Part shown: positions 1 through 64,000 of the stretch, piece after piece
How positions within the stretch are numbered: the stretch's first letter is position 1
Layout: each line of letters starts with the position of its first letter
Source of the DNA: an uncultured Myxococcaceae bacterium
GTDB taxonomy: Bacteria; Myxococcota_A; Polyangia; Polyangiales; Ga0077539
Direction of reading: 5' to 3'
DNA length: 64,000 bases
NCBI GenBank assembly: GCA_964447205.1
Contig: CAYUSB010000042.1
Location: 1,503 to 65,502 of the forward strand
Translations under genes and position numbers: made by a program
The notes under the pieces: model-generated
Told to the model about the DNA's origin: nothing
Seen by the model: only the letters and a program-made list of their open reading frames with translations
Database searches by the model: none

Positions 1-456
1 CGTGCCCGCCGCCCGGGAGATGACCTCCACCCGGTCGGCCACCAGCCAGGCCGAGTAGAACCCCACCCCAAACTGGCCGATGAGGTTGACGCTGTCGCCC
101 GCCTGTTGGGATTTGACGGCCTCCAGAAACTTCCGCGACCCGGAGTGGGCGATGGTCCCGAGGTTTTCGATGAGCTCGGCCCGGGTCATCCCGACCCCGT
201 CGTCTTCGAGGGTGAGGGTCCCGGCCGCCTCGTCGGGCCGGAGCCGGATCGACGGGGCCCCGTCCACCTCCACGAGGGAGGGCTCGGTGATGGCCCGAAA
301 CCGAAGCTTGTCGATGGCGTCGGAGGCGTTGGAGATCAGCTCCCGGAGGAAGACCTCGCGGTGGCTGTAGAGCGAATGAATCACCAGGTGCAAGACCTGG
401 CTGACCTCGGCCTGAAAGCGGTGGGTCTCTCGGGAAGCGTTGTCGACTGTGTCCAT
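1..456 (-). CDS. htpG: Molecular chaperone HtpG (Hsp90 family), N-terminal ~150 aa; the gene continues past the left window edge
   Basis: The reverse-complement translation from ATG 456..454 reads [53 protein letters not shown]...[26 protein letters not shown]. These are the Hsp90 N-terminal ATPase motifs ([12 protein letters not shown], GQFGVGFYS). The ORF track missed it because there is no in-window stop. Confidence 0.85.
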
Positions 457-564
457 GGTACCCGATGGGGTGGGGGTTGATCCCGCACCGGCCTCCGGGC
501 GGGGGCCTCTGGGTAACCACCCCGACGGTCGGGCGCAATCCCCCGTGTGGGGCTGTGCCGACGT

Positions 565-2379
565 TCAGCTCGGGCGGAGCTCGCGGCAGCGCTGAAACAG
601 CTCGTCGCGATGGGCCCAGAGGGTTTGGGCCACGCAGTCGGGGACCTCGTCGGCCAGGAGCGAGATGGCCTCGTCCACGTCGCCCGCCTCGGGCAGGGTG
701 CGTCCCATCAGCCGGGCCGTGGCGTGGGCCGACTCCAGGACCAGCCGGGCCGTCAGGCGCCCGACGGCGCCCGAGAGCTGCCGGACCTCCCCGGCCAGGG
801 CCGTGACCTCCGCGGTGGCCCCCGACGAGATCCGCTCGATCTCGGACATGGCCACGGCCAGGCGACGGGCGTAGCGGTCGCGGTAGACCCGCAGGTCGGC
901 GGCCTGCTGCTCGGCGGCCTCGACCCGGGCTGCGCTCTCGACGGCGTAGCTCCCGAGGGCCTCGCGGGTGGCTTCGAGCTCGCGTTCGAGGTCGTCCCGG
1001 GTGGACGCGGCGGCCACGAGGGCCTCGCGGGCCTGGGCGAGCTCTCCCTGGATCTCCGCCCGGGCGGCGTCGGAGGCCTGTTCGGCGGCCTGCCGGGCCT
1101 GGTCGAGTTGGGCCTGCAGGCGGCTCTGCGCGGCCTCGGAAGCGGCGTGGGCGGCGGCGAGCTCGGCGGCCAGGGCGTCGCGGCGGACCTCGGCCTGATC
1201 GCGGGCCTCGGTCATCGCGGCGTGGGCCTCGGTCATCGCGGCGTGGGCCTCGGTCATCGCGGCGTAGGCGTCGCGGAGCCCGGCGAAGGCGTCGAGGGTG
1301 TCGGCCTGGTCGGCCCCGAAGGCGCCCACCCGGGCCTCCCAGTCGGCCCGTTCGAGGGTCCAGGCCATGCCGTGCAGGCGCAGGCTCTCCGCGTGGTGGA
1401 AGGTGGCCTCCCGGTGAGCCCGAACCCGCGCCCCCAGGGCTGCCCGGGCCTCGTCGAGGGCCACCCCGAGGATCTGGGCTCCCTCCCGGGCGCTCTGGAG
1501 GGCCGCCGACAGCTCCTCCCGCAGGCTCCGGGTGGTCACGTCGGCCTCGGCCCGAACCCGGGCCAGCTCGGCCTCGAGCTCGGCCCGCTCCTCGTTGTAG
1601 TCGTCCTCGGCGTTGCGCAGGGCGATGGCGTGCGACTCCCGTTGAGCCTCCAGCCGCGACGTAAGCTGCTGCACGTCCTGCCGCAGGATCCCGAGCTCGG
1701 CCTCGTGGGCCCCGCGCATCTCGGCCCGCAGGGCGGCCACATCACGGGCGTGCAGGTCGCTCATCCGCTGGCGCTCGGCGCTGACGGACTCATTGCGCGA
1801 CTCCAGTTCCATGAGCCGCGACCGGGTCGCCTCCAGGGCCCGCTGGGCGTCGTCGCGCTCGCGCACGAGCTGCTCGTAGCCCTGGCGCCATCCCTGGGCG
1901 TTCTGGTCGACGTGGTGGAGGGTGGCGGCGGCCTGTTCGCGCTCGCGTCGGGCCGACTCCAGGGCCTCGGTGAGCCGGGCCCGCTCCTGCTCGATGGCGG
2001 CGAAGACCCCCTCGCGGTCGCGCAGCCGGGCCTCAAGCTCGACCCGGGCCCGCTCGGCCCGCTTGTTGTGTTCGCGGACCTCGTGCAGGGCCCGCTCGCG
2101 GGTCACCTGGTGGGTGCGCAGCGACAGGATCTCCTGGTCCTTGCGCACGAGGGCCTCGCGCAGGAGGGCGAGCCGGCGCGAGGTCCCGTCGCCCCCGCGG
2201 GTGACCTCCTCGTATTCGCGTTGGGCCCGCTGCTGGACCTCCAGCTCGCGGCGCAGGCGTTGGGCCTCCGCGGCGGCCTCGTCGCGCTGGCGCAGGACCA
2301 GCCGCAGGTCGGTCTCTGGCACGAACTGCGGCGCTTCGTCGAGGGTGTCGGTGGCGAGGATGGGTCGGGCGTCGAGCAC
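565..2379 (-). CDS. Coiled-coil protein, 604 aa, Glu/Ala/Arg/Leu-rich heptad-like sequence throughout
   Basis: A long minus ORF with natural composition (E/A/R/L/Q rich). The overlapping plus-frame ORF 547..2904 is Gly/Arg/Pro-rich in the overlapping part, so the minus frame is the coding one. It lies 108 bp upstream of htpG on the same strand. Confidence 0.55.
   Translation of the reverse strand: MLDARPILATDTLDEAPQFVPETDLRLVLRQRDEAAAEAQRLRRELEVQQRAQREYEEVTRGGDGTSRRLALLREALVRKDQEILSLRTHQVTRERALHEVREHNKRAERARVELEARLRDREGVFAAIEQERARLTEALESARREREQAAATLHHVDQNAQGWRQGYEQLVRERDDAQRALEATRSRLMELESRNESVSAERQRMSDLHARDVAALRAEMRGAHEAELGILRQDVQQLTSRLEAQRESHAIALRNAEDDYNEERAELEAELARVRAEADVTTRSLREELSAALQSAREGAQILGVALDEARAALGARVRAHREATFHHAESLRLHGMAWTLERADWEARVGAFGADQADTLDAFAGLRDAYAAMTEAHAAMTEAHAAMTEARDQAEVRRDALAAELAAAHAASEAAQSRLQAQLDQARQAAEQASDAARAEIQGELAQAREALVAAASTRDDLERELEATREALGSYAVESAARVEAAEQQAADLRVYRDRYARRLAVAMSEIERISSGATAEVTALAGEVRQLSGAVGRLTARLVLESAHATARLMGRTLPEAGDVDEAISLLADEVPDCVAQTLWAHRDELFQRCRELRPS
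1204..1268. repeat. 21-bp tandem repeat x3 (ggcctcggtcatcgcggcgtg) inside the coiled-coil gene, encoding AMTEAHA x3
   Basis: Three near-perfect tandem 21-bp copies read directly from the sequence. They stay in frame and encode AYAAMTEAHAAMTEAHAAMTEA. Confidence 0.6.
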
Positions 2380-2622
2380 GGTCGTGGGCCTCCGTCAGTG
2401 CGCAAGAATCCTGCGACTTCGACCCCGATGCCCGTTCGCGCGAGGGGCGTCCAATTTTCTACAAGGCCCCTGCTCGGAGGACCCACCCTGAGGCGCCCGC
2501 GCTCGACTGAGGCAGCCCGTCACGGCCAGGCCTCTAGCCTCCACCGGCACCAACGTCCCGAATGTAGGGGCTTTCCGTCGATCACGGCCCCGATGGCCCG
2601 CCGGATGCTCTGGGGCCCAGCC

Positions 2623-2904
2623 ATGAAGACCTTCCTCCTGCTCACGCTCCTCGGGTTGTCCGCCTCGGTCGGCTGTACGGCCATCGACCGCGCGTCGGAC
2701 TGTCAACAGATCTGCGACCGCTACCGGGACTGCATCGACAGCGCCTACGACACGTCGGCCTGCGCCCGGCGCTGCCGCGACAACGCCGCCAACAGCGAGT
2801 CGGCCGACCAGCGGGTCGACCAGTGCGAGAACTGCCTCGACGACCGCTCCTGCACCTCCTCCGTCTGGAACTGCGCGGGCGAGTGCGCCGGGATCGTGCC
2901 CTGA
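2623..2904 (+). CDS. Small secreted cysteine-rich lipoprotein (~93 aa; 11 Cys)
   Basis: MKTFLLLTLLGLSASVGC has a signal peptide and lipobox, and the mature part is Cys-rich. It is the only natural-looking part of the long ORF 547..2904. An alternative start is ATG 2593. Confidence 0.45.
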   Translation: MKTFLLLTLLGLSASVGCTAIDRASDCQQICDRYRDCIDSAYDTSACARRCRDNAANSESADQRVDQCENCLDDRSCTSSVWNCAGECAGIVP

Positions 2905-2925
2905 CCCACGCGCCCCGCGCGGCCT

Positions 2926-3405
2926 TCAGAGCGTGATCCCCTCCAGGGCCAGCAGGGTCTGCTTGCGCCCGAGGCCGCCCCCGTAGCCCGTGAGGGTCCC
3001 GTCCTGGCCGATCACCCGGTGGCACGGAACCACAATGGGCAAGGGGTTACGCCCGTTGGCGAGGCCCACGGCCCGTACGGCCTTGGGGTTGCCGATCTGG
3101 CGGGCCACCCACCCGTAGCTCTCCGTCCGGCCAAACGGGATCTCCTGCAGGACCCGCCACACCGCCCGCTGAAAGTCCGTCCCCGCGGCCGCCAGGGGGA
3201 CCTCGAACACCCGCAGCTTCCCGGCGAAATACGCGTCGAGCTGGGCCCGGCACTGGCCCAGCACCGGGTGGTCAGGGTCGTCCCGGGCGTCGGCCCTGCC
3301 CGCCCGGTGTCCGTGCTCAAACTCGATGGCCACCAGACCCTGGGCCGACGCGAACAACGTGAGGGGCCCGACGGGGCTGGGGTGTTGGATCTTCGAGAGG
3401 GTCAT
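2926..3405 (-). CDS. ogt: Methylated-DNA--protein-cysteine methyltransferase (O6-alkylguanine-DNA alkyltransferase)
   Basis: 159 aa containing the active-site PCHRV motif (IVVPCHRVIGQDGTLTGYGGGL) and the DNA-binding helix region. This is the established MGMT/Ogt family. Confidence 0.85.
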   Translation of the reverse strand: MTLSKIQHPSPVGPLTLFASAQGLVAIEFEHGHRAGRADARDDPDHPVLGQCRAQLDAYFAGKLRVFEVPLAAAGTDFQRAVWRVLQEIPFGRTESYGWVARQIGNPKAVRAVGLANGRNPLPIVVPCHRVIGQDGTLTGYGGGLGRKQTLLALEGITL

Positions 3406-3408
3406 CGT

Positions 3409-3742
3409 TCAGTTCTCCGTGTCTGCCATCATGCGCCACAGGTGCAGGGTGGCGTAGGCCCGGTAGGGTCTCCATCCCGCGGCCGCCGCCACGGCGTCCT
3501 TGTCGCGGGTCACCCCGAGGGCCCGGCGCACCATCAGGTCACCCGCCGGAAACGCGTCGGGGTCGCGCCACCCCCGCATCGCGAGATACTGCACCGTCCA
3601 GTCTCCGATCCCCTTGACGGCCCCGAGGGCAGACCGGGCGGCAGTAGATCCCCGTGGAGGTCACCCCCACGAAGAACACCCCGTCGTACCGGCGATCGCG
3701 CCGCACAAGGGCCGCGTAGGCGTCCTCGAGGTCGAGTTCCAT
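3409..3742 (-). pseudogene. Remnant of an ada/alkA-type gene: an Ada N-terminal Zn-binding methylphosphotriester domain fragment fused out of frame to the last ~65 aa of an AlkA-like HhH-GPD glycosylase
   Basis: One frame gives MELDLEDAYAALVRRDRRYDGVFFVGVTSTGIYCRPVCP, the Ada N-terminal Cys4 domain, which breaks off after the second Cys pair. A -1 shifted frame then continues ALGAVKGIGDWTVQYLAMRGWRDPDAFPAGDLMVRRAL, the C-terminal HhH-GPD helix of AlkA. The AraC-type HTH and most of the glycosylase (~1 kb) are missing. The stop overlaps the ogt start. Confidence 0.55.
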
Positions 3743-3905
3743 CCACGAGGGTGTAGTGCCCCCCGAGGCGCACGTCTGGCCACTTTCGGACGTCGCGGTG
3801 ACAAGGCCCGAACCGCCCTCCGCCCCGCCAACCCGGCTTCGCACCCCTGCGGCCCAAACCCCGCGTGGGCCCGCCATTCGCCCCCTGCGTCACGGCAGCG
3901 CCACG

Positions 3906-3927
3906 CCCGTCACCGCCGGGTGACGGG
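3906..3927. promoter_or_regulatory. Perfect 9-bp inverted repeat CCCGTCACC-gccg-GGTGACGGG, about 110 bp upstream of the fas start
   Basis: The palindrome is read directly from the sequence and sits in the 290-bp intergenic region ahead of the FAS-I gene. That it is an operator for a fas regulator (by analogy to TetR-type FasR in mycobacteria) is inference only. Confidence 0.25.
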
Positions 3928-4034
3928 TTGCGCAGACTCTCCCCCTTCCTCTATCAGCGCGTCCGCGCGCCCTCTCCGTCGCGACGTCCCGATGCGCGGG
4001 GTGTCGCGCTCTCCTGCGCGCCGCGGAGCGTTCG

Positions 4035-7000
4035 ATGCGTTCGTCGGAAGTCTCGCCCCCTTTGGCCGATCGCCCCCATGGACCGCGAGACCCCGCCGAG
4101 TCGCGGCACTACACCGCCCGGGCCGCGGCCCCGCCGCTCTTCGCCGCCCTCCGTACGCACGAGGCCCGCGTCGCGATCGTCTTCGGGGGTCAGGGGGCTC
4201 CGTGGCTCCCAGCCCTGCGCGAGCTCCACGGGGCGCATCTGTCGGTGCGGGCCCTCGTGCGCGGGGCCACCGAGCGGCTCCGGGCCTCGGCCTCCGATCC
4301 CCGCCTCGGGGCCCTGGCCACCCCCGCCCGGGGCTTCGACCTCGCCCGCTGGATCGACGACCCCGCCGCGGCCCCGCCCGACGACGTGCTCTCGAGCTCC
4401 CTCGTCTCGCAAGCCGGGATCTTCCTCACCTCCGTAGCCCGATCGCTGGCCATGGCCGAGCGGGGGTTCGACCTCGACACGCTTGCCGCACGGGCCACCG
4501 CGGCCACGGGTCACTCCCAGGGCATCATGGCCGCCCTCCTCTTCGCCGAAGGACACGGCCCCGAGGCCCTCGTACGGCGGGCCGGGGAGTTTGCGAGCTA
4601 CTTCTTCTGGCAGGGCTACCGGATGCAGGAGTCGTTCGTGCGGGCGGCCGTGGCCCCGGCCGTACGGGCCGCCGCGGAGCAGGCCGGGATCGGCGACCCC
4701 ACCCCCATGGCCGCCGTGGCCGGCATGAACCACGCCCTCCTGACCGAGGCCCTCGGCCGTTTTCACGCGGCCAACCCGCAGCTCCCGCCCCTCGACGTCT
4801 CGCTCGACAACGGGTACGCCCGCAAGGTCCTGTCGGGCCCTCCGCCCTCTCTCGTGGCCTTCGCCCGGTCGCTCGCCGCGGCCCGTACGGCCGAGATCGC
4901 CGACTTCGCCAGAGGGCGGCTCGGTCGGCGCCCGATCGAGTTCGTTTGGGAGTTTGTGGCCGCGTCGGCCCCCTTCCACTCGCGGTACATGGACTACGGC
5001 CGCCGGGCCCTGCCCGACGACCTCGCCCGCGAGGGCATTCGTTTCGACCCCGGGGCCCTGGGCCTGCCCGTCCTCGGCAACGACGGGGGCGACCTGCGGT
5101 CCTTCGCCGACGGACCGAGCCTTCTCGACGCCCTGCTGCGCATGCAGTTTGTCGAACCCATGCGCTGGCCCGCGGTCTGCGCGGCCCTGCGTGAGAGCCA
5201 CCCCGCGGGGATCACCCACGTCCTCGACTACGGCCCCGGCGACGCCGTGGCCCGGCTCACGGCCCTCAACTGCCGGGGGTTCGGGGTGCATGTGTTTCCG
5301 CTGGCCACCGAGGCCGGGCGGCGCGAGGTCTCGCTCCCGGTGCCTGAGCTTCCCCGGGGCGTGGACTACCGTCGGTTCGCCCCGACCCTGCGGCGCACCG
5401 CGGCCGGCGAGGTGGTCCTCGACAACGCCTTCCGCCGCTTCACGGGCCGGGCTCCCATCTTCCTCCCCGGGATGACCCCCACCACCACCGAGGCCCCCCT
5501 CGTGGCCGCCGCGGCCAACGCGGGCTTCGTGAGCGAGCTCGCAGGCGGAGGCCAGGTGACCGAACGCCACCTCCGGCTGCGGGCCAAGGAGCTGTCCGAA
5601 TCCCTCGCCCCCGGGGCCGCCTACGTCGTCAACCTCCTCTACCTCGACCCCTACCTCTGGAACCTCCACTGGAAGGGCGAAGGCCTCGTGCGCCGCCTCC
5701 GGGCCGAGGGGCACCCCATCGAGGGGATCACCGTCTCCGCGGGGGTTCCGGACCTGGCCGAGGCCCGCGAGATCGTCGAGGCCTGCCGGGCCGCGGGGAT
5801 CGGGCTCGTGTCGTTCAAACCCGGGACCACGAAGCAGATCCAGGCCGTCCTGGAGATCGCCCGGGCCTGCCCCGAGCTCACCCTCGGAGTGCAGGTCGAG
5901 GGAGGCAAGGCCGGGGGCCACCACTCCTGGGAAGACCTCCGCGACCTCGTCCGCACGAGCTACCACCAGGTCCGGGCCCTGCCCAATGTCGTGCTCTCGG
6001 TCGGCGGGGGGATTCGTACGGAGGCCGACGCCTGGGAGTGGCTGAGCGGGCGCTGGAGCGAGCGCCTCGGCCTCGCCCCGATGCCCGTCGACGCGGTCTT
6101 CGTCGGGACCCTCGCCATGGTGGCCCGCGAGGCCTGCACCTCCCCCTCCGTCAAAGCCCTCCTCGCCCGCACCGAAGGCACGGAAGCCTGGGTGGCCCAC
6201 GGAGCGACCCGGGGCGGCATGACCAGCGGCAAGAGCCAGCTCGACGCCGACATCCACTACGTCGACAACACCGCCGCGCGGGTGGGCAAGATGCTTGACG
6301 AGGTCGCGGGAGACCCCGCCGCGGTCGTCGCCCGCAAGGACGAGATCGTGGCCGCCCTGGCCCGCACCGCCAAGCCCTACTTCGGCGCGCTCACGGAGAT
6401 GACCCACGCCGCCGTGCTCCGTCGTGCGGTCGACCTCATGGCCATCGGCCGCGGGACGGACTACGACGACGGACCCTGGCCCGACCCCTCGTACCGCCAG
6501 CGGGTCTTCGACCTCGCGGCCCGCTTCGAGGAGACCCTCTGCCCCGCCCCGGGTCCATCGCTCCTCGGGGGCCTCGACGACCTCGACGACCCGGGCGCCT
6601 TCGTAGCCCGGTTTGTGGCCCGGTACCCCGAGGCCGAGCGGGTCACCCTCTCGCAGTCCGACGCCGACTTCTTCGTGCACCGGGTGTGCGCCCGCCCTGG
6701 GAAACCTGTCAATTTCGTCCCCGCCCTCGATGGCGACGTACGCCGCTGGTATAAGTCCGACGCCCTGTGGCAGTCGCACGACGACCGCTACGACGCCGAC
6801 CAGGTCCTCGTGATCCCCGGCCCCGAGGCCGTCCAGGGGATCACCGCCGTCGACGAGCCCATCGGGGCCATGCTCGGCCGCTTCGTGGCCTACGGGGTCG
6901 ACCAGCTCCTGGCCGCAGGACACACCCCCGCAGACCCCGTCGACCGCACCGCAGACGCCGAGCTGGACCGGGCCGCCGCCGCCCTCGGCCTCTCTCTCGG

Positions 7001-10000
7001 ACGCGACCCCGACGGGATCACCGCCGAGGCCCCCGCGGGACCGGCCTTCCAGACTCCCTCCGAGGCCGCCGTGGGCGCGTGGCTCGACGCCCTCGACCCC
7101 GTGGTCCTCGGCCCCCTGGCCCGGGCCCGGGGGCTTCTGCGCGGCCGTTCGCTCGGCCCCAACCCCCTCGCCCGCATGCTCCGGGTCGAACCCGGCGACC
7201 GATGGACCCTGCTCCGCGACGACACCCGCGGGGTCACCGCGGTCAAGGTCCGACGGGCCTCGGGGCACGCCGTCGAGTGCACCCTCGGACGGGCCGACAA
7301 CATCGGCCGCTGCGACGTGACCCTCGTGCACGCCCTGCCCGCCGACCGACACGGGATGGCCCCCGTGGTGCGGGTGTCCCTCGCGTACGAGCGCGACCTC
7401 GGCCACGAGGCCCGCTTCCCCCGCGACGTCACCCCGGCCCGCGAGGCCGCCCTCGGAGATTTCTACCGCGCGGCCATGGTGGGCGAGGCCGACCGGGTCC
7501 CGGCGGGTCACGCGGTTCGGTCGCGGTTCACCCTCGATGCGGACTTCGTGCGGGAGTACGCCCTGGCCTCGGGCGACGCCTCGACGGCCCACCTCGGGGG
7601 ACGGGGACACGCCCACTGCATGCCCCTCAACGCGGCCTTCTCCGCGGCCTTCGCGGCGATCTTCCGCGCGACCTTCGTGCCGGACGTCGACTGGGACCCC
7701 GCCCGCCTCGTGCACCTGACCAACGAGGTTCGGGCCGTGGGCCGGGCCCTTCACGAGGGGGAGACCGTCGAGGTCGAAGCCCGCCTCACCGCCTGGGAAC
7801 CCGTCAAAGGAGGCGTCCGGGCCCGGGTAGCCGCCACCCTGCGCTGCGACGAGGCCGTGCGGGCCACGGTGGTCAGCACCTTCTTCGTGCAGGAAGCCCG
7901 CGGGACGTACCGCTTCCGCGACGAAGACCTCACCTTCGCCCTGCCCCCGGGCGACCCCGCCCGCTTCGACCTCCTCGCGGAAAAGCCCTGGCTCCGGGTC
8001 TCTGAGGGCGCCGCGATCGACCCCGATCTCGCCCACACCGTGGCCCTGCACCTCGAGACCCGCACCGAAGGCCCCCGGTCCGTCTCGACCGTGACCGGAA
8101 CCCTGCGCGACCCCGCCAGGCGCATCGTCGCCACGATCGATCACACCGAAGACCAGCGCGACGCCGCCGAGACCGAACCTGCCCGCTGGTTCGCCCATTT
8201 CGCCCCGATCTCCGACCCGGCCGTCCCCCTCCCCCAGCCCTCCATCCCCCACGTCGAGCGGGCCTTCGCCCCCTGGAACCTCCTCGAATTCGCCCGGGCC
8301 TCCCGCGACGCCAACCCCCTGCACCGCGACGCTCACGTAGCCGCCCTCGCGGGCTTCGACCGACCCATCGTACACGGCCAGTGGACGGCAGCCCGGGCCG
8401 TAGCCGCCGCCGTCACGGGCTTCGCGGCCACCGACGGAGAGCGGGTTCGGGCCATCACGGTGAACTTCACCGACACGGTCTTCCCCGGCGACGAGGTCGA
8501 GTTTCGGGCCCGCCACACGGCCATGCACGACGGCGACCTCGTGGTCGAGATCGAAGCCCGGGCCCTCGACGGGGGCGACGGCCGGCTCGCCCTGCGCGGA
8601 ACGGTCCGCATCGCGGCCCCGCGTACGGCCTACGTCTTCCCGGGTCAGGGGGTTCAGGCGACCGGGATGGGCATGGAGGGCTACGCCCGCTCCCCGGCAG
8701 CCCGCAGGGTGTGGGACGAGGCCGACGCCCTCTGCCGCGACACCCTGGGCTTCTCGCTCCTCACGGTCGTACGCGACAACCCCGTCGAGATGCGGGTCGG
8801 GCCCGAGATCCTGCGGCACGACCAGGGGGTCTTGTTCCTCACGCAGTTTACCCAGGTGGCCATGGCCGTCCTGGCCATCGCCCAGGTGGCCGAGCTCCGG
8901 GAGGCGGGGTGTTTCCAGGCCGAGGCCATGTTCTGCGGGCACTCCGTGGGCGAGTACTCGGCCATCGGGGCCGTCACCGACGCTCTGTCCCTCGCCGCCG
9001 TGGTCGAGTGCGTCTACCAGCGCGGACTCACCATGCAGACCTTCGTGCCCCGCGACGCCCAGGGCCGGTCGCCCTACCGCATGGCCGTGGTCCGCCCCAA
9101 CCTCGTCGGGCTCACCGAGTCTGCCCTCAGCGCCCTCGTGGCCCAGATCGCTCTCGACACCGGGATGCTCTGCGAGGTGGTCAACCTCAACATCCGCGGG
9201 CGCCAGTACTCCGTGGTGGGACACATCCCCGCCCTCGACCTCCTCCGGGCCCGCCTCGCCGAACGCGCCTCCCCCGGGGCCAAACCCGCCTACCTCGAGG
9301 TCCCGGGCATCGACGTGCCCTTCCACTCGGCGGCCCTGCGCTCGGGGGTCGCGGCCTTCCGCACGAAGCTCGACGCGTACATGCCCCCCGACCTCGACCT
9401 CCGGGCCCTCGTGGGCCGGTACATCCCCAACCTCGTGGCCCGCCCCTTCGCCCTCACCCGCGACTACCTCGACGCCGTGGCCGAGTGCACCGGGTCGCCC
9501 GTCCTGGCCGACCTGCAAACCCGCTGGAACTCCGCGGGATATGCCCCCGATGACCTCGGGCGGACCGTCTTCATCGAAGGCCTCGCGTATCAGTTCGCCT
9601 CGCCCGTCCGCTGGATCGAGACCCAGGACATCGTGCTCGCCCGCGACCGCTCGGGGGTCTCTCGGGTCATCGAGATCGGCCTCGGGGCGGCCCCCACCCA
9701 GGCCAACATGTTTCGGGCCACCCTGGCCGCCGACCCCTCCCGGCTCGATCCGCCCGCCGTGTACAACCTCGAAGCCGACCGCAAGGCTGTCCTCTCCCTG
9801 CACGACCCCGACGCCCAGGAGGCCCCTTCCGCCCCCCGCGACGCGGCCCCCGAAGCGGAGACCCCCAAGAGCCCCGCCGCGGCCCCTGTGGCCCCTGCTG
9901 CGGCCCGCGGACCCATCTCCGATGCCCCCTTGTCCGTACGCGACGCCCTCGCCACCCTCCTGGCCCTCAAGGCCCGGATCCGGGTCGACGAGGTGCGCCC

Positions 10001-13000
10001 CGAGGAGAGCATCGAGGTCCTCTTCGGCGGAAACTCCTCCAAGCGTAATCAGGTGATGGCCGACCTCGGGGCGGAGTTCGCCGTGGCCGCCATCGACGGG
10101 GCCCACGAGATGGCCTTCCTCGCCCTCGTCGAGGCCGTCGAGCGAGCCACCGGGGGGCGCTACCAGGCCCAGGGCCCCTACCTCCGGGCCCAGATCACCG
10201 CGGCCCTCAAACCCTACGGCCTCAGCCTCCGCGAGGCCCTCGCCGCCTTCACCGCCCGAGGGTTGCCCGAGGGACGTTCGCTCGCCCTCCTCAACCGCGT
10301 GGCCCTGTGGCTCCGCCCGGGTGACTCCACCCGGGCCGGAACCCTCTCCCCCGTCCCTCCGCCCAAACCCGGGGATCGTGGAGCCGCGGCCCAGTGGCTC
10401 GACGCCGCCCTCGCCCGCTACGCCCAGGACGAGGGCCTCGCCCTCGGGGGCCCGGCCGAAAGCTCCGGCTCCAACGCCGTCGACGGCGCGGCCCTGGAGA
10501 AGCTCCTGGCCCGGTACTTCGGGGTCGGAGGGGCCTTCCTGGAGACCCTACGGTTCGCCGAGGCCGCCCTCGGCCGCGACGTGTGGGCCGAGCTCGCGGT
10601 GAAGGACACCCCCACGGCCGACGCCGAGCGCCTCCCCCTCTTCGAGGCCGAACACGGCGAGACCTACGAGGGCGCCATCCGCCCGGCCTTTTCGAGCGAC
10701 AAGGCCGTGGTCTTCGCCGGGGCCTGGGCCTGGTCTCGGCGCGAGGCCCTCGGGCTCTACCACCGCCTCCGGGCGGGAGACACGGCGGGCGTCACCGAGT
10801 CGGTGGGCCGCATCGCCCGCGGGGCCGACGAGGCCACGGCCCGCACGGTGGTGTGGCTACGCGACCGGGCCCAACGCGCGGGAGACGAGGCCACGGGAGC
10901 GGTGTTCGCCGGGCTGCTCGACCGCATCGACCCGCGGGCCCAGCCCCGGGCCGAGAGCGCGGCCGTGCCCCTCGAACCCGCGGTGGAGGTTCTGTCCGAC
11001 GGACGCCTCACCGACTACGAACGCCCCCGCGGAACCCCGTCCCCCCTGGGCCTCGCCGACGAGCTCCTCGCGGGCCACCACGCCCGCCTGCGGGCCCACG
11101 GCCACGAGCCCCGCCCCGAGGTAGAGGCCGTCTACGCCGAGGCCCTGCGCGCCCTTGCGGGGGGTTCGGTGAGCTTCGCCGGGCGTACGGCCCTGGTGAC
11201 CGGGGCCTCCGACCGCTCGATCGCCATCGAGCTGGTGAAGCTCCTCCTGACGGGCGGGGCCCGGGTGGTGGTGACCACCTCGCGGCTCAGTCCCGAGCGG
11301 GTGCGTTTCTACCGCAGGCTCTTTCAAGCCCACGGGGCTCGCGGGGCGGAGCTGGCGGTGGTGCCGTTCAACCAGGGGTCGCGGCAGGACATTCAGGCCC
11401 TCGTGCACTGGCTCGTCTCCACCGAGAAGACCGTCGTGGGCGGAACCCAACGAACCGTCAAAGAACCCTGGCTCATCGACCTCCTCGTTCCCTTCGGGGC
11501 CGTCGGGGAGGAGGCCACTCTCGCAGAGATCTCCGACCGCTCGATGGCCACGCTTCGGGTGCTCCTGTACGGGGTCGAGGCCCTGGTGAGCGAGTGCGCC
11601 CGGGCCTTCTCGCGGCTCCACGTCCGCGAGACCCGAACCCACGTGATCCTGCCCCTGTCGCCCAACCACGGGCAGTTTGGCAACGACGGGCTCTACGGCG
11701 AGGCCAAGGCCGCCCTGGAGACCATGCTCAACCGTTGGGGCTCCGAGCAGGCCGCCTGGGGGCGACACACCTCCGTGGTCGGGGCCCGCATCGGCTGGGT
11801 CCGCGGGACGGGCCTCATGAACGTCAACAACGCCATCGCCCCCGGCCTCGAAGCCCGGGCCGGAGTGCGTACCTTCTCCGCCGCGGAGATGGCCCTGGGG
11901 CTTGGGGCCTGCTGCGTCGACGCCGTCCGCGACCTCGCGGCCGAGGGTCCCCTCGTGGCCGACCTCACCGGCGGCATGGACCGCGTCCGCGACCTCGCCG
12001 GCATCGCCCGAACCCTGCGCGCTGAGCTCATGGCCCAGGTGTCCCGGGCCCGCCGTCTGCACGGCCTTCGTGCCGAGGAGGACCGCGCCCTCGGACGCCG
12101 TCCCCCCGCGGTCCGTCACGTCACTCCGTCGCCGCGGCTCGCGGGGTATTTCGCCTTCCCCGCGCTGCCCTCCCCCGCACGCCGGGCTTCCCTGGCTGCC
12201 CTTCGGGGCCTCGACCTGTCGCGGGTCGTGGTGATCGTAGGCCTCGGCGAGATCGGCCCCTGGGGCGGGTCGCGGCCCCGTTGGTCGATGGAGTCGACGG
12301 GCGAGCTGTCGGTCGAGGCCTGCGTGGAGCTGGCCTGGATGACCGGGCGCATTCGTTACGAGCGCAGCCGGCAGCACGTGGGCTGGATCGACGCGGCCAC
12401 GCGAGAGCCCATCGAGGGTCACACGGTGAAGGCCCGCTACGAGGAGGCCATCACCCGCGACGCGGGGATTCGTCTCGTCGAGCCGACCGACCCGGGGGCC
12501 CTCGACCCCCGCAAGCTCACGGTGTGGGCCGACGTGGCCCTGGAGCAGGACTTTGTGTTCCCGGTGCCGGGACGGGCGGACGGGGAGGCCTTTGTGGCCG
12601 CGGCCGGGGACGGGGCGCGGCTCATCTTCGACCCCGAGCGAGACGGCTGGTTCGTCGTGCGGCGCAAGGGAACGGTGGTGAAGGTGGCCCGGGCCGCCCG
12701 CCTCAACCGCTACGTGGCGGGGCAGATCCCGACGGCCTGGGACCCGGTGCGGTACGGGATCCCCAAGGACCTCGTCGAGCAGGTCGACCGCACGACCCTC
12801 TTCAACCTCATCGCCACGGTGGAGGCCTTCCTCTCGGCCGGCCTCGAACCCGAGGAGTTGTACGAGTACCTCCACCCCGCGGACGTGGGCTCCACGCAGG
12901 GAGCGGGCATCGGCGGGATGCAGAAGCTCCGTCGCCTGTACCTCGACCACACCCTGGACCGCCCCCGTCAGGGCGACGCCCTCCAGGAGACCCTCATCAA

Positions 13001-14378
13001 CGTCACGGCCGCGTGGATCGTGCAGAGCCTCGTCGGCAGCTACGGGCCGATGTCGCACCCGGTGGGGGCCTGCGCCACGGCGGCGGTGTCGATCGAAGAC
13101 GCCGCGGACAAGGTGTTGGGGGGCAAGGCGGCCTTCGTGGTGGCGGGGGGTTTCGACGACTACGGCGAGGAGGGAGCCCTGGGCTTCGCCGACATGGCCG
13201 CGACCTGTGACAGCGACGACATGTTGGCCCGGTCGATCCCCCCGCGGGAGATGTCGCGCCCCAACGACCGCCGCCGCCGCGGCTTCGTCGAGGCCCAGGG
13301 AGGCGGGACGGTGCTCGTCGCCCGGGCCGACCTCGCGGTTCGGATGGGGCTCCCGGTGTATGCGGTGGTGGCCCTGGCCCGGTCGTACGGCGACGGGATC
13401 CATCGCAGCATCCCGGCTCCAGGCCCTGGGGTCATGGCCGTGGCCGCCGAACGACGGGCCCGCCCGGGCGAAACCACCGGCGAGGCCTTGTGCGACCTCG
13501 GGGCAAGGGCTGCGTCGTGGGAGGCCTTCGCGGCCGAGCTCCCGGCCCTCGCGGCGACGCTCGGAGAGGAGCGGGCCGAGGCCCTCGCCCGGAGCGAACG
13601 CCGACGTCTCTTCCACGACTTCGCCGACGGCGACCCGCGGGTGTCCCCGCTGCGACGGGCTCTGGCGACCTATGGGCTCGGCCCCGACGACGTGGCCGCG
13701 GCGTGGAAACACGACACCTCCACCGACGCCAACGACCCCAACGAGAACCGCGTCTACGACCGCATCTTCCGCTGGCTCGGCCGCTCCCCGGGGAACCCCC
13801 TCGTAGCCGTCTCGCAGAAGGCCCTGACGGGTCACTCCAAGGGCGGGGCTGCGGCGTGGCAGGTGGCGGGTCTGTGCCAGGCCTTGTCCGCGGGCATCCT
13901 GCCGGGCAACCCCAACCTCGACGACCCCGACCCCACGATGCGGGCGTTTGAGACGATGTGTTTCACCGACGCCCCGCTGGCCCTTGGGCCGGATGGATTC
14001 GAGGCGGGCATGGTGACCTCCCTGGGGTTTGGCCACGTGGGCGGGGTCGTGTGCCTCGTGCATCCGGACCGGGTTCTCGGGGCCCTCGACGACGGGGCCT
14101 TTGCCCGCTACGGGGAGGCCCGGGCGGCCCGGGAGCGTCAGCGCCTGCGCGACGAGCTGGCGGTGTACGAGGGGACGCGGCCTGCGGTTCGGATTCGGAC
14201 GGAGAAGGCGTTTGTGGTTCCGGCCGACCCGCAGTATGCGGGGCTCGATGCGGAGCAGGCGGTGCTGCTCGACGCGGCCTCGCGGCGCCTGACCCCGGGC
14301 GGACCCATCGTCGCGGGCGGGGTAGCCGCGGCCTTCCTTCCTCCTGAGGCCCCTGTGGCTTCACCGCCGGATTTCTGA
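4035..14378 (+). CDS. fas: Type I fatty acid synthase, single 3447-aa chain with fungal/CMN-bacterial domain order AT - ER (FMN TIM-barrel) - DH - MPT - ACP - KR - KS
   Basis: The order is read directly from the motifs. There is an N-terminal acyltransferase GHSQG, then an enoyl reductase block (FLPGMTPTT...GGGQVTE...GGKAGGHHSWEDL), a hot-dog dehydratase (PLHRDAHVAALAGFDRPIVHGQW), a second transferase GHSVGEYSA, an ACP (FGGNSSKRNQVMADLGAEF), a KR Rossmann segment (VTGASDRSIAIELVKLLLTGGARVVVTTS), and a KS with active-site Cys (HPVGACATAAVSIEDA). From memory it is collinear with M. tuberculosis/Corynebacterium FAS-I. A GGAG lies 7 nt upstream of the ATG. Confidence 0.9.
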   Translation: MRSSEVSPPLADRPHGPRDPAESRHYTARAAAPPLFAALRTHEARVAIVFGGQGAPWLPALRELHGAHLSVRALVRGATERLRASASDPRLGALATPARGFDLARWIDDPAAAPPDDVLSSSLVSQAGIFLTSVARSLAMAERGFDLDTLAARATAATGHSQGIMAALLFAEGHGPEALVRRAGEFASYFFWQGYRMQESFVRAAVAPAVRAAAEQAGIGDPTPMAAVAGMNHALLTEALGRFHAANPQLPPLDVSLDNGYARKVLSGPPPSLVAFARSLAAARTAEIADFARGRLGRRPIEFVWEFVAASAPFHSRYMDYGRRALPDDLAREGIRFDPGALGLPVLGNDGGDLRSFADGPSLLDALLRMQFVEPMRWPAVCAALRESHPAGITHVLDYGPGDAVARLTALNCRGFGVHVFPLATEAGRREVSLPVPELPRGVDYRRFAPTLRRTAAGEVVLDNAFRRFTGRAPIFLPGMTPTTTEAPLVAAAANAGFVSELAGGGQVTERHLRLRAKELSESLAPGAAYVVNLLYLDPYLWNLHWKGEGLVRRLRAEGHPIEGITVSAGVPDLAEAREIVEACRAAGIGLVSFKPGTTKQIQAVLEIARACPELTLGVQVEGGKAGGHHSWEDLRDLVRTSYHQVRALPNVVLSVGGGIRTEADAWEWLSGRWSERLGLAPMPVDAVFVGTLAMVAREACTSPSVKALLARTEGTEAWVAHGATRGGMTSGKSQLDADIHYVDNTAARVGKMLDEVAGDPAAVVARKDEIVAALARTAKPYFGALTEMTHAAVLRRAVDLMAIGRGTDYDDGPWPDPSYRQRVFDLAARFEETLCPAPGPSLLGGLDDLDDPGAFVARFVARYPEAERVTLSQSDADFFVHRVCARPGKPVNFVPALDGDVRRWYKSDALWQSHDDRYDADQVLVIPGPEAVQGITAVDEPIGAMLGRFVAYGVDQLLAAGHTPADPVDRTADAELDRAAAALGLSLGRDPDGITAEAPAGPAFQTPSEAAVGAWLDALDPVVLGPLARARGLLRGRSLGPNPLARMLRVEPGDRWTLLRDDTRGVTAVKVRRASGHAVECTLGRADNIGRCDVTLVHALPADRHGMAPVVRVSLAYERDLGHEARFPRDVTPAREAALGDFYRAAMVGEADRVPAGHAVRSRFTLDADFVREYALASGDASTAHLGGRGHAHCMPLNAAFSAAFAAIFRATFVPDVDWDPARLVHLTNEVRAVGRALHEGETVEVEARLTAWEPVKGGVRARVAATLRCDEAVRATVVSTFFVQEARGTYRFRDEDLTFALPPGDPARFDLLAEKPWLRVSEGAAIDPDLAHTVALHLETRTEGPRSVSTVTGTLRDPARRIVATIDHTEDQRDAAETEPARWFAHFAPISDPAVPLPQPSIPHVERAFAPWNLLEFARASRDANPLHRDAHVAALAGFDRPIVHGQWTAARAVAAAVTGFAATDGERVRAITVNFTDTVFPGDEVEFRARHTAMHDGDLVVEIEARALDGGDGRLALRGTVRIAAPRTAYVFPGQGVQATGMGMEGYARSPAARRVWDEADALCRDTLGFSLLTVVRDNPVEMRVGPEILRHDQGVLFLTQFTQVAMAVLAIAQVAELREAGCFQAEAMFCGHSVGEYSAIGAVTDALSLAAVVECVYQRGLTMQTFVPRDAQGRSPYRMAVVRPNLVGLTESALSALVAQIALDTGMLCEVVNLNIRGRQYSVVGHIPALDLLRARLAERASPGAKPAYLEVPGIDVPFHSAALRSGVAAFRTKLDAYMPPDLDLRALVGRYIPNLVARPFALTRDYLDAVAECTGSPVLADLQTRWNSAGYAPDDLGRTVFIEGLAYQFASPVRWIETQDIVLARDRSGVSRVIEIGLGAAPTQANMFRATLAADPSRLDPPAVYNLEADRKAVLSLHDPDAQEAPSAPRDAAPEAETPKSPAAAPVAPAAARGPISDAPLSVRDALATLLALKARIRVDEVRPEESIEVLFGGNSSKRNQVMADLGAEFAVAAIDGAHEMAFLALVEAVERATGGRYQAQGPYLRAQITAALKPYGLSLREALAAFTARGLPEGRSLALLNRVALWLRPGDSTRAGTLSPVPPPKPGDRGAAAQWLDAALARYAQDEGLALGGPAESSGSNAVDGAALEKLLARYFGVGGAFLETLRFAEAALGRDVWAELAVKDTPTADAERLPLFEAEHGETYEGAIRPAFSSDKAVVFAGAWAWSRREALGLYHRLRAGDTAGVTESVGRIARGADEATARTVVWLRDRAQRAGDEATGAVFAGLLDRIDPRAQPRAESAAVPLEPAVEVLSDGRLTDYERPRGTPSPLGLADELLAGHHARLRAHGHEPRPEVEAVYAEALRALAGGSVSFAGRTALVTGASDRSIAIELVKLLLTGGARVVVTTSRLSPERVRFYRRLFQAHGARGAELAVVPFNQGSRQDIQALVHWLVSTEKTVVGGTQRTVKEPWLIDLLVPFGAVGEEATLAEISDRSMATLRVLLYGVEALVSECARAFSRLHVRETRTHVILPLSPNHGQFGNDGLYGEAKAALETMLNRWGSEQAAWGRHTSVVGARIGWVRGTGLMNVNNAIAPGLEARAGVRTFSAAEMALGLGACCVDAVRDLAAEGPLVADLTGGMDRVRDLAGIARTLRAELMAQVSRARRLHGLRAEEDRALGRRPPAVRHVTPSPRLAGYFAFPALPSPARRASLAALRGLDLSRVVVIVGLGEIGPWGGSRPRWSMESTGELSVEACVELAWMTGRIRYERSRQHVGWIDAATREPIEGHTVKARYEEAITRDAGIRLVEPTDPGALDPRKLTVWADVALEQDFVFPVPGRADGEAFVAAAGDGARLIFDPERDGWFVVRRKGTVVKVARAARLNRYVAGQIPTAWDPVRYGIPKDLVEQVDRTTLFNLIATVEAFLSAGLEPEELYEYLHPADVGSTQGAGIGGMQKLRRLYLDHTLDRPRQGDALQETLINVTAAWIVQSLVGSYGPMSHPVGACATAAVSIEDAADKVLGGKAAFVVAGGFDDYGEEGALGFADMAATCDSDDMLARSIPPREMSRPNDRRRRGFVEAQGGGTVLVARADLAVRMGLPVYAVVALARSYGDGIHRSIPAPGPGVMAVAAERRARPGETTGEALCDLGARAASWEAFAAELPALAATLGEERAEALARSERRRLFHDFADGDPRVSPLRRALATYGLGPDDVAAAWKHDTSTDANDPNENRVYDRIFRWLGRSPGNPLVAVSQKALTGHSKGGAAAWQVAGLCQALSAGILPGNPNLDDPDPTMRAFETMCFTDAPLALGPDGFEAGMVTSLGFGHVGGVVCLVHPDRVLGALDDGAFARYGEARAARERQRLRDELAVYEGTRPAVRIRTEKAFVVPADPQYAGLDAEQAVLLDAASRRLTPGGPIVAGGVAAAFLPPEAPVASPPDF

Positions 14379-14384
14379 GCTGCC

Positions 14385-14786
14385 ATGATCGTTGGCATCG
14401 GCCTCGACACCGTCGACCGCGGGCGCTTCGAGCTCCTCCTGCACGAGCCTGGGAGCGCCTTCGCGGCCCGCACCTTCACCCCGGGCGAGCGCCACGCTGC
14501 CGCGGGGCGTCCGTCGGGCGATCCCGTGCGTCACCTCGCGGCCCGTTATGCTGCGAAGGAGGCGTGCGTGAAGGCCCTGTCGCAGTCGCTGGCTCCGGGG
14601 CCGCTGCCGGTGGCCCTGGCCGACCTCGCCGAGATCGAGGTGGTGTGCGACGACGACCACCGCCCGTCGCTGGCCCTGCACGGCCGGATGCGGGCCCTCG
14701 CGGAGCAGGCCGGGATCACGGCCCTGCACGTCTCGCTCAGCCACGACGGGCCCGTGGCCACGGCGATGGTCGTCGCGGAGCGCTGA
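14385..14786 (+). CDS. acpS: Holo-[acyl-carrier-protein] synthase (4'-phosphopantetheinyl transferase, AcpS type)
   Basis: 133 aa beginning MIVGIGLDTVDRGRFELLL and continuing ...YAAKEACVKAL, the AcpS family signature. It starts 7 bp after the fas stop, the same fas-acpS arrangement found in Corynebacteriales. Confidence 0.85.
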   Translation: MIVGIGLDTVDRGRFELLLHEPGSAFAARTFTPGERHAAAGRPSGDPVRHLAARYAAKEACVKALSQSLAPGPLPVALADLAEIEVVCDDDHRPSLALHGRMRALAEQAGITALHVSLSHDGPVATAMVVAER

Positions 14787-14789
14787 GGT

Positions 14790-14891
14790 TCGGCGCTGCA
14801 ACAGGCTGCGGGCGACGGGCTGCGGGCGACGGGCTGCGGGCAGCGGGCTGGGGGCGACAGGCTGCGGGCTGGGGGCGACAGGCTGCGGGCT
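14790..14891. repeat. G-rich tandem repeats (about seven copies of GGGCGACGGGCTGC-like 14-mers) immediately 5' of MITE copy 1
   Basis: Read directly from the sequence. Similar G-rich short tandem repeats (GGGCGAC/GAGGGCG units) precede the other three MITE copies at about 19570-19623, 30030-30057 and 39343-39389. Confidence 0.5.
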
Positions 14892-15055
14892 GCGAAACCG
14901 CAAGGGCGCAAGGGTCGCAAGGGCCAGAAGGGTTTGTGGGTCGGAGGGCGGCGTGCCCCCCCTCGTTGGCGGCGCACCGCACACGCGCCGCGCTGCACCT
15001 GCTCGATACCACCCCGCAGGTTCGGCCCTTGCGACCCTCGCGCCCTTGCGGTTTC
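14892..15055. repeat. Miniature inverted-repeat element, copy 1 (164 bp): 35-bp terminal inverted repeats GCGAAACCGCAAGGGCGCAAGGGTCGCAAGGGCCAG ... CTGGCCCTTGCGACCCTCGCGCCCTTGCGGTTTC
   Basis: The two arms are exact or near-exact reverse complements of each other. The element lies in the intergenic region after acpS. Further copies are at 19624-19837, 30058-30242 and 39390-39562. Confidence 0.6.
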
Positions 15056-15169
15056 TTTCTCTCCAGCCTCCCGCGCGCGTCCTGTCCTGCAATGAGGGAG
15101 AAACCTCGGTGCGGATGCATCCCGCGCAGACAGCGTTACATTCCAACGCGTCGCACGGGAGGATCGCCC

Positions 15170-15949
15170 ATGACCTGGAACCTTGACTACGACGCTCCCC
15201 CTGGGTGGAGCACCCAGGCGTTGGGGCCGCTCACGCTCCACGGCTCGCCCGACACGTCGCGGGCTGTGTTCGTGGGGCGGGCGATGTACCAGCGCTTCGA
15301 CGAGGCCCTGGCCGCGGCGGCGGCCCTCTCTCACTCCCTGGGGCTCCAGACCACGGGCGTGATCGCGCCGCCGACCGACACCGTGATCGCAGGGATGCGC
15401 GCGACGTCGGCCTCGTACGCGGGCCTCAACGCCGCGGGCTTCCCCGCCCAGGGGCGCCTCGTCGTGCTCTTTACGCCCTACGGAACGAGCCTCGTGTTCT
15501 TCGGGGTGAGTGACCCCTACGCGGCGGCGGAGGTCGCCGACGTGATCGCCCGCATGGCCGCGTCCACCCGCGCGGGCCCGCCCACCCCTGACCCGACCGC
15601 GGTGCGGGGCCTCGCCGGGCGCTGGGTCTACCACGACGGGAACTTCAACCGCTCGGCCACGGCCACCTCAAACCGCGGGGTCGAGGCGACCCTCCTGCTC
15701 GACGGGAGCGGGGGGTTCCAGTTCGTGTCGAACAGTTGGATGAGCATCGACGTACGCCGCGTGCCCGCGGGCGAGGCCCCCATCGACCTCGGCGGGGCCG
15801 ACTCCTCGCGCAGCGTAAACGACGCCGGGCAGTACACCGTGATCGGCCGCGAGGTGGTGTTCCGCGGCGCCCAGGGGCAGCTCGTGTTGCCCTACTCCCT
15901 CCAGGGCGCGGCCCTCACCCTGGGGACGACCACGTACCTGCGGCAGTAG
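15170..15949 (+). CDS. Hypothetical protein, 259 aa, no signal peptide
   Basis: ATG at 15170 with a GGGAGG Shine-Dalgarno 8 nt upstream, and natural amino-acid composition (MTWNLDYDAPPGWSTQALGP...). I recognised no family. Confidence 0.45.
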   Translation: MTWNLDYDAPPGWSTQALGPLTLHGSPDTSRAVFVGRAMYQRFDEALAAAAALSHSLGLQTTGVIAPPTDTVIAGMRATSASYAGLNAAGFPAQGRLVVLFTPYGTSLVFFGVSDPYAAAEVADVIARMAASTRAGPPTPDPTAVRGLAGRWVYHDGNFNRSATATSNRGVEATLLLDGSGGFQFVSNSWMSIDVRRVPAGEAPIDLGGADSSRSVNDAGQYTVIGREVVFRGAQGQLVLPYSLQGAALTLGTTTYLRQ

Positions 15950-16124
15950 TCGATGGGACCGCGTGGACAGGCGCGGCCGGTCACCACGCCAGGGCCCCCG
16001 TCGGATGCCCTTCGCCCACGGAGCCGGGTCCGCATCCGCGCGGTGGAGAGGCACCGCCCGCGGCCTCCGTCCGGGGACGTGTTGGACAACCGGAGACCAC
16101 AGGGGTACTGCTCCTCCCACTGCC

Positions 16125-17126
16125 ATGCACGCTGCGGTTCGGTCCGGTGCGCTCGTCGGGGGGGCCGTCGGGGTCGCGTTGATCGCCCTGGTCGGGACGC
16201 TGCGCTTCGAGGCCAGCGCGGAGGGGGCAAACTCTCCAGCACCCATGAATCAGCCATGGATCGTCCAGATCCCCACCGAACCGCACGTCAGCTTCCGCCC
16301 GTGGCGCGAGGTGATCGGGGAGCCGTCCCTGTCGTCGTGCGAGCGGTCGGACGTCCCCGATCGGAGCAGCTCCACCACCTGCTCGCGAATGCTCGGCGCT
16401 CTCTCTCTCATCGACCACAGCCACGGCTCTAGCGGCGGAACATTTCGCTGGCTCATGCTGGGGCATCCGACGCGGTCCGTTGGGCAGTGCGAGCTCTCTT
16501 CGATCGGCCATCAGCGGCTCGGCTCACACTCCCCCCCGTTCTCGTGGAGCCGCAGCGGAGACCTGCTCTACGCGCACGACCCGCGCCGCGACCTGCACGG
16601 CTACCGCTGCGTGGCATCGACCGAGCGGGGGCCGGTCACGGAGTGGACGCTGTGGATCTACGCGCCCGACGCCGAGAGGCTGCGCGGGTTGAGCGACGTG
16701 TGGAGCGCGTCGCGACCGCTGGTCCCGTACGCACGCCTCGCGGCCGCGCTCCTGCTCGTCTGCGCGACGATCATCATGGCCCGCCAGGTGCGGCGCGACC
16801 GTCTCGACGCGCTCCCCTGGCGGGAGGCAAAACGCGGCGCAGATGGTGTGTTGCGGCTCGGGGAGGACGTCGTGCAGACCCCTACCGCGGACGCCGCCGT
16901 GACAAAGGCCGACGCGGTGTGCGTGGTGGTCGCCGACGAGCAGGACAGCGGGATCTATCGGACCGCGGCGACCGTCACGGCCGTCCGGGTTCGGGTCGGA
17001 TCACACGACGTGCACCAACGGGCAGGTCGGTGGGCGCGTCGCAGGAGCGCGGTCGTCGCAGTGGCGCTCGCTGCGGCGTCGGTCGCGGCGTCGGCGTGGC
17101 TGATCGTGCTGTCGCTGCGCCGGTAG
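16125..17126 (+). CDS. Secreted/membrane-anchored protein, paralogue A: N-terminal signal/TM, variable Cys-containing ectodomain, near-identical C-terminal half with a C-terminal TM
   Basis: MHAAVRSGALVGGAVGVALIALVGTL... is a paralogue of 18298..19323. The two are about 95% or more identical from SWSRSGDLLYAHDP to the end and divergent between residues ~30-150, with four conserved Cys. Confidence 0.5.
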   Translation: MHAAVRSGALVGGAVGVALIALVGTLRFEASAEGANSPAPMNQPWIVQIPTEPHVSFRPWREVIGEPSLSSCERSDVPDRSSSTTCSRMLGALSLIDHSHGSSGGTFRWLMLGHPTRSVGQCELSSIGHQRLGSHSPPFSWSRSGDLLYAHDPRRDLHGYRCVASTERGPVTEWTLWIYAPDAERLRGLSDVWSASRPLVPYARLAAALLLVCATIIMARQVRRDRLDALPWREAKRGADGVLRLGEDVVQTPTADAAVTKADAVCVVVADEQDSGIYRTAATVTAVRVRVGSHDVHQRAGRWARRRSAVVAVALAAASVAASAWLIVLSLRR

Positions 17127-17465
17127 GCTGCGCCCCCCGGGGGCCGTCTTGGCGCATCGTCGCGGGGGTCAGCGTTGACATCGAGCGCGCAGACAACGGC
17201 AACGGGCGCGCAGCGAGGGGAGTGGTCAACCGTGCCCACCGCCGGCTTCGCCTCGCGGTACGGACGGAGGCGTGCACCGACGGAGAGCTGCACGGACCGC
17301 GGCGGGACCACGACGCTGGGGACGGCATCGGCCCGCCCCCGTCCCCCGTCGCGGGCCTCCCGCAGCCGGGCGGCTGCTCGACGCTGGGGCAAGCGCGTGC
17401 TGGCTCGGCGGTCTGCGTGTGAGCCGAGTGGCCTCCGCGCCGACTGGGATGGTAGCCTTTGTGGC

Positions 17466-17708
17466 ATGAGCTCCGCCGCTCCTGTCCTCCCCTCCATTGA
17501 CCTCGAGGCCGTGCGCGACGCCCTCCGCCCGATCCCCGGCATCACCGAGGTGCGCCTCGTCGGCGCCGACCTCTGGATCATTCGGGACGAGGTCGACGTG
17601 GCGCGCGACTACCAGATCAGCCACGCGCTCGGCGACCTCGTCGAGGACTACCAGACCGTGACCGCCGCGCGCCGCAGGATGGTGCCAGAGGGGCTCCGTG
17701 TCCTCTGA
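17466..17708 (+). CDS. Small hypothetical protein (~80 aa); its stop overlaps the start of the next gene by 11 bp
   Basis: MSSAAPVLPSIDLEAVRDALRPIPGITEVRLVGADLWIIRDEVDVARDYQISHALGDLVEDYQTV... has natural composition. It lies between the two paralogue copies. Confidence 0.35.
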   Translation: MSSAAPVLPSIDLEAVRDALRPIPGITEVRLVGADLWIIRDEVDVARDYQISHALGDLVEDYQTVTAARRRMVPEGLRVL

Positions 17709-18099
17709 CCGAGAACTCACGATCGAGGACCATCTGCGCCTCGCCGAAGAGCTCTTCGCGCTCGCTGCGTGGGGCGCTGCCGCGCGACCCGACGACGGGC
17801 TCGCCGTGGGATGGGCGGTGACGCAGGTATTCTACGCGGCGGTGCACGGTCTGTCGGCCTGCGTCCTCGCGCGCCACGGCGTCCGCGCCCCGGCGCATCA
17901 GGACCGCGGCCGTTGGTTCGCAGAGTACCCCGAGTTCCGCAAGAGCGAGGCCTGGGACTATCGCGGGTTGAAACGGGCGAGTGAGGAGTCGCGCTACCAG
18001 GGCGTCCCCTACACCGCCGCGCAGTACGCCGCGCACCGCACGACCGCGGAGCGCCTGTTGGCGCACTGGGCGGCGATGGCGCGAAGGGGCCGAGGATGA
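17698..18099 (+). CDS. Small hypothetical protein (133 aa), translationally coupled to the preceding gene
   Basis: MSSDRELTIEDHLRLAEELFALAAWGAAARPDDGLAVGWAVTQVFYAAVHGLSACVLARHG... is helical with natural composition. I could not establish a convincing HEPN or other motif. Confidence 0.4.
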   Translation: MSSDRELTIEDHLRLAEELFALAAWGAAARPDDGLAVGWAVTQVFYAAVHGLSACVLARHGVRAPAHQDRGRWFAEYPEFRKSEAWDYRGLKRASEESRYQGVPYTAAQYAAHRTTAERLLAHWAAMARRGRG

Positions 18100-18297
18100 G
18101 GGGTCGGGACGCAGCATGGCAGGCTGGTCGTGCCCACCGAACAGAACGCCTGGGTGCGGCAGGTGCTCGGCCCAGAGCGCGTCGCCCTCTGTCCGAGCCT
18201 TCGGCGCCGATCCTGACGTGCCAGCAGGGCTCCGCGGCCCCGCCCGGGGACGCGTTGGACAACCGGAGACCGCGGGAGTACTGGTCATCCCACTGCC

Positions 18298-19323
18298 ATG
18301 CACGCTGCGGTTCGGTCCAGTGCGCTCGTCTGGGGGGCCGTCGGGGTCGCGTTGATCGCCCTGGTCGGGACGCTGCGCTTCGAGGCCAACGCGGAGGGGG
18401 CGACCTCACCAATGATCGCGGATCGCGCGAGGCTCTCCGAGGCGCCCGCTGGAGCGCAGATCAACTTCCGCTCGTGGCGTGAGGTGATCGGGGAGCCGCC
18501 CCCATCCTCGTGCGAGAGTCGGCAGTTCGGCGGCTCGGCAGCCTATTCCGGCGGCTCCAGGACGTGCCAACGGGCGCTCGGCGTGCTCCATCTCGTCGAC
18601 GACGACGTGAGCTCCGGCGGATCCCGGGGCGGCAGCAGCTCTCGCACGATCACGCTGGAAAGCGCGACGCCGTTGTTGGGCCGGTGTGAGGTGTCCGCTA
18701 GCGGCCACGATTACAGCACCCCTGCCCCCTACCCGAGTTCGTGGAGCCGCAGCGGGGACCTGCTCTACGCGCACGACCCGCACCGCGACCTGCACGGCTA
18801 CCGCTGCGTGGCATCGACCGAGCGGGGGCCGGTCACTCAATGGACGCTGTGGATCTACGCGCCAGACGCCGAAACGTTGCGCGGGTTGAGAGACGTGTGG
18901 AAGACATCGCGTCCGCTCGTGCCCTACGCGCGCCTCGCGGCCGCGCTCCTGCTCGTCTGCGCGACGGTCGTCGTGGCCCGCCAAGCGCGGCGCGACCGAC
19001 TCGACGCGCTCCCCTGGCAGGAGGCGAAGCGCGGCGCGGATGGTGTGTTGCGGCTCGGGGAGGACGTTGTGCAGACCCCAACCGCGGACGCCGCCGTGAC
19101 GAAGGCCGACGCGGTGTGCGTGGTGGTCGCCGACGAGCAGGACAGCGGGATCTATCGGACCGCGGCGACCGTCACGGCCGTCCGGGTTCGGGTCGGATCA
19201 CACGACGTGCACCAACGGGCAGGTCGGTGGGCGCGTCGCAGGAGCGCGGTCGTCGCGGTGGCGCTCGCTGCGGCGTCGGTCGCATCGTCGGCGTGGCTGA
19301 TCGTGCTGTCGCTGCGCCGGTAG
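18298..19323 (+). CDS. Secreted/membrane-anchored protein, paralogue B (tandem duplicate of 16125..17126)
   Basis: MHAAVRSSALVWGAVGVALIALVGTL... The C-terminal ~200 aa are nearly identical to paralogue A. About 40 bp of the 5' flank and about 250 bp of the 3' flank are also duplicated. Confidence 0.5.
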   Translation: MHAAVRSSALVWGAVGVALIALVGTLRFEANAEGATSPMIADRARLSEAPAGAQINFRSWREVIGEPPPSSCESRQFGGSAAYSGGSRTCQRALGVLHLVDDDVSSGGSRGGSSSRTITLESATPLLGRCEVSASGHDYSTPAPYPSSWSRSGDLLYAHDPHRDLHGYRCVASTERGPVTQWTLWIYAPDAETLRGLRDVWKTSRPLVPYARLAAALLLVCATVVVARQARRDRLDALPWQEAKRGADGVLRLGEDVVQTPTADAAVTKADAVCVVVADEQDSGIYRTAATVTAVRVRVGSHDVHQRAGRWARRRSAVVAVALAAASVASSAWLIVLSLRR

Positions 19324-19623
19324 GCTGCGCCCCGGAGGGGCTGTCCTGCCGCATCATCCAGGCTGTCGGCGTTGGCACCGAGCGCGCAGACGACCGCTGC
19401 GAGTGCGCGCAGTGAGGGGAGTGGTCAACCGTCCCCACCGCCGGCTTCGCCTCGCGGTACTGACGGAGGCGGGCACCGACGGAGAGCGGCACGGTCCGCA
19501 GCGGGAGCACGAGGTTGGGGACGGCGTAGGCCCGCGCAACACCGCCCACCCAACGGCCTCCGACCCCAATAGGCGACGAACGGCGGGCTGCGAGCGGCGG
19601 GCTGGGGCGACGGGCTGCGGGCT

Positions 19624-19837
19624 GCGAAACCGCAAGGGCGCAAGGGCCGCAAGGGGCAGGCGGTTTTGTAGGTCGGACGGCAGCGTGACCCCCTCGACGC
19701 TTCGCGGGCGAAAGCGCCCTGGTCTGCAACCCCTGCTCCCCCGCGCCGACCTTCGCCTGCCCGATGCCTCCCCTCACGTCCGCGTTTCCCCCTACAAAAC
19801 CTTCTGGCCCTTGCGACCCTTGCGCCCTTGCGGTTTC
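19624..19837. repeat. Miniature inverted-repeat element, copy 2 (214 bp)
   Basis: The same terminal inverted repeats as copy 1 (GCGAAACCGCAAGGGCGCAAGGGCCGCAAGGGGCAG ... CTGGCCCTTGCGACCCTTGCGCCCTTGCGGTTTC). It lies between convergent genes. Confidence 0.6.
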
Positions 19838-20073
19838 TTTCTCTCCGCCCTCGGGCTGCGCCTCCCGGACTGGGGGCGTACTCCACCGACGCCCACCCCT
19901 GGCTTCGCCTCGCGGCACGGACGGTCTTCCCCTCCTGCCGCCCCTGCCGAACCGCCCGCAACAGGTCGCCCAGCGCGTGCAGGAGCTGGACCTTCCAAGC
20001 GGTGGAAGACCCGCGCGTCCTGTCCTGCAGTGAGGGGGAAGCCTCGGTGCGGATGCATCCCGCGCAGACAGCG

Positions 20074-22050
20074 TCAGGGGTCGTCGACGAGGGCGTCGAG
20101 ACGTGCGCAGAGGGCCTTGTGTACGTGCCCCGCGATGCGGCCGTAGTGGCCCCGGAGCGCGGGGGCGATGCGCCGGGCGAAGGCCACGAAATCCGGGTGC
20201 CACTCCCGATCGAGGAGATAGCCGACGATGTCGATGTCGTCGTCCTCGGGCGTCACCTCGTCGCCCAGGGCGAGGTTCAACAGCGTGAGGAAGTCCGCGC
20301 GGTCGCGGTCATCCCATGGGGTCTTGGGGAAGAGGTCGAGCACAAAGGCGAGTCGGCCGTCGGCGGCGGCGAGGGCCTGCGGGCGCAGCGTACGGATGGC
20401 CTCCCACTCGGCCGCGGTGAGCACCGGCGCGGAGGCAGGGACCGCGGCAGCAGCCTCGGCGGCGCGGGTGGCCTGAATCAGGGCCTCGCCCTGCGCGAAG
20501 AAGTACCAGGGTAGGTCGCCGCTGCGATGCTGGATGGCCGCGACGGCGGTCTTCAACTCCAACGGCCGCGTGATGCGCCCCGCGACGAGGTCGGCCCGCA
20601 CGAGCTCCAAAAACCGCCCCGACAATTCTCGGGAGGACAGCACCACGGCGCGTAGCCCCGGGTCGGCGTAGAGGCGCTGGAGAAACATCGGCATCGGGCC
20701 ATCGCGGCGGGGCACATAGAGCCCCTCGATGCGCTGCTCCAGAGCCCAGGCCATCGCCGTCGTCGAGCGCCGTCGCGTCAGGATCCGATCGACGAGCGCG
20801 CCCCGGGCGCGGGCCGGGAGCAGGGCCGCAGCGCCGCGGTGGTCGAAGAACGCGACCAGCGAGGTCTCGTCTCCGTCGTCGCCGTCTTCGGTCCAGGCTT
20901 CGAGCATCCTCGCGCGAAACGCCTTCGGGAGCCGTTCGGTCCCGATGCACTTGAGGGACTCCTGCACCGCCGTCGACGCCGAGCCTGCGCCCAACTCGGT
21001 CACGAGGTCGACCCAAGGTCGCACCGACCGCCCGGCGGGCCACAGCGCGTCGAGCCCCGCGCCGTGAAGCAACGACCACAGTTGGAGCGAGGGGCGGTCC
21101 GGGTCCTCCTGCCGATGCGCCCAGCGCACGAGGCCGAGCACGCAGCGCGCCCGATGGGCCGCAGCGGTGCCCCGCACGGCGCGAAAGTATCCCTCGAGCG
21201 CGCGCGTAAACGTGTGGTCGAGTCCCCACCCCTCGACGAGCGCGAGCACGGTGTCGAGCGTGCCGGGGCGCGCCCCGAGCGCGAGGAGTGTGCTTGGGGC
21301 CCGCGGGTGAAGGTCGCCGGTGGCGTTGAGGACGGCCCGGGCGTGGTCGAGCAGCAGCCGGGTGGGCAACGCCGCAAGGGCCTCGGCGTAGTCGGTGTCG
21401 GTGGGCGGAGGAGGCTGGGCGTTGCCGAGGCTGCGCGGGGCAAAGGCGTCGCAGACGACCTTCACCGGTCCCCGGAGGCGCTTGAGCCCCGCAGGGCGCT
21501 GCCCGGCGAAAGGGTCGGCGGCGAACGCGCTCTGCCAGAAGGCCACGGCGTGTGTCTTCAGCAGGCGCTCGAGGGCGGTCTGTTTGACCCTGTCGTCGCC
21601 GTCTCGGGCCAGGTGGGTGAGCGCCGCGATGCCGACGGGTCTGTGCGTGGGGGCGGCCGCGGCGACGGCGTAGCGGATGTCGCCCAAGGTGTGCTCGCGG
21701 AGCTGCGTGACGAGCGCGTCGCACGCGTCGGGGGCGCGCAACAACCAGTGCTGGAGCGCCGCGGAGAGGTACCGTGGGTCAGTCTGAAAGAGGCCGTCCG
21801 CCTCGCCCAGGCGTTCGAGCGCCTTGAGGGCGCGCAGGACCCGATCGGCGGCGTCGGGGGTGGGCGTGATGCCGAGGAGCGCGATCTCCATGCGGAGGAG
21901 CGCCATGGCGAGCCAGCAGTCGGCGCGACGCTCGCGGTGGAGGGTGGAGTGGGCCCGCGGTGCGGCCTCGTAGGCTTCGAGGTAGGCGTAGGCCCAATCG
22001 AAGGCCGACGCGAGGTCGCGGAGGGTCGGGGCGAAGGGGCGGGCGATCAT
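20074..22050 (-). CDS. Large hypothetical alpha-helical protein (~658 aa), last gene of the ArsA-pair operon
   Basis: Start MIARPFAPTLRDLASAFDW... at ATG 22050..22048. This ATG overlaps the TGA stop of the upstream gene (ATGA), which supports that start over the longer ORF 20074..23193, whose extension is Arg/Pro-rich. Leu/Ala/Trp-rich, with no recognised family. Confidence 0.55.
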   Translation of the reverse strand: MIARPFAPTLRDLASAFDWAYAYLEAYEAAPRAHSTLHRERRADCWLAMALLRMEIALLGITPTPDAADRVLRALKALERLGEADGLFQTDPRYLSAALQHWLLRAPDACDALVTQLREHTLGDIRYAVAAAAPTHRPVGIAALTHLARDGDDRVKQTALERLLKTHAVAFWQSAFAADPFAGQRPAGLKRLRGPVKVVCDAFAPRSLGNAQPPPPTDTDYAEALAALPTRLLLDHARAVLNATGDLHPRAPSTLLALGARPGTLDTVLALVEGWGLDHTFTRALEGYFRAVRGTAAAHRARCVLGLVRWAHRQEDPDRPSLQLWSLLHGAGLDALWPAGRSVRPWVDLVTELGAGSASTAVQESLKCIGTERLPKAFRARMLEAWTEDGDDGDETSLVAFFDHRGAAALLPARARGALVDRILTRRRSTTAMAWALEQRIEGLYVPRRDGPMPMFLQRLYADPGLRAVVLSSRELSGRFLELVRADLVAGRITRPLELKTAVAAIQHRSGDLPWYFFAQGEALIQATRAAEAAAAVPASAPVLTAAEWEAIRTLRPQALAAADGRLAFVLDLFPKTPWDDRDRADFLTLLNLALGDEVTPEDDDIDIVGYLLDREWHPDFVAFARRIAPALRGHYGRIAGHVHKALCARLDALVDDP

Positions 22051-24086
22051 GCGTCGTCCCAGTCGTCGTCGAGGGTGTGGGAGGGCGCAGCAGGAGACGC
22101 CCCCGCGGCGTGCGTCGGGCCCAGCTTCGCCCGGAGCGCCGCGAGGAGGTCGGCGTCGGCGTCGAAGTCCTCGGTCTGGGTGATGACACGCGCGACGAAG
22201 GGCGCGAGGGAGGGGCGCCAGGCCTTGAGCAGGGCGTGCGCGATCATCGGGGTGTCGAAGTCTTCGTGAAAGTCCGGGTCGTCGCAGCGCGCGAGCACGG
22301 CGGCGAAGAAGGTGTGGTCGTCGTCGGTCCAGTGTTCGGGTTGGGAGGGCAGCCAGCCGAGCGCCCAACTCGATCGGTGCAGCATCTCGGCGCCGAGGGC
22401 CCAGCCCTGGGCGCGCACCCGACGCACGGCCTCCCACTCGTCGGGCGTGAGCGGTCCGTCTTCGGTGAAGGGGATCCTCGCCATCTCGCGCGCGGCGAAC
22501 GCCGCGGCTTTGGGGTGCCGGATGTGCCAGTATTCTTCGCCGAAGGTGTCGCCTCCGTGGACCAGGGCCAGGGCCTGCACGAGGGCGCGGACGCAGGACG
22601 TGTCGCACAGGTCGCCGTCCACCAACGCGCGGCGCAGGGGACGGGTAAACCACTTGACGAGTTCGGTGCGGGACCAGGCCAGGGCGCGGAGCCTCGGGTC
22701 TTGGAGGAGCGCCAGGGCCAGCGCGTCGCGCGGGCCGTCGGCCTCGTCGTAGAGGGCGTCGAGCGTGGCGTTGAGGGCCCAGGCCCGGGTGTCGTCGGCG
22801 TCGCAATGCAGCGCGCGGACGCAGAGGGCGCGGGCCTCGTCGCGGGGCATCGCCAGCACGAAGTGGCCGAGGTGGCTGTTGTACCCGGCGAAGGCCAGCG
22901 GTTCGGGCTCGCCACGGAGCCAGGCCGCCACCAGGGCGTCGCGACGGGGTCGGGGAAGGTCGGCAGCCTTCATCGCGCCGCCAAGGTCGGCGGCGAAACG
23001 ACGGGTCTCGGGACGCGCCGCCAAGGCCAGGACCGCGTCGATCCAGCGGTCGGGGTTGTCCTTCCACGGCGCGCTCTTGGTGATGAGGTAGCTGCTCGGG
23101 CAGGCGAGGGGCTCCTCGGGGAGGGCTCCATGGACCTCGGCGAACGCGTGTACGAGCGCGAACAACGCGTCGGCCCGGCGCGGGTCGGGCCACGTAGCCA
23201 GCGCCTCGAGCTCCTGCACCAACGACGAGCGCCAGAGGTCGTGCTCACGCCAGGACACCCAACACGCCGCGAGGATCGTCGGGGCCAGGTCGTGTTCGAG
23301 GCAGTGTCGAAAGAGGGCCCTGGCCTCGGGGCGGGCCACCCCTGCACCCTTGAGCGCCGTGGTCGCGAGGTCGATGCGCGTCGCGGTCGACAGGGCGTCG
23401 AGGTCGGGTTGCAGGTCAGGCAGCCCTCGGGGCGCGCCGGGCGAGGGGGTGACGGTGGTGGTCAGCGCTGCCACGATGCGGAGCGCCGCGGCGCGCTCGG
23501 CCTCGTCGGGGAGGGTATTGGGATCGCGGCCGAAGAGCCCCTGCCAGGGCTGCGGCAGCGCGTCGGGCGGCAACCGTGCCTGGGCGGCCTGACGCACCCA
23601 CGGGATGGGGTCGTTGCACAGTCCGGCCAGGATGGCGCGACCCTCCGGCGTCTCCACGGGGATGGCCGCGACGACGTTGAAACGATGCCGAGGCAGCGGG
23701 TGGCTGACGTAGTGCTGCACAAGCGGGTGTTGCAACGACAGCCCCCGGCCGAGCAGCGTCGACAGCGTGCACGCCCCGAGCACGGCATCGTCCTCGCTCT
23801 CCCGGCCATAGCTGGCGGCCTCGGTGAAGGCGTCGACCACCGCGAGAAGGTCAGGTTGATCAAGCGCCTGACCGTGCTGCGCGAGGTAGGCCCCATGCGC
23901 GCGCAACGTCGCCATGGCCAACGGCAGCCGCGGCTCGAACACGCGCTGTGGGAGGCTGTGAACGACAAGGCGTCTCGCCGCAGGGGCGAACGCGAGAACG
24001 ACGTCCCATGGCGCGAGGGGCAGCGCGGTTGCACTCACGCCACGGAGCCAACCACAAAATCCCAGGCGCCCACAACAGCGAGGCAC
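22047..24086 (-). CDS. Large hypothetical alpha-helical protein (~679 aa), start uncertain (GTG 24086 or a later ATG near 23915)
   Basis: Natural composition throughout (…LAMATLRAHGAYLAQHGQALDQPDLLAVVDAFTEAASYG…HLGHFVLAMPRDEARALCVRALHCDADDTRAW…), ending DDDWDDA* with its stop overlapping the next start. It lies immediately downstream of the ArsA-like genes. Confidence 0.5.
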   Translation of the reverse strand: MPRCCGRLGFCGWLRGVSATALPLAPWDVVLAFAPAARRLVVHSLPQRVFEPRLPLAMATLRAHGAYLAQHGQALDQPDLLAVVDAFTEAASYGRESEDDAVLGACTLSTLLGRGLSLQHPLVQHYVSHPLPRHRFNVVAAIPVETPEGRAILAGLCNDPIPWVRQAAQARLPPDALPQPWQGLFGRDPNTLPDEAERAAALRIVAALTTTVTPSPGAPRGLPDLQPDLDALSTATRIDLATTALKGAGVARPEARALFRHCLEHDLAPTILAACWVSWREHDLWRSSLVQELEALATWPDPRRADALFALVHAFAEVHGALPEEPLACPSSYLITKSAPWKDNPDRWIDAVLALAARPETRRFAADLGGAMKAADLPRPRRDALVAAWLRGEPEPLAFAGYNSHLGHFVLAMPRDEARALCVRALHCDADDTRAWALNATLDALYDEADGPRDALALALLQDPRLRALAWSRTELVKWFTRPLRRALVDGDLCDTSCVRALVQALALVHGGDTFGEEYWHIRHPKAAAFAAREMARIPFTEDGPLTPDEWEAVRRVRAQGWALGAEMLHRSSWALGWLPSQPEHWTDDDHTFFAAVLARCDDPDFHEDFDTPMIAHALLKAWRPSLAPFVARVITQTEDFDADADLLAALRAKLGPTHAAGASPAAPSHTLDDDWDDA

Positions 24087-24119
24087 TCGGACGTCGCGGG
24101 GCCCCGCCCATCACTGCCA

Positions 24120-25217
24120 TCACCCGTCGGGCAGGAGAGCCGCCAGGTGCGGATCGAGCTCCGCCGACAGGGCCGCCACGATGGCCTCCGGGGCCGTCGC
24201 CTCCACAAACGGCAGCCGCACGATCGCCGCCCGCGACAAACTCCGCCCGAGCGCGACCGTCAGCGTGTCGGCCGCCCGGGCTCTCCCCACCCGCTCCTGC
24301 TCCAACACATCGAGGACCTCCTTGATGGACGGGGACACCCCCGGCCCCACCCGCAAGGCCCGCGCCCACGGAGCCGGGTGCGTATCCGCGCGATTCAAAA
24401 CTACCGCCCGCGGTCTCCGCCCGAGCTGCTCCAGGCGGGCCGCGAGGAAGAGCACGTCGTCGCGGGCCGCCTCGGTCGGAGCCGCCACCAGGGCGTAGGC
24501 CACCCGCTCGCCCAACAGAAGCTCCGAGGCCCGGCGCGTGAGCGAGACAAACCCCTCCCGCACCAGGGACAGGTCGCCAAACAGGGCCGCCGTGTCGCGC
24601 ACGAGGTTGGGGCCCGTGACCCGGGCCAGGAGCTGCTCGGCACGGTCGGTTCCCCAGGAGAGGAGGCCTGAGGAGGGGGCGGGCTCGCCGCTCGACCGCT
24701 GGGCCATCCCGGCGATCCACGAGACCGTACGGCCCCCGAGGAGGGCCGCGAGCCGGGCGGGGTAGGTCACGAAGTCGATGGCGTGCCGCGACGGGGCCGT
24801 GTCGATCACGATCACGTCGAAGTCGCCGTCGGTGGCGGCCCGGGCTACGAGGTTCATGGCCACGAGCTCGTGAACACCCGCGGCGGCGTCGGCGAGGCCG
24901 ATGTAGAGCTTGTTGGCCAGGACCCGGTCGCGGGCCGCAGGCTCGGCGGCGAAGAGGTGATCGAGGAAGGTTCGCATCGAGCGCCGGGGATCGGGCATCA
25001 GGGCCGAGAGCCTCCCCTTCCCAGCCGGCAACACCACGGGGGTCACCACGTCGGTGATCGGAACCCCCATGGCCCCCGCCAGCCTCCGGGCCGGGTCGAT
25101 CGTCACGATAAGGGTACGGTGCCCGCGCGCCGCAAGGGCCAGAGCCAGGGCCGCCGAGGTCGTGGTCTTGCCGACCCCTCCGCCCCCCGCGCACACGATC
25201 ACCCGCGGGTCGCTCAC
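24120..25217 (-). CDS. ArsA/Get3-family anion-transporting-type ATPase (P-loop CAGGGGVGKTT), second of a pair
   Basis: GTG start 25217 with a GTGA overlap onto the upstream stop; VSDPRVIVCAGGGGVGKTTTSAALALALAARGHRTLIVTIDPA...DVIVIDTAP. The long upstream extension in the track ORF (24120..25682) is Gly-rich low complexity and I rejected it. Confidence 0.75.
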   Translation of the reverse strand: MSDPRVIVCAGGGGVGKTTTSAALALALAARGHRTLIVTIDPARRLAGAMGVPITDVVTPVVLPAGKGRLSALMPDPRRSMRTFLDHLFAAEPAARDRVLANKLYIGLADAAAGVHELVAMNLVARAATDGDFDVIVIDTAPSRHAIDFVTYPARLAALLGGRTVSWIAGMAQRSSGEPAPSSGLLSWGTDRAEQLLARVTGPNLVRDTAALFGDLSLVREGFVSLTRRASELLLGERVAYALVAAPTEAARDDVLFLAARLEQLGRRPRAVVLNRADTHPAPWARALRVGPGVSPSIKEVLDVLEQERVGRARAADTLTVALGRSLSRAAIVRLPFVEATAPEAIVAALSAELDPHLAALLPDG

Positions 25218-26107
25218 GCCGCCCCCTCCGCCCGCAGCCACCGGGCCACATCCCGGGCCGTCGGGTCGACCGGGGCCAACGGAACCCGCCACACCGCATG
25301 CGGCCCCCGCGCAAACACCTCCATCGCCGCCGCAGCCCCCGCGCTCGCCGCCTCGCGGGCCTCCATGACCCCCACCAGGGCCCCCGCAGGCCCCGCCAGG
25401 GCTCCCCCCGCTGCCACCAGGGCCCTCGCCGCCTCCAAGCCCTCCCGGGCCAACGGAAGCGGAACCCGATTGACCACCACCCGGGCCACCTCCAGCCCCG
25501 GGTCGCGGGCGACGGTCTCGCAGAGTTCCAGGGTCTCTTCGAGCACGAGGCGTTCGGGCAGGGTCACCACCACGAGGGAGGCGCAGCCCGGGGCCACCAG
25601 CTCGCGGGCCACCCGGTCGCAGAGGTCGTACATGGGCCCCGACCCGAGAAACTCCCGGCCCTGCTTCGCCGTCCGCAGCCACGCCACCGCGTGCCCCGTA
25701 GCCGGCATGTCCACCACCACCCGAACCCCCGGGCGCTCGGCCACCACCTGCCGCACCGACTCCAGCATGGCGAGCTCCCGCACGGCCGGAGCCGCCCGGA
25801 TGAGGGGCCGCATCGCGAAGTTTCCCAGCACGATCTTCGCCAGCATGGCCGACCCGAACAAGGGCGTGGCCCCCCGCTGGATGGCCTCCTCGGGCGCGAT
25901 GACCAGATGTTCCACCCCGGGATGGGCCGCCCCGAGGGCCCTGCGCCCCGAGGCCCCGTCGCCAAACTCCACGAGCACCGAACGCCCCCGGGTCTCGGCC
26001 TCCAGGGTGGCCAGGGCCGCGGCCACGGTGGTCTTCCCGACGCCCCCTTTGCCCATCACGAGCACGGCGGGGGCGAGGCTCCGCGGGGGTACACGCGGGG
26101 TCGTCAC
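25214..26107 (-). CDS. ArsA/Get3-family ATPase, first of a pair (P-loop GKGGVGKTT)
   Basis: MTTPRVPPRSLAPAVLVMGKGGVGKTTVAAALA...VVVDMPATGH. GTG start 26107, overlapping the stop of the upstream gene (GTGA). The arrangement as two separate ArsA-like half-ATPases resembles the Rv3679/Rv3680 pair of M. tuberculosis, recalled from memory. Confidence 0.75.
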   Translation of the reverse strand: MTTPRVPPRSLAPAVLVMGKGGVGKTTVAAALATLEAETRGRSVLVEFGDGASGRRALGAAHPGVEHLVIAPEEAIQRGATPLFGSAMLAKIVLGNFAMRPLIRAAPAVRELAMLESVRQVVAERPGVRVVVDMPATGHAVAWLRTAKQGREFLGSGPMYDLCDRVARELVAPGCASLVVVTLPERLVLEETLELCETVARDPGLEVARVVVNRVPLPLAREGLEAARALVAAGGALAGPAGALVGVMEAREAASAGAAAAMEVFARGPHAVWRVPLAPVDPTARDVARWLRAEGAA

Positions 26108-27183
26108 GCGTCGGGCCTCTCGGCCATGGCCTCCATGACCTCGTGCATCATCAGGACATAGGCCGCCCGTACAAAGCCCACATACCGCGGCGAGGAAAGA
26201 CCCGACGACCGCACGAGGGACTCGATCCCTCGGGTGGTCTGGTTCCAGGCGGAGGTGACGTCGGCGAGGGTCCAGTGGCCCGTGAGGACCGGGGTGGTGC
26301 GCTCGGAGCGGGCGTCGGCCTCGGCATCAAACCAGTCGTCCATCACCTGCACGAAGTACGACACGTCGTACATCCACGCCCGGGCTCCCTCGCCCGCGTA
26401 CCGGGCCACCGGGAAGAGCAGGCCGTCGATGGTCCCCTCGACCCCGGCCATACGATGCCCCAGGCCCGTCGGGTCGGGCTCGCCCCGCATGGCCCGAACC
26501 TCCGCCCGGATCCACAAGCTCACCCGCTCCATGGCCCGCACAAAAGCCTCTCGGTCGGACGGGTCGAGACACTCGGACATGGCTACGGCGAGGGCCCGGG
26601 TGAGGGCGAGAGGGGGGCTGTCGGGGGGGGAGGTTCCGGCGATGACGGCCTCGAGGCGGGGGCCGCGCAGGGCGGGGGGGTCGTCCATGCAGTGGTCGAG
26701 GGTGTGGTCGACCACGACGATGAAGGCCGCCACCAGGGCGATGCTGCGCTGCTGCTGGGGGTAGGCGAAGCGCCCGAGGAGCTGCATGGCCCCGCGTCCC
26801 AAGAGCCCGAGGGCCGTCGGAGGGAGCGGCAGGAGGTTGCCCGCCCCGGTGACCACCCGCACGAGGGGCGGGCGACGCGGGGCGCAGAGCAGGGCCGTGT
26901 ACGGGGCGGAGGCGTACAGATCGCAGGCCCCGATGCGGAGCTTGTCGGCGAAGGGGGTTCCGCGCAGGGCGGGCCAGTGGGCGTCGATGAGAGGGTCGAC
27001 GTGCAGGTCGAAGTGGCGCCGGGCGGTGGCTCGGATACCCGCTGCGAGGTGTCGTACGGAGGGGTCGGGGGTTCCCAGGAGAGCCCGCACCGCGGCCACG
27101 CGCTCGGGGCGCGGAGGGAGCGAGAGAGCGGCCTCTCGGCGCGCGCTGGGACGAGACCCGGACACCGCGCCGTTGAACCCCAT
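26104..27183 (-). CDS. Hypothetical protein (359 aa), first gene of the ArsA-pair operon
   Basis: MGFNGAVSGSRPSARREAALSLPPRPERVAAV...VVVDHTLDHCMDDPPALRG...MDDWFDAEADARSE. Weak Asp-rich motifs faintly recall isoprenoid-synthase metal-binding motifs but are degenerate. I make no family call. Confidence 0.5.
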   Translation of the reverse strand: MGFNGAVSGSRPSARREAALSLPPRPERVAAVRALLGTPDPSVRHLAAGIRATARRHFDLHVDPLIDAHWPALRGTPFADKLRIGACDLYASAPYTALLCAPRRPPLVRVVTGAGNLLPLPPTALGLLGRGAMQLLGRFAYPQQQRSIALVAAFIVVVDHTLDHCMDDPPALRGPRLEAVIAGTSPPDSPPLALTRALAVAMSECLDPSDREAFVRAMERVSLWIRAEVRAMRGEPDPTGLGHRMAGVEGTIDGLLFPVARYAGEGARAWMYDVSYFVQVMDDWFDAEADARSERTTPVLTGHWTLADVTSAWNQTTRGIESLVRSSGLSSPRYVGFVRAAYVLMMHEVMEAMAERPDA

Positions 27184-27258
27184 CCGTCACGCGGCGTCAA
27201 TGCGGGTCACGGGTTGACCCCGGACGGGATCGCACAGAGTCTCCGTCCACGGCACACC

Positions 27259-27708
27259 ATGACCTCCCCCTCCCCCACCACCGCCGATGCGGTGCTTGAG
27301 CATCTCTTCACCCACGCCAACCCCGACTCAGGGTCGCCCGCCCCGGCCCACACCGCCTGGGTGGTCTTCGCGCACGGCACGGTGTTCTACACCTTCCCCG
27401 ACGCCGAGCTGCCCGTGGACAGCGGGCGCGAGGCCCTCGTGGCCGCAGCCCTCAAGGCCTTCGAGGCCCTCGGCCCCGTGAGGGTGGGCACCCCCTCGGC
27501 GGACTTTCATCCGGGGCATCTGGCGACATGGTTTCCCGAGGCCCCCATCTACCTGGTGAACTACGATCAACCCAACATCGCCTCGGTCTTCTTCGCCGAG
27601 GGCGAGAGCCCCCTTCAGGTCGGCCTCGCCGCACGAAGCCTCCGTCAGCAAGACTACGAGACCCGCACCATCGTGGCCGTCCGCGACTTCCACGGCCGCC
27701 GGGTTTAG
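27259..27708 (+). CDS. Hypothetical protein (~150 aa), 15 bp upstream of the molybdopterin oxidoreductase gene
   Basis: MTSPSPTTADAVLEHLFTHANPDSG...PIYLVNYDQPNIASVFFAEGESPL with natural composition. It is likely co-transcribed with 27724..29979. Confidence 0.45.
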   Translation: MTSPSPTTADAVLEHLFTHANPDSGSPAPAHTAWVVFAHGTVFYTFPDAELPVDSGREALVAAALKAFEALGPVRVGTPSADFHPGHLATWFPEAPIYLVNYDQPNIASVFFAEGESPLQVGLAARSLRQQDYETRTIVAVRDFHGRRV

Positions 27709-27723
27709 TCCACCCTTGCGGGC

Positions 27724-29979
27724 GTGATGCCCCCTCCCGCCTCGACCGAAGCCGACACGCCCTGGCGCTCGACCGCGTGTGTCCTGTGCAGCATCAACTG
27801 CGGCATCGAGGTGCGCGTAGCCGAACGCGGCCTCGTCAAGATCCGCGGCGACCGCAAACACCCCGCCTCCCAGGGATACACCTGCGAGAAGGCTTTGCGC
27901 CTCGACCACTACCAGCGCGGCCCCCACCGCCTCGACACCCCCCTGCGCCGCCGCCCCGACGGCACCCACGAGGCCATCGACTGGGACACCGCCCTCGCCG
28001 AGATCGCCGCCCGCCTCGGGGCCATTCGCGACGCCCACGGAGGGGCCTCGATCTTCTATTACGGCGGCGGAGGCCAGGCCAACCACCTCGGCGGGGGGTA
28101 CGGGGCGGCCACCCGGGTGGCCCTCGGGTCGGTCTACACCTCCAACGCGTTGGCCCAGGAGAAGACCGGGGAGTTCTGGGTCGACGGGCAGCTCTTCGGA
28201 CGGCCCCGGTGCCACACCTCGGGCGACTTCGAACACGCCGAGGTGGCCGTCTTCGTCGGCAAAAACCCCTGGCACAGCCACGGGTTTCCGCGGGCCCGGG
28301 TGGTCTTGAAGGAGCTCGCCGCCGACCCCGCCCGCTGCCTCGTCGTGATCGACCCGCGCCGCACCGAGACCGCGGCCATGGCCGACCATCACCTCCAGGT
28401 GATCCCCGGAACCGACGCCTGGTGCCTCGCGGCCCTCGTCGCCGTGATCGTGCAGGAAGACCTCGCCGCCCACGCGTGGATCGCTGAGCACACCCGCGGC
28501 TTCGACGACGTGGCCGCGCACTTCGGGGCCGTCGACGTGCCCGCCTTCTGCGCCGTAGCCGGGGTGGCTGAAGCCGAAGTGCGGGCCGTGGCCCGACGCA
28601 TCGCCCGGGCCGCGAGCGTGTCGATCTTCGAAGACCTCGGGATTCAACAGGCTCCCAACAGCACCCTGTGCTCGTACCTGGAGAAGCTGGTCTACCTCCT
28701 CACGGGCCACTTCGCCCAACGCGGGGGCATGAACATCCACACCCGTCTCGCGCGCCTCAGCGGCGGAGGCGGAGGCGGGGGCGACCGACGGTCTCCCGTG
28801 ACGGGCCAACGCATCATCACGGGGCTCATCCCCGCGGCGGCCATTCCTGACGAGGTTCTGACCGATCATCCGCGGCGATTTCGGGCCATGATCGTCGAGA
28901 GCGCCAACCCCGCCCACTCTCTGCCCGACTCCGTGCGGATGCGCGAGGCCCTCGACGCCCTGGAGTGCCTCGTGGTGATCGACGTGGCCCTCACCGAGAC
29001 CGCCCGCCGGGCCCACTACGTGCTCCCCGCCCCGTCGCAGTACGAGAAGTGGGAGGCGGCCTTCTTCACCCTGGAGTTTCCACGAAACACCTTCCAGCTC
29101 CGGGCCCCCGTGATCGCCCCGCTCCCCGGAACCCTGCCCGAACCCGAGATCCACCGCCGCCTCGCCCGGGCCCTTGGGGCCTACACCGACGCCGACCTCG
29201 TCCCCCTGCACGAGGCCGCGGCCCTGGGGCGCGAGGCCTTCACGATGGCCTTCCTCGGGACCCTCTCCGCGCGGCCCGAGCTCACGCCCTACGCGGCCCT
29301 GCTGCTGTACGAGACCCTCGGCCCGACCCTCGGCCCCGGGCGCGAGGCCACCGCGGCCGTGTGGGGGCTCGCCCAGACCTGCTTCATGGCCTATCCCGAG
29401 AGCGTTCAGCGGGCCGGGCACGAGAGCGGCGACGCCCTCTTCGAGGCCATCCTCGCCCATCCCGAGGGGGTGACCTTTACGGTCGACCCGTACGAGGAGA
29501 CCTGGGCCCGGATGGACACGGCCGATGGGCGGGTTCGGCTGGCGGTTGCGGAGCTGTTGGAGGCCTTCGCGGCCCTGCCGTCGGCCCCGCCTGCGCGCGA
29601 CCCGGCCTTCCCCTTCGTGCTCTCCGCGGGCGAGCGCCGGACGTCCACGGCCAACACCATCTTCCGCGACCCGGGATGGCGCACGAAGGACCGTCACGGG
29701 GCCCTGCGCTTGAGCCCCGACGACGCCCGCGACCTTGGGGTGACGGATGGAGACCGGGTTCGGGTGAGCACCCGGCGGGGGAGCGCCGAGGCCGTGGTGG
29801 AGGTCACCCCCATGATGCGGGCCGGGCACGTCTCGTTGCCCAATGGGACGGGGCTCGATGGAGCCGACGGGGTTGTTGGGGTAGCTCCCAACGAGCTCAC
29901 CTCCAGCGCCGACCGCGACCCCATCGCGGGGACGCCCTGGCACAAACACGTCCCGGCCCGGGTCGAACGCGTGGCCTGA
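27724..29979 (+). CDS. Molybdopterin-dependent oxidoreductase (MopB superfamily; formate-dehydrogenase/assimilatory-nitrate-reductase-like), 751 aa with an N-terminal [4Fe-4S] Cys cluster
   Basis: CVLCSINCGIEVRV...YTCEKA gives the CxxCxxxC...C pattern. The molybdopterin-binding regions are present (IFYYGGGGQANHLGG, VVIDPRRTETAAMADHHLQVIPGTD), and there is a C-terminal MopB_CT-like beta-barrel (DGDRVRVSTRRGSAEAVVEVTPMMRAGHVSLPNG). I saw no in-frame TGA. Confidence 0.8.
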   Translation: MMPPPASTEADTPWRSTACVLCSINCGIEVRVAERGLVKIRGDRKHPASQGYTCEKALRLDHYQRGPHRLDTPLRRRPDGTHEAIDWDTALAEIAARLGAIRDAHGGASIFYYGGGGQANHLGGGYGAATRVALGSVYTSNALAQEKTGEFWVDGQLFGRPRCHTSGDFEHAEVAVFVGKNPWHSHGFPRARVVLKELAADPARCLVVIDPRRTETAAMADHHLQVIPGTDAWCLAALVAVIVQEDLAAHAWIAEHTRGFDDVAAHFGAVDVPAFCAVAGVAEAEVRAVARRIARAASVSIFEDLGIQQAPNSTLCSYLEKLVYLLTGHFAQRGGMNIHTRLARLSGGGGGGGDRRSPVTGQRIITGLIPAAAIPDEVLTDHPRRFRAMIVESANPAHSLPDSVRMREALDALECLVVIDVALTETARRAHYVLPAPSQYEKWEAAFFTLEFPRNTFQLRAPVIAPLPGTLPEPEIHRRLARALGAYTDADLVPLHEAAALGREAFTMAFLGTLSARPELTPYAALLLYETLGPTLGPGREATAAVWGLAQTCFMAYPESVQRAGHESGDALFEAILAHPEGVTFTVDPYEETWARMDTADGRVRLAVAELLEAFAALPSAPPARDPAFPFVLSAGERRTSTANTIFRDPGWRTKDRHGALRLSPDDARDLGVTDGDRVRVSTRRGSAEAVVEVTPMMRAGHVSLPNGTGLDGADGVVGVAPNELTSSADRDPIAGTPWHKHVPARVERVA

Positions 29980-30057
29980 ACCCCAGGGGCCCGGTCCGCG
30001 CAGGAGGGCCCACACGCCCAGGCTCGCACCGCGAGGGCGGAGGGCGGAGGGCGGAGA

Positions 30058-30242
30058 GCCGCAAGGGCGCAAGGGTCGCAAGGGCCAGACGGGAATTTTT
30101 TGGGGGGTCGGACAGGCGAGGGTCGGCGTTGGGGGAGTGGTATTGCACACGAGGGCACCGTCGCCAGCGCGACGTCGAGGGGGTTACGCCGCCCGATCCC
30201 CCCACAACACCTCGTTGCCCCTCGCGACCCTTGCGGCTTCGC
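30058..30242. repeat. Miniature inverted-repeat element, copy 3 (185 bp; shorter right arm)
   Basis: GCCGCAAGGGCGCAAGGGTCGCAAGGGCCAG ... CCCTCGCGACCCTTGCGGCTTCGC, preceded by GAGGGCG x3.5. It lies between a convergent gene pair. Confidence 0.55.
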
Positions 30243-30292
30243 TGTCGGTCACTCGTAGCCCGCAGCCGGGGAGATCCGCACCCGCCGCCCGG

Positions 30293-30697
30293 TCAGCGCA
30301 GAAGAGCCCACACCCCCCACCCGGTCTGGCCGATCCACAGGACGTGGGCCACCCGAACCCCGGCCCCCCAGCGCGGCGACAACGACGCCGCGATCGCGAG
30401 GAGCTCGAACGACCCGTAGCAGTACACATTGCCCCACGCGATGACCCGGGCATACGCCGGGGGCCACCCCAGGGCCACGAAGTTGAGGGCCGCGAAGAAG
30501 CCCGTCCCGATGATGGCCCACCAGAGCCACACCCTGCCGTATGGGCTGTGCCGGTAGGGCTCGTCGGGTGGGATCATCCGGGTCCAGCGGCGCAGGAGCC
30601 CGTCGGCGAAGCCCTCGTGCAGGGCCCCGACGAGGAGCCCCACGCCCAGGGCGTTGGCACAGCCGATCCAGGCGAGATAGAAGGACAGGGCGCTCAT
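30293..30697 (-). CDS. Small integral membrane protein (134 aa, about 4 TM)
   Basis: MSALSFYLAWIGCANALGVGLLVGALHEGF...WLWWAIIGTGFFAALNFVALGW... is hydrophobic with natural composition. It lies 55 bp downstream of the MVP-like gene on the same strand. Confidence 0.5.
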   Translation of the reverse strand: MSALSFYLAWIGCANALGVGLLVGALHEGFADGLLRRWTRMIPPDEPYRHSPYGRVWLWWAIIGTGFFAALNFVALGWPPAYARVIAWGNVYCYGSFELLAIAASLSPRWGAGVRVAHVLWIGQTGWGVWALLR

Positions 30698-30751
30698 GGC
30701 GAGCGAGGGTGGCGCCGGACCATGGGGCCTGTCCAGGGTGGGGGGAGTAGA

Positions 30752-33250
30752 TTACGCCTGCTCGGGTTCGAGGGCCCGCAGGGCGCTTGCCTCGGTGGGC
30801 AGCAGGCGCGCGAGGGAGGTCCCGTGCAGGAGCCGGGCGAGCACGGCCGCGACGCTCTCGCCGCCCAGAATGGCCAGGGGGGCCATGCTCTCGGCCACCT
30901 TGGCGGTCAGGGCCCGGTCGCCGAAGGCCTGCAGGGCCGCCACGAGGTCGGGCGAAACCGCCTGGGCCTTGTCGACCACGGCCCGAACCTCCGCCTGAAG
31001 CTCGGCCAGACGCTGGGCCTGGGCCTGCGCTTCCAGCCCCGCCTCGATCTCTCCGCGGGCCTTGACCCGCTGAATCTCGGCGGCGTGCACGAGGTCGAGG
31101 AGGCTCTGCTCGGCCGCGCGGACGGCCTTACGTTCGGCCTCCAGGGCGGCCTCGGCCTTGACCTCGGCGAGGCGCAAGACGTGGGTGTGGGCGTGCTCGT
31201 TCTGGCGCAGGGTGAGGTCGGCGAGGCGCGTCCCGGCCTGGAGCTCGGCCACCGTACGGCGGGTGGCCTCGGTCTCGCGGGTGAGCTCAAGCTTGCGGCG
31301 CTCGGCGGCCAGGGACAGGGCCTGCCGCACCGTGGCGTGCTGGGCCTCGAGCAGCATCTGGGCGATGTCGCCGTCCCCGAGGGTCACGTCGAGGACCTCC
31401 ACGTCGTAAACGTGCATCCCGTTCTCGTCGAAGAGGCGGCCGGGGCGTTTGCCCGCGTCGTCCTGCTTGCCCAGGATGACCTCGCGCAGGATGGCCGCGC
31501 TCTGCTCGTAGAAGGTCTCCACCCCCTGCTGCTTCACCGCGTGACGGATCAGCGACCGCAGGTGATCGGTAAGAAACTTGACGTAGTTCTCGACGTTGAA
31601 CCACAGGCCCGGGTCGCCCACGAAATTGACCCGGTACGACAGGAGGAGCCGCACCCGGCACAGGTCCCGGGTCTCGGCCTCGACCACGTCGGAGACCTTG
31701 TTGTTGAGCACCCGGAGGTAGGCCGTGCGGAAGAGCTCGACGTCCGTCTTGGGGGTTCCCGTGGAGAGTTCGAGGGCCTGGAGGGTCTCGTCGTAGGCGA
31801 GGAGGTGGGTGTGGGGCCCGACGATCACCCGCCGCTCGCCGCTGCGGTTGACGACCATCACCGCGTAGCCAGTCCACACCCCGATGGCCACGGCCCCGTC
31901 GTAGCGGGTGTCGAGCACGAGGGTGCGGGGTTGGGTGAAGGTCTGCCTGCGGCTGAAGTCATCGCCCGCGAAGGTCGCCGTGGGGGCCGGAGCCGACGCC
32001 GCCTGGGGGGCCCCCATGGGCAGGTCGGCCGCACGCCCCCGGGCCTTCTGAACCTCCTTGTCGGCGAGGTGCTCGCCCCCGCCCTTGCGCTTGAGCTCCT
32101 GGAGGCCTTGATTGACCGCCAGGGCCTCGGCGTTGCCCGGAAACCACAGGCCGACGGTGCGGGCGTCGAGGACCCTCCGCACGATGACCTCCCGCCGCGG
32201 ATCGGGCAGGAAGATCGAGGGCCCCCGCTGGAGCCGGATCTGCCCGCTGTTGCGGTCGAGGACGTAGCGCCCCTCGCCCGCGGGGATGGCCAGGGCGTAG
32301 TGGATCTCCTGGTCGCCGTACTTGACGATCGCGTGCTCGGGGCGCGGGAAGTAGATCATCTGGTCGCGGCCCGTGAGGAAGAGCTCGTCGCCGACCTTGT
32401 AGGCCCGGCCGTCCTCCTCGTAGGGGGCGATGACCTTGACGAAGATCCCGGAGTTCTCGTTGAGCTCCAGGGCCCGAAACTTCCGCCCCGACTCGCGCGC
32501 GATGACCGTCTCGGTGGGCCGCGGGAAGACCACCGCGGGGCCGCGCACGAAGCGCTTGTTGCCGTCTTCGTCGAGCAGGATGCAGTACTCGAGGCGCTCC
32601 AGGGTGATGGCCTCGCGCACGAACCGCTTCTGCTCGTCGGGGACCACCTCGATGCCCGTCGGGGGGATGTGGAAGCTCACCTCCGTGCCCCGGATGACGA
32701 GTTGGGCCCCCATGGTGAGGTCCTCGAGGCGCACCACGGGCTCGGTCCCCTCGGGCTCGCCCTCCTCCGCGGGGCGGGCGCGAAACACGGCGTCTTTCCA
32801 GTTCTTGCGGGCGGCCTCTTCGTCGTAGACGCGCACGACGAGGTACTGGTTGGAGCGGAGGTGGTGGCCCTGGATGACCCGCACCATCTGCCCGGGCCAC
32901 AGGGCGAAGCTGACGGGCCCCGGGGTGTTGACCTTGCGGCCCACCTCGAGGTCGGGGAGGTTGTTGAGGGCCCCGGTGCGGGGGTGGGATCCGTCCTTGG
33001 CTGGGTTCTTCAGGACGAGGTACCAACCCTCGGGGGCGACCGAGAGGGTCTGGGTGGCCTGCTCGAGCGAGCACCGATCGAACCGTTTGGTCTGGTCGTT
33101 GAAGACCACCGGGCGATCGGTGTTGGCCAGGCTGGTCTTGTGGGGCCCGACGTACACGTTGATGTTCCCCTTGGTCTCGTCCGAGATGAAGGCGAACTCA
33201 TTGGGGGCCAGGACCAGGTCGCGGGCCCGGTCACGATCGTTGTCTGCCAT
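30752..33250 (-). CDS. Major vault protein (MVP) homologue, 832 aa: N-terminal MVP repeats, SPFH/band-7-like shoulder, C-terminal cap-helix coiled coil
   Basis: The N-terminus (LAPNEFAFISDETKGNINVYVGPHKTSLANTDRPVVF) matches the first MVP repeat of human MVP as I recall it ([35 protein letters not shown]). Repeated beta-rich modules follow. A long C-terminal coiled coil (…RRKLELTRETEATRRTVAELQ…AQAQRLAELQAEVRAVVDK…) and the tail AVSPDLVAALQAF…LAILGGESVAAVLARLL resemble the MVP cap-helix and cap-ring segments. Confidence 0.8.
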   Translation of the reverse strand: MADNDRDRARDLVLAPNEFAFISDETKGNINVYVGPHKTSLANTDRPVVFNDQTKRFDRCSLEQATQTLSVAPEGWYLVLKNPAKDGSHPRTGALNNLPDLEVGRKVNTPGPVSFALWPGQMVRVIQGHHLRSNQYLVVRVYDEEAARKNWKDAVFRARPAEEGEPEGTEPVVRLEDLTMGAQLVIRGTEVSFHIPPTGIEVVPDEQKRFVREAITLERLEYCILLDEDGNKRFVRGPAVVFPRPTETVIARESGRKFRALELNENSGIFVKVIAPYEEDGRAYKVGDELFLTGRDQMIYFPRPEHAIVKYGDQEIHYALAIPAGEGRYVLDRNSGQIRLQRGPSIFLPDPRREVIVRRVLDARTVGLWFPGNAEALAVNQGLQELKRKGGGEHLADKEVQKARGRAADLPMGAPQAASAPAPTATFAGDDFSRRQTFTQPRTLVLDTRYDGAVAIGVWTGYAVMVVNRSGERRVIVGPHTHLLAYDETLQALELSTGTPKTDVELFRTAYLRVLNNKVSDVVEAETRDLCRVRLLLSYRVNFVGDPGLWFNVENYVKFLTDHLRSLIRHAVKQQGVETFYEQSAAILREVILGKQDDAGKRPGRLFDENGMHVYDVEVLDVTLGDGDIAQMLLEAQHATVRQALSLAAERRKLELTRETEATRRTVAELQAGTRLADLTLRQNEHAHTHVLRLAEVKAEAALEAERKAVRAAEQSLLDLVHAAEIQRVKARGEIEAGLEAQAQAQRLAELQAEVRAVVDKAQAVSPDLVAALQAFGDRALTAKVAESMAPLAILGGESVAAVLARLLHGTSLARLLPTEASALRALEPEQA

Positions 33251-33555
33251 CGCGGTGCCACCTCCCGCGGCGGAGTCTCACTGCATCGCCGCGCGGGCAG
33301 ACTCTAGGGGCACCCGACCCCCCTTGACCAGAGCGAGGGACACCGCGGGAGGGCCGCCACGAACCACGCAAAACGCCCATGGGACGCCCCGCTCACCATG
33401 ACTTTGTTGCACGGCCCGCAGGGTCGAGATTTCTCGATTGCGCACGCCGCGCCTTCTGTTTTAGGGCCCTGCGGCAGCGAGGCCACTGGGGCCTGTCGCC
33501 CTCCAGGCGGCGGGTCGGGTCCAGGGTCTGTTCGTCCTCTCAAGGGGTTTATCTG

Positions 33556-34110
33556 ATGAAGCGTAGGGTCCTCTCTTTTCCCTCTGGCCTCGGGGCCACC
33601 CTGGTCGTCGTGTCGTTGCTCGGCTGCGGTTCTGACCCGGCCCCTGCGACCGACGCGGGCACCACCACCGACACGGGCACCACCACCGACACGGGCAACC
33701 CCACCGACACGGGCAACCCTACCGACACGGGTCCGGCCACCGATGCCGGGGCGTCCCTGACGGGGCCGATGCTCGCCATGATGCGGGGCTGCAACAGCTG
33801 CCACCAGTCGCCCAATGCCGCCGACGGCGTCCTGTCGGGGCAGACCACCGCCCGCCCGATGACCATGGCCTACGGCTCCAACCTCACCCCCGACCCCACC
33901 ACAGGCCTCGGGGTGCGCACCGAAGACGAGCTCGTACGGACCCTGCGCGAGGGCGTCCGGCACGACGGGCGGCGGCTCTGCTCCGTCATGCCCCGCTACG
34001 CCATGATGCCCGAGCGGGACCTGCGCACCCTCGCCCGCTATCTGATAGGCCTGACCCCCGTCAACCGCGCCATCCCCGCCACGGTGTGCGCGACCGACGC
34101 TGGGATGTGA
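33556..34110 (+). CDS. c-type cytochrome lipoprotein (CNSCH haem-binding motif) with a Thr/Asp-rich linker
   Basis: MKRRVLSFPSGLGATLVVVSLLGCGS has a signal peptide and lipobox. A TTTDTGTTTDTGNPTDTGNPTDTG linker follows, then the CxxCH motif (GCNSCHQSP) and a downstream Met (MPRYAMMPE) as a likely sixth ligand. It is divergent from the MVP-like gene. Confidence 0.6.
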   Translation: MKRRVLSFPSGLGATLVVVSLLGCGSDPAPATDAGTTTDTGTTTDTGNPTDTGNPTDTGPATDAGASLTGPMLAMMRGCNSCHQSPNAADGVLSGQTTARPMTMAYGSNLTPDPTTGLGVRTEDELVRTLREGVRHDGRRLCSVMPRYAMMPERDLRTLARYLIGLTPVNRAIPATVCATDAGM

Positions 34111-34161
34111 TCCCTGCCGCGTGGGGTGGGCGGAAGTGAATCCCGCCCCCCCCACAAGCCG

Positions 34162-35256
34162 CTACTTCTTGCCGGCCTTGGCCTCTTCGATGGCGGTGTA
34201 CTCCCGCTCGAAGAGGACCCGCTGGTCGGTGACGATGGAGAGGTTTTTGTCGTTCATGTCGGAGGGCTCGGCGGCCCCGAGGAGGCGCATCTGGCGGCCG
34301 ATCTCGGACAGGAGGTCGCAGATGTTGGAGAGCAGGTCGAGGTCACGGGTGCGGCGGTCCTGGCCCGCGAAGCCCTTGCGGTACTCCTCGAAGACCTCGT
34401 TGGCCGCGCCCCCGAGGGCCCCCTGGAGATTCTGGAAGGTCTCGGCCTGCCGGGCCTTGCGCACCTCGGTGAGCTCGGTGCGGTAGGTCCCGAGGCTCTC
34501 CTCGACGATCCCGATGTTGTTCTTGTTGTAGTCGCCCGTCACCCCGGCGCTCTCCAGGGCCCGCATGCGGTCCTGGATCTGCACGAGGTTGTCGATGAGG
34601 CGCTGCAGGAGCTCGGGCCGCCGGGTCGCCCGGGGCTTGCCCGCGAAGTGCGTGTCGTACGTCTTGAACTGCGCGTTGGCCATCTCCGCGAGGGCGCTGG
34701 CCTGCTCGTCAGGGGTGCCCATCCCGCGGGCCTCGACGATCTCGCCGCGCTCGGTGCGGTACATCGCGAGGTTGTTGCGCACGATCTCCACGTCCTGGGC
34801 GGCCCCGTCGAGGCCGCGCACCTCGGGCAGGAGCGACACCATCTCCTCCTCGATGCGCTCGAGGTCCTCGATCATCTCCGCGATGAGGCCGAGGTCGCGG
34901 GTGTTGCGCGACTTGCCCGCGAAGTGCCGGTGGTACTGCGCGAACACCAGGTTGGCCTCGGTGCGCAGGGCGTCGAAGTCCGCGGCCTCGCCGCCGAGGG
35001 AGCGGGCCTTCATGATCTCCTTGCGCTCGTTCTCAAACAGCAGGACCGAGTCCTTGACGCTGCTGGCGAGCTCGTCGCGCTCCTTGCCGCGGGGCAGCTT
35101 CGCCAGGTCGTTGGCGAGGGCCCGCAGCCGGTTGGTGAGGTTGTTGATGTCTTCGAGCGAGCGGGTCAAGCGTGACTGGCCCGCAAAGCGGGCGTCGTAC
35201 TCGCCAGAGATCTGCTCAAACTGCTGCCGAAGCTGTGCCAGGGTCTGGGTGGCCAT
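34162..35256 (-). CDS. Protein with four tandem ~90-aa repeats (364 aa), each repeat carrying an …F/Y..HFAG[KQ].R.TR.L.LL… motif
   Basis: Four repeat starts are visible: ARFAGQSRLTRSLEDINNL, RHFAGKSRNTRDLGLIAEM, THFAGKPRATRRPELLQRL and KGFAGQDRRTRDLDLLSNI. The sequence is helical with natural composition. I recognised no family. Confidence 0.6.
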   Translation of the reverse strand: MATQTLAQLRQQFEQISGEYDARFAGQSRLTRSLEDINNLTNRLRALANDLAKLPRGKERDELASSVKDSVLLFENERKEIMKARSLGGEAADFDALRTEANLVFAQYHRHFAGKSRNTRDLGLIAEMIEDLERIEEEMVSLLPEVRGLDGAAQDVEIVRNNLAMYRTERGEIVEARGMGTPDEQASALAEMANAQFKTYDTHFAGKPRATRRPELLQRLIDNLVQIQDRMRALESAGVTGDYNKNNIGIVEESLGTYRTELTEVRKARQAETFQNLQGALGGAANEVFEEYRKGFAGQDRRTRDLDLLSNICDLLSEIGRQMRLLGAAEPSDMNDKNLSIVTDQRVLFEREYTAIEEAKAGKK

Positions 35257-35318
35257 AGGGTGGCGCTACATAGCGCATGTCCCCCCCGGCGTCACCCTCC
35301 CCCGTCGCACGAAAACGA

Positions 35319-35927
35319 CTACGCCTTGAGCCACCCCAGGCCGTGCAGGAAGGCCTTCACCCGGCCGCGCCGCGGGGGGCGCTCCTTGTGCTCGGTCTCC
35401 GGGCGGAAGGCGATGTTGCTGAAGTTTTCCGGGTAGCGGCCCGAGATGTCGGCGTAGAAATCCCGGATGATGGCCACGTCCCGGTCGAGGTCGCCGCTCG
35501 GCGTGAGGATCGGCCCGAAGCCCCCCCGCTTGCGCTTGTAGTCGAGAAACCCCAGGACGATGGGCACCTCGGCCCGCATGGCGATGTAATAGAACCCAGA
35601 CTTCCAGTACTTCTGGCGCGACCGACTGCCCTCCGGGGCGATGGCCAGGGCGATGCGCTCGACCCCACGGATGTGGTCGACGATCTGCTGGACCTGGTCC
35701 TTCTTGACCGTGCGGTCGATGGGGATGCCCCCGAGCCAGGTGTAGAACCGCCCCTTGGCGCCCTTGAAGAGGGTGTGTTTGCCGATCCATGAGGCGTCGA
35801 AGCCCAGGATGTACGCGCAGCCCAGCATGTAGGGCAGGTCCCAGTTGCTGGTGTGGGGCGCGGCGATCACGACGTACCGCGGCACGTCCGGGACCTTGCC
35901 CACCACCTCCCAGCCGAAGAAACCCAT
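35319..35927 (-). CDS. 1-acyl-sn-glycerol-3-phosphate acyltransferase-like (PlsC/LPLAT family; HX4D motif HTSNWD)
   Basis: MGFFGWEVVGKVPDVPRYVVIAAPHTSNWDLPYMLGCAYILG…FKGAKGRFYTWLGGIPIDR…AIAPEGSRS carries the acyltransferase motifs I (HxxxxD), III (PEG) and IV. The start may be a few codons upstream (GTG). The upstream 200 codons of ORF 35319..36566 are Gly/Arg-rich and I rejected them. Confidence 0.65.
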   Translation of the reverse strand: MGFFGWEVVGKVPDVPRYVVIAAPHTSNWDLPYMLGCAYILGFDASWIGKHTLFKGAKGRFYTWLGGIPIDRTVKKDQVQQIVDHIRGVERIALAIAPEGSRSRQKYWKSGFYYIAMRAEVPIVLGFLDYKRKRGGFGPILTPSGDLDRDVAIIRDFYADISGRYPENFSNIAFRPETEHKERPPRRGRVKAFLHGLGWLKA

Positions 35928-36095
35928 GTACGCCTTGCCGACCCAATACCGAAGACGATGACGGTCCACCTGGGCAATACCCTCCGTAAGCTCCCCGGGT
36001 ACCAACACCCGCCCTCGGGCGCAAGACCCCGCGGCACCTTTCGCCCCGTGGGTGGTATAGGACCTCCCCCTCTCTCCCGGAGCTCGACCCCCCCA

Positions 36096-36560
36096 TTGGC
36101 CCTCTCGATCGGCACCCCCGCCCCTGATTTTACCCTCCCGGCGAAGCCCGGCGAGACCGTCACCCTGTCGTCGCTGCGGGGCCGCCCCGTGGTGCTGCTG
36201 TTCTACCCCGCGGCGTTTACGTCCGTGTGCACGAAGGAGATGTGCACCGTGGGCGAGGACTTCTCCGCGTACGAGGGCCTCGGGGCCGCGGTGCTCGCCA
36301 TCTCCGTCGACACCCCGTGGGTGGTGACGAAGTTCAAGGACGAGACCAAAGCCCCCTTCCCCTTCCTGTCGGACTTCAACAAGGACGTGATCCGGGCCTA
36401 CGACGTGGTGCGCCACGAGTTCGCCTACGGGCTGCGCGACGTGGCCGAGCGGGCGGTCTTCGTGATCGACCCCGCGGGCACGATCACCTACGCCTGGGTA
36501 GGCGCCAACCCTGGGGTCTTCCCCGACCTCGACGCGGTCAAGAAGGCCCTCGCCGCGTAG
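36096..36560 (+). CDS. 1-Cys peroxiredoxin of the AhpE-like subfamily (AhpC/TSA fold)
   Basis: LALSIGTPAPDFTLPAKPGETVTLSSLRGRPVVLLFYPAAFTSVCTKEMC…VLAISVDTPWV…FPFLSDF has the peroxidatic Cys in the FTSVCT context. It is close to M. tuberculosis AhpE as I recall it (…APDFTLRDQ…LLVFFPLAFTGICQGEL…ALAISVGPP…FPLLSDF). TTG 36096 is the most plausible start; the long upstream extension in the track is antisense to plsC and I rejected it. Confidence 0.7.
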   Translation: MALSIGTPAPDFTLPAKPGETVTLSSLRGRPVVLLFYPAAFTSVCTKEMCTVGEDFSAYEGLGAAVLAISVDTPWVVTKFKDETKAPFPFLSDFNKDVIRAYDVVRHEFAYGLRDVAERAVFVIDPAGTITYAWVGANPGVFPDLDAVKKALAA

Positions 36561-36626
36561 GGACACTGCCCCGCCCTCGATGGTCCGTCGACAGCGACGC
36601 CCAAGCTACGGTACGACTGCACTGCG

Positions 36627-39341
36627 ATGAACCGCGCCGAGCGTGACCCCCACGACGACGCCTGGCGCGGCCCCCAGGAGTTTGACGACTTCGCCATCAT
36701 ACGCCCCCTCGGCCGCGGCGGGATGGGCCAGGTGTACCTCGGCCGCGACGTGGTCCTCGACCGGCAGGTGGCCCTGAAGTTCACCACCGCGGTCAACCCC
36801 GGCGCCGCCACGCGGGCCCGGTTTCTCCGCGAGGCCCGGGCCATCGCCCGCCTGTCCCACCCCAACGTGGTCGGCATCTTCCGCATCGGCGAGGTCGAGG
36901 GCCGCCCCTACATCGCCTACGAGTTTGTCCCCGGACAGACCCTCGCCGAACTGCGGGCCCCCATGCCCTGGCCCCGCGTGGCCCGGATCGCCCTCGGCAT
37001 CGCCCGCGGCCTCGCCGCCGCCCACGCCGCGGGGGTCCTGCACCGCGACGTCAAACCCACCAACGTCATGCTCACCGCCGCGGCAGATGTCAAGCTCCTT
37101 GACTTCGGCCTCGCCCGCCTCGACGACAGCGACGGCCCGAGCCCGCCCGAAGGCCCCATCCCTCCGGGGGGCTCCGTCGACCCGCACGCCCTCACCGCTC
37201 CCGGGGACACCGCCCGCTCGCGCCTCTCCGGGGCCGACGCCGTGATGGGGACACCGCTCTACATCCCCCCCGAGATCTGGCTCCGGGCGCCCGCCACCGA
37301 GCGCTCCGACCTCTACGCCCTGGGCCTCGTGCTCTACGAGCTCCTGGCGGGCGAGCTCCCCCACGCGGGTCGGGCCCGCGAGCTGCACATCGACGACGTC
37401 CTCTACCGCGACCCGGAGCCCATCCGGGCGCGGTTTCCCGACGTGTTGCCCTCGTTCGCGGCCCTGGTCGACCAGTGCCTGCGCCGCGACCCGGCCGAGC
37501 GCCCCGCCTCGGCGGCCGCGGTGGCCGAGACCCTGGAGCGCATCGGGGCCCTCTTCCTCGGGCGCTCCGAGGCCGCGGCCTCGCTCCACGACGACGACGA
37601 CGCCCGCCTCGTGTCGGCCTCCCTCGACCGCTGCCTCTCCGCCGACGCCTCCCTCGTGGACGGGGTGTACTCCAGGCTCTTCGCCGCCCGGCCCGACCTT
37701 CGGGGGCTGTTCCCGGTCACCCTCGACGCCCAGCGGGACAAGCTCCAGCACGCCCTGCGCCTCGCCGTGGAGTGCCTGTCCGACCTGTCCCGGGTCGAGC
37801 CCCTCCTGCGCGACCTCGGGCAGCGCCACGCCGCCCTGCGCCTCGAAGCCCGCGACTACGACGTCCTCGGGGTCTCGCTCCAGGGGGCCCTGGCCGCGAT
37901 CGACCCCGACTGGTCGCCCGCGCTCGAGGCCGCCTGGCGGCGGGCCTACACCTACCTGGTCTCGGCCATGCGCCGGGGCGAACGCGGGGCCGTGAGCGCC
38001 TCGACCCAGAGCGGCAGCGGCGACCAGGACCCCCGCGGCCTCCGTCCCTCCTCCAGCGCCACGAGCACCCGCCCCCCGCCCACCCGCTACGCCTACGTCG
38101 GCGACGTGGGGGTGGCCTGGCAGACCTTCGGGGTGCGGGCCCCCGACGTCCTCGTGCACTTCGGTTGGATCTCCCACCTCGACCACGCCTGGCGCCACCC
38201 CCGCCCCGTGAGCTTCCTGCGCAGCCTCGGGGCCATGGCCCGGGTCGTGGCGATGGACAAGCGGGGGGTCGGCCTGTCCGAGCGCGTGACCGACCTGCCG
38301 CGCCTCCAGCAGAGCCTCGAAGACCCCCTGGCCGTGCTCGACGCCACCGGGTCGCGACGGGCCGTGCTCTTCGGGGTGGGCGAAGGGGCCACGGTGGCCC
38401 TGCTCCTGGCCGCGGTGTTTCCCACGCGGGTGCGGGGGGTGGTGTGCCTCAACGCTACGGCGAGGCTCCTGCGCGCGGACGACCACCCCGCGGGCCTCGA
38501 GCCCGCCTTCCTCGACGAGGCCGTGGCCCGGTACCGCCGCCACTGGGGCGACGCGCGCTTCGCCCGCGACGAGGCCCCGTCGCTCGCCGCCGACGCCGAC
38601 TTCTGCGCGTGGTACGGCGAGTTTATGCGCTCGGCCTCGTCGCCGGGCCAGGCCCTCGCCCAGGTGCGCCTCTTCGCCCGCTACGACGCCCGGGCCTTCC
38701 TGCCCTTCGTGCAGGTCCCCGTGTTGGTGATGCACCGGGCCGACAACCGGATGGTCCCCATGGCCGCCGGGCGCGACCTCGCCGACCGCCTCCCCGGGGC
38801 CCGCTTCGTGGCCCTGCCCGGGGCCGACAACCTCCCCTACGCGGGCGACACCGGCCCCCTCCTGTCCCACCTCGACGCCTTCCTGCGCGAGCCGGGCCTC
38901 GACGGGCCCACCCCGGCCCCCCTGACCACCCTGTGCCTCGTGCGGGCCGACCGCCCCGAGGCCCCGCGCCTCGCCCTGGCCGCCGAGCGCTTCGCCGCCC
39001 TCGGGGCCCGCCCCATCGCCCTGCCCGACCCCCGGACGGCCCTGTACGCCACGCCCTGGTTTGCGAGCGCCGCCGAGGTGGCCACCCAACTCGTGGCCTC
39101 GCCCGAAGCCCACGACGCGGGCCTGCGGGTGGCCCTGCACGCCGACGCCTTCGACCTCGCCGGGCTCCAGGGCACCGCCGCCATGCGGGCCCTGCGGGCG
39201 GCCTCTGAGGCCCTTCCCTCGGGCAGCGCCGCAGCCTCCTCCCTGGTGGCCTCCCTCCTCGCGGGAACGTCCCTGCAGACCGGCGACAGCCTCATCGCCG
39301 AAGGGGTGACCTTCTCGCGGCTCGTCCGCGGCGACGGCTGA
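36627..39341 (+). CDS. Multidomain Ser/Thr protein kinase: Hanks kinase - globin-like domain - alpha/beta hydrolase - C-terminal unknown domain (904 aa)
   Basis: Kinase motifs are present (GRGGMGQVYLG, VALK, HRDVKPTN, DFGLA, GTPLYIPPE). A globin-like segment follows (LFPVTLDAQRDKLQHALRLAVECL…LLRDLGQRHAALRLEARDYDVLGVSLQGALAAI…EAAWRRAYTYLVSAM), with the F-helix His and the G/H-helix pattern. After that comes an alpha/beta hydrolase fold (VHFGWISHLDHAW…MDKRGVGLSE…LFGVGEGATVALLLAAVFP) and a ~150-aa C-terminal domain. Confidence 0.8.
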   Translation: MNRAERDPHDDAWRGPQEFDDFAIIRPLGRGGMGQVYLGRDVVLDRQVALKFTTAVNPGAATRARFLREARAIARLSHPNVVGIFRIGEVEGRPYIAYEFVPGQTLAELRAPMPWPRVARIALGIARGLAAAHAAGVLHRDVKPTNVMLTAAADVKLLDFGLARLDDSDGPSPPEGPIPPGGSVDPHALTAPGDTARSRLSGADAVMGTPLYIPPEIWLRAPATERSDLYALGLVLYELLAGELPHAGRARELHIDDVLYRDPEPIRARFPDVLPSFAALVDQCLRRDPAERPASAAAVAETLERIGALFLGRSEAAASLHDDDDARLVSASLDRCLSADASLVDGVYSRLFAARPDLRGLFPVTLDAQRDKLQHALRLAVECLSDLSRVEPLLRDLGQRHAALRLEARDYDVLGVSLQGALAAIDPDWSPALEAAWRRAYTYLVSAMRRGERGAVSASTQSGSGDQDPRGLRPSSSATSTRPPPTRYAYVGDVGVAWQTFGVRAPDVLVHFGWISHLDHAWRHPRPVSFLRSLGAMARVVAMDKRGVGLSERVTDLPRLQQSLEDPLAVLDATGSRRAVLFGVGEGATVALLLAAVFPTRVRGVVCLNATARLLRADDHPAGLEPAFLDEAVARYRRHWGDARFARDEAPSLAADADFCAWYGEFMRSASSPGQALAQVRLFARYDARAFLPFVQVPVLVMHRADNRMVPMAAGRDLADRLPGARFVALPGADNLPYAGDTGPLLSHLDAFLREPGLDGPTPAPLTTLCLVRADRPEAPRLALAAERFAALGARPIALPDPRTALYATPWFASAAEVATQLVASPEAHDAGLRVALHADAFDLAGLQGTAAMRALRAASEALPSGSAAASSLVASLLAGTSLQTGDSLIAEGVTFSRLVRGDG

Positions 39342-39389
39342 CCGAGGGCGGGCGACGGGGGACGGGCGACGGGCGACGGGGGGCGGGCT

Positions 39390-39562
39390 GCGAAGCCGCA
39401 AGGCCGCGAGGGCCGCAAGGGGCAGAGGGGATTTGGGGGGTTCGGACAGGCGAGAGTCAGCGTGGGGGACGTGTTGCGGACGGGCGCCCCGAGGGGGTCA
39501 CCCCGCTCTTCCCCCACAAAACCTTCCGACCCTTGCGGCCCTCGCGCCCTTGCGGCTTCGCA
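39390..39562. repeat. Miniature inverted-repeat element, copy 4 (173 bp, plus an extra partial arm to 39584)
   Basis: GCGAAGCCGCAAGGCCGCGAGGGCCGCAAGGGGCAG ... CCGACCCTTGCGGCCCTCGCGCCCTTGCGGCTTCGC, preceded by GGGCGAC tandem repeats. It lies between a convergent gene pair. Confidence 0.55.
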
Positions 39563-39615
39563 GCCCGCCCCTTGCGGCTTCGCAGCCCGTCCCTCGTCGC
39601 CCGCAGCCCGCCCCC

Positions 39616-41022
39616 TCAGTCGTCCCCGCCCGAAGCCTCGGCGTCGGCGGACAGGAGCCGCGGGTCGACCTGGTGGGCGCTCAACCACCGCCGGAGCTGG
39701 TTGCGATGCATCCCCAGAGCCCGGGCCGCCGAGGCCACCCGACCCCCGTGGACCCGCAGGGCGGCCTCGATCTCGTCGCGGGTCGGCGGCGTGCGGGGAG
39801 CCGGGGTGTCGGCCTTGGCGGGGAGCCCCGAGGCCCGCCCCGCGACGGCCACCGGGGGCGAGGCGGACAAGGCACGGTCGACGGTAAACACCATGCCCGC
39901 GGTGGGCGACAGGTCGCCGGCCCGCACCCGCCCATCGCCCGCGGCGGCGGCGGCGTGCACGGCGGCGTCGAGCTCGGCCACAAACTCCCGCACGTTGCCG
40001 GGCCACGGGCGCACCATGCAGGCCTCCACCAACGAGGCGTGGGCCGTGAGGCCGTGGGGGGCGAGGCGACGCTCGACCAGGGTGGCGATCTCCTCGCGGC
40101 GCTCGCGCAGGGGAGGCAGAGCCACCATGGGGCGGCCGATCCGAAAGTAGAGGTCTTCGCGGAAACGACGGTCGGCCACGCGCTCGCGCAGATCGCGGTG
40201 GGTCGCCGAACAGAACCGCACGTCGACCGTGAGGGGCTTGGAGGCCCCCACGGGGATCACCTCCCGATACTCCAGGGCCCGCAGGAGCTTGGCCTGCACC
40301 TCCAGGGAAAGCTCGCCCACCTCGTCGAGGAAGAGGGTGCCCCCGTCGGCCTCCTGGAAATGCCCGGGCTGATCGGCGTGGGCCCCGGAGTACGCCCCCT
40401 TGCGCGAACCAAACAGCACCCGCTCGGCCACGCCCTCGGGGATGGCCGCGCAGTTGATGGCCACGAAGGGACCCCGGGGGCGCGGGCCCATCGCGTGGAA
40501 GGCCCGGGCCGCGAGCTCCTTGCCCGTCCCGCTCGACCCCGTGATGTGCAGGACGGCCCCCTCGGCGGCCTGACCGATGCGCTCCATCACCGCCGCCAGG
40601 GAGGCCCCGATGACCTTGCCGTCCTCCACCCGCAACGGCCGCTCGGCGTAGGGCAGCACATCGGGAACGAGCCACAACACCGTGTCGCCCACCCGCAGGG
40701 TGGCCCGCTCTCCGGTGCGTACCTCGCCCGCCACCGCCACCCCGTCGACCGCCGTCCCGTTGCGGCTCCCGAGGTCGCGTACGGCCCAGGCCCCCTGCTC
40801 CCACCGGGCCTCGACGTGCAGGCGCGACACCCGGGCGTCGGGCAGGCTCAACCCCGCGAGGCGATCGCGCCCGAGGGCCACCACCCCGTCCTGGGACGGC
40901 ACGATCGTATGGACCGCCCGGTCGACGCTAAATACCACCAGGGCCCCAGGGAGCGGGGGGCGGGCGGTGCGGCCGCGGTCGATGGTCAGGAGGTCGACCG
41001 TCTGAGAAACGGATCCGCTCAC
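39616..41022 (-). CDS. Sigma-54-dependent transcriptional activator with an N-terminal FHA domain and a C-terminal Fis-type HTH
   Basis: The FHA region is VALGRDRLAGLSLPDARVSRLHVEARWEQGAWAVRDLGSRNGTAVDG. The AAA+ sigma54-interaction domain includes LHITGSSGTGKELAARAFH, GAYSGA (a variant of GAFTGA), GGTLFLDEVGELSLEVQAKLLRALE and DLYFRI. The HTH is ASAARALGMHRNQLRRWL. Confidence 0.85.
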   Translation of the reverse strand: MSGSVSQTVDLLTIDRGRTARPPLPGALVVFSVDRAVHTIVPSQDGVVALGRDRLAGLSLPDARVSRLHVEARWEQGAWAVRDLGSRNGTAVDGVAVAGEVRTGERATLRVGDTVLWLVPDVLPYAERPLRVEDGKVIGASLAAVMERIGQAAEGAVLHITGSSGTGKELAARAFHAMGPRPRGPFVAINCAAIPEGVAERVLFGSRKGAYSGAHADQPGHFQEADGGTLFLDEVGELSLEVQAKLLRALEYREVIPVGASKPLTVDVRFCSATHRDLRERVADRRFREDLYFRIGRPMVALPPLRERREEIATLVERRLAPHGLTAHASLVEACMVRPWPGNVREFVAELDAAVHAAAAAGDGRVRAGDLSPTAGMVFTVDRALSASPPVAVAGRASGLPAKADTPAPRTPPTRDEIEAALRVHGGRVASAARALGMHRNQLRRWLSAHQVDPRLLSADAEASGGDD

Positions 41023-41026
41023 GGGC

Positions 41027-42955
41027 TTACGATACCACCGCGTCGGCCGCGTCGCGCCGCCGCACGAGGAGGACCGTACGGTCGTCGTCGCGTACGGCCG
41101 AGAAGGCCTCGACGTCGGCGTGCAGGGCCGCGGCGCAGTCGTCGAGGGACCTGCCCTCGGCGAGGAGGGCGGTGAGCCGGGCGCAGAGGCGGTCGAGGTC
41201 GTACATGGCCCCGTCGGGGTCCTGGGCCTCGATGATGCCGTCAGAGTACAGGCAGAGCACCTCGGAGGGAGCGAGCTCGACCCGGGTGACGGGCACCGCA
41301 GGGAGCTCGGGCACGATCCCGAGCCAGGGCCCCGGGGCCTCGATGCGGCGTACGGCCCGGGCGGCCGTGTCGACCACGAGGGGCCACAGGTGCCCCCCGG
41401 CGAGGTCGAAGGCCCCGCCCCCGCGCCAGGCCACGAGCTGGCAGGTGATGTAGCGCCCCCCGCCGAGCCGGCTGCGGCTATTGGCGTGCACGAGGCGGTT
41501 GACCCGGCGTACGGCCTCGTCGACCCCGAGGTCGGGGGCCGCCTCGAAGACCGTCCGGAAGGCCATCTGGGCGAGCATCATCACGAGGCCCGACCCGAGG
41601 CCGTGGCTCGACACGTCGCCGACGGTGATCCACAGGCCGCTGCCCCGGGTCATCACGTCGTAGAAGTCTCCGCCCACCTCGTCGGCCGGGCGCATCAACC
41701 CGCCAAACTCAAACCCGGGGTGGGCCGGGGCCCTCGGGAGCATCGAGAGCTGGATCGAGGCGGCGATCTCCAGCTCGCGGGCCATCCGCTCCTGGTCGGC
41801 GGCGAGGCGGCGACGTTCGGCCTCGGCCTGCTCGCGGCGGCGCAGGCTCTCCTGCAGGGTGGCCGTCATCTCGTTGAAGCTCGACGCGAGGCGCTGCATG
41901 GTCGCGTCCCCGACGGCGTCGAGGCGGAAGGTGAGGTCGCCCGCCCCGAGGTGGGCGAAGGCCTGCTGGAAGGCCGCCTGGGTGGCCTCGATGAGGCCCG
42001 CCGTCGGAAAGGCCGCGAAGACCACCCAACGGATCTCCGGGACCACCCGAAAGGCCACGAGGTGCTGCACCCCCGCGGCGTCGCGGAGCTCGACCTGTCC
42101 GTGGCCCCGGGCCGCGAGGTCGGCGAGGTCGAGGCTCGCGTAGTCGCCCCCGAGGGAGGCGAGCTGGATGTTGTACACCGCCCCCTTCTCCCCCTGGGCC
42201 GCGGGGTCGAGGGAGGGGTGGGCCAGGAGCCTTCCGTCGAGGTCGACAAGGAAGTTGACCTGTCCCTCGCCGAGGCGCCCGAGGGCGTCGAGGGTGAGGT
42301 CGGCGTGGAGCTCGGCGAGGCGCACGTCCATGGTCCACACCCCGAGGAAGGTGTCACCCTCGTACAGGGGGACCGACACGCACGAGATGAGCCCCTGGCC
42401 GCCGTAGTCGACGTTGGGGGGGCTCCAGCGCACGACCCGGTCGGGGTTGGCCCCTGGCTCGGCGATGGTGAAGCTGTGGTAGGTGTGCCAGTCGAAGTCG
42501 CTGGGGATCATCGACTCGGGCACGAGGGCCGGGGTCACCACGCAGAAGTGACGGGTGGTGGCGTCTTGGAAGTACGCCCAGGCCACGCCCTTGAGGCGCT
42601 GCTGGAGGGCGGCGGCGTGGGGCATGACCCGTTCGAGGGCGAGGGCCCGGCGGCCCGTCTCGGGGTCGTCCTGGACGGTGGCGGCCCAGACGAAGATGCC
42701 CTGACCGGCGACGGCCCCCGAGGCCCGTGCCGCTTCGACCCGGGGCTCCCGCTCGAAGAACCCCGACGGCAGGGCGACGAAGCCCTCGGCCGACAGCCAG
42801 GCCGCGACCTCGGCGGGCGTCGGGCGCACCGTGGCGAAGAGCTGGCACGTGAGATAGGCCAGGGAGTCGAGGGCGTCGTGGAGGCGCCGGACCCTGGATC
42901 CGAGCGAGACGGCGACGAGTTCTACCTGGCGGTGGATGAGGTCGATCTGGCGCAT
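41027..42955 (-). CDS. Sensor PP2C-type Ser/Thr phosphatase (Cache-like periplasmic sensor - TM - HAMP - SpoIIE/PP2C domain), RsbU-like
   Basis: MRQIDLIHRQVELVAVSLG… A HAMP-like segment (LTFRLDAVGDATMQRLASSFNEMTATLQES) is followed by a coiled coil. The PP2C domain includes ASIQLSMLP…GGDFYDV…ITVGDVSSHGLGSGLVMM…LCLYSDGIIEA. The longer upstream extension to 43126 overlaps the STAS gene and I rejected it. Confidence 0.75.
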   Translation of the reverse strand: MRQIDLIHRQVELVAVSLGSRVRRLHDALDSLAYLTCQLFATVRPTPAEVAAWLSAEGFVALPSGFFEREPRVEAARASGAVAGQGIFVWAATVQDDPETGRRALALERVMPHAAALQQRLKGVAWAYFQDATTRHFCVVTPALVPESMIPSDFDWHTYHSFTIAEPGANPDRVVRWSPPNVDYGGQGLISCVSVPLYEGDTFLGVWTMDVRLAELHADLTLDALGRLGEGQVNFLVDLDGRLLAHPSLDPAAQGEKGAVYNIQLASLGGDYASLDLADLAARGHGQVELRDAAGVQHLVAFRVVPEIRWVVFAAFPTAGLIEATQAAFQQAFAHLGAGDLTFRLDAVGDATMQRLASSFNEMTATLQESLRRREQAEAERRRLAADQERMARELEIAASIQLSMLPRAPAHPGFEFGGLMRPADEVGGDFYDVMTRGSGLWITVGDVSSHGLGSGLVMMLAQMAFRTVFEAAPDLGVDEAVRRVNRLVHANSRSRLGGGRYITCQLVAWRGGGAFDLAGGHLWPLVVDTAARAVRRIEAPGPWLGIVPELPAVPVTRVELAPSEVLCLYSDGIIEAQDPDGAMYDLDRLCARLTALLAEGRSLDDCAAALHADVEAFSAVRDDDRTVLLVRRRDAADAVVS

Positions 42956-42990
42956 GGGATGCTTCGCCCCGCGGGTGGGTATTGGGTGTC

Positions 42991-43380
42991 TTAGACGGTC
43001 TCGAGGGTCACGTGGGCCCCGCCCATCATGGCGATGGCGGGAAACGCAGCGGCCTGCCAGGTGACCCCTCGCTTCGTACGAAACCGCAGCCGGTACTGCC
43101 GCGGGGCGGGCTCGCCGGCGATCCACGCCACCCAGTCGAGGAAGACGCGAAGGCCCGACGAGTTGACGAAGCGGAGCTCGGTCACGTCGACCACGACCTC
43201 GCCCCCGCCCGCTGCGGCGTCGTGCAGGGCCCGGAAGTGCGGCCCGACCTCGGCCACGGGGTCGCGCAGGGCGAGCTCTCCCCGCAGGGCCAGGGCCCGG
43301 GCCTCGACGAGGGCGACCTCGAAACGTCCCGCATTGAGCGGGGCGACGGAGGCCAGGGAGTCGGTCTTCGTGTCGTTCAC
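42991..43380 (-). CDS. STAS-domain protein (anti-sigma-factor antagonist-like), 129 aa
   Basis: …VVVDVTELRFVNSSGLRVFLDWVAWIAG… Its start overlaps the stop of the upstream RsbW-like gene. It is a paralogue of the C-terminal domain of the kinase at 43890..45188. Confidence 0.65.
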   Translation of the reverse strand: MNDTKTDSLASVAPLNAGRFEVALVEARALALRGELALRDPVAEVGPHFRALHDAAAGGGEVVVDVTELRFVNSSGLRVFLDWVAWIAGEPAPRQYRLRFRTKRGVTWQAAAFPAIAMMGGAHVTLETV

Positions 43381-43853
43381 GAGGCCCCCCCCTCGATGCG
43401 GCGGGTTGCGGTGACGGTGATCACCCGGTCGGTGTAGTCGCCCGCGAGGTCAAACCCGCCCTCGCAGCCGATGCGATAGATCCCGAGGCGGCTCGATCCC
43501 CCGGGGGAGGTCATGAGCTCGCGCAGCCGGGCGAGGTAGAGGGCCATGCGGTCGTCGGCCGCAGAGAGGCGCTCGATGTGAGCGAGGAGGTCGCGGGCCC
43601 CGGCCTCGGAGGCCGCCCCGTTGCGCACCACCACCCGCACGACGTCGCCGTCGCGGTGGAGCGACACGGTGGCGTTGGGGGCCGCGGGCACCGACTCGCC
43701 GTACTTGATGGCGTTCTCTACGAGCTCGGAGGCGGTCATGACGGTGGCCTCGCGGGCCTCGGGGGGCAGATCGGCCAGGAGGGCCTCCACCTTGTCGCGG
43801 ACGTCTTGCACCTCGGACCACATGGTACGAAGCGGCATGTCGAGCAGGGCCAT
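43377..43853 (-). CDS. RsbW/SpoIIAB-like anti-sigma factor / Ser-protein kinase (GHKL ATPase fold), 158 aa
   Basis: An N-box-like ELVENAIKYG and a G2-like GGSSRLGIY, with a size and position typical of partner-switch kinases. I did not resolve all motifs. Confidence 0.55.
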   Translation of the reverse strand: MALLDMPLRTMWSEVQDVRDKVEALLADLPPEAREATVMTASELVENAIKYGESVPAAPNATVSLHRDGDVVRVVVRNGAASEAGARDLLAHIERLSAADDRMALYLARLRELMTSPGGSSRLGIYRIGCEGGFDLAGDYTDRVITVTATRRIEGGAS

Positions 43854-43889
43854 GGTCGTGCTTCTTTCTGCGCGAGAGAGGGGCGGCCG

Positions 43890-45188
43890 TCAGGGCGCGT
43901 CGCCGAAGATCACCCGGATGGCGTCCGGGGCGATCATCTCCAGGGGCTTGAGGTTGGCCCGCTGCCACAGGACGCCCGGGTCGGCCAGGACCACGAGGCG
44001 GTAGCGGCGACCGGGGGGCTCGGCGTGGATCCAGGCCACCCAACGAATAAACAGCCCCAGGGCCGAGGAGTTGATCTGCTTGACCCGACGCACGTCGAGG
44101 ACGAGGTCGCCCCCCCCGGCGGCGCACTCGTGGACGCGCTGGAAGTGGGGGATGAGGGCCTGCTCGGGGTCGCGGGGGGTGATGCTCCCGACGAAGACCA
44201 GGCGCCCCACGGACTCGACCCCCACCGAGAACGACCGGTGGGTCAGGGGGGCCACCGTGGCGAGCAGGGGGGCCGGGGCCTTCTCCGCGGGGGCCGTACG
44301 GCGCGGGAGCTCGGAGCCGCCCGGCTCGGGCATCGCCGCGAGGCGGGCCAGGGCGTCGGCGGCGCTCGGGGGGCGATCGTCGGGGCGGTGGGCCAGGCAC
44401 GACCGCACGAGGCCGGCCACCTCGGGGTCGTCGAAGGCCACCCCGGGGGGAGCCTCCACCAGGCGCCCCGCCTGGAGGGCCTCGACCCGCTCGCGCCCGC
44501 GGAAGGGATGCATCCCCGTGGCCAGCTCGTGCAAGATCACCCCGAACGAGAACAGGTCGGCCCGGGCGTCGACCGGCCGCCCGAGGATCATCTCGGGGGC
44601 CATGTACCGCACCGTGCCGGCCATCGTGCCCTCGGTGGGGTCGTCGCCGGGGCGCCACCGGCGGGCCACGCCGAAGTCAAGGAGCTTGACGACGCCCCCG
44701 TGGGTGAGGAAGAGGTTGTCGGGCTTGAGGTCGAGGTGCAGGACCCCCGCGGCGTGGGCGGCGTCGAGGCCGGCGAGGGCGTCGCGGGCCCAGGCCCGGA
44801 CCTCGGCGGGGGTGGGGCGGCGGTCGTGGAGGATCTCGCGGAGGGTCTGTCCACGGAGTAGTTCCATCACGATGTAGGCGTTGCCTTCGTGGACTCCGAG
44901 CTCGTAGACGGCGACGACGTTGGGGTGGTTGAGGGCGGCCAGGAGCCGGGCTTCGTCCAGGGTGCGGGCGTCGGAGCGGGCGGCCACCTTGAGGGCCACC
45001 TCGCGCTGCAGGTGCAGGTCTTCGGCGCTGTGGATGTGGCCCATCCCTCCGCTGCCGAGGTGCCGCAGGATGCGGTAGTGCCCGAGCACGGTCCCCGGAG
45101 CCATGGGGCCCTGGGTGGGCGGATCGTCGACCGACGGGCGGAGGGCGTCGGTGGCCGCCTGGGTGTCATCGCCGGAGCCCGAACTCAT
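43890..45188 (-). CDS. Hanks-type Ser/Thr kinase fused to a C-terminal STAS-like domain (432 aa)
   Basis: Kinase motifs are present (GSGGMGHIHSAED, VALK, HLDLKPDN, DFGVA, VRYMAPE). The C-terminus (VLDVRRVKQINSSALGLFIRWVAWIHAEPPGRRYRLVVL) is paralogous to the stand-alone STAS protein 42991..43380 (VVDVTELRFVNSSGLRVFLDWVAWIAGEPAPRQYRLRF). Confidence 0.75.
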   Translation of the reverse strand: MSSGSGDDTQAATDALRPSVDDPPTQGPMAPGTVLGHYRILRHLGSGGMGHIHSAEDLHLQREVALKVAARSDARTLDEARLLAALNHPNVVAVYELGVHEGNAYIVMELLRGQTLREILHDRRPTPAEVRAWARDALAGLDAAHAAGVLHLDLKPDNLFLTHGGVVKLLDFGVARRWRPGDDPTEGTMAGTVRYMAPEMILGRPVDARADLFSFGVILHELATGMHPFRGRERVEALQAGRLVEAPPGVAFDDPEVAGLVRSCLAHRPDDRPPSAADALARLAAMPEPGGSELPRRTAPAEKAPAPLLATVAPLTHRSFSVGVESVGRLVFVGSITPRDPEQALIPHFQRVHECAAGGGDLVLDVRRVKQINSSALGLFIRWVAWIHAEPPGRRYRLVVLADPGVLWQRANLKPLEMIAPDAIRVIFGDAP

Positions 45189-45302
45189 GCCGCGCCGAGG
45201 CTACACCGTCCGGCACCGTGCGCGATAGCCGTACGCGCACCCCCACGTGGTGTTCGCGGTTGCGGCGGGGCCCGGCCCCGTGAAAGCCTCTCGGACCCAC
45301 CG

Positions 45303-47306
45303 ATGAGCGCACCGACTGACCCCGAGGCCCCTTCGTCCACCGGGCCGACCGACACCTTCCCCATTGACACCCGACCCCTGAGCGACCCCGAGGCCATCGC
45401 GGCCCGCGACCAGGAGTGGCTCGACAAGGTGTACGCCCGAGGCGAAGCCCAGCTCACCGTCCGGGCTGCCGTCACGGGCATGATCCTCGGGGCGCTCCTC
45501 GGAGCCTCCAACCTCTACATCGGCCTCAAAATCGGGTGGAACTTCGGGATGAGCATCACGGCCAGCGTCCTGGCCTTCGCCATCTTCTCGGGCATCCGCA
45601 CGCTCTTTCCCAAGAGCCCCGAGTTCACCATGCTGGAGAACAACACGTCGCAGACGGCGGCCTCGGCCGCGGCGTACATGTCCAGCGCGGGCCTGGTGAG
45701 CTCGATCCCCGCCCTCACCATGCTCCAGCGCGAGGGGGTGATCACCATCGCCCCGCTGGAGGGCTGGCGCCTGACGGCCTGGCTCCTGGCCATCTCCGTC
45801 CTCGGGGTGGTGGTGGCCATCCCCCTCAAGCGCAGCCTGATCAACGCCGAGCAGCTCCGCTTCCCGAGCGGGGTGGTCTGCGCCGAGACCATCCGCACGA
45901 TGCACAGCGCGGGCAAGGAGTCCCTCGCCAAGGCCCGCTCCCTGCTCTACGGGGGCCTCGGGGCGGCGGCCCTGAAGTTTGTCTTCGAGTGCAAGATCGG
46001 GATCCTGCGTCACCTCCCTGAGACCCTGCCCATGCCCTTCATGGTGCGCGGCTACGCGGCCTCGGCCTGGAGCTTCGGCCTCAACACGTCCCTCCTCCTG
46101 TACGCCGCGGGGGCCATCATCGGCCTCAAGGTGGCCCTGTCCCTCTCCCTCGGGGGCCTGGTCAACTACGGCCTCCTGGGCCCGTGGCTGCTCGACCACG
46201 GGGTCTTGCGGGTCGCCCCGGGCGCCGTGGCCGCCGACCCCGCCCAGTGGGCCGCCTTCCGCGACGCGGCCGAACACGCCCACGCCATCCCCGTCCGCTC
46301 GGCCGCCTCCCTGCACGCCGTCCTGCGCTCGAAGTGGAGCGTCTGGCCCGGGACCTCCCTCATGGTGAGCGCCAGCCTCGTGGCCTTCGCCTTCCGCTGG
46401 CGCACGATCGCCCGGGCCTTCTCGGGGGTCACCCGCCTCTTCTCGCGCAAGCCCCAGGCCGTCGACCCCCTGGCCGAGGTGGAGGTTCCGCAGAGCTGGT
46501 TTGGCATCGGGCTCTTGCTGTGCGGGGTGGCTACGGTGGTGATGCAGCGGGTGTGGTTTGACGTGCCCGTCTTCGAGGGCATCCTGTCGGTGGCCATGGC
46601 CTTCCTGCTCTCAGTGGTGGCCGCCCGGGCCACGGGCGAGACCGACGTGACCCCCATCGGGGCCATGGGAAAGATCACCCAGCTCACCTTTGGGGTTCTC
46701 GTCCCGGGCAACGCCGCGGCCAACCTCATGACGGCCACGGTCACGGCCGGGGCCGCCGCCCACTCGGCCGACCTCCTCACCGAGGTCAAGACCGGCTACC
46801 TCCTCGGGGGAGCCCCTCGACGGCAGTTCTGGGCGCAGATCCTGGGGGTGGTGTCCGGGGGGTTCGCGTGTGTGCTCGCGTACTCCTTCATCGCCCGCCC
46901 CGAGCGCCTCGGCAACGAGCTCGCGGCCCCCGCGGCCGTGGCCTGGGCCTCCGTGGCCCGCCTCCTCAAAGACGGCCCGCAGAACCTCCCCCGGTTTGCC
47001 CTCCACGCCATCGTGATCGGGGCCGTGATCGGGGCCATCCTGGCCGTGGTCGACGAGTTTGTCCCCGCCCGGATCAAGCGCTTCTTGCCGAGCGCCACGG
47101 GCCTCGGGATCGCCTTCGTCATCGACCTCAACGACTCCCTGGCCATGCTGGTCGGGGCCCTCGCGGCCTGGGCCCTGGCCCGCACCCGGGCCGACCTCGC
47201 CGCCCGCTACACGGTCTCGGTCTCGTCGGGCATGGTGGCCGGGGAGGGGCTGATGGGCATCGGGGTCATCGTCCTGCGCGACGTGCTCCACTGGCTGCCG
47301 TCATGA
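45303..47306 (+). CDS. OPT-family oligopeptide transporter (about 14-16 TM), 667 aa
   Basis: …GMILGALLGASNLYIGLKIGWNFGMSITASVLAFAIF… with multiple TM segments characteristic of the OPT/YSL superfamily. The ATG at 45303 is in frame with track ORF 44889..47306, whose upstream part is Gly/Arg-rich. Confidence 0.8.
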   Translation: MSAPTDPEAPSSTGPTDTFPIDTRPLSDPEAIAARDQEWLDKVYARGEAQLTVRAAVTGMILGALLGASNLYIGLKIGWNFGMSITASVLAFAIFSGIRTLFPKSPEFTMLENNTSQTAASAAAYMSSAGLVSSIPALTMLQREGVITIAPLEGWRLTAWLLAISVLGVVVAIPLKRSLINAEQLRFPSGVVCAETIRTMHSAGKESLAKARSLLYGGLGAAALKFVFECKIGILRHLPETLPMPFMVRGYAASAWSFGLNTSLLLYAAGAIIGLKVALSLSLGGLVNYGLLGPWLLDHGVLRVAPGAVAADPAQWAAFRDAAEHAHAIPVRSAASLHAVLRSKWSVWPGTSLMVSASLVAFAFRWRTIARAFSGVTRLFSRKPQAVDPLAEVEVPQSWFGIGLLLCGVATVVMQRVWFDVPVFEGILSVAMAFLLSVVAARATGETDVTPIGAMGKITQLTFGVLVPGNAAANLMTATVTAGAAAHSADLLTEVKTGYLLGGAPRRQFWAQILGVVSGGFACVLAYSFIARPERLGNELAAPAAVAWASVARLLKDGPQNLPRFALHAIVIGAVIGAILAVVDEFVPARIKRFLPSATGLGIAFVIDLNDSLAMLVGALAAWALARTRADLAARYTVSVSSGMVAGEGLMGIGVIVLRDVLHWLPS

Positions 47307-47956
47307 GCCGCGGGTATTCCGTCAAGGAGCTTTTCTATACCCTCCAGGGCGAAGGGGCCCAGGCCGGCCGGGCGGCGGTTTTTCTGCGCTTCACGGGCTG
47401 CAACCTCTGGTCGGGCCGCCCCGAGGGACGGGCCACGGGGGCGGGGGGCTGCGCGCGGTGGTGCGACACCGATTTTGTCGGGACCGACGGCCCGGGCGGC
47501 GGCAGGTTTCTGTCCGCGGGTCAGTTGGCGGAGGCGGTCGACGCGACGTGGACGGCCCCGCGACAGGGCGCGACCCCGTTGGTGGTGTGTACGGGGGGAG
47601 AGCCCCTCCTGCAGCTCGACCCGGCCCTGATCGAGGCCCTGCACGCCCGGGGCTTCGAGGTGGCGGTGGAGACCAACGGGACCGTCCCCCTGCCCCCGGG
47701 GCTCGACTGGGTGTGCGTGAGCCCCAAGGCCGGGGCCCCGGTGGTGGTGACGGGCGGGGACGAGCTGAAGCTGGTCTATCCCCAGGAGGGGGTCGACCCG
47801 GCAGAGTTTGAGTCTCTGGACTTCGCCCGGTGGATGCTCCAGCCCCTGGACGGGCCCGACCGGGCGGCCCACACCGAGGCCGTGGTGCGCTACTGCCTCG
47901 CCCACCCGCGCTGGCGGGTGTCGCTGCAGACCCACAAGCTCCTGGGGATCCCCTGA
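47303..47956 (+). CDS. queE: 7-carboxy-7-deazaguanine synthase (radical SAM, queuosine/archaeosine precursor pathway)
   Basis: MSRGYSVKELFYTLQGEGAQAGRAAVFLRFTGCNLW…CDTDF…VVCTGGEPLLQ is the QueE signature with the CxxxCxxC-variant cluster region. Its ATG overlaps the OPT stop (ATGA). Confidence 0.8.
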   Translation: MSRGYSVKELFYTLQGEGAQAGRAAVFLRFTGCNLWSGRPEGRATGAGGCARWCDTDFVGTDGPGGGRFLSAGQLAEAVDATWTAPRQGATPLVVCTGGEPLLQLDPALIEALHARGFEVAVETNGTVPLPPGLDWVCVSPKAGAPVVVTGGDELKLVYPQEGVDPAEFESLDFARWMLQPLDGPDRAAHTEAVVRYCLAHPRWRVSLQTHKLLGIP

Positions 47957-47989
47957 GCGGGAGACCGCCCAGGGGAGCGCCCTCGGGGG

Positions 47990-48595
47990 CTACCGGATGA
48001 CGGCGCGGAAGTAGAGGGTCGTGGCGATGCGCATGTCGAAGCTCGACGGGCGAGAGGCGGCGGCGGGGACCCGGATTCCGACCTTGAAGCTTCCCCCGAG
48101 GAGGTCGCGGCGGATGGGGTCGAGGGCCGCCCGGTCGGCGCTGAGGCTGACCTCGACGGGCCCGGCCCCGGTGGGCTGCGCCACGGTGCCGATGTTGACC
48201 GTGGTGGACGAGCTCGCGAGGTAGACCACGAGGGGCCCCCCGAGGACCTGCTCGAAGGCCGTCACCCCGCGGGTGTCCCGGTCGATGGTGAGGGTCACCC
48301 GGTCGACCACGACCGCGGCCCCGGGGGTGTCGGGGTTGAACTGGGCCCCGAGGGCGGTCCGGGCGGCCTGGAGGAAGGCCCCGTAGGGGTTTCCGCTCTC
48401 GCTCGAGACGCTCTTGTCGGAGTCGAAGGCGTTGTTGCGCACGTCTCCGTCCTTGAACTTGTCGAGGCGGATGTTGACCGGTCCCGAGTGGCTGAGGGTG
48501 ACCCCCCCGCCGTCGTTGGTCGCGTCGCCGCAGCCTGCGACCAGAAAAACCAGGGCCAGGGCCCGCCCGCTGTACTTCGTCAAGACGTTGATCAT
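47990..48595 (-). CDS. Lipoprotein (~201 aa)
   Basis: MINVLTKYSGRALALVFLVAGCGDA has a signal peptide and lipobox. The start overlaps the stop of the upstream MYXO-CTERM gene. The upstream extension in track ORF 47990..48880 is Arg-rich and I rejected it. Confidence 0.5.
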   Translation of the reverse strand: MINVLTKYSGRALALVFLVAGCGDATNDGGGVTLSHSGPVNIRLDKFKDGDVRNNAFDSDKSVSSESGNPYGAFLQAARTALGAQFNPDTPGAAVVVDRVTLTIDRDTRGVTAFEQVLGGPLVVYLASSSTTVNIGTVAQPTGAGPVEVSLSADRAALDPIRRDLLGGSFKVGIRVPAAASRPSSFDMRIATTLYFRAVIR

Positions 48596-49800
48596 CGAGT
48601 CTCCGTGTGAGTGTAGGTGTGAGTGTGATGCCGACGCCGACGGCGCGCGGCCAGGCCGAGCAGGGCCCCGAGCGTGGCCACGGCGGCTCCGCGGCCCGAA
48701 CCCGTCGTGCTCCCGGCGGCCCGGCACCCGCAGCCTCCGTCGTCGGTGCCGGTCCCGCCCGCGTCGGGCCTGGTGGCTCCGTCCTGGGTGGCTCCGTCCT
48801 GAGTCGTCCCGGCGTCTTCGGCGGCCTCGCAGCGGTTGCGGCGACAGACCGTGCCCATCGGACAGATGCGGGACGCGCACGAGTCAGGGACGCACTGGTC
48901 GGCGGTGGTCTCGTCGCAGAATTCGCCCATGGAGCAGGTCAGTCCGATGCACGGAGGCACGCAGAAGGGGTCGCCGTCGACCACCCGGCACACCGTCCCG
49001 TCCCGCGGACAGAAGAACCCGAGCTCCTCCTGGTAGGTGCAGCGGGTGGTGATGCAGCGGCCCGCGATGCAGATCCCACCCGGGCACACGCACATCGGGG
49101 CCCCGTCGGGCGCGAACCCCGCGTCCTGGGGGGGCACGTCGGGCCCCGGAACCACCGGGCGATCGAAGGGGGCGGCCCCGTCAGGCATCGTGGCGGGCAC
49201 GTCCAGGGGGGACCCGGCGTCGCGCGGGGTCCCGGTGTCCACGGGGGTCCCCGTGTCGCGCGGGGTCCCGGTGTCCACGGGGGTCCCGGTGTCCACGGGG
49301 GTCCCGGTGTCCACGGGGGTCCCGGTGTCGCGCGGCGCTCCGGTGTCGACGGGGGTGCCGGTGTCGACGGGGGTCCCGGTGTCGCGCGGCAGCCCGGTGT
49401 CGACGGGAGAGCCCGTATCGACGGGAGTACCCGTGTCGACGGCAGCGCCCGTGTCGACGGCAGCGCCCGTGTCGACGGCAGCGCCCGTGTCGACGGCAGG
49501 CACGTCGGCGGGCGGGACCCCGGCGTCGTAGCCCGGGATCCGCACGCAGGTGCAGGCGCCGTTGCAGCTCACCCAGCCGGCCTGGCAGGCGTCGGGGCGG
49601 GTGCCGCAGAAGGGGGCGTATCCGGCCTCGCAGCCCGTGCCCGACTGCACGCACTGGCCGGGGAAGTTGTGACAGCCGCGGTTGCAGCGGCACTGCCCCT
49701 GGGCCGCGGCCTCCCGGGGGGCGCTCGTGGTGACGGTCATCGCGGCGCAGAGCCCGAGGGCCCAGGCCAGGAGCCATCGAAGGGTGTGAGGAGTGATCAT
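48592..49800 (-). CDS. Secreted Cys-rich protein with PVDTG(T/A) hexapeptide repeats and a MYXO-CTERM-type C-terminal sorting tail (GCGC…hydrophobic…RRRRR)
   Basis: The signal peptide is MITPHTLRWLLAWALGLCAAMTVTTSAPREAAA. There are many Cys, and about 20 tandem PVDTGT/PRDTGT repeats encoded by 18-bp DNA repeats at about 49200-49500. The C-terminus (DDGGCGCRAAGSTTGSGRGAAVATLGALLGLAARRRRR) matches the MYXO-CTERM pattern. Confidence 0.6.
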   Translation of the reverse strand: MITPHTLRWLLAWALGLCAAMTVTTSAPREAAAQGQCRCNRGCHNFPGQCVQSGTGCEAGYAPFCGTRPDACQAGWVSCNGACTCVRIPGYDAGVPPADVPAVDTGAAVDTGAAVDTGAAVDTGTPVDTGSPVDTGLPRDTGTPVDTGTPVDTGAPRDTGTPVDTGTPVDTGTPVDTGTPRDTGTPVDTGTPRDAGSPLDVPATMPDGAAPFDRPVVPGPDVPPQDAGFAPDGAPMCVCPGGICIAGRCITTRCTYQEELGFFCPRDGTVCRVVDGDPFCVPPCIGLTCSMGEFCDETTADQCVPDSCASRICPMGTVCRRNRCEAAEDAGTTQDGATQDGATRPDAGGTGTDDGGCGCRAAGSTTGSGRGAAVATLGALLGLAARRRRRHHTHTYTHTETR

Positions 49801-50774
49801 GGGTTGGGGCAGTTTCGATTGGTGAAGGTGAGGGTGAAGGGCTGCGAAGCCCGCGTCGTGCGACCGCATGCGTCGATCACCGTGACCTCGAACTGCCACG
49901 TCCCCCGGACGCCAAACACCGCCAGCGGGGGCACGTCGGCCATGGGCCCCCCCACCTGCCGCGCGAAGGTGTGCAGCCCCTCACCCGCGAAGGGCGGAGG
50001 CGGCGGCGGGGCGAGCGAGCCGCTCGGGGCCCGCCACGCGAAGTCGGTGCGAGCGCTCGGCCCTCCCCCCGTGACCCGCGCCCCGAACGTGTACATCACC
50101 GGGCGTCCCCCGGCGGTGCAGGTCTCGATCACCGCGTTGGCCGCAGGGGCCGTCACCGCGATCTGGGCCGCGGGGTGCAGACACCCGGCGTCCCGCACCG
50201 GGTTGCCCGTGTCCACCGGGTTGCCCGTGTCCACCGGGTTGCCCGTGTCCACCGGGTTGCCCGCGTCGGGGCGAACCCCCGTGTCGATCGGGTTGCCCGT
50301 GTCCACCGGGTTGCCCGCGTCGGGGCGAACCCCCGTGTCGATCGGGTTGCCCGTGTCCACCGGGTTGCCCGCGTCGGGGCGAACCCCCGTGTCCACCGGG
50401 TTGCCCGTGTCGGGGCGAACCCCCGTGTCCACCGGGTTGCCCGCGTCGTCCGGGGGGTTGCCCGTGTCCTGAGCGGGCCCCGCATCCACCGGGGGCTGCG
50501 CATCCACAGGAGTGCCGGCGTCCGCCGGGTTGTTTGTATCCAGACCAAGGCCCGTATCCGTGACGGGCTCTGCGTCCATCGCGGTCTCTGCCGCATCCGC
50601 CGAGGGAACATCCCCATCGGCGGCACCCACCCCCACGTCGGAGGGGTTGGTGTTGGACGCGTCCCCGCAGCCGATGACCATCCACCCGACACACACGAGG
50701 CCTAGCCACAATCCACGCTTTGGCAATCCGAACACAAGGAACCTCCGTCGCGACTTTCGTTGCACCGCGGACAA
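49797..50774 (-). CDS. Lipoprotein with NPVDTG(V/N) repeats (325 aa)
   Basis: …LWLGLVCVGWMVIGCGDAS contains a lipobox. It carries about 15 NPVDTG/NPIDTG repeats (DNA repeats at about 50195-50470) and a C-terminal globular domain. Its stop overlaps the start of the next gene (ATGA). Confidence 0.55.
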   Translation of the reverse strand: MSAVQRKSRRRFLVFGLPKRGLWLGLVCVGWMVIGCGDASNTNPSDVGVGAADGDVPSADAAETAMDAEPVTDTGLGLDTNNPADAGTPVDAQPPVDAGPAQDTGNPPDDAGNPVDTGVRPDTGNPVDTGVRPDAGNPVDTGNPIDTGVRPDAGNPVDTGNPIDTGVRPDAGNPVDTGNPVDTGNPVDTGNPVRDAGCLHPAAQIAVTAPAANAVIETCTAGGRPVMYTFGARVTGGGPSARTDFAWRAPSGSLAPPPPPPFAGEGLHTFARQVGGPMADVPPLAVFGVRGTWQFEVTVIDACGRTTRASQPFTLTFTNRNCPNP

Positions 50775-51104
50775 CCTACCTCACCAGCATATCTGCGGCC
50801 AATGTCACCGAGGACCGGATTCTGGCGCCAGCGCAATCGGGCGTTGTGAAGAGATCCCACACTCGTGCGCACAACGCGTACACCCACAAGGGCCCGCGCA
50901 CTTCTGCCTGAATTCAACGACATGATGCGGGCATGTGGGCCGATGCGGACAGGCCCGTACAGTCATCTCGCCGACCCTCAGGTCTGCGCCGTCCGCGACC
51001 TGTGTATGCTCGGATATTCTTTCGTTTCTCCACCCAGGATGATCGATCGGGCGGGGTGGGCCCTGGGCGGCGCGGCGCGGTCGGGGTGTTACCCTCGGCG
51101 GCCA

Positions 51105-51866
51105 ATGTCGCTCGCCCGATGGTTTGACCCCACCCTGTTGCTCCTGACGGTCCTGGGGCTGTCCCTGCTGTGGTTGGGGCGGACCCTGCGTGGGGTCGCG
51201 GTCCCGTCGCGGGCTCCGTTTCGGGTCGTGGTGGCCCTGTGGGGGGTCCTGTGGGTGGTGTGCACCCCCGTCCTCGGGACGAGCCTCCTGCGCCTCTGGG
51301 AGGCCCCCGCGGTCGATCTGGGGGCCCTCGATGTGCCTGCCCTGCGCGACCGTACGGCCCTGGTGGTCTTGTCGTCGTCGGTGATGCCGCCGGTCCTGGG
51401 GGTTCCGGCTCGGGAGCGGCTCGACCCGGCGTGTACGGCCCGGACCCTCGGTGCGGCTCGGGTGTACGCCCGGCTTCAGCCTGCGGGGGTGATCGTCTCG
51501 GGCATCGCCCCGGGGCCCGTGGCCGAGGCCACCACCCGGGCCATGGCGGAGCTCCTGGTGTCGCTCGGGGTCCCCCCGGGCCGCATCGTGCCCGAGAGCG
51601 CCGCCCGAAACACCCGGGAGAACGCGCGATACAGCGTGGCCCTGGCCCGACGGCGCGGCTGGACCCGGCTCGTGGTGGTGACCAGCGCGGTGCACATGCG
51701 CCGGTCGTTGTCTGAGTTTCGCCGGGCGGGGGTCGAGCCCGTGGCCGCCCCGGTCGATTTCCTGGGGGTCACCTACCTCGGGTTCGGGGCCTTCCTGCCC
51801 TCGTCCGGGGGGGCCGGCCGGGTGAGCCAGGTGCTGCATGAAATCCTGGGGTTTCTGAGGCCCTGA
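51105..51866 (+). CDS. DUF218/YdcF-family (ElyC/SanA-like) envelope protein
   Basis: MSLARWFDPTLLLLTVLGLSLLWLG forms an N-terminal TM, followed by a DUF218-type core (VVLSSS…RARYSVALARRRGWTRLVVVTSAVHMRRSLSEF). The ATG at 51105 is preferred over the track start 50865 because of composition. Confidence 0.65.
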   Translation: MSLARWFDPTLLLLTVLGLSLLWLGRTLRGVAVPSRAPFRVVVALWGVLWVVCTPVLGTSLLRLWEAPAVDLGALDVPALRDRTALVVLSSSVMPPVLGVPARERLDPACTARTLGAARVYARLQPAGVIVSGIAPGPVAEATTRAMAELLVSLGVPPGRIVPESAARNTRENARYSVALARRRGWTRLVVVTSAVHMRRSLSEFRRAGVEPVAAPVDFLGVTYLGFGAFLPSSGGAGRVSQVLHEILGFLRP

Positions 51867-51961
51867 GAGCTCCGAGTGAACGCCTCCGGGTGACATTCCC
51901 TGGCGCCCTTACCTGCAAGGGAGTTCAGGTAGTTGTTCAGTGTGTGGGATAGGTACGTTCA

Positions 51962-52183
51962 GTGGCGGCGCGGAGCCGCCTGGAGGACGCTTCGACCATG
52001 GAACACGACGATCGCGACGAGGGCCTGACCACCGCCGGACGGCGCTACCTGATTTCCGACCGCGAGCTCGACGCCCTGGCCGAGGCCGAGATGGCCTTCC
52101 AGCGTTGGGAGCGCACCCGCCACTGGTGGCTGGCGGGCTGCATCGACGGGGCGAGCCGCGACGACGACGCCGACGTCGCGTAG
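51962..52183 (+). CDS. Small hypothetical protein (61-73 aa)
   Basis: Acidic, natural-looking composition (MEHDDRDEGLTTAGRRYLISDRELDALAEAEMAFQRWERTRHWWLAGCIDG). I found no homology. Confidence 0.25.
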   Translation: MAARSRLEDASTMEHDDRDEGLTTAGRRYLISDRELDALAEAEMAFQRWERTRHWWLAGCIDGASRDDDADVA

Positions 52184-52219
52184 CCCGCAGGGGTCAGCGC
52201 TGGGGGGGGGGGAGCGCGG

Positions 52220-53860
52220 TCAGAAGGCGAGGTTGAAGCCGAGCGAGCCCGCGGTGAAGCTCGCGCGGTAGACGCCCTGATTGATGCGGCAGGTGCCCGG
52301 GCCCGCATCGGCGGGGCAGTTGGTCGGGTCGATCTGCGGGCTCGGCACGGTGACCGCCCGGCGCCCGTTGGAGGCGTCGTTGTTGTCGAAGATGAAGTGC
52401 CCGAAGCCCACGTTGATCGCGAGGCGCTGGCTGAAGCGGTACGTGGCCCCCCCGTGGATGCTGAAGCCCGAGTAGGCGGGGAGGTGGATCTGCGCGGCGT
52501 CGGGCGAGGCCCCCCGCGACTCCATCGAGAAGCCCGCCCGCAGGGCGAGGCGCCCTGGGATCACGTTGACATCGCCGCCGAGGCGCACCCCCATCACGTT
52601 GGTCAGGGCCGAGCTGATGGTGATGGCCGCGGGGGCAGGCACGACCCCGAGGGCCGCCCCGGTGTTGATCCCGCCCGAGTTCTCCAGGCTCACGGTGCCC
52701 AGGGTGTTGGTGTTCTCGTAGATGAACGTGGCCTCGACGTCGAACACGTCGTCGGTCATCGGGTCGTACCGGCCCGTGCCGTCGTTCTGCCGGGGGCGCC
52801 CCGCCCGGGGGTGGTTGTAGCGCACGCTGGCCCGGAGGTTCCACGGGAGCTCGACGGTCATCTTGTTGATGTCGAAGCTGCCCCGCACCCGGTCGGCGTC
52901 GTTGGTCGCGTAGGGGTTGAAGGTCGTGTTGGCCGTGCCCGACGCGTTGACGGGCATCGTGTACCGGAAGTTGGCCCCAAACGAGAGGTTGGGCAGCGGC
53001 AGGGCCTGAAACCCGAGGCTCGTGCCGAGCAGGAGCCCCGTGGCCCCGAGCTCGATCAGGGTCTCGGTCGAGGGCGACTGCGGGGCCGTGCGGTTGGCGT
53101 TGGCGTGGAGCCCGAAGTTGAAGCTCGCAAACCCCACGTGGAGGGCCGCCCCCACCCGCAGCCAGTTGTTGATCTGATACGAGGCCCCGACGGTGGGGTA
53201 GAGCACGAGGAGGTTCTTCCGGTAGAGCAGGTTGCGGGCCGGGGAGGGGGCCTCGAAGCTCTCGCCGCGGTCGTTGGTGGCCGTGACCACGTCGGGGAAG
53301 TTTTGCCCCGACCCCTGGGTGCTCGGCGCAAACACCCCGAACCCCAGCGTGAGCCGCTCGGTGAGCCGATAGGTCCCCAGGATCATCGGGGCCAGAGCCA
53401 CCCGCGGCTCATTGCAGATCTCGGGATACGGCGTCGGGCGCGCGGCGTACCTCGGCTCGGAATTGGGCTCGTTGGGGTTGGGGTCGAAGCGTGTGCCGTC
53501 GACGTTGAGGGTCGTGGTCAGGCCGTCGTCGTAGTTGCCCGCGCGTTGGAAGCAGTGCGAGTACGACCCCACGTTGGAGCCGATGGAGAGGTGCAGCCGC
53601 GGCCCCGACAGCCCGCTGATGCCCGCGATGTTGTGCATCACCGCCGAGGCGTCGCTCGCCCGCGCGAGGAAAGCCCCCCCGCGCCCGAAGGCCACGGTGC
53701 CATTCTCTGGGATCTCCACCCCGTAGGCCCCGGCCACCCCGGCTTGCGCCATCAAGGCCAGGCCAAGGGCCGTCGCGCCCAGTACGCCCCGCCGTCGCGT
53801 CGACCCGCGGGTCGTCTCCTCGATCATGATTCCCATCGGTGGCATAACCTCCCTCAACAC
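52220..53860 (-). CDS. Outer-membrane beta-barrel protein (about 535 aa) with signal peptide and C-terminal Phe
   Basis: Signal peptide …RRRGVLGATALGLALMAQAGVAGA. The body has alternating hydrophobic beta-strand character and is rich in G/N/S/T/Y. The C-terminus is …GSLGFNLAF, the OMP C-terminal signature. The start may instead be the internal Met MIEETT. Confidence 0.6.
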   Translation of the reverse strand: MLREVMPPMGIMIEETTRGSTRRRGVLGATALGLALMAQAGVAGAYGVEIPENGTVAFGRGGAFLARASDASAVMHNIAGISGLSGPRLHLSIGSNVGSYSHCFQRAGNYDDGLTTTLNVDGTRFDPNPNEPNSEPRYAARPTPYPEICNEPRVALAPMILGTYRLTERLTLGFGVFAPSTQGSGQNFPDVVTATNDRGESFEAPSPARNLLYRKNLLVLYPTVGASYQINNWLRVGAALHVGFASFNFGLHANANRTAPQSPSTETLIELGATGLLLGTSLGFQALPLPNLSFGANFRYTMPVNASGTANTTFNPYATNDADRVRGSFDINKMTVELPWNLRASVRYNHPRAGRPRQNDGTGRYDPMTDDVFDVEATFIYENTNTLGTVSLENSGGINTGAALGVVPAPAAITISSALTNVMGVRLGGDVNVIPGRLALRAGFSMESRGASPDAAQIHLPAYSGFSIHGGATYRFSQRLAINVGFGHFIFDNNDASNGRRAVTVPSPQIDPTNCPADAGPGTCRINQGVYRASFTAGSLGFNLAF

Positions 53861-53905
53861 CCTTCTGCTCGCCTGTCACCGCTCGAGAAGCCCCGAAACC
53901 CAGTG

Positions 53906-54655
53906 ATGAACTCGGCCCGTCTTCGACGTCTCGCCCGCGGTTGGCCGTTGCTCGCGATGCTCGCCGCACCACCCCTCCTCATGCAAGTACCAATCGTGCG
54001 AGGAGCCATTCTGCACCTCGCTGACGCGATGCGGCACGGGGGCCCCGAGGGCCTCGCCCTGTACGCGGCCGTGTACCTGGTGGGGTCGGTCCTGACGGCC
54101 CCGATCGCCCTGCTGTCGGGCCTCGCGGGCTTCGCCTGGGGGCGCGGTTGGGGCTTCGCCGCGGCCCTCCCCCTGGTCACCCTGTGCTCCACGGCGGCCT
54201 TCGGAGTGGGCCACCTCCTCGGGCGCACCCGCTGGGCGGCTCCCCTGCGGGCCCACCCCCGGCTGCGCATCATCGACACCGTCGTGCGGGCCGACGGGCT
54301 GCGCATCGCGATCCTGCTGCGCCTGTCGCCCCTGATGCCGCAAAACCTCCTGAGCTACGCCCTCGGAAACACCGCCCTGCGCGCCTGGCAGTTTGCCCTC
54401 GCCACCCTGGTCGGGCTCATCCCCGCCACGGTGGTCCACGTGTGGCTGGGGTCGGCCGTACGCGACGCCACCGAGCTCCTCGCGGGGGCCCGCCCGCAGG
54501 GTCCGTGGGCCTGGGTGCTCCCGGTCCTGGGCCTCGCCCTCACGATCGCGGTCATGGCGTGGATCATGCGCATCGCCCGGCGCAGCCTCCACGCGGCCAT
54601 GGCCCGGGCCGCCGCCGAGGTCGAAGGCACGCCCCCCGCCCCCCCCGCCCCGTAG
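53906..54655 (+). CDS. DedA/TVP38 (SNARE-associated) family membrane protein
   Basis: MNSARLRRLARGWPLLAMLAAPPLL…LRLSPLMPQNLLSYALGNTAL… is the DedA-type re-entrant helix motif region. Confidence 0.7.
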   Translation: MNSARLRRLARGWPLLAMLAAPPLLMQVPIVRGAILHLADAMRHGGPEGLALYAAVYLVGSVLTAPIALLSGLAGFAWGRGWGFAAALPLVTLCSTAAFGVGHLLGRTRWAAPLRAHPRLRIIDTVVRADGLRIAILLRLSPLMPQNLLSYALGNTALRAWQFALATLVGLIPATVVHVWLGSAVRDATELLAGARPQGPWAWVLPVLGLALTIAVMAWIMRIARRSLHAAMARAAAEVEGTPPAPPAP

Positions 54656-54667
54656 GCCGTGGGGGCC

Positions 54668-57112
54668 CTACTGCAGCACGTCGGGCATCGGGCGCATCGT
54701 GCCGTCGCCGAGCTGCCCGGAGACGTTGTTGCCCCAGCATCGCAGGGTCCCGGCGTAGGTGCGGGCGCAGGTGTGCATCCATCCCGCGGAGAGCTCGACC
54801 GCGTGCCCGAGGGGCGGCAGGGCGAGGACCCCGCGGGCTCCAAACTGGGGGAAGGGGCCGAGCTGACAGTTGTTGTTGGCCCCCCAACAGACGGCCGTCC
54901 CGGCCCGGGTGATGGCGCAGGTGTGATGGGCCCCGGCGGCCAGGGCCACGGCCCCGGAGACCCCCTCCACGGCCTGGGGGAGCACCCGGCGCATGGAGTT
55001 GTCGAAGCCCCCGGCCTGGGCGTGTTCGTTCGAGCCCCAGCAGCGTACGAGGCCGTCGGCCCGGGCCGCGCAAGTGTGGTCCCCCCCGGCCGCGAGGGCC
55101 CGGGCTCCCTCCAGGCCCGAGACCAGCATCGGAAACGGCCGAGGCTCCCGGCCCGCCGTGCCCACCCCGAGGGCCCCGTGCTCCTCCCGGCCCCAACACA
55201 AGACCCCATCCCCCCGCAGGGCGCAGGTGTGACTGGCCCCCGCCGCGAGGGCCTCCACCTCGTTGATCTGCACCCACCCCGCCGACTGCCCCCGCTGGGC
55301 GCCGAGGCCGAGCTGCCCGTAGGCGTCGCTGCCGAAGCAGAAGACCCGCCCGTCGGCCGTACGCAGACACACGTGGGACCCGCCCACCGCGAGGTCGACC
55401 CCCTGCGGCGCAGACGTGATCCGTTGGGGGCGGAGGCTGCGCCCGGTGTGCCAGTCGCCCCAGCACCACAGGGCCCCCGCCCGGTCGAGGGCGCACGACT
55501 GGCCGTGGCCCACCCCAAGCACCAGGGCCCCCCCGGGGATCGGGGCCATCACCGGGCTCGGGCGGTCCTCGCGGCTGCCGTCTCCGAGCTGGCCCTGGGC
55601 GTTGCTCCCCCAGCACCACACACCCCCGTCTCGGCGCAAGACGCAGGTGTGCCCCAGCCCCGCCCGCACGGCCGTGACCTCGGACATGCCGGGCACGTCG
55701 AAGCGCAGCCCCCGGTCGTTGCAACGCCATGCCCCCGCCCCCGCGCGGGTGGGTCCAGGAACCCCCTGCGGAACCCCCTGCGGAACCCCCTGCGGAGCCC
55801 CAGGATGCGGCCCGGGGGGCGCTCCCGGCGAGCGGGAGGCCACCGCCCCTGCGGGCCGTAGGACAGGCCGGGCGGGGCCGTCGTCGGTCACCTGCAGGGC
55901 CACCTCGATCCCGAGCACCCCGAGGGTCAGGACGGCCGCGGCGATGCCCCCCCACAGGGCCCACCGGCGACGCGGGGGACCGGGCGGAGCGGACGGACGA
56001 CGGCGGGACGGCTCGCGGCGCGGGTCGCGGGTCGCCGAGGCCTCGGGGTACCCGGCCTGGGCCTCGGGGCCGCTGCCGAGGAGGGCCACGGTGGCCCCCG
56101 GGGTGAGGTCGAGGGACGGGACCCGCCGGCGCGGGGCGCTCGGCGACCAGGCGATGGGCTCGGTGCGCAGGACCGGGGGGCGCGTGGTGGGCAAGGCCAG
56201 GGCGGGGTCGGGGCCCACGCCGTACAGGGCCAGGAAGGGCCCCAGGGCCGCGTGGGCGTCGTGGTAGCGGGCCGTGGGGTCGCGGTGCACGCAGCGCCCG
56301 AACCACAGGTCGAAGCCCGCCGGGAGGCGGTCGGCCCGGCCCAGCATCGCGGCCCGGACCGAGGCCGGCTCCAGGACGTCCGCGATCAGCTCGCGCAGGA
56401 CCCAGGCGGGGTTGTACTCGCGCTGGTTGGCGCTCTTCCAGTACGGCCGCCCGGTGAGCATGATGAACACCAGGAGCCCGAGGGCCCACACGTCGGTGCT
56501 CGGGCGCAAGACCCCCTGCTCGGCCTGCTCGGGGGCCATCCACAGGGGCGTCCCGAGGGTGCTCGTGGCCTGCACCGAGGTGCGCCCTTCGTTGAGGAAC
56601 TTCGCGATGCCGAAGTCAAGGACCTTGACGACAAACGCGGCCCCCTCCCCGTCCTCGGGGCGGCGCACGAGGAAGACGTTCTGCGGCTTGAGGTCGCGGT
56701 GCACGAGGCCGGCCCGGTGGGCGGCCCCGAGGCCACGGCAGAGTTGGGTCACGATCTCGACCACCGCCTCGGGGGGCAGGGCCCCGTGGCGGCGCATCAC
56801 CTGCCCGAGGTCGTCGCCTTCGAGGTACTCCATGGCGATGAAGGGGGTGGCCGTGGCGTCGTCGACCCCCGCGGCGTACACCTCGACCACGTGGGGGTCG
56901 CGCACCGCGGCGGCGGCGGTGGCCTCACCGAGGAAGCGGGTTCGGGCCTCGGGGCTGTCGACCAGCTCGGGGGTCATGATCTTGAGGGCCGCCCGGCGCC
57001 CGCGGACGTCCTCGACCTCGTAGACGGCCCCCATCCCCCCTGCGGAGATGCGGCGCACGACGCGGTAGGTTCGGGCGAAGACCGTCCCGACTTCGAGGTT
57101 GAGCAGCGCCAC
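54668..57112 (-). CDS. Membrane-anchored Hanks Ser/Thr kinase with an extracytoplasmic RCC1-like repeat (beta-propeller) domain, 814 aa
   Basis: Kinase motifs (GGMGAVYEV, ALK, HRDLKPQN, DFGIAK, GTPLWMAPE) are followed by a Pro-rich linker with QGVP x3, a TM (WALWGGIAAAVLTLGVLGI), then seven or more RCC1-like blades (HTCVLRRDGGVWCWGSNAQGQLGDG…). Confidence 0.8.
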   Translation of the reverse strand: MALLNLEVGTVFARTYRVVRRISAGGMGAVYEVEDVRGRRAALKIMTPELVDSPEARTRFLGEATAAAAVRDPHVVEVYAAGVDDATATPFIAMEYLEGDDLGQVMRRHGALPPEAVVEIVTQLCRGLGAAHRAGLVHRDLKPQNVFLVRRPEDGEGAAFVVKVLDFGIAKFLNEGRTSVQATSTLGTPLWMAPEQAEQGVLRPSTDVWALGLLVFIMLTGRPYWKSANQREYNPAWVLRELIADVLEPASVRAAMLGRADRLPAGFDLWFGRCVHRDPTARYHDAHAALGPFLALYGVGPDPALALPTTRPPVLRTEPIAWSPSAPRRRVPSLDLTPGATVALLGSGPEAQAGYPEASATRDPRREPSRRRPSAPPGPPRRRWALWGGIAAAVLTLGVLGIEVALQVTDDGPARPVLRPAGAVASRSPGAPPGPHPGAPQGVPQGVPQGVPGPTRAGAGAWRCNDRGLRFDVPGMSEVTAVRAGLGHTCVLRRDGGVWCWGSNAQGQLGDGSREDRPSPVMAPIPGGALVLGVGHGQSCALDRAGALWCWGDWHTGRSLRPQRITSAPQGVDLAVGGSHVCLRTADGRVFCFGSDAYGQLGLGAQRGQSAGWVQINEVEALAAGASHTCALRGDGVLCWGREEHGALGVGTAGREPRPFPMLVSGLEGARALAAGGDHTCAARADGLVRCWGSNEHAQAGGFDNSMRRVLPQAVEGVSGAVALAAGAHHTCAITRAGTAVCWGANNNCQLGPFPQFGARGVLALPPLGHAVELSAGWMHTCARTYAGTLRCWGNNVSGQLGDGTMRPMPDVLQ

Positions 57113-57131
57113 CGTGGATCTCCGGAGGCCC

Positions 57132-59609
<2,478 letters not shown>

Positions 59610-59685
59610 CGCGGGGGAGGATACCCGATTCGCGCGCAGGGGTGGCGACGGAGGGGCCCCCGAGGATACACTCCCCTGTCGCTCC

Positions 59686-61389
<1,704 letters not shown>

Positions 61390-61440
61390 CCTTCCCTTGT
61401 CGCGGGGGGCCCAAACGGTGTACCCCCTGGGGTCCCCTCT

Positions 61441-61854
61441 ATGCCGAACCGGATCGATGTCGTGAAGCGGGTCGCACGCGCAGCGTGGGTGGGCGTCGTG
61501 GTGCTGTGTGTAGCCTGCGACCCCCCCGGGCTCCCCCCGAGCGGCACCCCCGCGGGCACACCCCCCACCTCGGGCAATGAGTCCACGGCCGACTCCCCCG
61601 CCCCCGATCCCGCCCTCGCCCAGGCCGGGCAGGAGGTCTTCACCCGGGCCTGCGGCCGATGCCACCAGGGGGACGAACCCTCCGGGGGCACCCTCGCCAA
61701 CCTGCGCCTGACCCGGACCCGCATGGAAGAAGCCCTGCACGCCGGCTCCGAAGACCTCTCGGCCATCATGCCGGTGGTCCCGCCCGATCAGCTCCCGGCC
61801 TCGGACATGCCCGCCCTGCGGGCTTATCTCCGCTCGATCCACGCCGTCCGCTGA
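61441..61854 (+). CDS. c-type cytochrome lipoprotein (CGRCH motif), 137 aa
   Basis: …AAWVGVVVLCVACDPP has a signal peptide and lipobox. A Pro/Thr-rich linker is followed by the CxxCH motif (ACGRCHQGD) and a downstream Met (AIMPVVPP). Confidence 0.55.
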   Translation: MPNRIDVVKRVARAAWVGVVVLCVACDPPGLPPSGTPAGTPPTSGNESTADSPAPDPALAQAGQEVFTRACGRCHQGDEPSGGTLANLRLTRTRMEEALHAGSEDLSAIMPVVPPDQLPASDMPALRAYLRSIHAVR

Positions 61855-62003
61855 CGGCCCCCATACCGCTTCGCCCTACGTCCGGGCGTAAATCATCCGT
61901 CGAGCGCGCCCGCAGCGACCGACCAAGACGTACTCCGGTACGTCGCGGGAGTCGAGCGAGTCTGCCGTAGCATAGTCGGGGATGCCCCAGGAAGCCGCGC
62001 AGG

Positions 62004-62959
62004 GTGCGTGGCGTGAAGGAGGTCATCCCCGTGAACAAGAAGAGTACCTATCGTTCGGTCGATGTCCAGAAGGTGACTGCGGCGCAGCTGCTGACGTGGA
62101 TTACGACCCCCCTCGTGGTGTTCGCGCTCGATGTCGCCAAGCACCGTGTCGTGGCCGCGCTCGCCGACACGGCCGGTCAGGTGGCGCGTCTGATCCACTT
62201 TGCGATGCCCACCCAACTCCCCGCGCGGCTCGGCCTCGCCGCCGACCTGGTGGCCGCGGGCCGCAAGGTGCAGAGCAGATCGTGGAGGTTCGCACGCGCA
62301 ACAGCCTGCTGCGGTGGCTCACGCTCTACATCGATCCCACCGCCGTGCGCGACAGTCCTGGCGAGGCCGCAGAGGCTCTGCGGAAGGAGAGCCGCGCGGG
62401 GTTCAAGCCCGACGTGATCGACGCCATCGTACGGAGCGCGAAGACGACGCAGGGCACCACGATGACGCCCAACGAGGTGGCTCTTGCGCGTGCGCTGATG
62501 GCCGAGATCGTCAGCCTTCGCGCGAAGTGCGACGAGGTCGATGCGCGGTTGCGGGAGCACCTCGCAGCGACGCCCGAGCGGGCCCCGCTGGTGGCGATGC
62601 TGGCCCCGACGACGACGGCCGTCCTGCTCGCGCGGGTGGGCGATCCGACCGACTACGCCTCGGCGGCAGCGCTGGAGAAGGCCTGCGGGCTCAACCTCAA
62701 GGAGCACTCCAGCGGCACGCAGAAGGGGGGCGTGCACCTCACCAAGCGGGGCCCGGGTCAGGTGCGGAAGTACCTGTTCTTGCTGGCGTTGCGGATGATC
62801 GGGAGCAACGCCGTGGGGCGCGCGTGGTGCCAGCGGCGCCACAGCTACCGCCCGGACCAGAAGCTTTCGGCGGTGATCGCGGTGGTCCGCAAGCTGGTGA
62901 AGGCGATCTGGCACGTGGCCCGCGGCGCTTCGTTCGAGGTGGGGAAGTGTCCCGAGTGA
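62004..62959 (+). mobile_element. IS110-family transposase remnant, frameshifted around 62270-62290 and missing the catalytic DEDD core
   Basis: Frame 1 (62004-62280) gives the IS110 N-terminal segment …PLVVFALDVAKHRVVAALADTAGQVARLIHF…. The other frame (about 62280-62959) gives the IS110/IS116/IS902 C-terminal domain (…APLVAMLAPTTTAVLLARVGDPTDYASAAALEKACGLNLKEHSSGTQKGGVHLTKRGPGQVRKYLFLLALRMIG…). The roughly 120-aa RuvC-like core between them is absent. GC content is lower locally. Confidence 0.6.
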
Positions 62960-63275
62960 GTCCCAGAGGCACCCTGAGAACGCCCGAGGAAGACGATGCG
63001 CGACGCGGCAGAGCTCGTGCAGCCCAAGAGCTGACACGCCACGGAACAGGTCTCGCCGACCCCTCGTCTCGTTCTCCGACCACGACCCCACGCGTCCGCG
63101 GCTCGGTGTAGGAGTCCGTCGCCGAAGGGCAGTGACCCCTTCGGCAAGAGCGAACTCCTACGGCCAGAATGGACCCCGCCCCGAGAGAAAATCGGCATCT
63201 CCGCGAGACAGCACTGGACTACAACAGGACGAAAGCCGACGGATGATCTACGAACGGGCGTCGGGCGAAGCGGTA

Positions 63276-64000
63276 TCACAGCACCTCGCCCACCCCCGCC
63301 GTCCCCGCCCACTCCAGCGGGGACTCACGGTCGCGGCGCGGCCCGACGCTCCCGTCCCGAAACGCAAAGCGCATCCCGGCCGCGGCCCAGATCGGCCGGT
63401 CGAGGCGCACCCGCACCATCGTGCAGACGGCGCCCGGGGACAGGGACTCGAAGCCCGGAGGCAGGCGCACGACGCCCATCCGGCCGGCCGTTCCGAGGTG
63501 GAAGAAGGCCCGCATGCCCGTGCGCAGGGGGGTGTGCCGCCCGCCGTCACTGAGGGCGATCAGCCGCACCGTCGCGAAGAACTCCTCCCGCAGACGCACC
63601 GCCTCCCCGGCCCCCAGGACCTCTCCCCGCAAGGGGATGCGGGCCGTGCCCGCCCGGGCCGTCAGCCCCAGGCCCGCCAGCTCTCCCGCCTCGCAGGTCT
63701 CGACGCTCCGCCCGTGCTGCTGGAGCGACCGCACGAGGTAGCTCCCCACCCCGGGAAGCTCCACCACCTGCCCGACCTTCACCCGACCGCTGCGCACCCG
63801 CCCCACCACCACGTCGTCCTTGCGGGGCCGGGGGTACGACTCGCTCACAGGTATCACCAAGGGGCCGTCCACCGCGCGCAAAACGTCGTCGAGAGCGTCG
63901 AGTGCGTCGAGCAGGCCGTCGACCCCGGGGGTCCACCGGGGGTCGCCCCGGAGGGCCCCGAGGGCCGATCCGCGCAACACCAGGACGTCGTCGCCGTCGA
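63276..64000 (-). CDS. SelB/EF-Tu-like translation factor fragment (beta-barrel domains II-III); the N-terminal GTPase domain lies beyond the right window edge
   Basis: …PRPRKDDVVVGRVRSGRVKVGQVVELPG…VRSLQQHGRSVETCEAGELAGLGL… is an EF-Tu domain II pattern, and …FFATVRLIALSDGGRHTPLRTGMRAFFHLGTAGRMGVVRL is a domain III / SelB-like pattern. It ends at 63276 without the winged-helix SECIS-binding extension of bacterial SelB. Confidence 0.5.
   Translation of the reverse strand, partial: DGDDVLVLRGSALGALRGDPRWTPGVDGLLDALDALDDVLRAVDGPLVIPVSESYPRPRKDDVVVGRVRSGRVKVGQVVELPGVGSYLVRSLQQHGRSVETCEAGELAGLGLTARAGTARIPLRGEVLGAGEAVRLREEFFATVRLIALSDGGRHTPLRTGMRAFFHLGTAGRMGVVRLPPGFESLSPGAVCTMVRVRLDRPIWAAAGMRFAFRDGSVGPRRDRESPLEWAGTAGVGEVL

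Follow-up and report, generated by a model that had tools for sequence, protein, structure and literature searches.

A fatty acid synthase gene and its AcpS partner

The gene fas occupies positions 4035..14378 on the forward strand of the window (the whole 64,000-nucleotide stretch that was analysed) and codes, from an ATG start, for a protein of 3447 aa. Pfam and PDB matches recover in it a single-chain microbial type I fatty acid synthase (FAS-I) with the domain order AT-ER-DH-MPT-ACP-KR-KS; the reading frame is open across all 3447 codons and every catalytic motif is intact. The N-terminal acetyl transferase (AT) domain (aa 49-286, 4179..4892; Pfam SAT) displays a GHSQG motif with Ser161 that is invariant in a 35-sequence alignment of the family. 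It is followed by the enoyl reductase (ER) region, combining an FMN-type TIM-barrel with a family-specific helical part (aa 618-947, 5886..6875; Fas1-AflB-like_hel, 307.7 bits) and bearing a GGHHS motif, likewise conserved in the alignment, at about aa 627-631. The DH region (aa 1164-1507, 7524..8555) comprises the FAS1_DH_region (1164-1261) and MaoC_dehydratas (1411-1507) families and contains the hydratase motif D1425-x-N-P-L-H1430. Next come the malonyl/palmitoyl transferase (MPT) domain (aa 1533-1738, 8631..9248; Pfam Acyl_transf), with an invariant GHSVG motif around Ser1637, the ACP domain (aa 1963-2137, 9921..10445; Fas_alpha_ACP), whose phosphopantetheine attachment residue Ser2001 sits in a GGNS motif with the conserved G-x-S, and a FAS_I_H match at aa 2194-2332. 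The KR domain (about aa 2380-2700, 11172..12134) lies between FAS_I_H and KS, where it was located by the invariant YxxxK at 2554-2558 (Tyr2554 and Lys2558) and by PDB alignment to the Rossmann fold of the fungal and Mycobacterium tuberculosis KR. The chain ends with the KS domain (aa 2891-3295, 12705..13919), identified by Pfam and by its motifs with Cys3013, His3226 and His3267; the best fold matches of its AlphaFold model, a 698-aa KS-region monomer with a pLDDT of 90.3, are fungal FAS alpha subunits.

The catalytic residues of all seven domains are conserved across 35 diverse members of the family, and all four family-specific scaffold families (Fas1-AflB-like helical, FAS1_DH_region, Fas_alpha_ACP and FAS_I_H) score above their Pfam gathering thresholds. 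The presence of seven functions in one chain, in the order characteristic of microbial FAS-I, agrees with the first-pass annotation, whose reading of the domain architecture is borne out by the Pfam order, the motifs and the placement of the KR. Among solved structures, the product best matches the FAS-I of M. smegmatis and M. tuberculosis (about 1860 bits), with about 880 bits to the fungal alpha subunits.

Directly downstream, as had been noted earlier, lies acpS (14385..14786, forward strand), which codes for a 133-aa AcpS-type (group I) 4'-phosphopantetheinyl transferase (PPTase) recognised by both Pfam and NCBIfam. The fas stop codon TGA (14376-14378) is separated from the acpS ATG by a spacer of 6 nt, and the two genes are probably co-transcribed. 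The best PDB matches of the acpS product are mycobacterial AcpS, the FAS PPTase of Corynebacterium ammoniagenes and the PPT domain of fungal FAS alpha, and a dedicated PPTase of this type, either adjacent as in bacteria or fused as in fungi, is a feature of microbial FAS-I. The synteny check proposed for related Myxococcota came out positive and extends beyond them: acpS adjoins fas in every related locus for which downstream DNA is available, including those of Myxococcota, Uabimicrobium, Leptospira, clade F and P0168, spanning four phyla. In nine orthologous loci and in Leptospira kmetyi, a gene for a single-chain carboxylase follows on the 3' side of acpS, an arrangement consistent with bulk synthesis that depends on malonyl-CoA; the window itself lacks this carboxylase gene.

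Upstream of fas, 108 nt from its ATG, there is indeed a perfect inverted repeat with 9-nt arms, CCCGTCACC-GCCG-GGTGACGGG (3906..3927), which the first-pass annotation had placed about 110 bp upstream, and which is a possible operator. Of the upstream DNA, a single block is conserved in the two orthologous loci closest to that of the window, and the repeat lies in this block, although in both of these loci the right arm is degenerate and just a CACC-N4/5-GGTG core is kept; the block was not found upstream of more distant fas orthologues. As the repeat is perfect in the window alone, is only partly conserved in two close relatives, and would occur at least once in about 0.09-0.10 of shuffled versions of the intergenic region, we do not regard it as strong evidence for regulation. 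Neither a sigma-70-like promoter nor a terminator could be recognised upstream of fas.

Segments beyond the compact mycobacterial form

The first-pass annotation had estimated that the protein is about 380 aa longer than the M. tuberculosis FAS-I, and the computed difference is 378 aa (3447 versus 3069). Its attribution of this excess to insertions or extra linkers does not hold, in that most of it consists of segments common to many bacterial clades and to fungal and protist FAS. An 86-aa segment in the DH region (aa 1294-1379, 7914..8171) is found in the alignment in most other bacterial clades and in the eukaryotic FAS, and is missing in the Mycobacteriales/Microthrix-type and Uabimicrobium enzymes. 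It contains an L..KPW[LF] motif common to Patulibacter, P0168, a chytrid and Cyanophora; searched alone in the PDB, it gave no sequence match. A 68-aa segment preceding the KR (aa 2309-2376, 10959..11162) is present in nearly all lineages except Mycobacteriales/Microthrix and P0134, and the last 25 aa of it can be aligned with the helix found before the KR in the fungal alpha subunit. The third is a 56-aa insertion inside the KS (aa 3146-3201, 13470..13637), confidently predicted to form a pair of long helices, which aligns with the insertion at 1434-1517 of the yeast alpha subunit, where the M. tuberculosis enzyme has 4 residues. Its patchy distribution allows several losses or transfer. In superpositions, the KS-region model comes closer to fungal FAS alpha (TMq 0.83-0.84 over 695-720 columns) than to the mycobacterial KS (TMq 0.74-0.78). 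While the window enzyme has 86, 68 and 56 aa at these three places, the representative P0167 has 6, 5 and 0; the enzyme thus differs from the compact form of ~3000-3100 aa without the three segments that typifies the CMN subgroup. Judged from the alignment, most of the extra residues appear to be family-wide segments that were lost in the mycobacterial branch.

In its single chain, its domain order, its catalytic motifs and the separate AcpS gene immediately downstream, the locus resembles that of the mycobacterial FAS-I (M. tuberculosis Rv2524c and M. smegmatis; PDB 6gjc, 4v8v and 4v8l), and mycobacterial AcpS structures are among the best matches of its PPTase. For the M. tuberculosis FAS-I, co-expression with acpS in E. 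coli has been reported (cited in PMC6155276). It departs from the mycobacterial type in the segments at aa 1294-1379, 2309-2376, 3146-3201 and elsewhere that the latter lacks, and in its host, a Gram-negative member of the Myxococcota without a known mycolic-acid pathway. With the fungal FAS (Saccharomyces cerevisiae Fas1/Fas2 and Thermomyces lanuginosus; PDB 2uv8 and 4v58), it shares the domain order once the beta and alpha subunits are joined, the DH-region, pre-KR and KS-embedded segments and the closer KS fold, and its AcpS is homologous to the C-terminal PPT domain of the fungal enzyme. Unlike the latter, however, it is one chain rather than two and its PPTase is encoded by a separate, unfused gene; at its C-terminal end the window chain is just 16 aa longer than the Mycobacteriales representative, and it has no fused PPT domain. 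The shared segments are also longer in fungi, where 120-158 aa precede the KR (68 in the window enzyme) and 68-83 aa lie within the KS (56 in the window enzyme).

Host lineage and phylogenetic position

The contig belongs to the Myxococcota. Every named match among the best 120 for its HtpG is from this phylum, and the window also carries a FadL-type outer-membrane protein, an FHA-sigma54 activator (39616-41022) and RCC1 Ser/Thr kinases (54668-59759), the last two as the first-pass annotation had stated. These features, along with orthologues of fas in Myxococcota metagenome-assembled genomes (MAGs), speak against an actinobacterial host, the possibility that had been raised as a potential refutation. 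Rfam and tRNA scans of the window gave nothing usable for taxonomy. The MYXO-CTERM tail cited earlier as a further hallmark could not be substantiated: NCBIfam, the library expected to contain this model, gave no match in the seven unannotated ORFs scanned downstream of acpS, and a crude scan for the tail motif gave antisense artefacts alone. The proposal that other loci of the window have a mycobacterial flavour is likewise rejected. The peroxiredoxin (35853-36560) described as AhpE-like is a peroxiredoxin, but a generic one of the AhpC/TSA family, and the supposed Rv3679/Rv3680-like ArsA pair falls far below the cut-offs of the BagA and BagB models (48 bits versus 400 and 26 versus 521).

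The GC content of fas (0.734) and its codon choice, which correlates with that of the remaining window at r = 0.99, mark it as native, in agreement with the earlier reading. Full-length orthologues with 65-82% identity are found in 15 Myxococcota MAG species (among the MAGs are JAXLYI01, JAEUKH01, JADJAE01, JAXLYG01 and SCUS01), and the same protein with the same neighbours is present on two assemblies. More distant FAS-I enzymes, with 38-45% identity to that of the window, occur in Leptospira kmetyi, Candidatus Uabimicrobium amorphum, Patulibacter defluvii, Solirubrobacterales, Microthrixaceae and other Myxococcota MAGs. These unstudied homologues are likewise single chains, almost always encoded beside acpS and often, as in Leptospira and many Myxococcota loci, followed by the single-chain carboxylase; nevertheless, they form separate clades and differ in their sets of scaffold segments.

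In a neighbour-joining tree (corrected p-distances, midpoint rooting, 200 bootstraps; support of 44-82% at several deep nodes), the window enzyme falls in a clade with 100% bootstrap support, while the eukaryotic FAS form their own separate 100% clade. All labelled Actinomycetota (Mycobacteriales, Microthrixaceae and Solirubrobacterales) are united in another 100% clade, which does not include the window clade; this placement holds for the labelled lineages only, since about a third of the 30 full-length reference representatives are labelled and none was identified as a Corynebacterium or Bifidobacterium enzyme. With respect to these representatives, it does not branch as a member of the CMN/actinobacterial subgroup. 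Together with its identity of 39% to the Mycobacteriales representative, this renders the label "mycobacterial-style" given by the first-pass annotation misleading. The 15 Myxococcota orthologues and the position of the clade outside the labelled Actinomycetota indicate that the gene is not a recent transfer from mycobacteria, and the sequence comparisons suggest for the enzyme a deep position among bacterial FAS-I, on a branch that is unstudied and non-actinobacterial. The core of the earlier interpretation, a native-looking gene for a true FAS-I that might represent an unrecognised lineage, is sustained: the lineage forms its own 100% clade and is without description in the searchable literature, where we found no report of FAS-I in myxobacteria, Myxococcota, Uabimicrobium or Deltaproteobacteria, nor under K11533 or DUF1729, and where the matches for myxobacteria concern PUFA synthases. 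A search for homologues of the DH region returned nothing at E <= 1e-20.

Predicted function, alternatives and implications

Taken together, these observations lead us to consider it likely that the two genes form a functional module of an uncultured member of the Myxococcota, to which they are native, and that they specify a FAS-I of a deep non-actinobacterial branch, with an activity predicted from homology. By analogy to the mycobacterial and fungal enzymes, AcpS would transfer 4'-phosphopantetheine from CoA onto Ser2001 of the ACP, and the resulting holo-synthase would assemble into a homo-hexameric barrel. Acetyl-CoA would be loaded by the AT and malonyl-CoA by the MPT, with elongation cycles performed by the KS (Cys3013/His3226/His3267), the NADPH-dependent KR (Tyr2554/Lys2558), the DH (Asp1425/His1430) and the FMN-dependent ER, before the MPT releases the product as a long-chain acyl-CoA. 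In terms of its scaffold, this branch would have kept several segments that are also present in the fungal FAS and that the compact mycobacterial enzyme lost. Unlike the gene structure, the domain order, the motifs, the operon partner, the host phylum and the phylogenetic position, the enzymatic activity, oligomeric state and product chain length are properties that we infer, as would be any role in replacing or supplementing the type II system.

The alternative that deserves the most serious consideration, even if we think it somewhat less probable than its negation, concerns the role of this enzyme in the cell: it might be a secondary synthase operating beside an ordinary type II system and feeding one particular pool of acyl-CoA, destined for instance for storage lipids, for unusual membrane lipids or for the starter unit of a natural product. 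Specialised FAS-I enzymes that are not the main housekeeping synthase are exemplified by the fungal HexA/HexB and the second FAS of Corynebacterium, and cultured myxobacteria use a type II FAS with iso-branched products. The finding of the gene in only a subset of Myxococcota lineages points in the same direction, as does the lack of conservation of the gene neighbourhood beyond acpS, which is what is expected of an accessory module. Conversely, neither the window nor the orthologous loci have PKS, NRPS or lipid-tailoring genes flanking fas, the coupling to a carboxylase in many relatives suggests bulk synthesis, and the enzyme is built like a complete de novo synthase.

Far less probable is a reading in which the product shares the domains of FAS-I but makes no fatty acids, either because it acts as an iterative polyketide- or PUFA-type synthase or because it is an inactive relic. 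The names "type I polyketide synthase" and "DUF1729 domain-containing protein", which NCBI pipelines assign to several of the unstudied homologues, would favour such a reading. However, the PKS and PUFA family models score far below their cut-offs (PfaA 48 bits versus 1010, PKS_plus_SDR 66 versus 1740 and Pks13 40 versus 2100), and the domain order, along with the FAS-specific scaffold families, is that of microbial FAS-I and not the KS-AT-first module organisation of type I PKS and Pfa synthases. The reductive set of KR, DH and ER is complete with intact motifs, and strong conservation across 3447 aa in many genomes speaks against decay. Least credible of all, and largely refuted, is the proposal that fas was recently acquired from a mycolate actinobacterium or is an actinobacterial fragment that was mis-assembled or mis-binned. 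The closest solved structures are indeed mycobacterial, and a high-GC actinobacterium would show a similar composition; but the identity to the Mycobacteriales representative is only 39%, the branching lies outside the labelled actinobacterial clade, and the enzyme keeps segments missing from the mycobacterial type. Moreover, it recurs with its neighbours in two assemblies, shares its contig with a Myxococcota HtpG and Gram-negative genes, has orthologues in fifteen independently binned Myxococcota MAGs, and matches the rest of the window in codon use. The weight of the sequence evidence thus identifies the protein as a true microbial FAS-I, belonging to an enzyme family that is known but was not expected in this phylum, and its predicted function follows from that membership.

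On the origin of the family, we offer a more speculative scenario, which we regard as doubtful though worth stating. The ancestral state of bacterial FAS-I might be represented by the Myxococcota-type enzymes, rich in scaffold, together with their unnamed sister clades, and not by the compact CMN enzymes, in which case the DH-region segment, the pre-KR segment and the KS helical pair would predate eukaryotes and would have been lost toward the mycobacteria. The fas-acpS(-carboxylase) unit could then be viewed as a self-sufficient cassette for cytosolic-style fatty acid synthesis that moved between Myxococcota, Spirochaetota, Planctomycetota and Actinomycetota, and, among lineages living today, a bacterial one such as P0168 might be nearest to the donor from which eukaryotes obtained their enzyme.

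To our knowledge, textbooks confine the barrel-type FAS-I to fungi and the tuberculosis-group (CMN) bacteria. FAS-I is much more widespread than the "only CMN bacteria" of the literature: Myxococcota have intact and diversified members of the family, and others occur in a planctomycete, in non-mycolate actinobacteria and in a Leptospira that has been cultured. Although the finding reveals no new chemistry, it raises the physiological question of why a Gram-negative predator lineage keeps an acyl-CoA-releasing megasynthase beside or instead of a type II FAS. It also changes the choice of outgroup enzyme in reconstructions of FAS evolution, as many bacterial enzymes already carry segments regarded as fungal additions. 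For structural biology, these enzymes would provide natural intermediates between the 1.9-MDa mycobacterial and the 2.6-MDa fungal barrels.

The fas-acpS module and a carboxylase gene of related loci

The fas gene (4035..14378, + strand) is an uninterrupted ORF of 3447 codons, whose product shows Pfam matches to the SAT/AT (aa 49-286), Fas1-AflB-like helical/ER (aa 618-947; 307.7 bits), FAS1_DH_region (aa 1164-1261), MaoC dehydratase (aa 1411-1507), MPT acyltransferase (aa 1533-1738), Fas_alpha_ACP (aa 1963-2137), FAS_I_H (aa 2194-2332) and ketoacyl synthase (aa 2891-3295) domains. The KR, located between FAS_I_H and the ketoacyl synthase, has its YxxxK motif at aa 2554-2558 and aligns with the Rossmann fold of the fungal and M. 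tuberculosis KRs. Among solved structures the top matches are the FAS-I enzymes of M. smegmatis and M. tuberculosis (~1860 bits); the fungal alpha and beta subunits score ~880 and ~620-730 bits, respectively, and free-standing FabF structures score below 80 bits. In an alignment of the window protein with 34 diverse family members, all catalytic signatures are present, each in a conserved column: GHSQG (Ser161) of the AT, GGHHS of the ER, D1425-x-N-P-L-H1430 of the DH, GHSVG (Ser1637) of the MPT, GGNS (Ser2001) of the ACP, Tyr2554/Lys2558 of the KR, and Cys3013, His3226 and His3267 of the KS. From this homology we infer its mechanism with high confidence. When one genome of each GTDB species was scanned, fas orthologues at 65-82% identity turned up in 15 Myxococcota MAG species, and many genomes hold them as full-length, undisrupted frames. 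The fas gene is not a relic but is under constraint.

The acpS gene, a 133-codon ORF for an AcpS-type PPTase (14385..14786, + strand), starts with its ATG 6 nt after the TGA stop of fas (14376-14378). It lies directly 3' of fas in every Myxococcota locus with downstream sequence, and the same adjacency is seen in Candidatus Uabimicrobium, in clade F (a group of FAS-I proteins in our tree), in the lineage of the bacterial representative P0168, and in Leptospira kmetyi. The closest matches of the window AcpS are the mycobacterial AcpS and the FAS PPTase of C. ammoniagenes; it also matches, and is thus an unfused counterpart of, the PPT domain fused onto fungal alpha subunits. The domain order, the structure matches and the PPTase downstream bear out the central observation of the first-pass annotation, a FAS-I with an adjoining acpS. 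The fas-acpS pair is a real, intact and native FAS-I module of the microbial type, carried by an uncultured lineage of Myxococcota.

In nine orthologous Myxococcota loci (L004-L008, L010-L012 and L016; locus coordinates ~20.7-26.2 kb), and also in clade F and L. kmetyi, acpS is directly followed by a gene for a single-chain, multidomain biotin carboxylase of 1800-2000 aa, with BC, BCCP, ACC_central and carboxyltransferase domains and a BC half akin to bacterial carboxylases; it spans 18343-23862 in the clade-F locus L020 and 16438-21993 in locus L023. In the loci that bear it, the three genes form a cassette. The carboxylase gene is missing from the window, from the closest full-length relative (L009), from L014 and L015, and from Uabimicrobium. 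Beyond acpS and the carboxylase there is no conserved neighbor across the orthologous loci, and the 74.5-kb contig carries no type II FAS genes. The clade-F loci have a gene for a TetR-family regulator that overlaps the 5' end of fas (L020 7303-8004; L021 6096-6797), an arrangement that recalls FasR-type control; the fas of the window has no TetR gene beside it.

Host and phylogenetic placement

Two other readings of fas were weighed, namely that it codes for a PKS or PUFA synthase, and that it is an ordinary actinobacterial gene, either on an actinobacterial contig or recently imported from mycolate actinobacteria. The corresponding PKS and PUFA models score far under their cut-offs. We computed a neighbor-joining tree of 82 full-length proteins (2687 columns, Kimura-corrected distances, 200 bootstraps), in which the window enzyme groups with all the orthologues from Myxococcota MAGs in one clade (100%). 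Every representative labelled Actinomycetota falls in a separate clade (100%), Corynebacterium and Bifidobacterium sequences being unrecognised among the anonymous representatives, and a third clade (100%) unites the eukaryotic enzymes with P0168 at its base. Midpoint rooting of this distance-based tree, whose deep nodes are weak, places the window clade as sister (82%) to a group that unites the actinobacterial clade with clade F (including P0164 and P0134) and clade H (including Myxococcota-labelled fragments). In pairwise comparison the window enzyme is 39.4% identical to the Mycobacteriales representative, 38.1% to that of Uabimicrobium, and 43-45% to members of clades F and H. The tree and pairwise identities therefore place it neither inside the PKS/PUFA synthases nor as a recent mycolate-actinobacterial import, and the two outcomes that the first-pass annotation had named as refuting its reading both fail to appear.

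An actinobacterial contig is likewise contradicted. The window belongs to a 74.5-kb metagenome contig (ENA ERZ27284381, k139_400128), and an identical protein with the same neighbors occurs in the Logan assembly of SRR8863431. No rRNA, tRNA or other Rfam genes were detected in the window. The neighbors of fas include genes for a FadL/Toluene_X outer-membrane protein, an FHA-sigma54 activator, an OPT transporter, a SpoIIE phosphatase that also has Cache and HAMP domains, and several Ser/Thr kinases, two with RCC1 repeats, a set incompatible with Actinobacteria. For the HtpG encoded on the same contig just beyond the window, all named proteins among the best 120 matches are from Myxococcota, with 63-69% identity to MAGs and 58-61% to the cultured Cystobacter, Myxococcus and Hyalangium. 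The host belongs to Myxococcota, is uncultured and has no close relative in culture. The native look ascribed earlier to fas also holds, as its GC content (0.734) and codon choice (r = 0.99 against the pooled other genes) are indistinguishable from those of the rest of the window. The window FAS-I represents a deep, unstudied bacterial branch that retains fungal-type scaffold segments.

The orthologue-bearing MAGs are labelled Polyangiales, Myxococcales, Myxococcaceae, Bradymonadia, Deltaproteobacteria or Myxococcota, and isolate names suggest lakes, a reservoir and activated sludge as the source of several. Two chromosomes of Ca. Uabimicrobium (Planctomycetota) hold a copy that is 38-39% identical. 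With residues 1-1200 as query, an exhaustive profile-free search recovered 429 clusters (50% identity clusters, E <= 1e-30), among them dozens of full-length single-chain proteins of 2900-3700 aa. Those representatives for which a name was recovered come from Mycobacteriales (P0167), Microthrixaceae (P0187), Solirubrobacteraceae and Patulibacter (P0156, P0160), the cultured species Leptospira kmetyi (P0194), Leptospirales MAGs (P0172), further Myxococcota and 'Deltaproteobacteria' MAG lineages (P0204, P0164, and the fragments P0005, P0008, P0011 and P0017), and a chytrid fungus (P0209). In the glaucophyte Cyanophora paradoxa the enzyme is a single chain of 4016 aa and of microbial type (EukProt; P0236), so the eukaryotic distribution of FAS-I extends beyond fungi. 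Many bacterial members are named 'DUF1729 domain-containing protein' or 'type I polyketide synthase' at NCBI. In the literature searched (myxobacteria, Myxococcota, Uabimicrobium and Deltaproteobacteria), outside which further papers may exist, non-actinobacterial FAS-I was unreported. The window enzyme shows that the textbook statement on the distribution of the family is wrong; its main value is evolutionary and structural.

We also observed that P0168, a 3662-aa FAS-I (L022 8001-19415; GCA_040960375.1), carries the FAS_meander family; its gene lies in compact bacterial surroundings and its acpS is a gene of its own. It branches basal to the fungal and protist enzymes and may be the closest bacterial relative of eukaryotic FAS-I.

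Segments absent from the mycobacterial enzyme

Relative to the 3069-aa Mycobacteriales representative, the window enzyme has a surplus of 389 aligned residues over ~13 places, the largest being 86 aa in the DH region (aa 1294-1379), 68 aa before the KR (aa 2309-2376), 56 aa inside the KS (aa 3146-3201) and 45 aa after the ER (aa 979-1023). Among 35 representatives, most segments are present in other Myxococcota clades, Solirubrobacterales, Leptospira, clade A, P0168 and the eukaryotic enzymes, whereas the Mycobacteriales/Microthrix-type enzymes lack most of them and Uabimicrobium lacks some. The DH segments have in common the motif L..KPW[LF], and the pre-KR segments P-x-x-P-x-v-x-i-x-x-d-G-x-l-x-y-x-E-x-p-R. 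DM2, DM4 and TM have been listed as unevenly distributed, late additions (Fischer et al., PMC6972935). Solirubrobacterales retain the DH and pre-KR segments, yet share a 100% clade with Mycobacteriales, which most simply suggests secondary loss of both in mycobacteria. The earlier reading of the extra length as insertions or extra linkers is therefore to be reversed: the mycobacterial enzyme is a reduced form of FAS-I.

The KS insertion is patchier, being found in the window clade, clade F, P0168 and eukaryotes; a Leptospiraceae-like protein has part of it. The C-terminal portion of the insertion aligns with yeast alpha 1496-1517; in the M. tuberculosis enzyme the flanking KS blocks are separated by 4 residues. 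In an AlphaFold model of aa 2750-3447 (pLDDT 90.3, pTM 0.89) the insertion is predicted to fold into two long helices (pLDDT ~94-98). Superposed on fungal alpha subunits, this model gives TMq 0.83-0.84 (695-720 columns, 36% identity), as against 0.74-0.78 (642-683 columns, 41-43% identity) on mycobacterial FAS. By position, the insertion probably corresponds to what we take to be the KS-embedded dimerisation module of the fungal enzyme.

Upstream region and other loci

The palindrome noted upstream of fas exists as a repeat with 9-nt arms at 3906-3927, in the sole upstream block kept in the two closest loci, L003 and L009, where its right arm is degenerate; the block is absent from more distant orthologues, and a repeat of equal quality arises in ~9-10% of shuffled intergenic regions. 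It is a possible operator or promoter-proximal site. A TTGCRC hexamer at 3931-3936, 4 nt 3' of the palindrome, was read by eye as a putative promoter-like element, with a T-A-rich hexamer 17-18 nt after it in an arrangement apparently kept in all three loci; a consensus scan upstream of fas found no promoter. Directly 3' of acpS, within 14804-15074, lie a 14-nt tandem repeat, GGCTGCGGGCGACG, of ~4.7 copies that reaches 14894, and a 51-nt inverted repeat (14875-14925/15024-15074; 80% complementary, 98-nt loop) ending in TTTCTTTCTC, which may constitute a terminator or an intergenic repeat element.

Two paralogous ORFs (16125-17126 and 18298-19323, both +), 75% identical, code for proteins with a signal-like N-terminus and a hydrophobic C-terminal helix ending in RR; they matched no Pfam or NCBIfam family and may be the source of the MYXO-CTERM tail reported in the first-pass annotation. 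The pair of ArsA/Get3-like ATPase genes (25214-27183, -), which it had called mycobacterial-flavored, matched the mycobacterial BagA/BagB models only far under cut-off and thus gives no sign of a specific tie to mycobacteria. An 832-aa protein (30752-33250, -) with a major-vault-protein shoulder, Vault_3 repeat domains and an SPFH-like region is an MVP-like protein in a bacterium. Near the window end, a Transposase_20 gene (IS110-family C-terminal domain; 62282-62959, +; L024 10842-11519) adjoins a gene for an EF-Tu-like GTPase. A 904-aa protein (36627-39341, +) fuses a Ser/Thr kinase, a globin domain and an alpha/beta hydrolase, and would be unusual if it is a haem-sensor kinase.

Follow-up and report, generated by a model that had tools for sequence, protein, structure and literature searches.

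Palindromic intergenic elements in a Polyangiales genome share their arm design with cassettes carrying GxxExxY genes

What are the four discrete intergenic elements with near-identical inverted arms that lie within a single stretch of 64,000 nt from a Polyangiales genome (the whole stretch analysed is hereafter called the window), and how did they come to be there? The original prediction, made from the letters of the window, placed the copies at 14892-15055, 19624-19837, 30058-30242 and 39390-39562 and described them as a MITE- or REP-like family. Inspection of the sequence, a repeat search and comparison with shuffled sequences confirmed all four copies at these coordinates. In the repeat search they formed a four-member direct family (D6). 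The two-unit arm CGCAAGGGNCGCAAGGG, with up to three mismatches allowed, was matched 15 times in the window against 2.6 matches expected, a count that was reached in none of 100 shuffles, and 13 of the 15 matches were located inside the four loci. The similarity of copies 1 and 2 stopped within approximately 30 nt of the arms, indicating that the copies are discrete elements, as had been proposed, and not parts of a larger duplicated block. A tandem duplication in the vicinity (16067-17336 and 18240-19535) did not have the elements inside it.

Each arm opened with (G)AACC or (G)AGCC and continued with three 9-nt CGCAAGGGN units in tandem. In copy 1, read on the + strand, the left arm (14892-14927) consisted of GCGAAACC and then three CGCAAGGGN units, as located by sequence inspection and the repeat search. 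An inner stem extension and an asymmetric centre, delimited by copy alignment and folding, occupied 14928-15023, and the right arm at 15024-15055 (repeat-search entries I22 and D15) was followed by the tail TTTCTTTCTCTCC to approximately 15085. Copy 2 (19624-19837, + strand) had its left arm at 19624-19659 and its right arm at 19804-19837 on the two sides of the centre, with the tail TTTCTCTCCGCCCTC, also on the + strand, extending to approximately 19867. Copy 3 (30033-30250) and copy 4 (39342-39615) were both on the - strand, so that they had to be reverse-complemented to align with copies 1 and 2. The arms of copy 3 were a full one at 30058-30093 and a truncated one at 30215-30242, from which one of the units had been lost, and those of copy 4 (39390-39425 and 39527-39562) were enclosed by mirrored heptad arrays.

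When all copies were oriented alike, a common order was obtained: G-rich heptads (GGGCTGC/GGGCGAC), arm, inner stem, centre, complementary arm, and C-rich tail. Tandem Repeats Finder (TRF) located the predicted G-rich arrays at one side of every copy. That of copy 1 (14804-14894, + strand) was made of GGCTGCG/GGCGACG with a period of 7 or 14, that of copy 2 was at 19577-19626 (+ strand), and that of copy 3 (30033-30056) was 3.4 repeats of GAGGGCG, the complement of the C-rich tail. Copy 4 was flanked by a G-rich array at 39349-39388 and by its C-rich mirror at 39547-39622. The palindrome also ran inward beyond the 35-nt arms, through an inner stem extension GGTTTTGTGGG...CCCACAAAACC, after which GGCGGCGTG paired with CACGCCGAC, to a variable asymmetric centre of approximately 60-100 nt. 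The centre of copy 1 was shorter than that of copy 2 owing to internal deletions, as seen in the copy alignment. The intra-element inverted-repeat pairs found by the repeat search were I9 (61 nt, 87%), I20 in copy 2 (47 nt, 91%), and I22 in copy 1 (51 nt, 80%). Each element was almost an end-to-end palindrome of approximately 220-290 bp. The anatomy predicted originally required correction in four details: the right arm of copy 3 was cut to two units; the elements are larger than had been drawn, because the heptad arrays belong to them; they have a polarity; and the asymmetric part of the core is smaller than the 100-150 bp given for the core, since the palindrome continues inward.

With regard to gene context, copy 1 was located between co-directional genes, namely acpS (stop at 14786), which belongs to a type I FAS-AcpS pair, and a gene starting at 15170. 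Copies 2, 3, and 4 were each located between convergent genes. None of the four interrupted a CDS when examined by third-position GC, Pfam, and the gene calls of the source contig, and both of these features agreed with the original prediction.

RNA folding of the four copies gave long hairpins (z -6.1, -10.0, -4.8, and -3.7), as expected from the proposal that the arms pair with each other. The RNA fold of copy 2 had an energy of -157 kcal/mol (z -6.1), and the DNA fold of copy 4 had one of -122.6 kcal/mol (z -10.2). Single arms folded like shuffled sequences (z -0.47, 0.12, and -0.01). Four stem pairs showed compensatory changes among the four copies, for instance from AACC/GGTT in copies 1 and 2 to AGCC/GGCT in copies 3 and 4. 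Furthermore, in 73 elements of the Polyangiales type, the agreement between left and right at variable arm columns was 0.68-0.89, whereas 0.47-0.72 was expected.

Such stems could be read as immobile RNA elements that are maintained by host selection as bidirectional terminators, mRNA 3' stabilisers, or RNase III sites. This reading accommodates the very high stability of the stems and their location directly past stop codons, in three of the four cases between convergent genes. It also accommodates the T-rich tail (TTTCTTTCTCTCC), which was present in copies 1 and 2 alone and on the + strand alone, and it has a parallel in the rRNA intervening sequences: these are RNase III substrates with the same anatomy, a stem in which an ORF may or may not be enclosed (PMC4990558). 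However, copies 3 and 4 had no T tract, and in a simple terminator scan a 5-bp sub-stem of copy 1 was the sole element flagged, the total being 4 as against 3.8 in shuffles. Rfam gave no match over the entire window at gathering thresholds. Moreover, the same convergent genes are 4-5 nt apart in close relatives, and the family is missing from the relatives' loci, as described below. An origin as immobile RNA elements was therefore considered quite improbable. Once inserted, an element would form a stem of approximately 60-100 bp at the 3' ends of the flanking transcripts, and several genes in the window thereby have a strong hairpin at their 3' end. Effects of the stem on these transcripts may include stabilisation, termination, or exposure to RNase III, but they would be secondary and not the reason for which the elements exist. 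These roles are speculative, because the T-rich tail occurs in copies 1 and 2 alone and the terminator scan performed no better than on shuffled sequences.

The origin of copy 4 could be read from empty sites in two relatives. In JGI contig Ga0183872_10799231 (L178), which carries a sigma-54 activator ortholog with 88% protein identity and 81-84% DNA identity to the neighbour of copy 4, the sequence was collinear with the window over 31800-50375 at 81-86% nucleotide identity. At the position of copy 4, this contig reads TGA-CCTTC-TTA, with the convergent stops 5 nt apart, as compared with 274 nt in the window. A more distant Polyangiales MAG (L188, 72% protein identity) reads TGA-CCCC-TCA, with the stops 4 nt apart. 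In the window, TGA and TCA are separated by the 274 nt of 39342-39615, and this whole spacer, from stop to stop, is a palindrome with heptad arrays that copy 4 fills as a complete inserted unit. Since the same convergent stops are 4-5 nt apart in two relatives, the short spacing is ancestral, and the comparison of these sequences proves that copy 4 arrived by insertion with its limits at 39342-39615. Such a presence/absence difference among relatives would be expected of a mobile element. The original prediction had suggested looking for a target-site duplication; none was evident when copy 4 was compared with the empty sites of L178 and L188, a comparison in which resolution is limited by the divergence of 16-28%.

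At the same junction, another relative (L180, 74%) contained an unrelated palindrome of 458 nt with arms of 179 nt that were 92% complementary. Judging from these alignments, different palindromic elements have entered this convergent junction on at least two occasions.

Copy 4 was the sole copy with a clean empty site. Copies 1-3 were each at a synteny break, where insertion is inseparable from rearrangement. In one relative (L186), the distance from the acpS stop to the next conserved ORF was 48 nt, as compared with 12.46 kb (14787-27247) in the window. The 12.46-kb span absent from this relative has copy 1 at its left edge and copy 2 within it, and the genes at 20074-24086 were located elsewhere in relative L181. 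Homology with four relatives stopped 4-12 nt past the stop of the molybdopterin oxidoreductase gene, just before copy 3. The window itself is part of ENA metagenome contig ERZ27284381 k139_400128 (74.5 kb). The Logan contig SRR8863431_59765 contained the same FAS-AcpS genes and ended 49 nt past the acpS stop, within the heptad array of copy 1. Assemblies typically break at repeats. The elements thus account for assembly breaks and mark points of insertion and rearrangement.

The closest named relatives of the window were Polyangiales MAGs, and a relative approximately 83% identical at the nucleotide level was without the family across more than 85 kb. A scan of approximately 190 kb of relatives' loci (L188 left out) detected no multi-unit arm, and its three hits to two units, with 2 mismatches each, were isolated and unpaired.

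The arm itself was widely distributed. As the original prediction required of a dispersed family, it was repeated beyond the four loci: the exact arm pattern was found in at least 94 stretches from Polyangiales and other Myxococcota genomes (one genome per species). Among the 80 stretches listed, 28 were from Sorangium So ce513 and 23 from Sorangium So ce375, and the other arm-carrying matches listed were from further Sorangium strains, Byssovorax, Polyangiales or Myxococcota MAGs, and a few MAGs labelled otherwise. When adjacent arms in + and - orientation were paired, 66 of the 69 pairs enclosed 115 nt or less, and these were mostly short hairpins without an ORF; the typical loop of the Sorangium hairpins was 28 nt. 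The centre of the window type was absent from the 94 Polyangiales loci, so that the sharing concerned the arms alone. A combined pattern of centre and arm had no match in JGI metagenomes, and the arm pattern had none in viral contigs. Over all loci, the sizes of the arm pairs were bimodal, with an ORF-less class of 50-250 nt and a class of 450-600 nt with an ORF.

The ORFs enclosed by or adjoining the two long arm pairs matched TIGR04256, 'GxxExxY protein' (E approximately 1e-40), as well as PF13366 (PDDEXK_3). In three loci of the Polyangiales type, GxxExxY ORFs were flanked to the left and right by the window's own arm sequence. In two of these (L068 and L098) the arms bracketed the ORF, and in the third (L047) the flanking arms belonged to neighbouring hairpins. 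The L068 cassette separated hsdS from hsdM in a type I restriction-modification operon; the L098 protein was 84% identical to that of L068, and the L098 arm, GAAACCGCAAGGGCGCAAGGGTCGCAAGG, was the window's arm. In another locus (L002), a GxxExxY ORF was bracketed by arms of the same design that were built from a different unit, AACCGCCAAGACGCCAAGACGCCAAG. In the window itself, no GxxExxY gene was found by tblastn, and the centres of the four copies (60-140 nt) contained no ORF.

For a broader survey, 80 metagenome loci with a GxxExxY gene were collected from at least 502 relatives, and 76 of them had usable flanks. An inverted repeat bracketing the ORF with a score of 17 or more was found in 58 of these 76 loci and in none of 175 decoys, which were shifted intervals within the same loci; with a score of 14 or more, the numbers were 64 of 76 and 1 of 175, respectively. 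The cassette arms were nearly always (T)(G)AACC plus approximately three purine-rich units of 8-9 nt. The commonest unit was GCCAAGNN, and the others included ACAGAGG, GCAGAGG, ACGAAGG, GCAAAGG, and GCGAAGG. The 53 cassettes with clean ends had a median length of 524 nt, with median arm-to-ORF distances of 61 nt on the upstream side and 28 nt on the downstream side and with the AACC ends outward, and their flanks often prolonged the palindrome. Neither a target-site duplication at these 53 clean ends nor an excision footprint or transposition intermediate at cassette ends was seen.

The same design was observed in Myxococcota, Bacteroidota, Alphaproteobacteria, Gemmatimonadota, and many metagenomic lineages. 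In Bacteroides finegoldii, radA was followed by a cassette with the arms TTCACCACAGAGGACGCAGAGGACACGGAGG, and in Sphingomonas parapaucimobilis, a cassette with the arms CACGCGAAGGCGCGAGGACGCGAAG was located between fabD and fabG; some cassettes were thus wedged inside conserved operons (fabD-fabG and hsdS-hsdM). ORF-less hairpins with the same units adjoined cassettes in several metagenomic loci, and Gemmatirosa kalamazoonensis had four ORF-less hairpins within 40 kb, two of which flanked a GxxExxY ORF. These observations show that the arm class recurs across phyla and that it is strongly associated with GxxExxY genes. The longer members of the class (approximately 450-600 bp) carry the GxxExxY gene, and the shorter ones (70-250 bp) are ORF-less and scattered in intergenic regions.

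Taken together, these findings lead us to favour, with moderate confidence, the explanation that the window copies are ORF-less members of the GxxExxY cassette class and that a protein acting in trans and recognising their arms would copy or move them. What this protein reads could be the hairpin or cruciform shape, or else the tandem units, each arm then offering three binding sites. By analogy with RAYT and REPINs, the best candidate for the mobiliser would be the GxxExxY nuclease, since here too a nuclease gene is embedded in the same repeats that lie gene-less around the genome (PMC3116915). A function acquired by the elements after insertion is compatible with this explanation. More tentatively, and with less confidence than the explanation above, it is possible that GxxExxY proteins are the trans-acting nucleases of a bacteria-wide system of mobile DNA, in which the substrates would be hairpins ending in 'AACC plus three tandem units', the full cassettes would be autonomous, and the ORF-less hairpins would be non-autonomous.

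The association between gene and arms could also arise in another manner. The hairpins would then be an independent repeat family, propagated by host recombination, replication slippage, or another enzyme, and GxxExxY would be a homing-type parasite that settles in or near their loops as a passenger and not as the mobiliser. The type of arm unit tracked the GxxExxY phylogeny weakly, in that 9 of 23 cassettes with a minority arm had a nearest protein neighbour of the same class. Because of this weak coupling, the protein and the arms may not co-evolve, and specific recognition is not claimed here; the same weakness would fit a passenger. In addition, ORF-less hairpins vastly outnumbered ORF-bearing ones among stretches selected by the arm motif, the ORF was located between two complete hairpins and not inside one in a minority of loci (L139, L047, L125, and L191), and the frequent prolongation of the palindrome by the cassette flanks looks as if the hairpin had existed before the insertion. 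However, most of the 53 clean cassettes had the ORF inside one pair of arms with AACC outward and at consistent distances, suggesting a single unit, and the recurrence of the design across phyla with lineage-specific units would be difficult to account for if no recognition mechanism were shared. On balance, a passenger role of GxxExxY appears rather unlikely.

Classical MITEs, that is, internally deleted derivatives of an IS of the DDE type (for example, IS630-like) or the IS110-like type that are moved by the transposase of that IS, were also considered. The elements of the window resemble them in being small, ORF-less, and multi-copy with terminal inverted repeats, and a fragment of an IS110-type transposase, the only transposase candidate found in the window, is indeed present at 61982-62959. 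Nevertheless, no arms were found near this fragment, no target-site duplication was seen at copy 4 or at the ends of the 53 cassettes, and no IS with these arms was present in the window or in approximately 750 kb of arm-selected loci, in which arm pairs were found to enclose no ORFs other than GxxExxY genes and, in one case, an ATPase gene. IS110 elements are not known to have long terminal inverted repeats. The cognate IS110- or IS630-type transposase envisaged in the original prediction was thus not found as a parent with these arms, and a classical MITE origin is very improbable. In comparison with bacterial MITEs such as Correia/NEMIS, ERIC, and RUP (PMC10969869, PMC3184786), the likeness extends to intergenic location, presence that varies between strains, and folding in transcripts with possible effects on neighbouring genes; however, MITEs consist of short inverted repeats around unique DNA, whereas the present elements are nearly all palindrome and have neither a target-site duplication nor a DDE parent IS that could be found.

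The REPIN-RAYT system was the closest parallel. REPINs are short extragenic inverted doublets, and RAYT is a Y1 transposase flanked by the same repeats and described as single-copy (Bertels & Rainey 2011, PMC3116915). The present elements are similarly dispersed as hairpin doublets in tens or more copies per genome, their repeat sequence is lineage-specific, no target-site duplication accompanies them, and they, too, have a small nuclease-type gene with the same repeats on either side. If this likeness meant identity, the window copies would be REP doublets moved by a Y1 (IS200-like) REP-associated transposase, and the abundance of extragenic inverted doublets that form hairpins and adjoin a small single-domain nuclease gene does match the anatomy of REPINs (PMC3116915). 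However, REPs are short, individually palindromic sequences, whereas each arm here is an AACC end with three tandem direct units of 8-9 nt and does not fold alone (z approximately 0). A scan of 35 window ORFs revealed no Y1 transposase, and the gene flanked by the repeats elsewhere encodes a GxxExxY protein of the PD-(D/E)XK fold (PF13366) instead of a Y1 protein. GxxExxY cassettes also look multi-copy and occur in operons, unlike RAYTs, which are described as single-copy. Membership in the REPIN-RAYT system proper is therefore extremely improbable. A similar distinction applies to DNA of the IS200/IS605 type that is recognised through hairpins: the lack of target-site duplication and the likely importance of secondary structure at the ends are common to both, but there is no Y1/TnpB gene here, and the inverted repeats are long and perfect as opposed to subterminal imperfect hairpins.

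Accordingly, as regards the MITE- or REP-like family originally predicted, the multi-copy intergenic inverted repeats and the presence or absence of copy 4 bore out the resemblance, but strict membership did not hold: the window elements behave in a REPIN- and MITE-like manner and are strict members of neither, because they have no target-site duplication, their arms are not palindromes themselves, and neither a RAYT nor a DDE parent was found. Among small palindromic intergenic insertion elements, which are a familiar kind, they form a new family. If the functional link to the GxxExxY gene holds, the class of hairpins with a PD-(D/E)XK gene would be a new version of the REPIN-RAYT theme, a functional analogue built on a different nuclease fold, and would suggest a second class of small mobile DNA made of hairpin and nuclease beside REPIN-RAYT. 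In the literature searchable in full text, a scope that leaves subscription-only papers and curators' comments outside, no description of the arms or of the cassette architecture was found.

The intervening sequences of 23S rRNA genes offered a further comparison. They are 100-450 nt long, have complementary ends that form a stem of approximately 28 bp, are either empty or contain a small ORF of unknown function, and are regarded as selfish (PMC4990558). A stem that encloses nothing or a small ORF is common to these sequences, which occur with or without an S23p ORF (for example, in Coxiella), and to the present class. On the other hand, the window copies and the examined cassettes are outside rRNA genes, and their ORF encodes a PD-(D/E)XK protein, in contrast to the four-helix bundle of the intervening sequences. 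Since conserved 23S motifs were present in none of the cassette loci, the link remains an analogy; if the GxxExxY system proposed above were real, it might explain the origin of elements of this type, in which a stem surrounds a small ORF.

The function of PF13366 is listed as unknown (PMC3424549), and the proposal made here offers a function that can be put to the test for widely distributed proteins that are annotated by their motif alone. Searches of PADLOC and the PDB with GxxExxY proteins gave only marginal matches to Cas4 and DRT-type PDDEXK models and no solved relative by sequence. Finally, variants with microsatellites in the loop and tandem arrays of arms were also observed among the arm loci.

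In the window, the segment at 14787-27247 (12.46 kb), which has copy 1 at its left edge and copy 2 within it, was missing from the closest syntenic relative. At locus L186 of this relative, 48 nt lay between the stop codon of acpS and the next conserved ORF, as against 12.46 kb in the window, and the genes at 20074-24086 of the segment were found on a separate contig of the relative (L181). The genes for a 3447-aa type I fatty acid synthase and then a holo-ACP synthase (window 4035-14786, plus strand) were kept in L186; this fatty acid synthase, in a Polyangiales-type genome, is of fungal or actinobacterial style. A tandem duplication of hypothetical-protein genes (16067-17336 and 18240-19535; 90-92% identity, offset about 2.2 kb) ended about 40 nt upstream of the copy 2 heptad array.

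In the window, copy 4 occupies the junction at which the sigma-54 activator and kinase genes converge; two other relatives had just 4-5 nt there. At exactly this junction, locus L180 of a further relative had a palindrome of 458 nt (11430-11887). This palindrome was unrelated to copy 4 and consisted of 179-nt arms, 92% complementary, around a 100-nt centre. The 904-aa ORF at 36627-39341 (plus strand), which fuses Ser/Thr kinase, globin and alpha/beta-hydrolase parts, adjoined the FHA sigma-54 activator, and this arrangement was kept in four relatives.

Hairpin variants were present in Sorangium and other Myxococcota (L004 5903-6173, L005 4395-4533, L030 3600-3840, L079 3060-3240, and L047 6590-6810). 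In some variants from these taxa the hairpin loop was filled by a (GAGATGA)n microsatellite, and in others three to four same-orientation arms stood in tandem, with a period of 43-90 nt, beside one opposite arm.

Longer arm-bracketed elements carrying a GxxExxY gene were located inside conserved operons, tens of nucleotides from the adjacent genes: between fabD and fabG in Sphingomonas parapaucimobilis (NZ_CP155749.1; L190 2450-2911), between hsdS and hsdM (L068 5228-5772), and 3' of radA (L189 2430-2900). At L068 5269-5793 (minus strand) and at another GxxExxY locus, L098 1399-1914 (plus strand), the GxxExxY frame was open throughout the left arm, conceptually translated as ETARAQGSQG, with candidate start codons 5' of this arm. 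The Sphingomonas GxxExxY CDS as annotated runs through the right arm.

Canonical G-quadruplex motifs (G3+N1-7, four runs) were matched both by the arm, with GGG every 9 nt, and by the heptads, with GGG every 7 nt. The four elements account for 1.75% of the bases and contained 7 of the 63 motifs in the window, at 14810-14932, 19599-19621, 30065-30093, 39346-39440, and 39591-39615.

An IS110-family ORF at 61982-62959 (plus strand; Transposase_20 domain PF02371, E 7e-12) is apparently a fragment, and no CGCAAGGG arms were found near it. An 841-aa ORF at 30752-33277 (minus strand), which has the shoulder domain of the major vault protein, Vault_3 repeat domains and a weak SPFH match, was kept in a relative (L178). 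Finally, arrays with an 18-nt period at 49135-49566, 50145-50486, and 33634-33741 (families D1 and D14, inverted pairs I3-I8) were mutually related as reverse complements and are probably coding repeats.

Follow-up and report, generated by a model that had tools for sequence, protein, structure and literature searches.

A predicted terpenoid-synthase-fold gene beside a BagAB-like ATPase pair, and an adjoining Lon-associated gene pair, in an uncultured myxobacterium

Do five genes that lie on one strand, and that are joined by overlapping stop and start codons, encode one machine? The question is raised by a locus of an uncultured Myxococcaceae bacterium, contained in a window of 64,000 nt (the whole stretch of DNA that was analysed), in which a first-pass annotation had proposed a dedicated, stoichiometric machine of five translationally coupled minus-strand genes, here named A to E in the order of their reading. 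We consider it probable that the region instead comprises two unrelated modules, a conserved trio of an enzyme (A) and two ATPases (B and C) and a pair (D and E) that lacks its Lon gene; this judgement takes in the mechanism proposed below for the trio. Overlapping same-strand genes in a single genome are insufficient to establish an operon-level machine.

Gene calls and junctions

All five minus-strand ORFs carry a coding signature, with a GC content of 0.87–0.91 at third positions and 0.53–0.55 at second positions, that fits the host genome (72–74% GC). Gene A (26104–27183, minus strand; 359 aa) is followed by gene B (25214–26107, minus strand; 297 aa) with a GTGA overlap, and gene B is followed by gene C (24120–25217, minus strand; 365 aa) with a second GTGA, an overlap of 4 nt. 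Gene D (22047–24038, minus strand; 663 aa, third-position GC 0.88) is joined by an ATGA overlap to gene E (20074–22050, minus strand; 658 aa). For A, B, C, and E, the publicly available annotation of the source contig gives matching calls. For D, the ORF reaches 24086, and we revised the start to the GTG at 24038, on the basis of the N-terminus that D shares with its homologues P0003 and P0130; the start at 24086 (679 aa) and the public call (631 aa) were both rejected, as neither is where the homologue-conserved N-terminus begins. With the start of D at 24038, C and D are separated by a gap of 81 nt (24039–24119, minus strand), the putative boundary between the two modules.

The coding signature and the reading of the junctions thus bear out the first-pass annotation as to five minus-strand genes with GTGA, GTGA, and ATGA overlaps. 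Its further statement that consecutive genes overlap holds within A-B-C and within D-E, and fails between C and D, with the 81-nt gap and with a D protein of 663 rather than 679 aa. The overlaps couple A-B-C and D-E as separate units, 81 nt apart. Neither a promoter-like nor a terminator-like site was detected in the gap, a result that is uninformative in a high-GC genome. Since C and D-E share a strand, with D-E starting just 81 nt further downstream and no detectable terminator between them, D-E may be co-transcribed with A-B-C, and may have been recruited to the trio locally, in this genome. A PADLOC scan for anti-phage defence returned only weak P-loop cross-matches for B (1.6e-3) and C (2e-4 to 3e-4), and none for A, D, or E, and a defence role was ruled out on this result.

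Conservation of A-B-C and of D-E

We surveyed the neighbourhood of A in 76 species-level loci of Myxococcota. A adjoins the ATPase pair in 59 of the 76, comprising 51 loci in the order A-B-C, five in the order B-C-A, and three ended by the end of a contig; the adjacency is found in both gene orders and therefore outlasts a change of gene order. The 4-nt overlap of B and C is likewise kept, in 55 of 56 related loci. The A-B-C trio is thus conserved in uncultured Polyangia-type Myxococcota. In nine loci, A is present with neither B nor C nearby, and A therefore can, to judge from gene content, work alone; the neighbours of solitary A (QueC, TPR proteins, peptidases, and glycogen synthase) are mutually unrelated. 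Clustering of neighbours across 80 loci revealed nothing common beyond A, B, and C: just one other group reached more than 14 of the 80 loci; it was present in 25 and was made up of short, spurious-looking antisense ORFs. A membrane receptor, or the triose-phosphate isomerase upstream in locus L008, was considered as a further partner of the trio and discarded, neither being recurrent in the 80 loci.

The D-E pair does not share this conservation. Matches to the D/E profile within 8 kb of A were found in none of the 76 Myxococcota species, including the closest relative (A 87% identical); the A-B-C trio is absent from all seven other D/E loci that were retrieved; and a close relative (D 77% identical) has D-E in an unrelated neighbourhood. 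The position of D-E beside A-B-C accordingly appears, from these comparisons, to be specific to this lineage. The first-pass annotation had named conservation of the flanking genes with the ATPase pair in related genomes as a point on which its reading would stand or fall, and here A is kept, while D and E are not. The proposal of one stoichiometric five-gene machine, in which a Get3-like ATPase pair serves or chaperones large helical proteins, would account for the single strand, for the overlaps inside both units, for a gap with no terminator-like site, and for the recurrence of the five-gene order in another contig of this organism that was assembled independently; set against the 76 species with no D/E near A, the seven D/E loci with no trio, and the relocated D-E of the close relative, it is very unlikely.

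Protein A and the ATPase pair

B and C both belong to the Get3/ArsA family of deviant Walker A ATPases. Specifically, B matches Pfam ArsA_ATPase (6e-14), has BagA as its top NCBIfam match (about 1e-12; 48 bits, below the cutoff of 400), and, among solved structures, is closest to the second half of Escherichia coli ArsA (5e-10), followed by Rv3679 (6bs3_A, about 2e-9). C matches NCBIfam BagB at 1.3e-48 (166 bits, cutoff 521), versus 1e-13 for ArsA, and aligns over residues 4–304 to Rv3680 (6bs3_B, 1.8e-32). The P-loop of B, GKGGVGKT (26030–26053, minus strand), and its switch II motif, DMPATGH, are invariant in 53 species. The P-loop of C, GGGGVGKT (25164–25187, minus strand), lacks the signature lysine, as does that of Rv3680; C also carries IDPARRL and DTAPSRH motifs, and its nucleotide-binding motifs are invariant in the same number of species, while its central region (about residues 160–200) is poorly conserved. 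On these sequence matches, B and C are a split Rv3679/Rv3680-like pair, as the first-pass annotation had proposed, and are homologues, not equivalogs, of BagA and BagB.

No curated family was found for A: neither Pfam nor NCBIfam gave a significant match, and at E-values up to 1 only a chance-level match to HEAT_2 appeared. A profile search of PDB sequences with A gave only matches at E about 1, to solanesyl diphosphate synthase. The structure model of A, compared by Foldseek, fits the alpha-helical class I terpenoid (isoprenoid) synthase fold, with Foldseek E-values that are weak (best 3e-3) and with a sequence identity to class I synthase structures of just 6–14%. Two motifs stand out. Motif 1, DHxxDH (D159-H-x-x-D163-H164; 26692–26709, minus strand), lies in model helix 142–165, a long helix, at its C-terminal end, and the motif residues D159, H160, D163, and H164 are invariant across 70 species, with at most one exception; in the model, the motif appears to sit at the position where class I synthases have the first Asp-rich DDxxD. 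Motif 2, Q279-x-x-D282-D283-x-x-D286-x-x-x-D290 ... R295-x-T297-P298 (26290–26349, minus strand), lies 123 residues past motif 1, at the end of model helix 265–285, and its residues Q279, D282, D283, D286, D290, R295, T297, and P298 are invariant in the 70 species; its DDxxDxxxD is compatible with another DDxxD as well as with an NSE/DTE triad of 1-5-9 spacing. No change in either motif was seen down to 42% identity; C87, too, is invariant. The Asp-rich motifs noted earlier in A, there called degenerate, are therefore real and near-invariant. As read from the sequence, the putative metal-binding motifs are complete but atypical, and, because motif 1 has His where canonical synthases have Asp, it is possible that isoprenoid diphosphates are not substrates of A.

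In the preferred reading, A would be a functional enzyme that depends on metal and whose substrate is hydrophobic or bears a diphosphate, and the B/C dimer would close and open with ATP, either holding A's hydrophobic product and passing it on, or assembling or regulating A.

Three other roles for B/C have to be weighed. The idea that B/C act in the maturation of A, as ATPases that load or swap its metal, draws on the related P-loop NTPases that do so for metalloenzymes (CooC and Mrp/ApbC, and ArsA with metalloid), on membership of B/C in the same broad P-loop group, with weak NCBIfam matches to MrpORP, ApbC, and NifH-type models, and on the two invariant His of DHxxDH and the invariant C87 of A, which hint at a non-Mg metal site. 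However, B and C show no conserved Cys/His cluster, neither sequence contains a CxxC motif, C has a single cysteine (residue 9, in the P-loop strand), and nine loci have A with no B/C; we regard this role as unlikely. A broader role, in which B/C would act as a Get3-like chaperone or targeting factor on tail-anchored or aggregation-prone proteins in general and A would be a mere neighbour, would suit the clear family membership and the holdase activity or binding of hydrophobic sequences that has been proposed for bacterial Get3 homologues (PMC6593721). It is quite unlikely, given that A is adjacent in 59 loci and is retained despite the change of gene order, that A has no C-terminal transmembrane helix, and that B and C score 75.4 and 41.4 bits with the Get3/TRC40 model TIGR00345 (cutoff 135) in addition to being free of CxxC.

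The ATPase of an arsenite/antimonite efflux pump (ArsA) is the role that the ArsA_ATPase matches, and the second half of E. coli ArsA as the best solved structure for B, would suggest at face value. However, the ArsA model TIGR04291 gives B 42.3 and C 50.9 bits versus a cutoff of 650, and B and C are split genes rather than two halves of one chain. Of the metalloid-binding cysteines of E. coli ArsA (C113, C172, and C422), C113 and C422 (1f48) align to positions that are not Cys. The scanned ORFs of the window (seven shorter candidate ORFs lay outside the scan) yielded no ArsB, ACR3, ArsC, ArsD, or ArsR domain, and no ars-type gene is among the recurrent neighbours in the 80 loci. B/C almost certainly do not power such a pump: they score too low with the model, lack the cysteines, and have no ars context around them in the ORFs scanned; on both the context and the function, the first-pass annotation had judged correctly.

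The D-E pair and Lon

D and E are paralogous (26% identity over 535 aa, E = 2e-14), and neither has a significant match in Pfam or NCBIfam, including Pfam HEAT; the earlier description of A, D, and E as proteins of no recognisable family thus stands. Both are predicted to be HEAT-like solenoids, D an all-helical one, and in a HEAT comparison of E only about 130 of 658 residues align, with no full-length structural match. The family of D and E comprises about 218 representative sequence clusters, all of them unannotated.

The link between this family and Lon is based on seven loci, and in six arrangements outside this genome its members adjoin, flank, or are fused to Lon. D-Lon-E triads, with LonA, occur in four lineages; a distant member of the family adjoins a Lon gene; and in a Minicystis MAG, a Lon N-domain and AAA+ module are fused to a D/E domain (E = 1e-45), with a second D/E gene following. 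Single-chain D/E-D/E fusions also exist. The partner Lon proteins are LonA-like, and the Lon of locus L002 (10720–13041), the sequence of which was read directly, retains both the serine motif (PKDGPSAG) and the lysine motif (GGVRAK). A D-E pair alone, with the Lon gene absent, is found in this genome and in one close relative, and no Lon gene was found elsewhere in the window. Searches found no homology of D/E to known Lon adaptors, and a metagenome scan with one alignment found no further E-type loci. As a LonA-type AAA+ protease is the usual neighbour or fusion partner of the family, D-E most likely serves Lon as an accessory scaffold or adaptor. The Lon gene would have been lost cleanly here and in the one close relative, leaving D-E.

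We also put forward, as a suggestion less likely than not to be correct, a more specific reading of both modules, namely that A or its hydrophobic product is a dedicated client of a BagAB-type ATPase and that D/E are undescribed, paired accessory subunits of LonA. BagAB-type ATPases influence stress and drug tolerance in mycobacteria. If the suggestion is true, this type of bacterial ATPase would gain its first defined partner; its client or substrate in mycobacteria is still described as unknown in papers of 2023 and 2025 (PMC10597346, PMC12216072). A gene kept beside a BagAB-like pair in 59 species-level loci is a concrete, testable candidate for such a partner, and one with an enzyme fold known for hydrophobic diphosphate substrates. 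A would also add an unannotated, His-motif branch to the terpenoid-synthase fold, and the recurrent adjacency and gene fusion of D/E with Lon suggest that the family is a type of Lon accessory protein not described before.

Comparison with known systems

The closest known counterparts of B/C are BagA and BagB of Mycobacterium tuberculosis (PDB 6bs3), which are likewise adjacent, separately encoded Get3/ArsA-family ATPases with no arsenic context. In particular, Rv3680 and C share a lysine-less GxGGVGKT P-loop, a DTxPSR(H/N)A motif, and an alignment over about 300 residues. The hosts differ, being an actinobacterium and a myxobacterium, as does the context: B/C are linked to a gene of terpenoid-synthase fold, and the mycobacterial BagA/BagB locus is not known to have such a link. 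BagAB forms an ATP-hydrolysing heterodimer. Protection against glycerol and nitric oxide stress is reported for mycobacteria only, in work cited in PMC10597346. Eukaryotic and archaeal Get3/TRC40 and the tandem-domain myxococcal Get3 belong to the same ATPase superfamily as B/C; these, however, are homodimers or tandem fusions, Get3/TRC40 with a CxxC zinc motif at the dimer interface and the myxococcal group double-domain and carrying CxxC (PMC6593721), whereas B and C are two different single-domain chains with no CxxC. The class I terpenoid synthases and trans-prenyl diphosphate synthases that A resembles in fold, such as epi-isozizaene synthase (3kb9) and solanesyl diphosphate synthase (9jqs), have DDxxD as the first motif, in place of the DHxxDH of A, and class I synthases have a canonical NSE/DTE second motif, in place of its DDxxDxxxD, while A has no Pfam match. 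For the D/E type of protein, the HEAT scaffolds of AAA+ machines (Rpn1/Rpn2 of the proteasome) and the A subunit of PP2A offer just a partial structural alignment.

Gene calls in the window

GC content in the window is 70–77%, because of which most long ORFs there are spurious; coding frames were called from codon-position GC. Five consecutive minus-strand genes, A (26104–27183, 359 aa), B (25214–26107, 297 aa), C (24120–25217, 365 aa), D (22047–24038, 663 aa), and E (20074–22050, 658 aa), have a coding pattern of GC3 0.87–0.91 and GC2 about 0.53–0.55 that is not seen in competing ORFs on other frames of this region. The A/B and B/C junctions overlap as GTGA and the D/E junction as ATGA, confirming the five coding ORFs and the overlaps described in the first-pass annotation. 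Public calls on the source contig (ENA ERZ27284381, contig k139_400128, 74.5 kb) match the ORFs of A, B, C, and E. For D, we place the start at the GTG at 24038, where N-terminal conservation with two homologues (P0003 and P0130) begins, upstream of the start of the public 631-aa call (23942) and downstream of the start of the 679-aa ORF; judged by this conservation, the public call is probably 32 codons too short (window 23942–24086, minus strand). In the resulting C-D gap of 81 nt, neither a sigma-70-like promoter nor an intrinsic terminator was detected, a low-information test in such a genome, and D and E may be co-transcribed with A-B-C in this genome.

Divergent from A lies a gene for a molybdopterin oxidoreductase with Fe4S4, molybdopterin, and dinucleotide-binding domains (27724–29979, plus strand); an uncharacterized ORF of 149 aa (27259–27708, converted from the public gene call) lies ahead of it. 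Elsewhere, domain matches identify a fungal/actinobacterial-type type I fatty acid synthase, a single chain of 3447 aa (4035–14378, plus strand; Fas1-AflB-like helical, 1e-91, SAT, MaoC dehydratase, acyltransferase, Fas_alpha_ACP, and ketosynthase domains), directly followed by an AcpS-type phosphopantetheinyl transferase (14385–14786, plus strand); this would be unusual in a myxobacterium. Other genes encode an 832-aa major-vault-protein-like protein (30752–33250, minus strand; MVP shoulder domain, 3e-28, Vault_3, and Band_7), a protein of 904 aa in which Ser/Thr protein kinase, globin, and alpha/beta hydrolase domains are fused (36627–39341, plus strand), a tandem pair of Ser/Thr kinases with C-terminal RCC1-repeat propellers (54668–57112 and 57132–59759, minus strand), and further kinases (43890–45188 and 59590–61389).

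Conservation of the trio A-B-C

The five-gene set is not conserved in Myxococcota; the conserved unit is the trio A-B-C. Close homologues of A number more than 219, and four long contigs each carry A-B-C with unrelated genes beyond it. When GTDB species genomes were scanned, A was present in 76 species, every one a MAG and none a cultured isolate; bar one contig, they are Myxococcota with the labels Polyangiales, Polyangiaceae, Byssovorax, or Sandaracinaceae. One contig assigned to a 'Cyanobacteria bacterium' bin, but probably of myxobacterial origin and mis-binned, carries a fragment with 75% identity to A (L078, 1–603).

Six-frame ORFs of the 76 loci were searched with A–E and a D/E profile. 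Gene order is A-B-C in 51 loci and B-C-A in five; in three, cut by contig ends, A still sits beside B or C; in six, A is alone, with no less than 2.2 kb of sequence to either side. The remaining 11 were scored uninformative by this flank rule, and three of them (L044, L081, and L082) have several kilobases downstream without B/C, giving nine A-alone loci in total. B and C overlap by 4 nt in 55 of 56 loci; A and B overlap in 19 of 51 and otherwise lie, with one exception, at most 60 nt apart. Clustering of all predicted neighbours in 80 loci (A in 76, B/C in 59) revealed no gene besides A, B, and C common across the set, and the molybdopterin oxidoreductase does not recur with A-B-C in other species. 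The adjacency of A, B, and C outlasts changes in gene order and is therefore good evidence of a functional link. No D/E match occurs within 8 kb of A in any of the 76 loci, and only four D homologues turned up among 5.8 billion proteins in a word-indexed search, with A-B-C in none of their loci; the single five-gene machine proposed earlier is thus not borne out.

A short antisense ORF group in 25 of the 80 loci looks spurious. In a divergent lineage with A but without B/C (L077, L079, and L080), A is directly followed by QueC (queuosine biosynthesis; L077 9086–9766 and L079 9040–9765) and then a large TPR protein, with ORFs matching in size and position in L080 (9030–9758).

The terpenoid-synthase-fold protein and the ATPase pair

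Protein A belongs to an unannotated family with a predicted class I terpenoid synthase fold. Motif 1, D159-H-x-x-D163-H164, atypical for this fold in its histidines, ends a modelled helix (142–165); motif 2, Q279-x-x-D282-D283-x-x-D286-x-x-x-D290 ... R295-x-T297-P298, comes 123 residues after motif 1, at the end of a modelled helix (265–285). In the predicted structure, these Asp-rich motifs would fall where class I terpenoid synthases bind their metal cluster. The first-pass annotation had recognized the motifs. Across 70 species, with identities as low as 42% and A-alone loci included, each of their residues is invariant or has a single exception, a constraint that argues for a working active site. 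A lacks a C-terminal transmembrane helix and is therefore not itself a tail-anchored client.

B and C resemble mycobacterial Rv3679/Rv3680, as the first-pass annotation had said. Among NCBIfam models, C scores 1.3e-48 (166 bits) with BagB versus 1e-13 with ArsA, and its residues 4–304 align to Rv3680 (PDB 6bs3_B, 1.8e-32). B is further diverged; its top curated match is BagA (1.1e-12), and among solved structures it matches the second half of ArsA from E. coli (4.9e-10) and Rv3679 (1.9e-9). Both score far under the BagA/BagB equivalog cutoffs, which makes them BagA/BagB-like homologues and not orthologues by the NCBI criterion. They extend the BagAB-like branch of the Get3/ArsA family with new members. 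Motifs that do not vary among 53 species are the P-loop (GKGGVGKT for B and GGGGVGKT for C), a DPA-type switch I, and switch II (DMPATGH or DTAPSRH), from which both subunits look nucleotide-competent. An ArsA identity was rejected, as defining features are missing: B and C are split chains, unlike ArsA, and have no cysteine at the positions aligned to ArsA C113 and C422. The only cysteine of C is residue 9, a CxxC motif is present in neither protein, and the scanned window ORFs yielded no ArsB, ACR3, ArsC, ArsD, or ArsR domain.

The D/E pair, proposed roles, and known systems

D and E are paralogous helical proteins, putatively HEAT-like. The closest D homologue, 77% identical, belongs to a D-E pair whose surroundings are unrelated (L005); the remaining ones lie in D-Lon-E triads (L001–L004). 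In L001–L003, L004, and L010, the genes of the D-LonA-E triads overlap at their junctions; L089 has the same order with overlap at the Lon/E junction only, and in L088 a gap of 266 nt separates a distant family member from the 834-aa Lon gene downstream of it. In a Minicystis sp. MAG (GCA_047601355.1, L011 5510–9925), a 1471-aa fusion protein comprises a Lon N-domain, AAA+ module, and lid (residues 1–552) and a D/E domain (residues 826–1380, E = 1e-45), the D/E-family solenoid taking the place of the Lon protease domain; a separate D/E gene follows. Tandem double D/E domains occur in proteins of about 1250–1360 aa. The partner Lon proteins are LonA-like (488–572 bits on TIGR00763, slightly under its cutoff), and the directly read L002 Lon carries PKDGPSAG as its catalytic-serine motif and GGVRAK as its lysine motif. 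The fusion and the recurrent Lon flanking suggest that D and E serve a dedicated Lon as paired accessory or adaptor subunits. In the window and L005, D and E overlap directly (ATGA) with no Lon gene between them, indicating a clean loss in the common ancestor of these loci; no Lon gene was found elsewhere in the window. The L010 triad (ERZ27284381, k139_762220) and the window's D-E contig (k139_400128) come from one metagenome assembly.

What stands is a conserved trio of an enzyme and BagAB-like ATPases; next to it lies a rare Lon-associated protein pair, here in a copy without Lon. Module composition, conservation patterns, folds, and motif constraint rest on data; beyond them, we infer a mechanism in which A probably acts as a metal-dependent enzyme, with the hydrophobic active-site cavity typical of its fold, and the BagA/BagB-like B/C heterodimer would harness ATP binding and hydrolysis for a partner-specific task. 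By analogy with the capture of clients by Get3 and of metalloid by ArsA, the pair could plausibly capture and hand on a hydrophobic product or substrate, a reading weakened by the nine loci with A but without adjacent B/C. It is also plausible that B/C would assemble and metallate A, although neither protein has a conserved Cys or His cluster. In this genome, D and E would either partner a Lon from another locus or serve a different function.

With limited literature access, and as absence of evidence only, we found no published Lon-associated D/E family and no published link between BagAB-like ATPases and a terpenoid-synthase-fold protein. The mycobacterial BagAB pair has stress and drug-tolerance phenotypes, and its substrate is still called unknown (PMC10597346; PMC12216072). 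B and C differ from the Get3 homologues of Myxococcales, which are tandem and bear CxxC (PMC6593721).

Follow-up and report, generated by a model that had tools for sequence, protein, structure and literature searches.

Introduction

Histidine kinases, cyclic-di-GMP enzymes and chemoreceptors are known outputs of bacterial haem-based gas sensors. Protein kinases controlled by haem status include HRI, the eukaryotic eIF2alpha kinase, whose haem sites are non-globin N-terminal and kinase-insert sites, and FixL and DosS/DosT, which are histidine kinases with PAS or GAF haem domains. In the globin-coupled sensors, by definition, the globin is N-terminal and is followed by a C-terminal output domain (PMC7475203). 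Here we analysed a gene within a 64,000-nucleotide stretch of a metagenome contig (hereafter the window), whose product joins a globin to a Hanks-type Ser/Thr kinase. The first-pass annotation considered this an unusual signalling combination, in agreement with the literature searched, which gave no description of a kinase-globin fusion.

Gene and domain architecture

The open reading frame at 36627..39341 (+) is a true gene, with a GC3 of 0.95 and recognizable kinase motifs, and a public metagenome contig carries the identical protein and the same gene call. A 931-aa open reading frame overlapping it on the minus strand was rejected as a high-GC artefact. The product is a soluble protein of four domains without transmembrane segments, its hydropathy maximum being a buried strand of the hydrolase. 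Its features are as follows:

36627..39341, plus strand: whole gene, kinase-globin-(pseudo)hydrolase-(pseudo)cyclase, 904 aa, soluble
36696..37523, plus strand: Hanks-type Ser/Thr kinase domain, residues 24-299 (Pfam Pkinase, 1.6e-40; catalytic columns)
37590..37991, plus strand: 3/3 globin domain, residues 322-455 (Pfam, profile, conservation, AF2, Foldseek)
37992..38066, plus strand: Ser/Thr/Pro-rich linker, residues 456-480 (sequence)
38067..38888, plus strand: LipJ-like alpha/beta-hydrolase fold, residues 481-754 (NCBIfam LipJ, Pfam, BpoC alignment)
38922..39329, plus strand: degenerate class III cyclase homology domain (CHD), residues 766-901 (family profile, AF2, Foldseek)

The first reading of the sequence had proposed a Hanks kinase fused to a globin and followed by an alpha/beta hydrolase. 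The fusion is borne out by the Pkinase match and by Pfam Globin (PF00042) at residues 347-448 (7e-11; 43 bits against a cut-off of 22), and the hydrolase by Pfam Abhydrolase_1 at residues 531-734 (6.7e-14) and by the NCBIfam LipJ model (NF058673, model positions 5-283, 1.3e-51). The domain limits given there needed correction, to 322-455 for the globin and 481-754 for the hydrolase.

The kinase domain contains K51, E69, H139-R-D141, N146, D159-F-G, T209, E216, D228 and R292, and its Hanks signature comprises the Gly-loop, the VAIK Lys, the alphaC Glu, HRD, the catalytic Asn, DFG, the APE Glu, the alphaF Asp and the subdomain XI Arg. With all catalytic residues retained, the domain is predicted to be competent. 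The catalytic columns are invariant in 119-120 of 120 family members, and the Gly-loop glycine is present in 113 of them. The kinase is of the RD type and its activation segment carries a long Ser/Thr/Pro-rich insert. The activation-loop acceptor is Ser201 in the window protein and Thr in 110 of 120 homologues, one or the other residue being retained in 118.

The globin domain

The predicted haem pocket of the globin is formed by Tyr348 (B10), Phe362 (CD1), Gln369 (E7), Leu373 (E11) and His401 (F8, codon 37827-37829), with Trp437 in the H helix. Both helix motifs singled out at first reading proved meaningful: LGQRH holds His401, whose counterpart in neuroglobin is the proximal His, and AWRRAY holds Trp437, present in 108 of 109 homologues. 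Among the same homologues Tyr348, Phe362 and His401 are each found in 107 and Gln369 in 102. The AF2 model of the domain shows seven helices at pLDDT 90 and Foldseek places it closest to neuroglobin and HGb-I, the Hell's Gate globin (TM 0.87-0.89), and then to flavohaemoglobin (FHb) and Vgb. The 3-on-3 alpha-helical globin fold that the annotation asked to have checked is therefore present, with the Pfam match above cut-off and the pocket signature intact, and the domain likely binds haem b.

Sequence comparison with neuroglobin gives 4e-12, and a family profile of the globin searched against PDB sequences finds HGbRL first (E=4.5e-30; top relatives 4.5e-30 to 1.5e-29). Queried by itself, the 153-aa globin segment brought up no homologue, presumably because so short a query has too few indexed words. 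Relatives were therefore gathered by an exhaustive search of representatives, and the nearest ones that are not kinases have the globin joined to MCP-signal, CheW, PAS and RGS modules. No match to Protoglobin (PF11563) was found by Pfam at E<=1 in the window protein, and no S-family chain (HemAT, DosC, GcHK, protoglobin) is among the best 60 PDB matches listed for the family profile. These comparisons assign the globin to the FHb/neuroglobin-like (F) lineage and not to the protoglobin-type sensor lineage. Because it is of the F lineage and lies C-terminal to the kinase output (kinase 24-299, globin 322-455), the protein is not a classical globin-coupled sensor, and that name, used at first reading, does not hold in its strict sense. 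We consider that the protein probably functions like one nonetheless.

The LipJ-like tail

The C-terminal half follows the LipJ domain order, an alpha/beta hydrolase and then a class III CHD, with a LipJ score far below the equivalog cut-off (175.7 against 800 bits). By the alignment with BpoC and the triad columns of the family, the window protein has Gly585 (38379-38381), Asn707 (38745-38747) and Asn735 (38829-38831) in place of Ser, Asp and His. The altered elbow GVGEG, from which a pseudo-hydrolase had been suspected, is thus as described, and the acid and the His are replaced as well. Since all three residues are gone, a haem-gated enzyme switch acting on the hydrolase, as once suggested, is unlikely in the window protein.

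The annotation also mentioned a further domain of about 150 aa. Such a domain exists; it is a degenerate class III CHD. Given only the last 150 aa of six members, Pfam found no cyclase match, and the domain was revealed by the family profile, which matches the CHD of Rv1900c (1ybt, E=2e-22) and Ma1120 (1.6e-13), and by structure: the AF2 model has pLDDT 95 and its best 50 Foldseek matches are all class III cyclases, with a highest TM of 0.74. The fold is that of a class III cyclase; of its catalytic set (two metal-binding Asp in FxD... and GDG, a substrate-specifying pair, and transition-state Asn/His and Arg), the metal and transition-state residues are not in place. In the alignment to 1ybt and Ma1120, Arg occupies both metal-Asp columns of the window protein (Arg773 at the first), and its transition-state columns, His/Asn and Arg, are filled by Arg/Ala; most family members also lack the cyclase catalytic residues. 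Hydrolase and CHD together are, as judged from sequence, homologous to LipJ/Rv1900c, and both C-terminal active sites of the window protein are predicted to be dead, leaving a non-catalytic tail. As the last domain appears to be a dead cyclase, the tail is read as a LipJ-derived double pseudoenzyme and not as an independent hydrolase with a further domain of another kind.

Distribution and evolution of the family

More than 100 protein clusters, all from Polyangia myxobacteria, show the kinase-globin architecture, and the database label of these proteins is only "alpha/beta fold hydrolase". Culturable carriers include Minicystis rosea DSM 24000 (CP016211.1, gene near 8.73 Mb) and Sorangium cellulosum So ce56 (NC_010162.1, near 8.965 Mb). 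The kinase-globin pair is seen with three C-termini, namely the LipJ-like tail, none at all, or a STAND NTPase. About a third of the members vary the tail, 40 of the 109 globin-bearing members having no CHD, and some lack the hydrolase or have the STAND NTPase in its stead; the globin signature is nearly invariant. A kinase-hydrolase-CHD chassis with an intact esterase site and no globin is found in other phyla. The nucleophile Ser is present in 15 of 109 globin-bearing members, in 8 of 11 globin-less paralogues and in 62 of 62 outgroup proteins, all of which have GxSEGG and the His. P0012 is one family member whose Ser/Asp/His triad is complete. The globin may have been inserted between kinase and hydrolase in Polyangia, with esterase catalysis mostly lost afterwards.

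Genomic neighbourhood

The gene is flanked by the following features:

36096..36560, plus strand: PrxQ/BCP-type peroxiredoxin, 154 aa, CxxxxC, stop codon 66 nt before the kinase ATG
39616..41022, minus strand: enhancer-binding protein (EBP) with FHA, sigma54 AAA+ and HTH_8 domains (Pfam), convergent with the kinase gene
41027..43126, minus strand: dCache-HAMP-SpoIIE (PP2C) sensor phosphatase
42991..43449: slr1659-like regulator, after the dCache-HAMP-SpoIIE gene
43377..43889: slr1658-like regulator, after the dCache-HAMP-SpoIIE gene
43890..45188: second Hanks kinase, after the slr1658-like regulator

The PrxQ and kinase genes are possibly co-transcribed. A scan of 35800-39700 for sigma70 promoters and terminators found none, including between the two genes, so that an operon is suggested by spacing and strand only. 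The PrxQ link was rejected as a family-wide feature, being found only in the window and in an 85%-identical orthologous locus. The phospho-signalling module at 41027..45188 is syntenic with the kinase gene in two other loci (L001 and L006). A major-vault-protein-like neighbour had no PDB sequence match.

The EBP is a candidate reader or substrate of the kinase. Its FHA domain (about residues 40-125, with Arg52 and Ser66) retains GR...SxxH...NGT, the phospho-Thr-binding residues, and a full-length orthologue (47-89% identity) lies within 10 kb of the kinase gene in the window and in L001, L002, L006, L007, L011 and L014. It is placed in three ways, convergent downstream, divergent upstream, or co-directional directly upstream. 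A weaker copy is found near the Minicystis kinase-globin gene, and 62 outgroup control loci from other phyla yielded one partial AAA+ match only. The linkage is lineage-restricted: none of the seven Sorangium loci has it, nor do L003, L009, L013, L031 or the two short contigs L037 and L080, and common descent in each of two clades may account for it. Myxobacteria are rich in FHA-EBPs as well as in Hanks kinases. A scan of the surroundings for sigma54 promoters (TGGCAC-N5-TTGCW, up to 2 mismatches) gave 11 matches against 14.9 expected by chance, and therefore neither a usable site nor enrichment.

Proposed mechanism and alternatives

We propose, with a probability of roughly 0.55, that the protein is a cytoplasmic haem-based sensor Ser/Thr kinase in which the haem-ligand state gates autophosphorylation, and that this is read by the FHA activator. 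The globin would bind haem b, and the ligand or redox state of the haem (O2, NO, CO, Fe(II)/Fe(III)) would alter the conformation of the protein or the geometry of its dimer. Cyclase homology domains are obligate dimers, and the dead hydrolase-CHD tail would act as a dimerisation and scaffold module. Haem-dependent geometry would set the rate of trans-autophosphorylation, at the activation-loop Ser201/Thr and in the Ser/Thr/Pro-rich activation-segment insert. The FHA domain of the neighbouring sigma54 EBP would recognise the phospho-threonines, or the kinase would phosphorylate the EBP, and gas or redox state would thereby reach sigma54-dependent transcription.

We infer that the globin is a sensor rather than an enzyme from three features: the kinase-globin protein has no reductase partner domain, the C-termini vary, and the relatives of the globin are fused to signalling modules. 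The kinase output probably feeds the neighbouring phospho-threonine-reading transcription activator, and the analysis suggests a previously undescribed route from O2/NO/redox sensing to Ser/Thr phosphorylation in bacteria. More tentatively, and with some doubt, this could be the founding example of a gas/redox pathway built wholly of eukaryote-like parts, in which an F-family globin gates a Hanks kinase, a dedicated FHA-sigma54 EBP decodes the phospho-threonines in an O2/NO-to-transcription relay independent of two-component systems, and the LipJ-derived double pseudoenzyme serves as dimerisation scaffold.

The globin could instead be a chemical module, NO-dioxygenase- or peroxidase-like, that works with PrxQ in oxidative or nitrosative defence, the kinase reporting or regulating that chemistry. 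This role is conceivable because NO-dioxygenating flavohaemoglobins too have a Tyr-B10/Gln-E7 distal pocket, the full set Tyr-B10/Gln-E7/Leu-E11 being that of flavohaemoglobin and Vitreoscilla Hb; the PrxQ/BCP gene that precedes the kinase gene on its strand, both in the window and in the orthologous locus, also speaks for it. However, there is neither an FAD/NAD reductase domain nor a neighbouring reductase, the FHb proximal Tyr-G5/Glu-H23 are not conserved (position 411 F78/Y17/L13, position 452 L46/M24/E9), the PrxQ adjacency is already gone at 66% identity, and the globin is placed between signalling domains in every member. We hold a chemical globin to be unlikely.

It is similarly improbable that the hydrolase-like pocket is the real sensor, a GID1-like non-catalytic receptor for a small hydrophobic ligand, with the globin as an accessory for dimerisation or redox buffering. 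The domain does resemble the KAI2/D14/HTL receptor hydrolases (1e-9 to 1e-5), and the family keeps the Asp in 97 and the His in 98 of 109 members though the Ser is mostly Gly, which suggests a pocket under selection; the globin-free chassis of other phyla fits such a receptor too. Against this, the clade of the window protein (P0001-P0007) has Ser, Asp and His all replaced, and it is the tail that varies across the family while the globin signature hardly changes.

Globin-fold sensor domains without haem are known, for example in RsbR and the Bacillus sporulation histidine kinases (PMC7475203), and the globin here might likewise be only a helical dimerisation or linker domain. Such haem-free domains, however, have neither the proximal His nor the haem cavity, whereas in this family 94-98% of 109 sequences retain His-F8, Phe-CD1, Tyr-B10, Gln-E7 and Leu-E11, even at identities as low as about 35%, and the family profile matches haem globins at E-values up to 4.5e-30; a haem-free globin is thus a poor prospect. 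Finally, an assembly or gene-calling artefact (separate genes fused through contig chimerism or loss of a stop codon), which the metagenomic origin of the window might bring to mind, is already refuted by the same uninterrupted kinase-globin-hydrolase order in more than 100 protein clusters, among them proteins of Sorangium cellulosum So ce56, Minicystis rosea and Sandaracinus amylolyticus, whose genomes are complete. GC by codon position is also even across the reading frame.

If the sensor-kinase reading is true, a globin that controls a Hanks Ser/Thr kinase would extend haem-based sensing to a new class of output, and the flavohaemoglobin/neuroglobin-like lineage, not the protoglobin lineage alone, would have been recruited for signalling. 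For myxobacterial FHA-type sigma54 activators, whose cognate kinase has long been missing, the protein is a concrete candidate. It would also be a clear case of an esterase and a cyclase decayed into pseudoenzymes after insertion of a sensor domain. More than 100 database entries labelled as hydrolases are open to re-annotation.

Comparison with known systems

The FHA-AAA+-HTH layout of the 39616..41022 product is that of the Myxococcus xanthus FHA-sigma54 EBPs, which Jelsbak, Givskov and Kaiser reportedly proposed (PNAS, 2005) to be under Ser/Thr kinases and not under receiver-domain phosphorylation. To our knowledge, none of the FHA-type sigma54 EBPs has been paired with a haem-sensing kinase as its cognate partner.

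With LipJ/Rv1900c of Mycobacterium tuberculosis, an alpha/beta hydrolase joined to a class III adenylyl cyclase, residues 481-904 are collinear, and the resemblance extends over the hydrolase and the CHD (structural TM 0.74). The window protein differs in its bit score (176 against 800), in the loss of the triad and of the cyclase metal and transition-state residues, and in the added N-terminal kinase and globin. HRI, FixL and DosS/DosT would share with it the control of a kinase by haem state, through haem sites that, unlike the predicted one here, are not in globins.

The closest solved relatives of the globin are HGbRL and the Hell's Gate globins of Methylacidiphilum infernorum (PDB 3wfw, 3s1i, 3ubc), which have the Tyr-B10/Gln-E7 pocket in common with it. 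In HGbRL, too, an F-type haem globin is joined to a domain of signalling type (Roadblock/LC7); there, however, the globin is N-terminal and the partner is a different domain, with no kinase. The globin-coupled sensors of the S family (HemAT, EcDosC, AfGcHK) resemble the window protein in the covalent union of a haem globin with a signalling output, in a dimeric architecture that is likely shared and, for AfGcHK, in the presumed control of a kinase by ligand state. They differ in that their globin is protoglobin-type and precedes the output, which is a histidine kinase, GGDEF or MCP domain, whereas here a PF00042 globin follows a Hanks Ser/Thr kinase and a double-pseudoenzyme tail is added.

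Gene call and domain architecture

The window has a G+C content of ~73%, and for this reason long ORFs are found on both strands. The frame at 36627..39341 (+) displays a GC3 of 0.95, a frame signal unbroken along the entire ORF and textbook Hanks-kinase motifs in its translation; an overlapping 931-aa ORF on the minus strand, whose translation is low-complexity Gly/Arg/Glu, was rejected as a gene. The plus-strand frame is the sole real gene of the two, and a public metagenome contig of 74.5 kb (ENA ERZ27284381) carries an identical 904-aa protein with the same gene call. An assembly artefact joining kinase, globin and hydrolase is excluded by the same architecture in complete genomes.

Domains of the 904-aa protein
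Residues 24-299: Pkinase (Pfam, 1.6e-40)
Residues 347-448: Globin PF00042 (Pfam, 7e-11, over the curated cut-off)
Residues 481-754: LipJ-like hydrolase (NCBIfam LipJ model positions 5-283 of 449, 1.3e-51)
Residues 531-734: Abhydrolase_1 (Pfam)

LipJ (Rv1900c) of M. tuberculosis is a hydrolase-adenylate cyclase fusion, and the match to its model therefore raised the suspicion of a decayed cyclase domain in the last 150 residues. Pfam gave no match with these residues alone. A profile from 39 family tails matched the class III cyclase homology domain (CHD) of Rv1900c at 2e-22, Ma1120 at 1.6e-13 and 3mr7 at 1e-9, and with the AlphaFold model of the tail domain (pLDDT 95, pTM 0.89) all 50 best Foldseek matches were class III cyclases, headed by the Rv1900c CHD (TM 0.74). 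What had been annotated as a further domain of ~150 aa is a degenerate CHD, collinear with the LipJ layout. Given the Pfam and LipJ matches, the tail profile, the model and the Foldseek result, the layout kinase - globin - [LipJ-like hydrolase + CHD] is virtually certain. No membrane segment was found in the protein.

By its sequence the kinase domain looks like an active RD kinase, with K51, E69, HRD139-141, K143, N146, DFG159-161, T209, E216, D228 and R292 all present and these positions unchanged across 119-120 of the 120 nearest homologues. Ser201 occupies the canonical acceptor position of the activation loop, eight residues ahead of the GT motif (Thr in 110/120, Ser in 8/120), and lies in an unusually long, Ser/Thr/Pro-rich activation segment of 49 residues from DFG to GT.

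The globin domain

Across the 109 members with a globin, which range down to ~35% identity, the haem-pocket residues are near-invariant: Tyr348 (B10), Phe362 (CD1) and His401 (F8) in 107 each, Gln369 (E7) in 102, Leu373 (E11) in 105 and Trp437 in 108. In alignments His401 falls on the proximal His of neuroglobin, Gln369 on the distal Gln of HGbRL; superposition of the AF2 globin model (pLDDT 90) gives a TM of 0.87-0.89 with neuroglobin and with Hell's Gate globin I. The domain is a globin, as first proposed, and not a generic helical bundle; it is F-type and looks haem-competent, and haem binding is predicted with good confidence. A haem-less, purely structural globin is a less likely alternative. 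Another is a chemical, NO-dioxygenase-like role; the proximal Tyr-G5/Glu-H23 pair of flavohaemoglobins, however, is not conserved in the kinase-linked family.

The nearest structures to the family profile were HGbRL (4.5e-30) and the Hell's Gate globins, followed by flavohaemoglobins, neuroglobins, thermoglobin and Vitreoscilla Hb; no sensor-family structure (HemAT, DosC, GcHK, protoglobin) was among the best 60 matches and the Pfam scan of the protein returned no Protoglobin match. Globin-coupled sensors are defined by an N-terminal S-family globin with a C-terminal output domain (PMC7475203). Since this globin is F-type and C-terminal to the kinase, the protein falls outside the globin-coupled sensors in the strict sense, the setting in which the first-pass annotation had placed it, but may still work like one.

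An exhaustive search of 1.84 billion representative proteins with the globin profile gave 438 matches at E<1e-30. Among 97 close relatives, filtered as those without the exact HRD catalytic-loop motif (seven are still Pkinase by Pfam), MCP-signal, CheW, PAS, RGS and pentapeptide domains are recurrent fusion partners; this F-type clade has therefore been drawn into signalling repeatedly. The top matches (P0121-P0131) are giant tandem-globin proteins with up to 14 globin domains in 2,461 aa, which look eukaryotic or algal.

The hydrolase and cyclase-like tail

The nucleophile position of the hydrolase is Gly585 (GVGEG vs GVSMG in BpoC), the acid position Asn707 (Asp in 108/120 of the family) and the His position Asn735 (His in 109/120). 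The altered elbow and pseudo-hydrolase character suggested earlier are thus borne out across the full triad, and loss of all three residues is confined to the window clade, P0001-P0007. Substitutions have removed both metal-binding Asp of the CHD as well as its transition-state residues. Judged from these positions, the tail is doubly dead, with neither enzyme predicted capable of activity; for this reason the proposed haem-gated enzyme switch finds no support in this protein. Alternatively, though less likely, the hydrolase pocket could be the real ligand sensor, in line with the family-wide conservation of Asp and His and the similarity of the domain to the KAI2/D14 receptors.

Distribution and evolution

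Among the best 120 clusters listed by a full-length search, named in databases "alpha/beta fold hydrolase" and once "Adenylate cyclase", 109 combine kinase, globin and hydrolase. All named sources are Polyangia myxobacteria, the carriers being Polyangiales MAGs, Sorangium, Minicystis, Sandaracinus, Nannocystis and Kofleriaceae. The CHD is present in 69 of the 109 and 40 end after the hydrolase; 20 carry a long N-terminal extension, with a zf-HC2 domain in those checked (Sorangium proteins). Kinase-globin also occurs without further domains, and with a STAND NTPase in one Myxococcota MAG. In one Polyangiales MAG (JAWKRC010000013.1, locus L006) a globin-less kinase-hydrolase-CHD paralogue (P0016, 12452..14698) lies ~0.8 kb downstream of the globin-bearing P0011, a natural pair with and without the globin inside a single genome.

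In the GTDB species genomes 18 loci matched both domains of a globin+hydrolase profile, all Polyangia wherever classified below phylum (two are labelled just Deltaproteobacteria or Pseudomonadota), and 62, from Acidobacteriota, Planctomycetota and others, matched the hydrolase only: 42 hydrolase-CHD, 11 kinase-hydrolase-CHD, 6 kinase-hydrolase and 3 hydrolase alone. GxSEGG and the His are kept in 62/62 of the latter, and both CHD metal motifs are already absent from 40 of their 53 CHDs. The nucleophile Ser is found in 15/109 family members with the globin vs 8/11 without it. Probably, an N-terminal kinase was first added to a LipJ-like esterase whose CHD was largely non-catalytic; the globin was then likely inserted in Polyangia, after which the esterase nucleophile was mostly lost.

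Genomic neighbourhood

Features of the window
3924..14378 (+): 3,485-aa single ORF on this myxobacterial contig with a fungal/corynebacterial-type FAS-I domain set (SAT, Fas1-AflB-like helical at 1e-91, DH, MaoC, acyltransferase, Fas-alpha ACP, FAS_I_H, KS)
30752..33250 (-): 832-aa bacterial MVP-like protein (major-vault-protein shoulder domain 3e-28, vault repeat, SPFH-like similarity), no match to PDB sequences at 1e-3; the syntenic locus L001 has it at 91% conservation
33245..33260 (-) and 35225..35240 (-): sigma54-promoter-like sites (1 and 2 mismatches) where the MVP-like gene and the gene for a 364-aa coiled-coil protein begin; across the window, such matches are no more numerous than chance would give
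39616..41022 (-): FHA-sigma54 AAA+-HTH enhancer-binding protein (EBP), convergent with and downstream of the kinase gene
41027..45188 (-): four-gene run of dCache-HAMP-SpoIIE (PP2C) phosphatase, slr1659-like and slr1658-like regulators and Hanks kinase with STAS-like tail, with the look of a SiaABC-like or partner-switching system; L001 and L006 keep the run in synteny with the globin-kinase gene
54668..57229 (-) and 57132..59819 (-): two Hanks kinases in tandem, both with fused RCC1-repeat beta-propellers; with 59566..61389 (+), 43890..45188 (-) and the globin-kinase, five Hanks kinases in 64 kb

Upstream, and read in the same direction as the kinase gene, is a gene for a 154-aa PrxQ/BCP-type peroxiredoxin; 66 nt separate its end from the kinase ATG, and this gap holds no terminator-like site. 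Only the 85%-identical locus keeps the two genes adjacent. The dCache-HAMP-SpoIIE phosphatase, slr1659/slr1658-like regulators and second kinase accompany the kinase gene in three loci.

The FHA domain of the EBP retains the phosphothreonine-binding residues GR / SxxH / NGT. Six further loci carry full-length orthologues (47-89% identity) <10 kb from the kinase gene: convergent and downstream in L001 and L002, divergent and upstream in L006 and L007, and co-directional ~100-170 nt upstream in L011 and L014 (two Kofleriaceae MAGs). The Minicystis kinase gene has a more distantly related FHA-EBP 3 kb away, and none was found near the seven Sorangium kinase genes or four others. The hydrolase-only loci (~1 Mb), an imperfect control, gave one partial AAA+ match. 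That the linkage survives rearrangement argues for a functional link, although the linkage is lineage-restricted; the chances that the EBP is the partner of the kinase are about even. In Minicystis rosea (CP016211.1, L004/L010) the kinase gene converges, across a gap of ~90 nt on its downstream side, with a separate gene for a 150-aa protein that is a single globin domain; a second sigma54 activator lies 3 kb beyond.

Proposed mechanism and comparison with known systems

F-type globins and CHDs form dimers, and dimerisation is a common way of activating Hanks kinases; on this basis, haem ligand or redox state would shift dimer geometry and alter trans-autophosphorylation, and the FHA-EBP would be recruited or activated by the phosphorylated activation segment. 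From the Tyr-B10/Gln-E7 pocket, O2 is expected to bind tightly and the oxy form to react fast with NO, properties that favour an O2/NO or redox signal as the most likely input. We give the overall scheme, a kinase gated by haem state and read by the FHA-EBP, a probability of roughly 0.55.

Haem-controlled kinases are already known in FixL, DosS/T, AfGcHK and eukaryotic HRI. A search of the accessible full-text literature found no description of a kinase-globin fusion. Compared with the known systems, the Hanks kinase output, the F-family globin, the reversed domain order, the pseudoenzyme scaffold and the probable FHA-sigma54 read-out are new.
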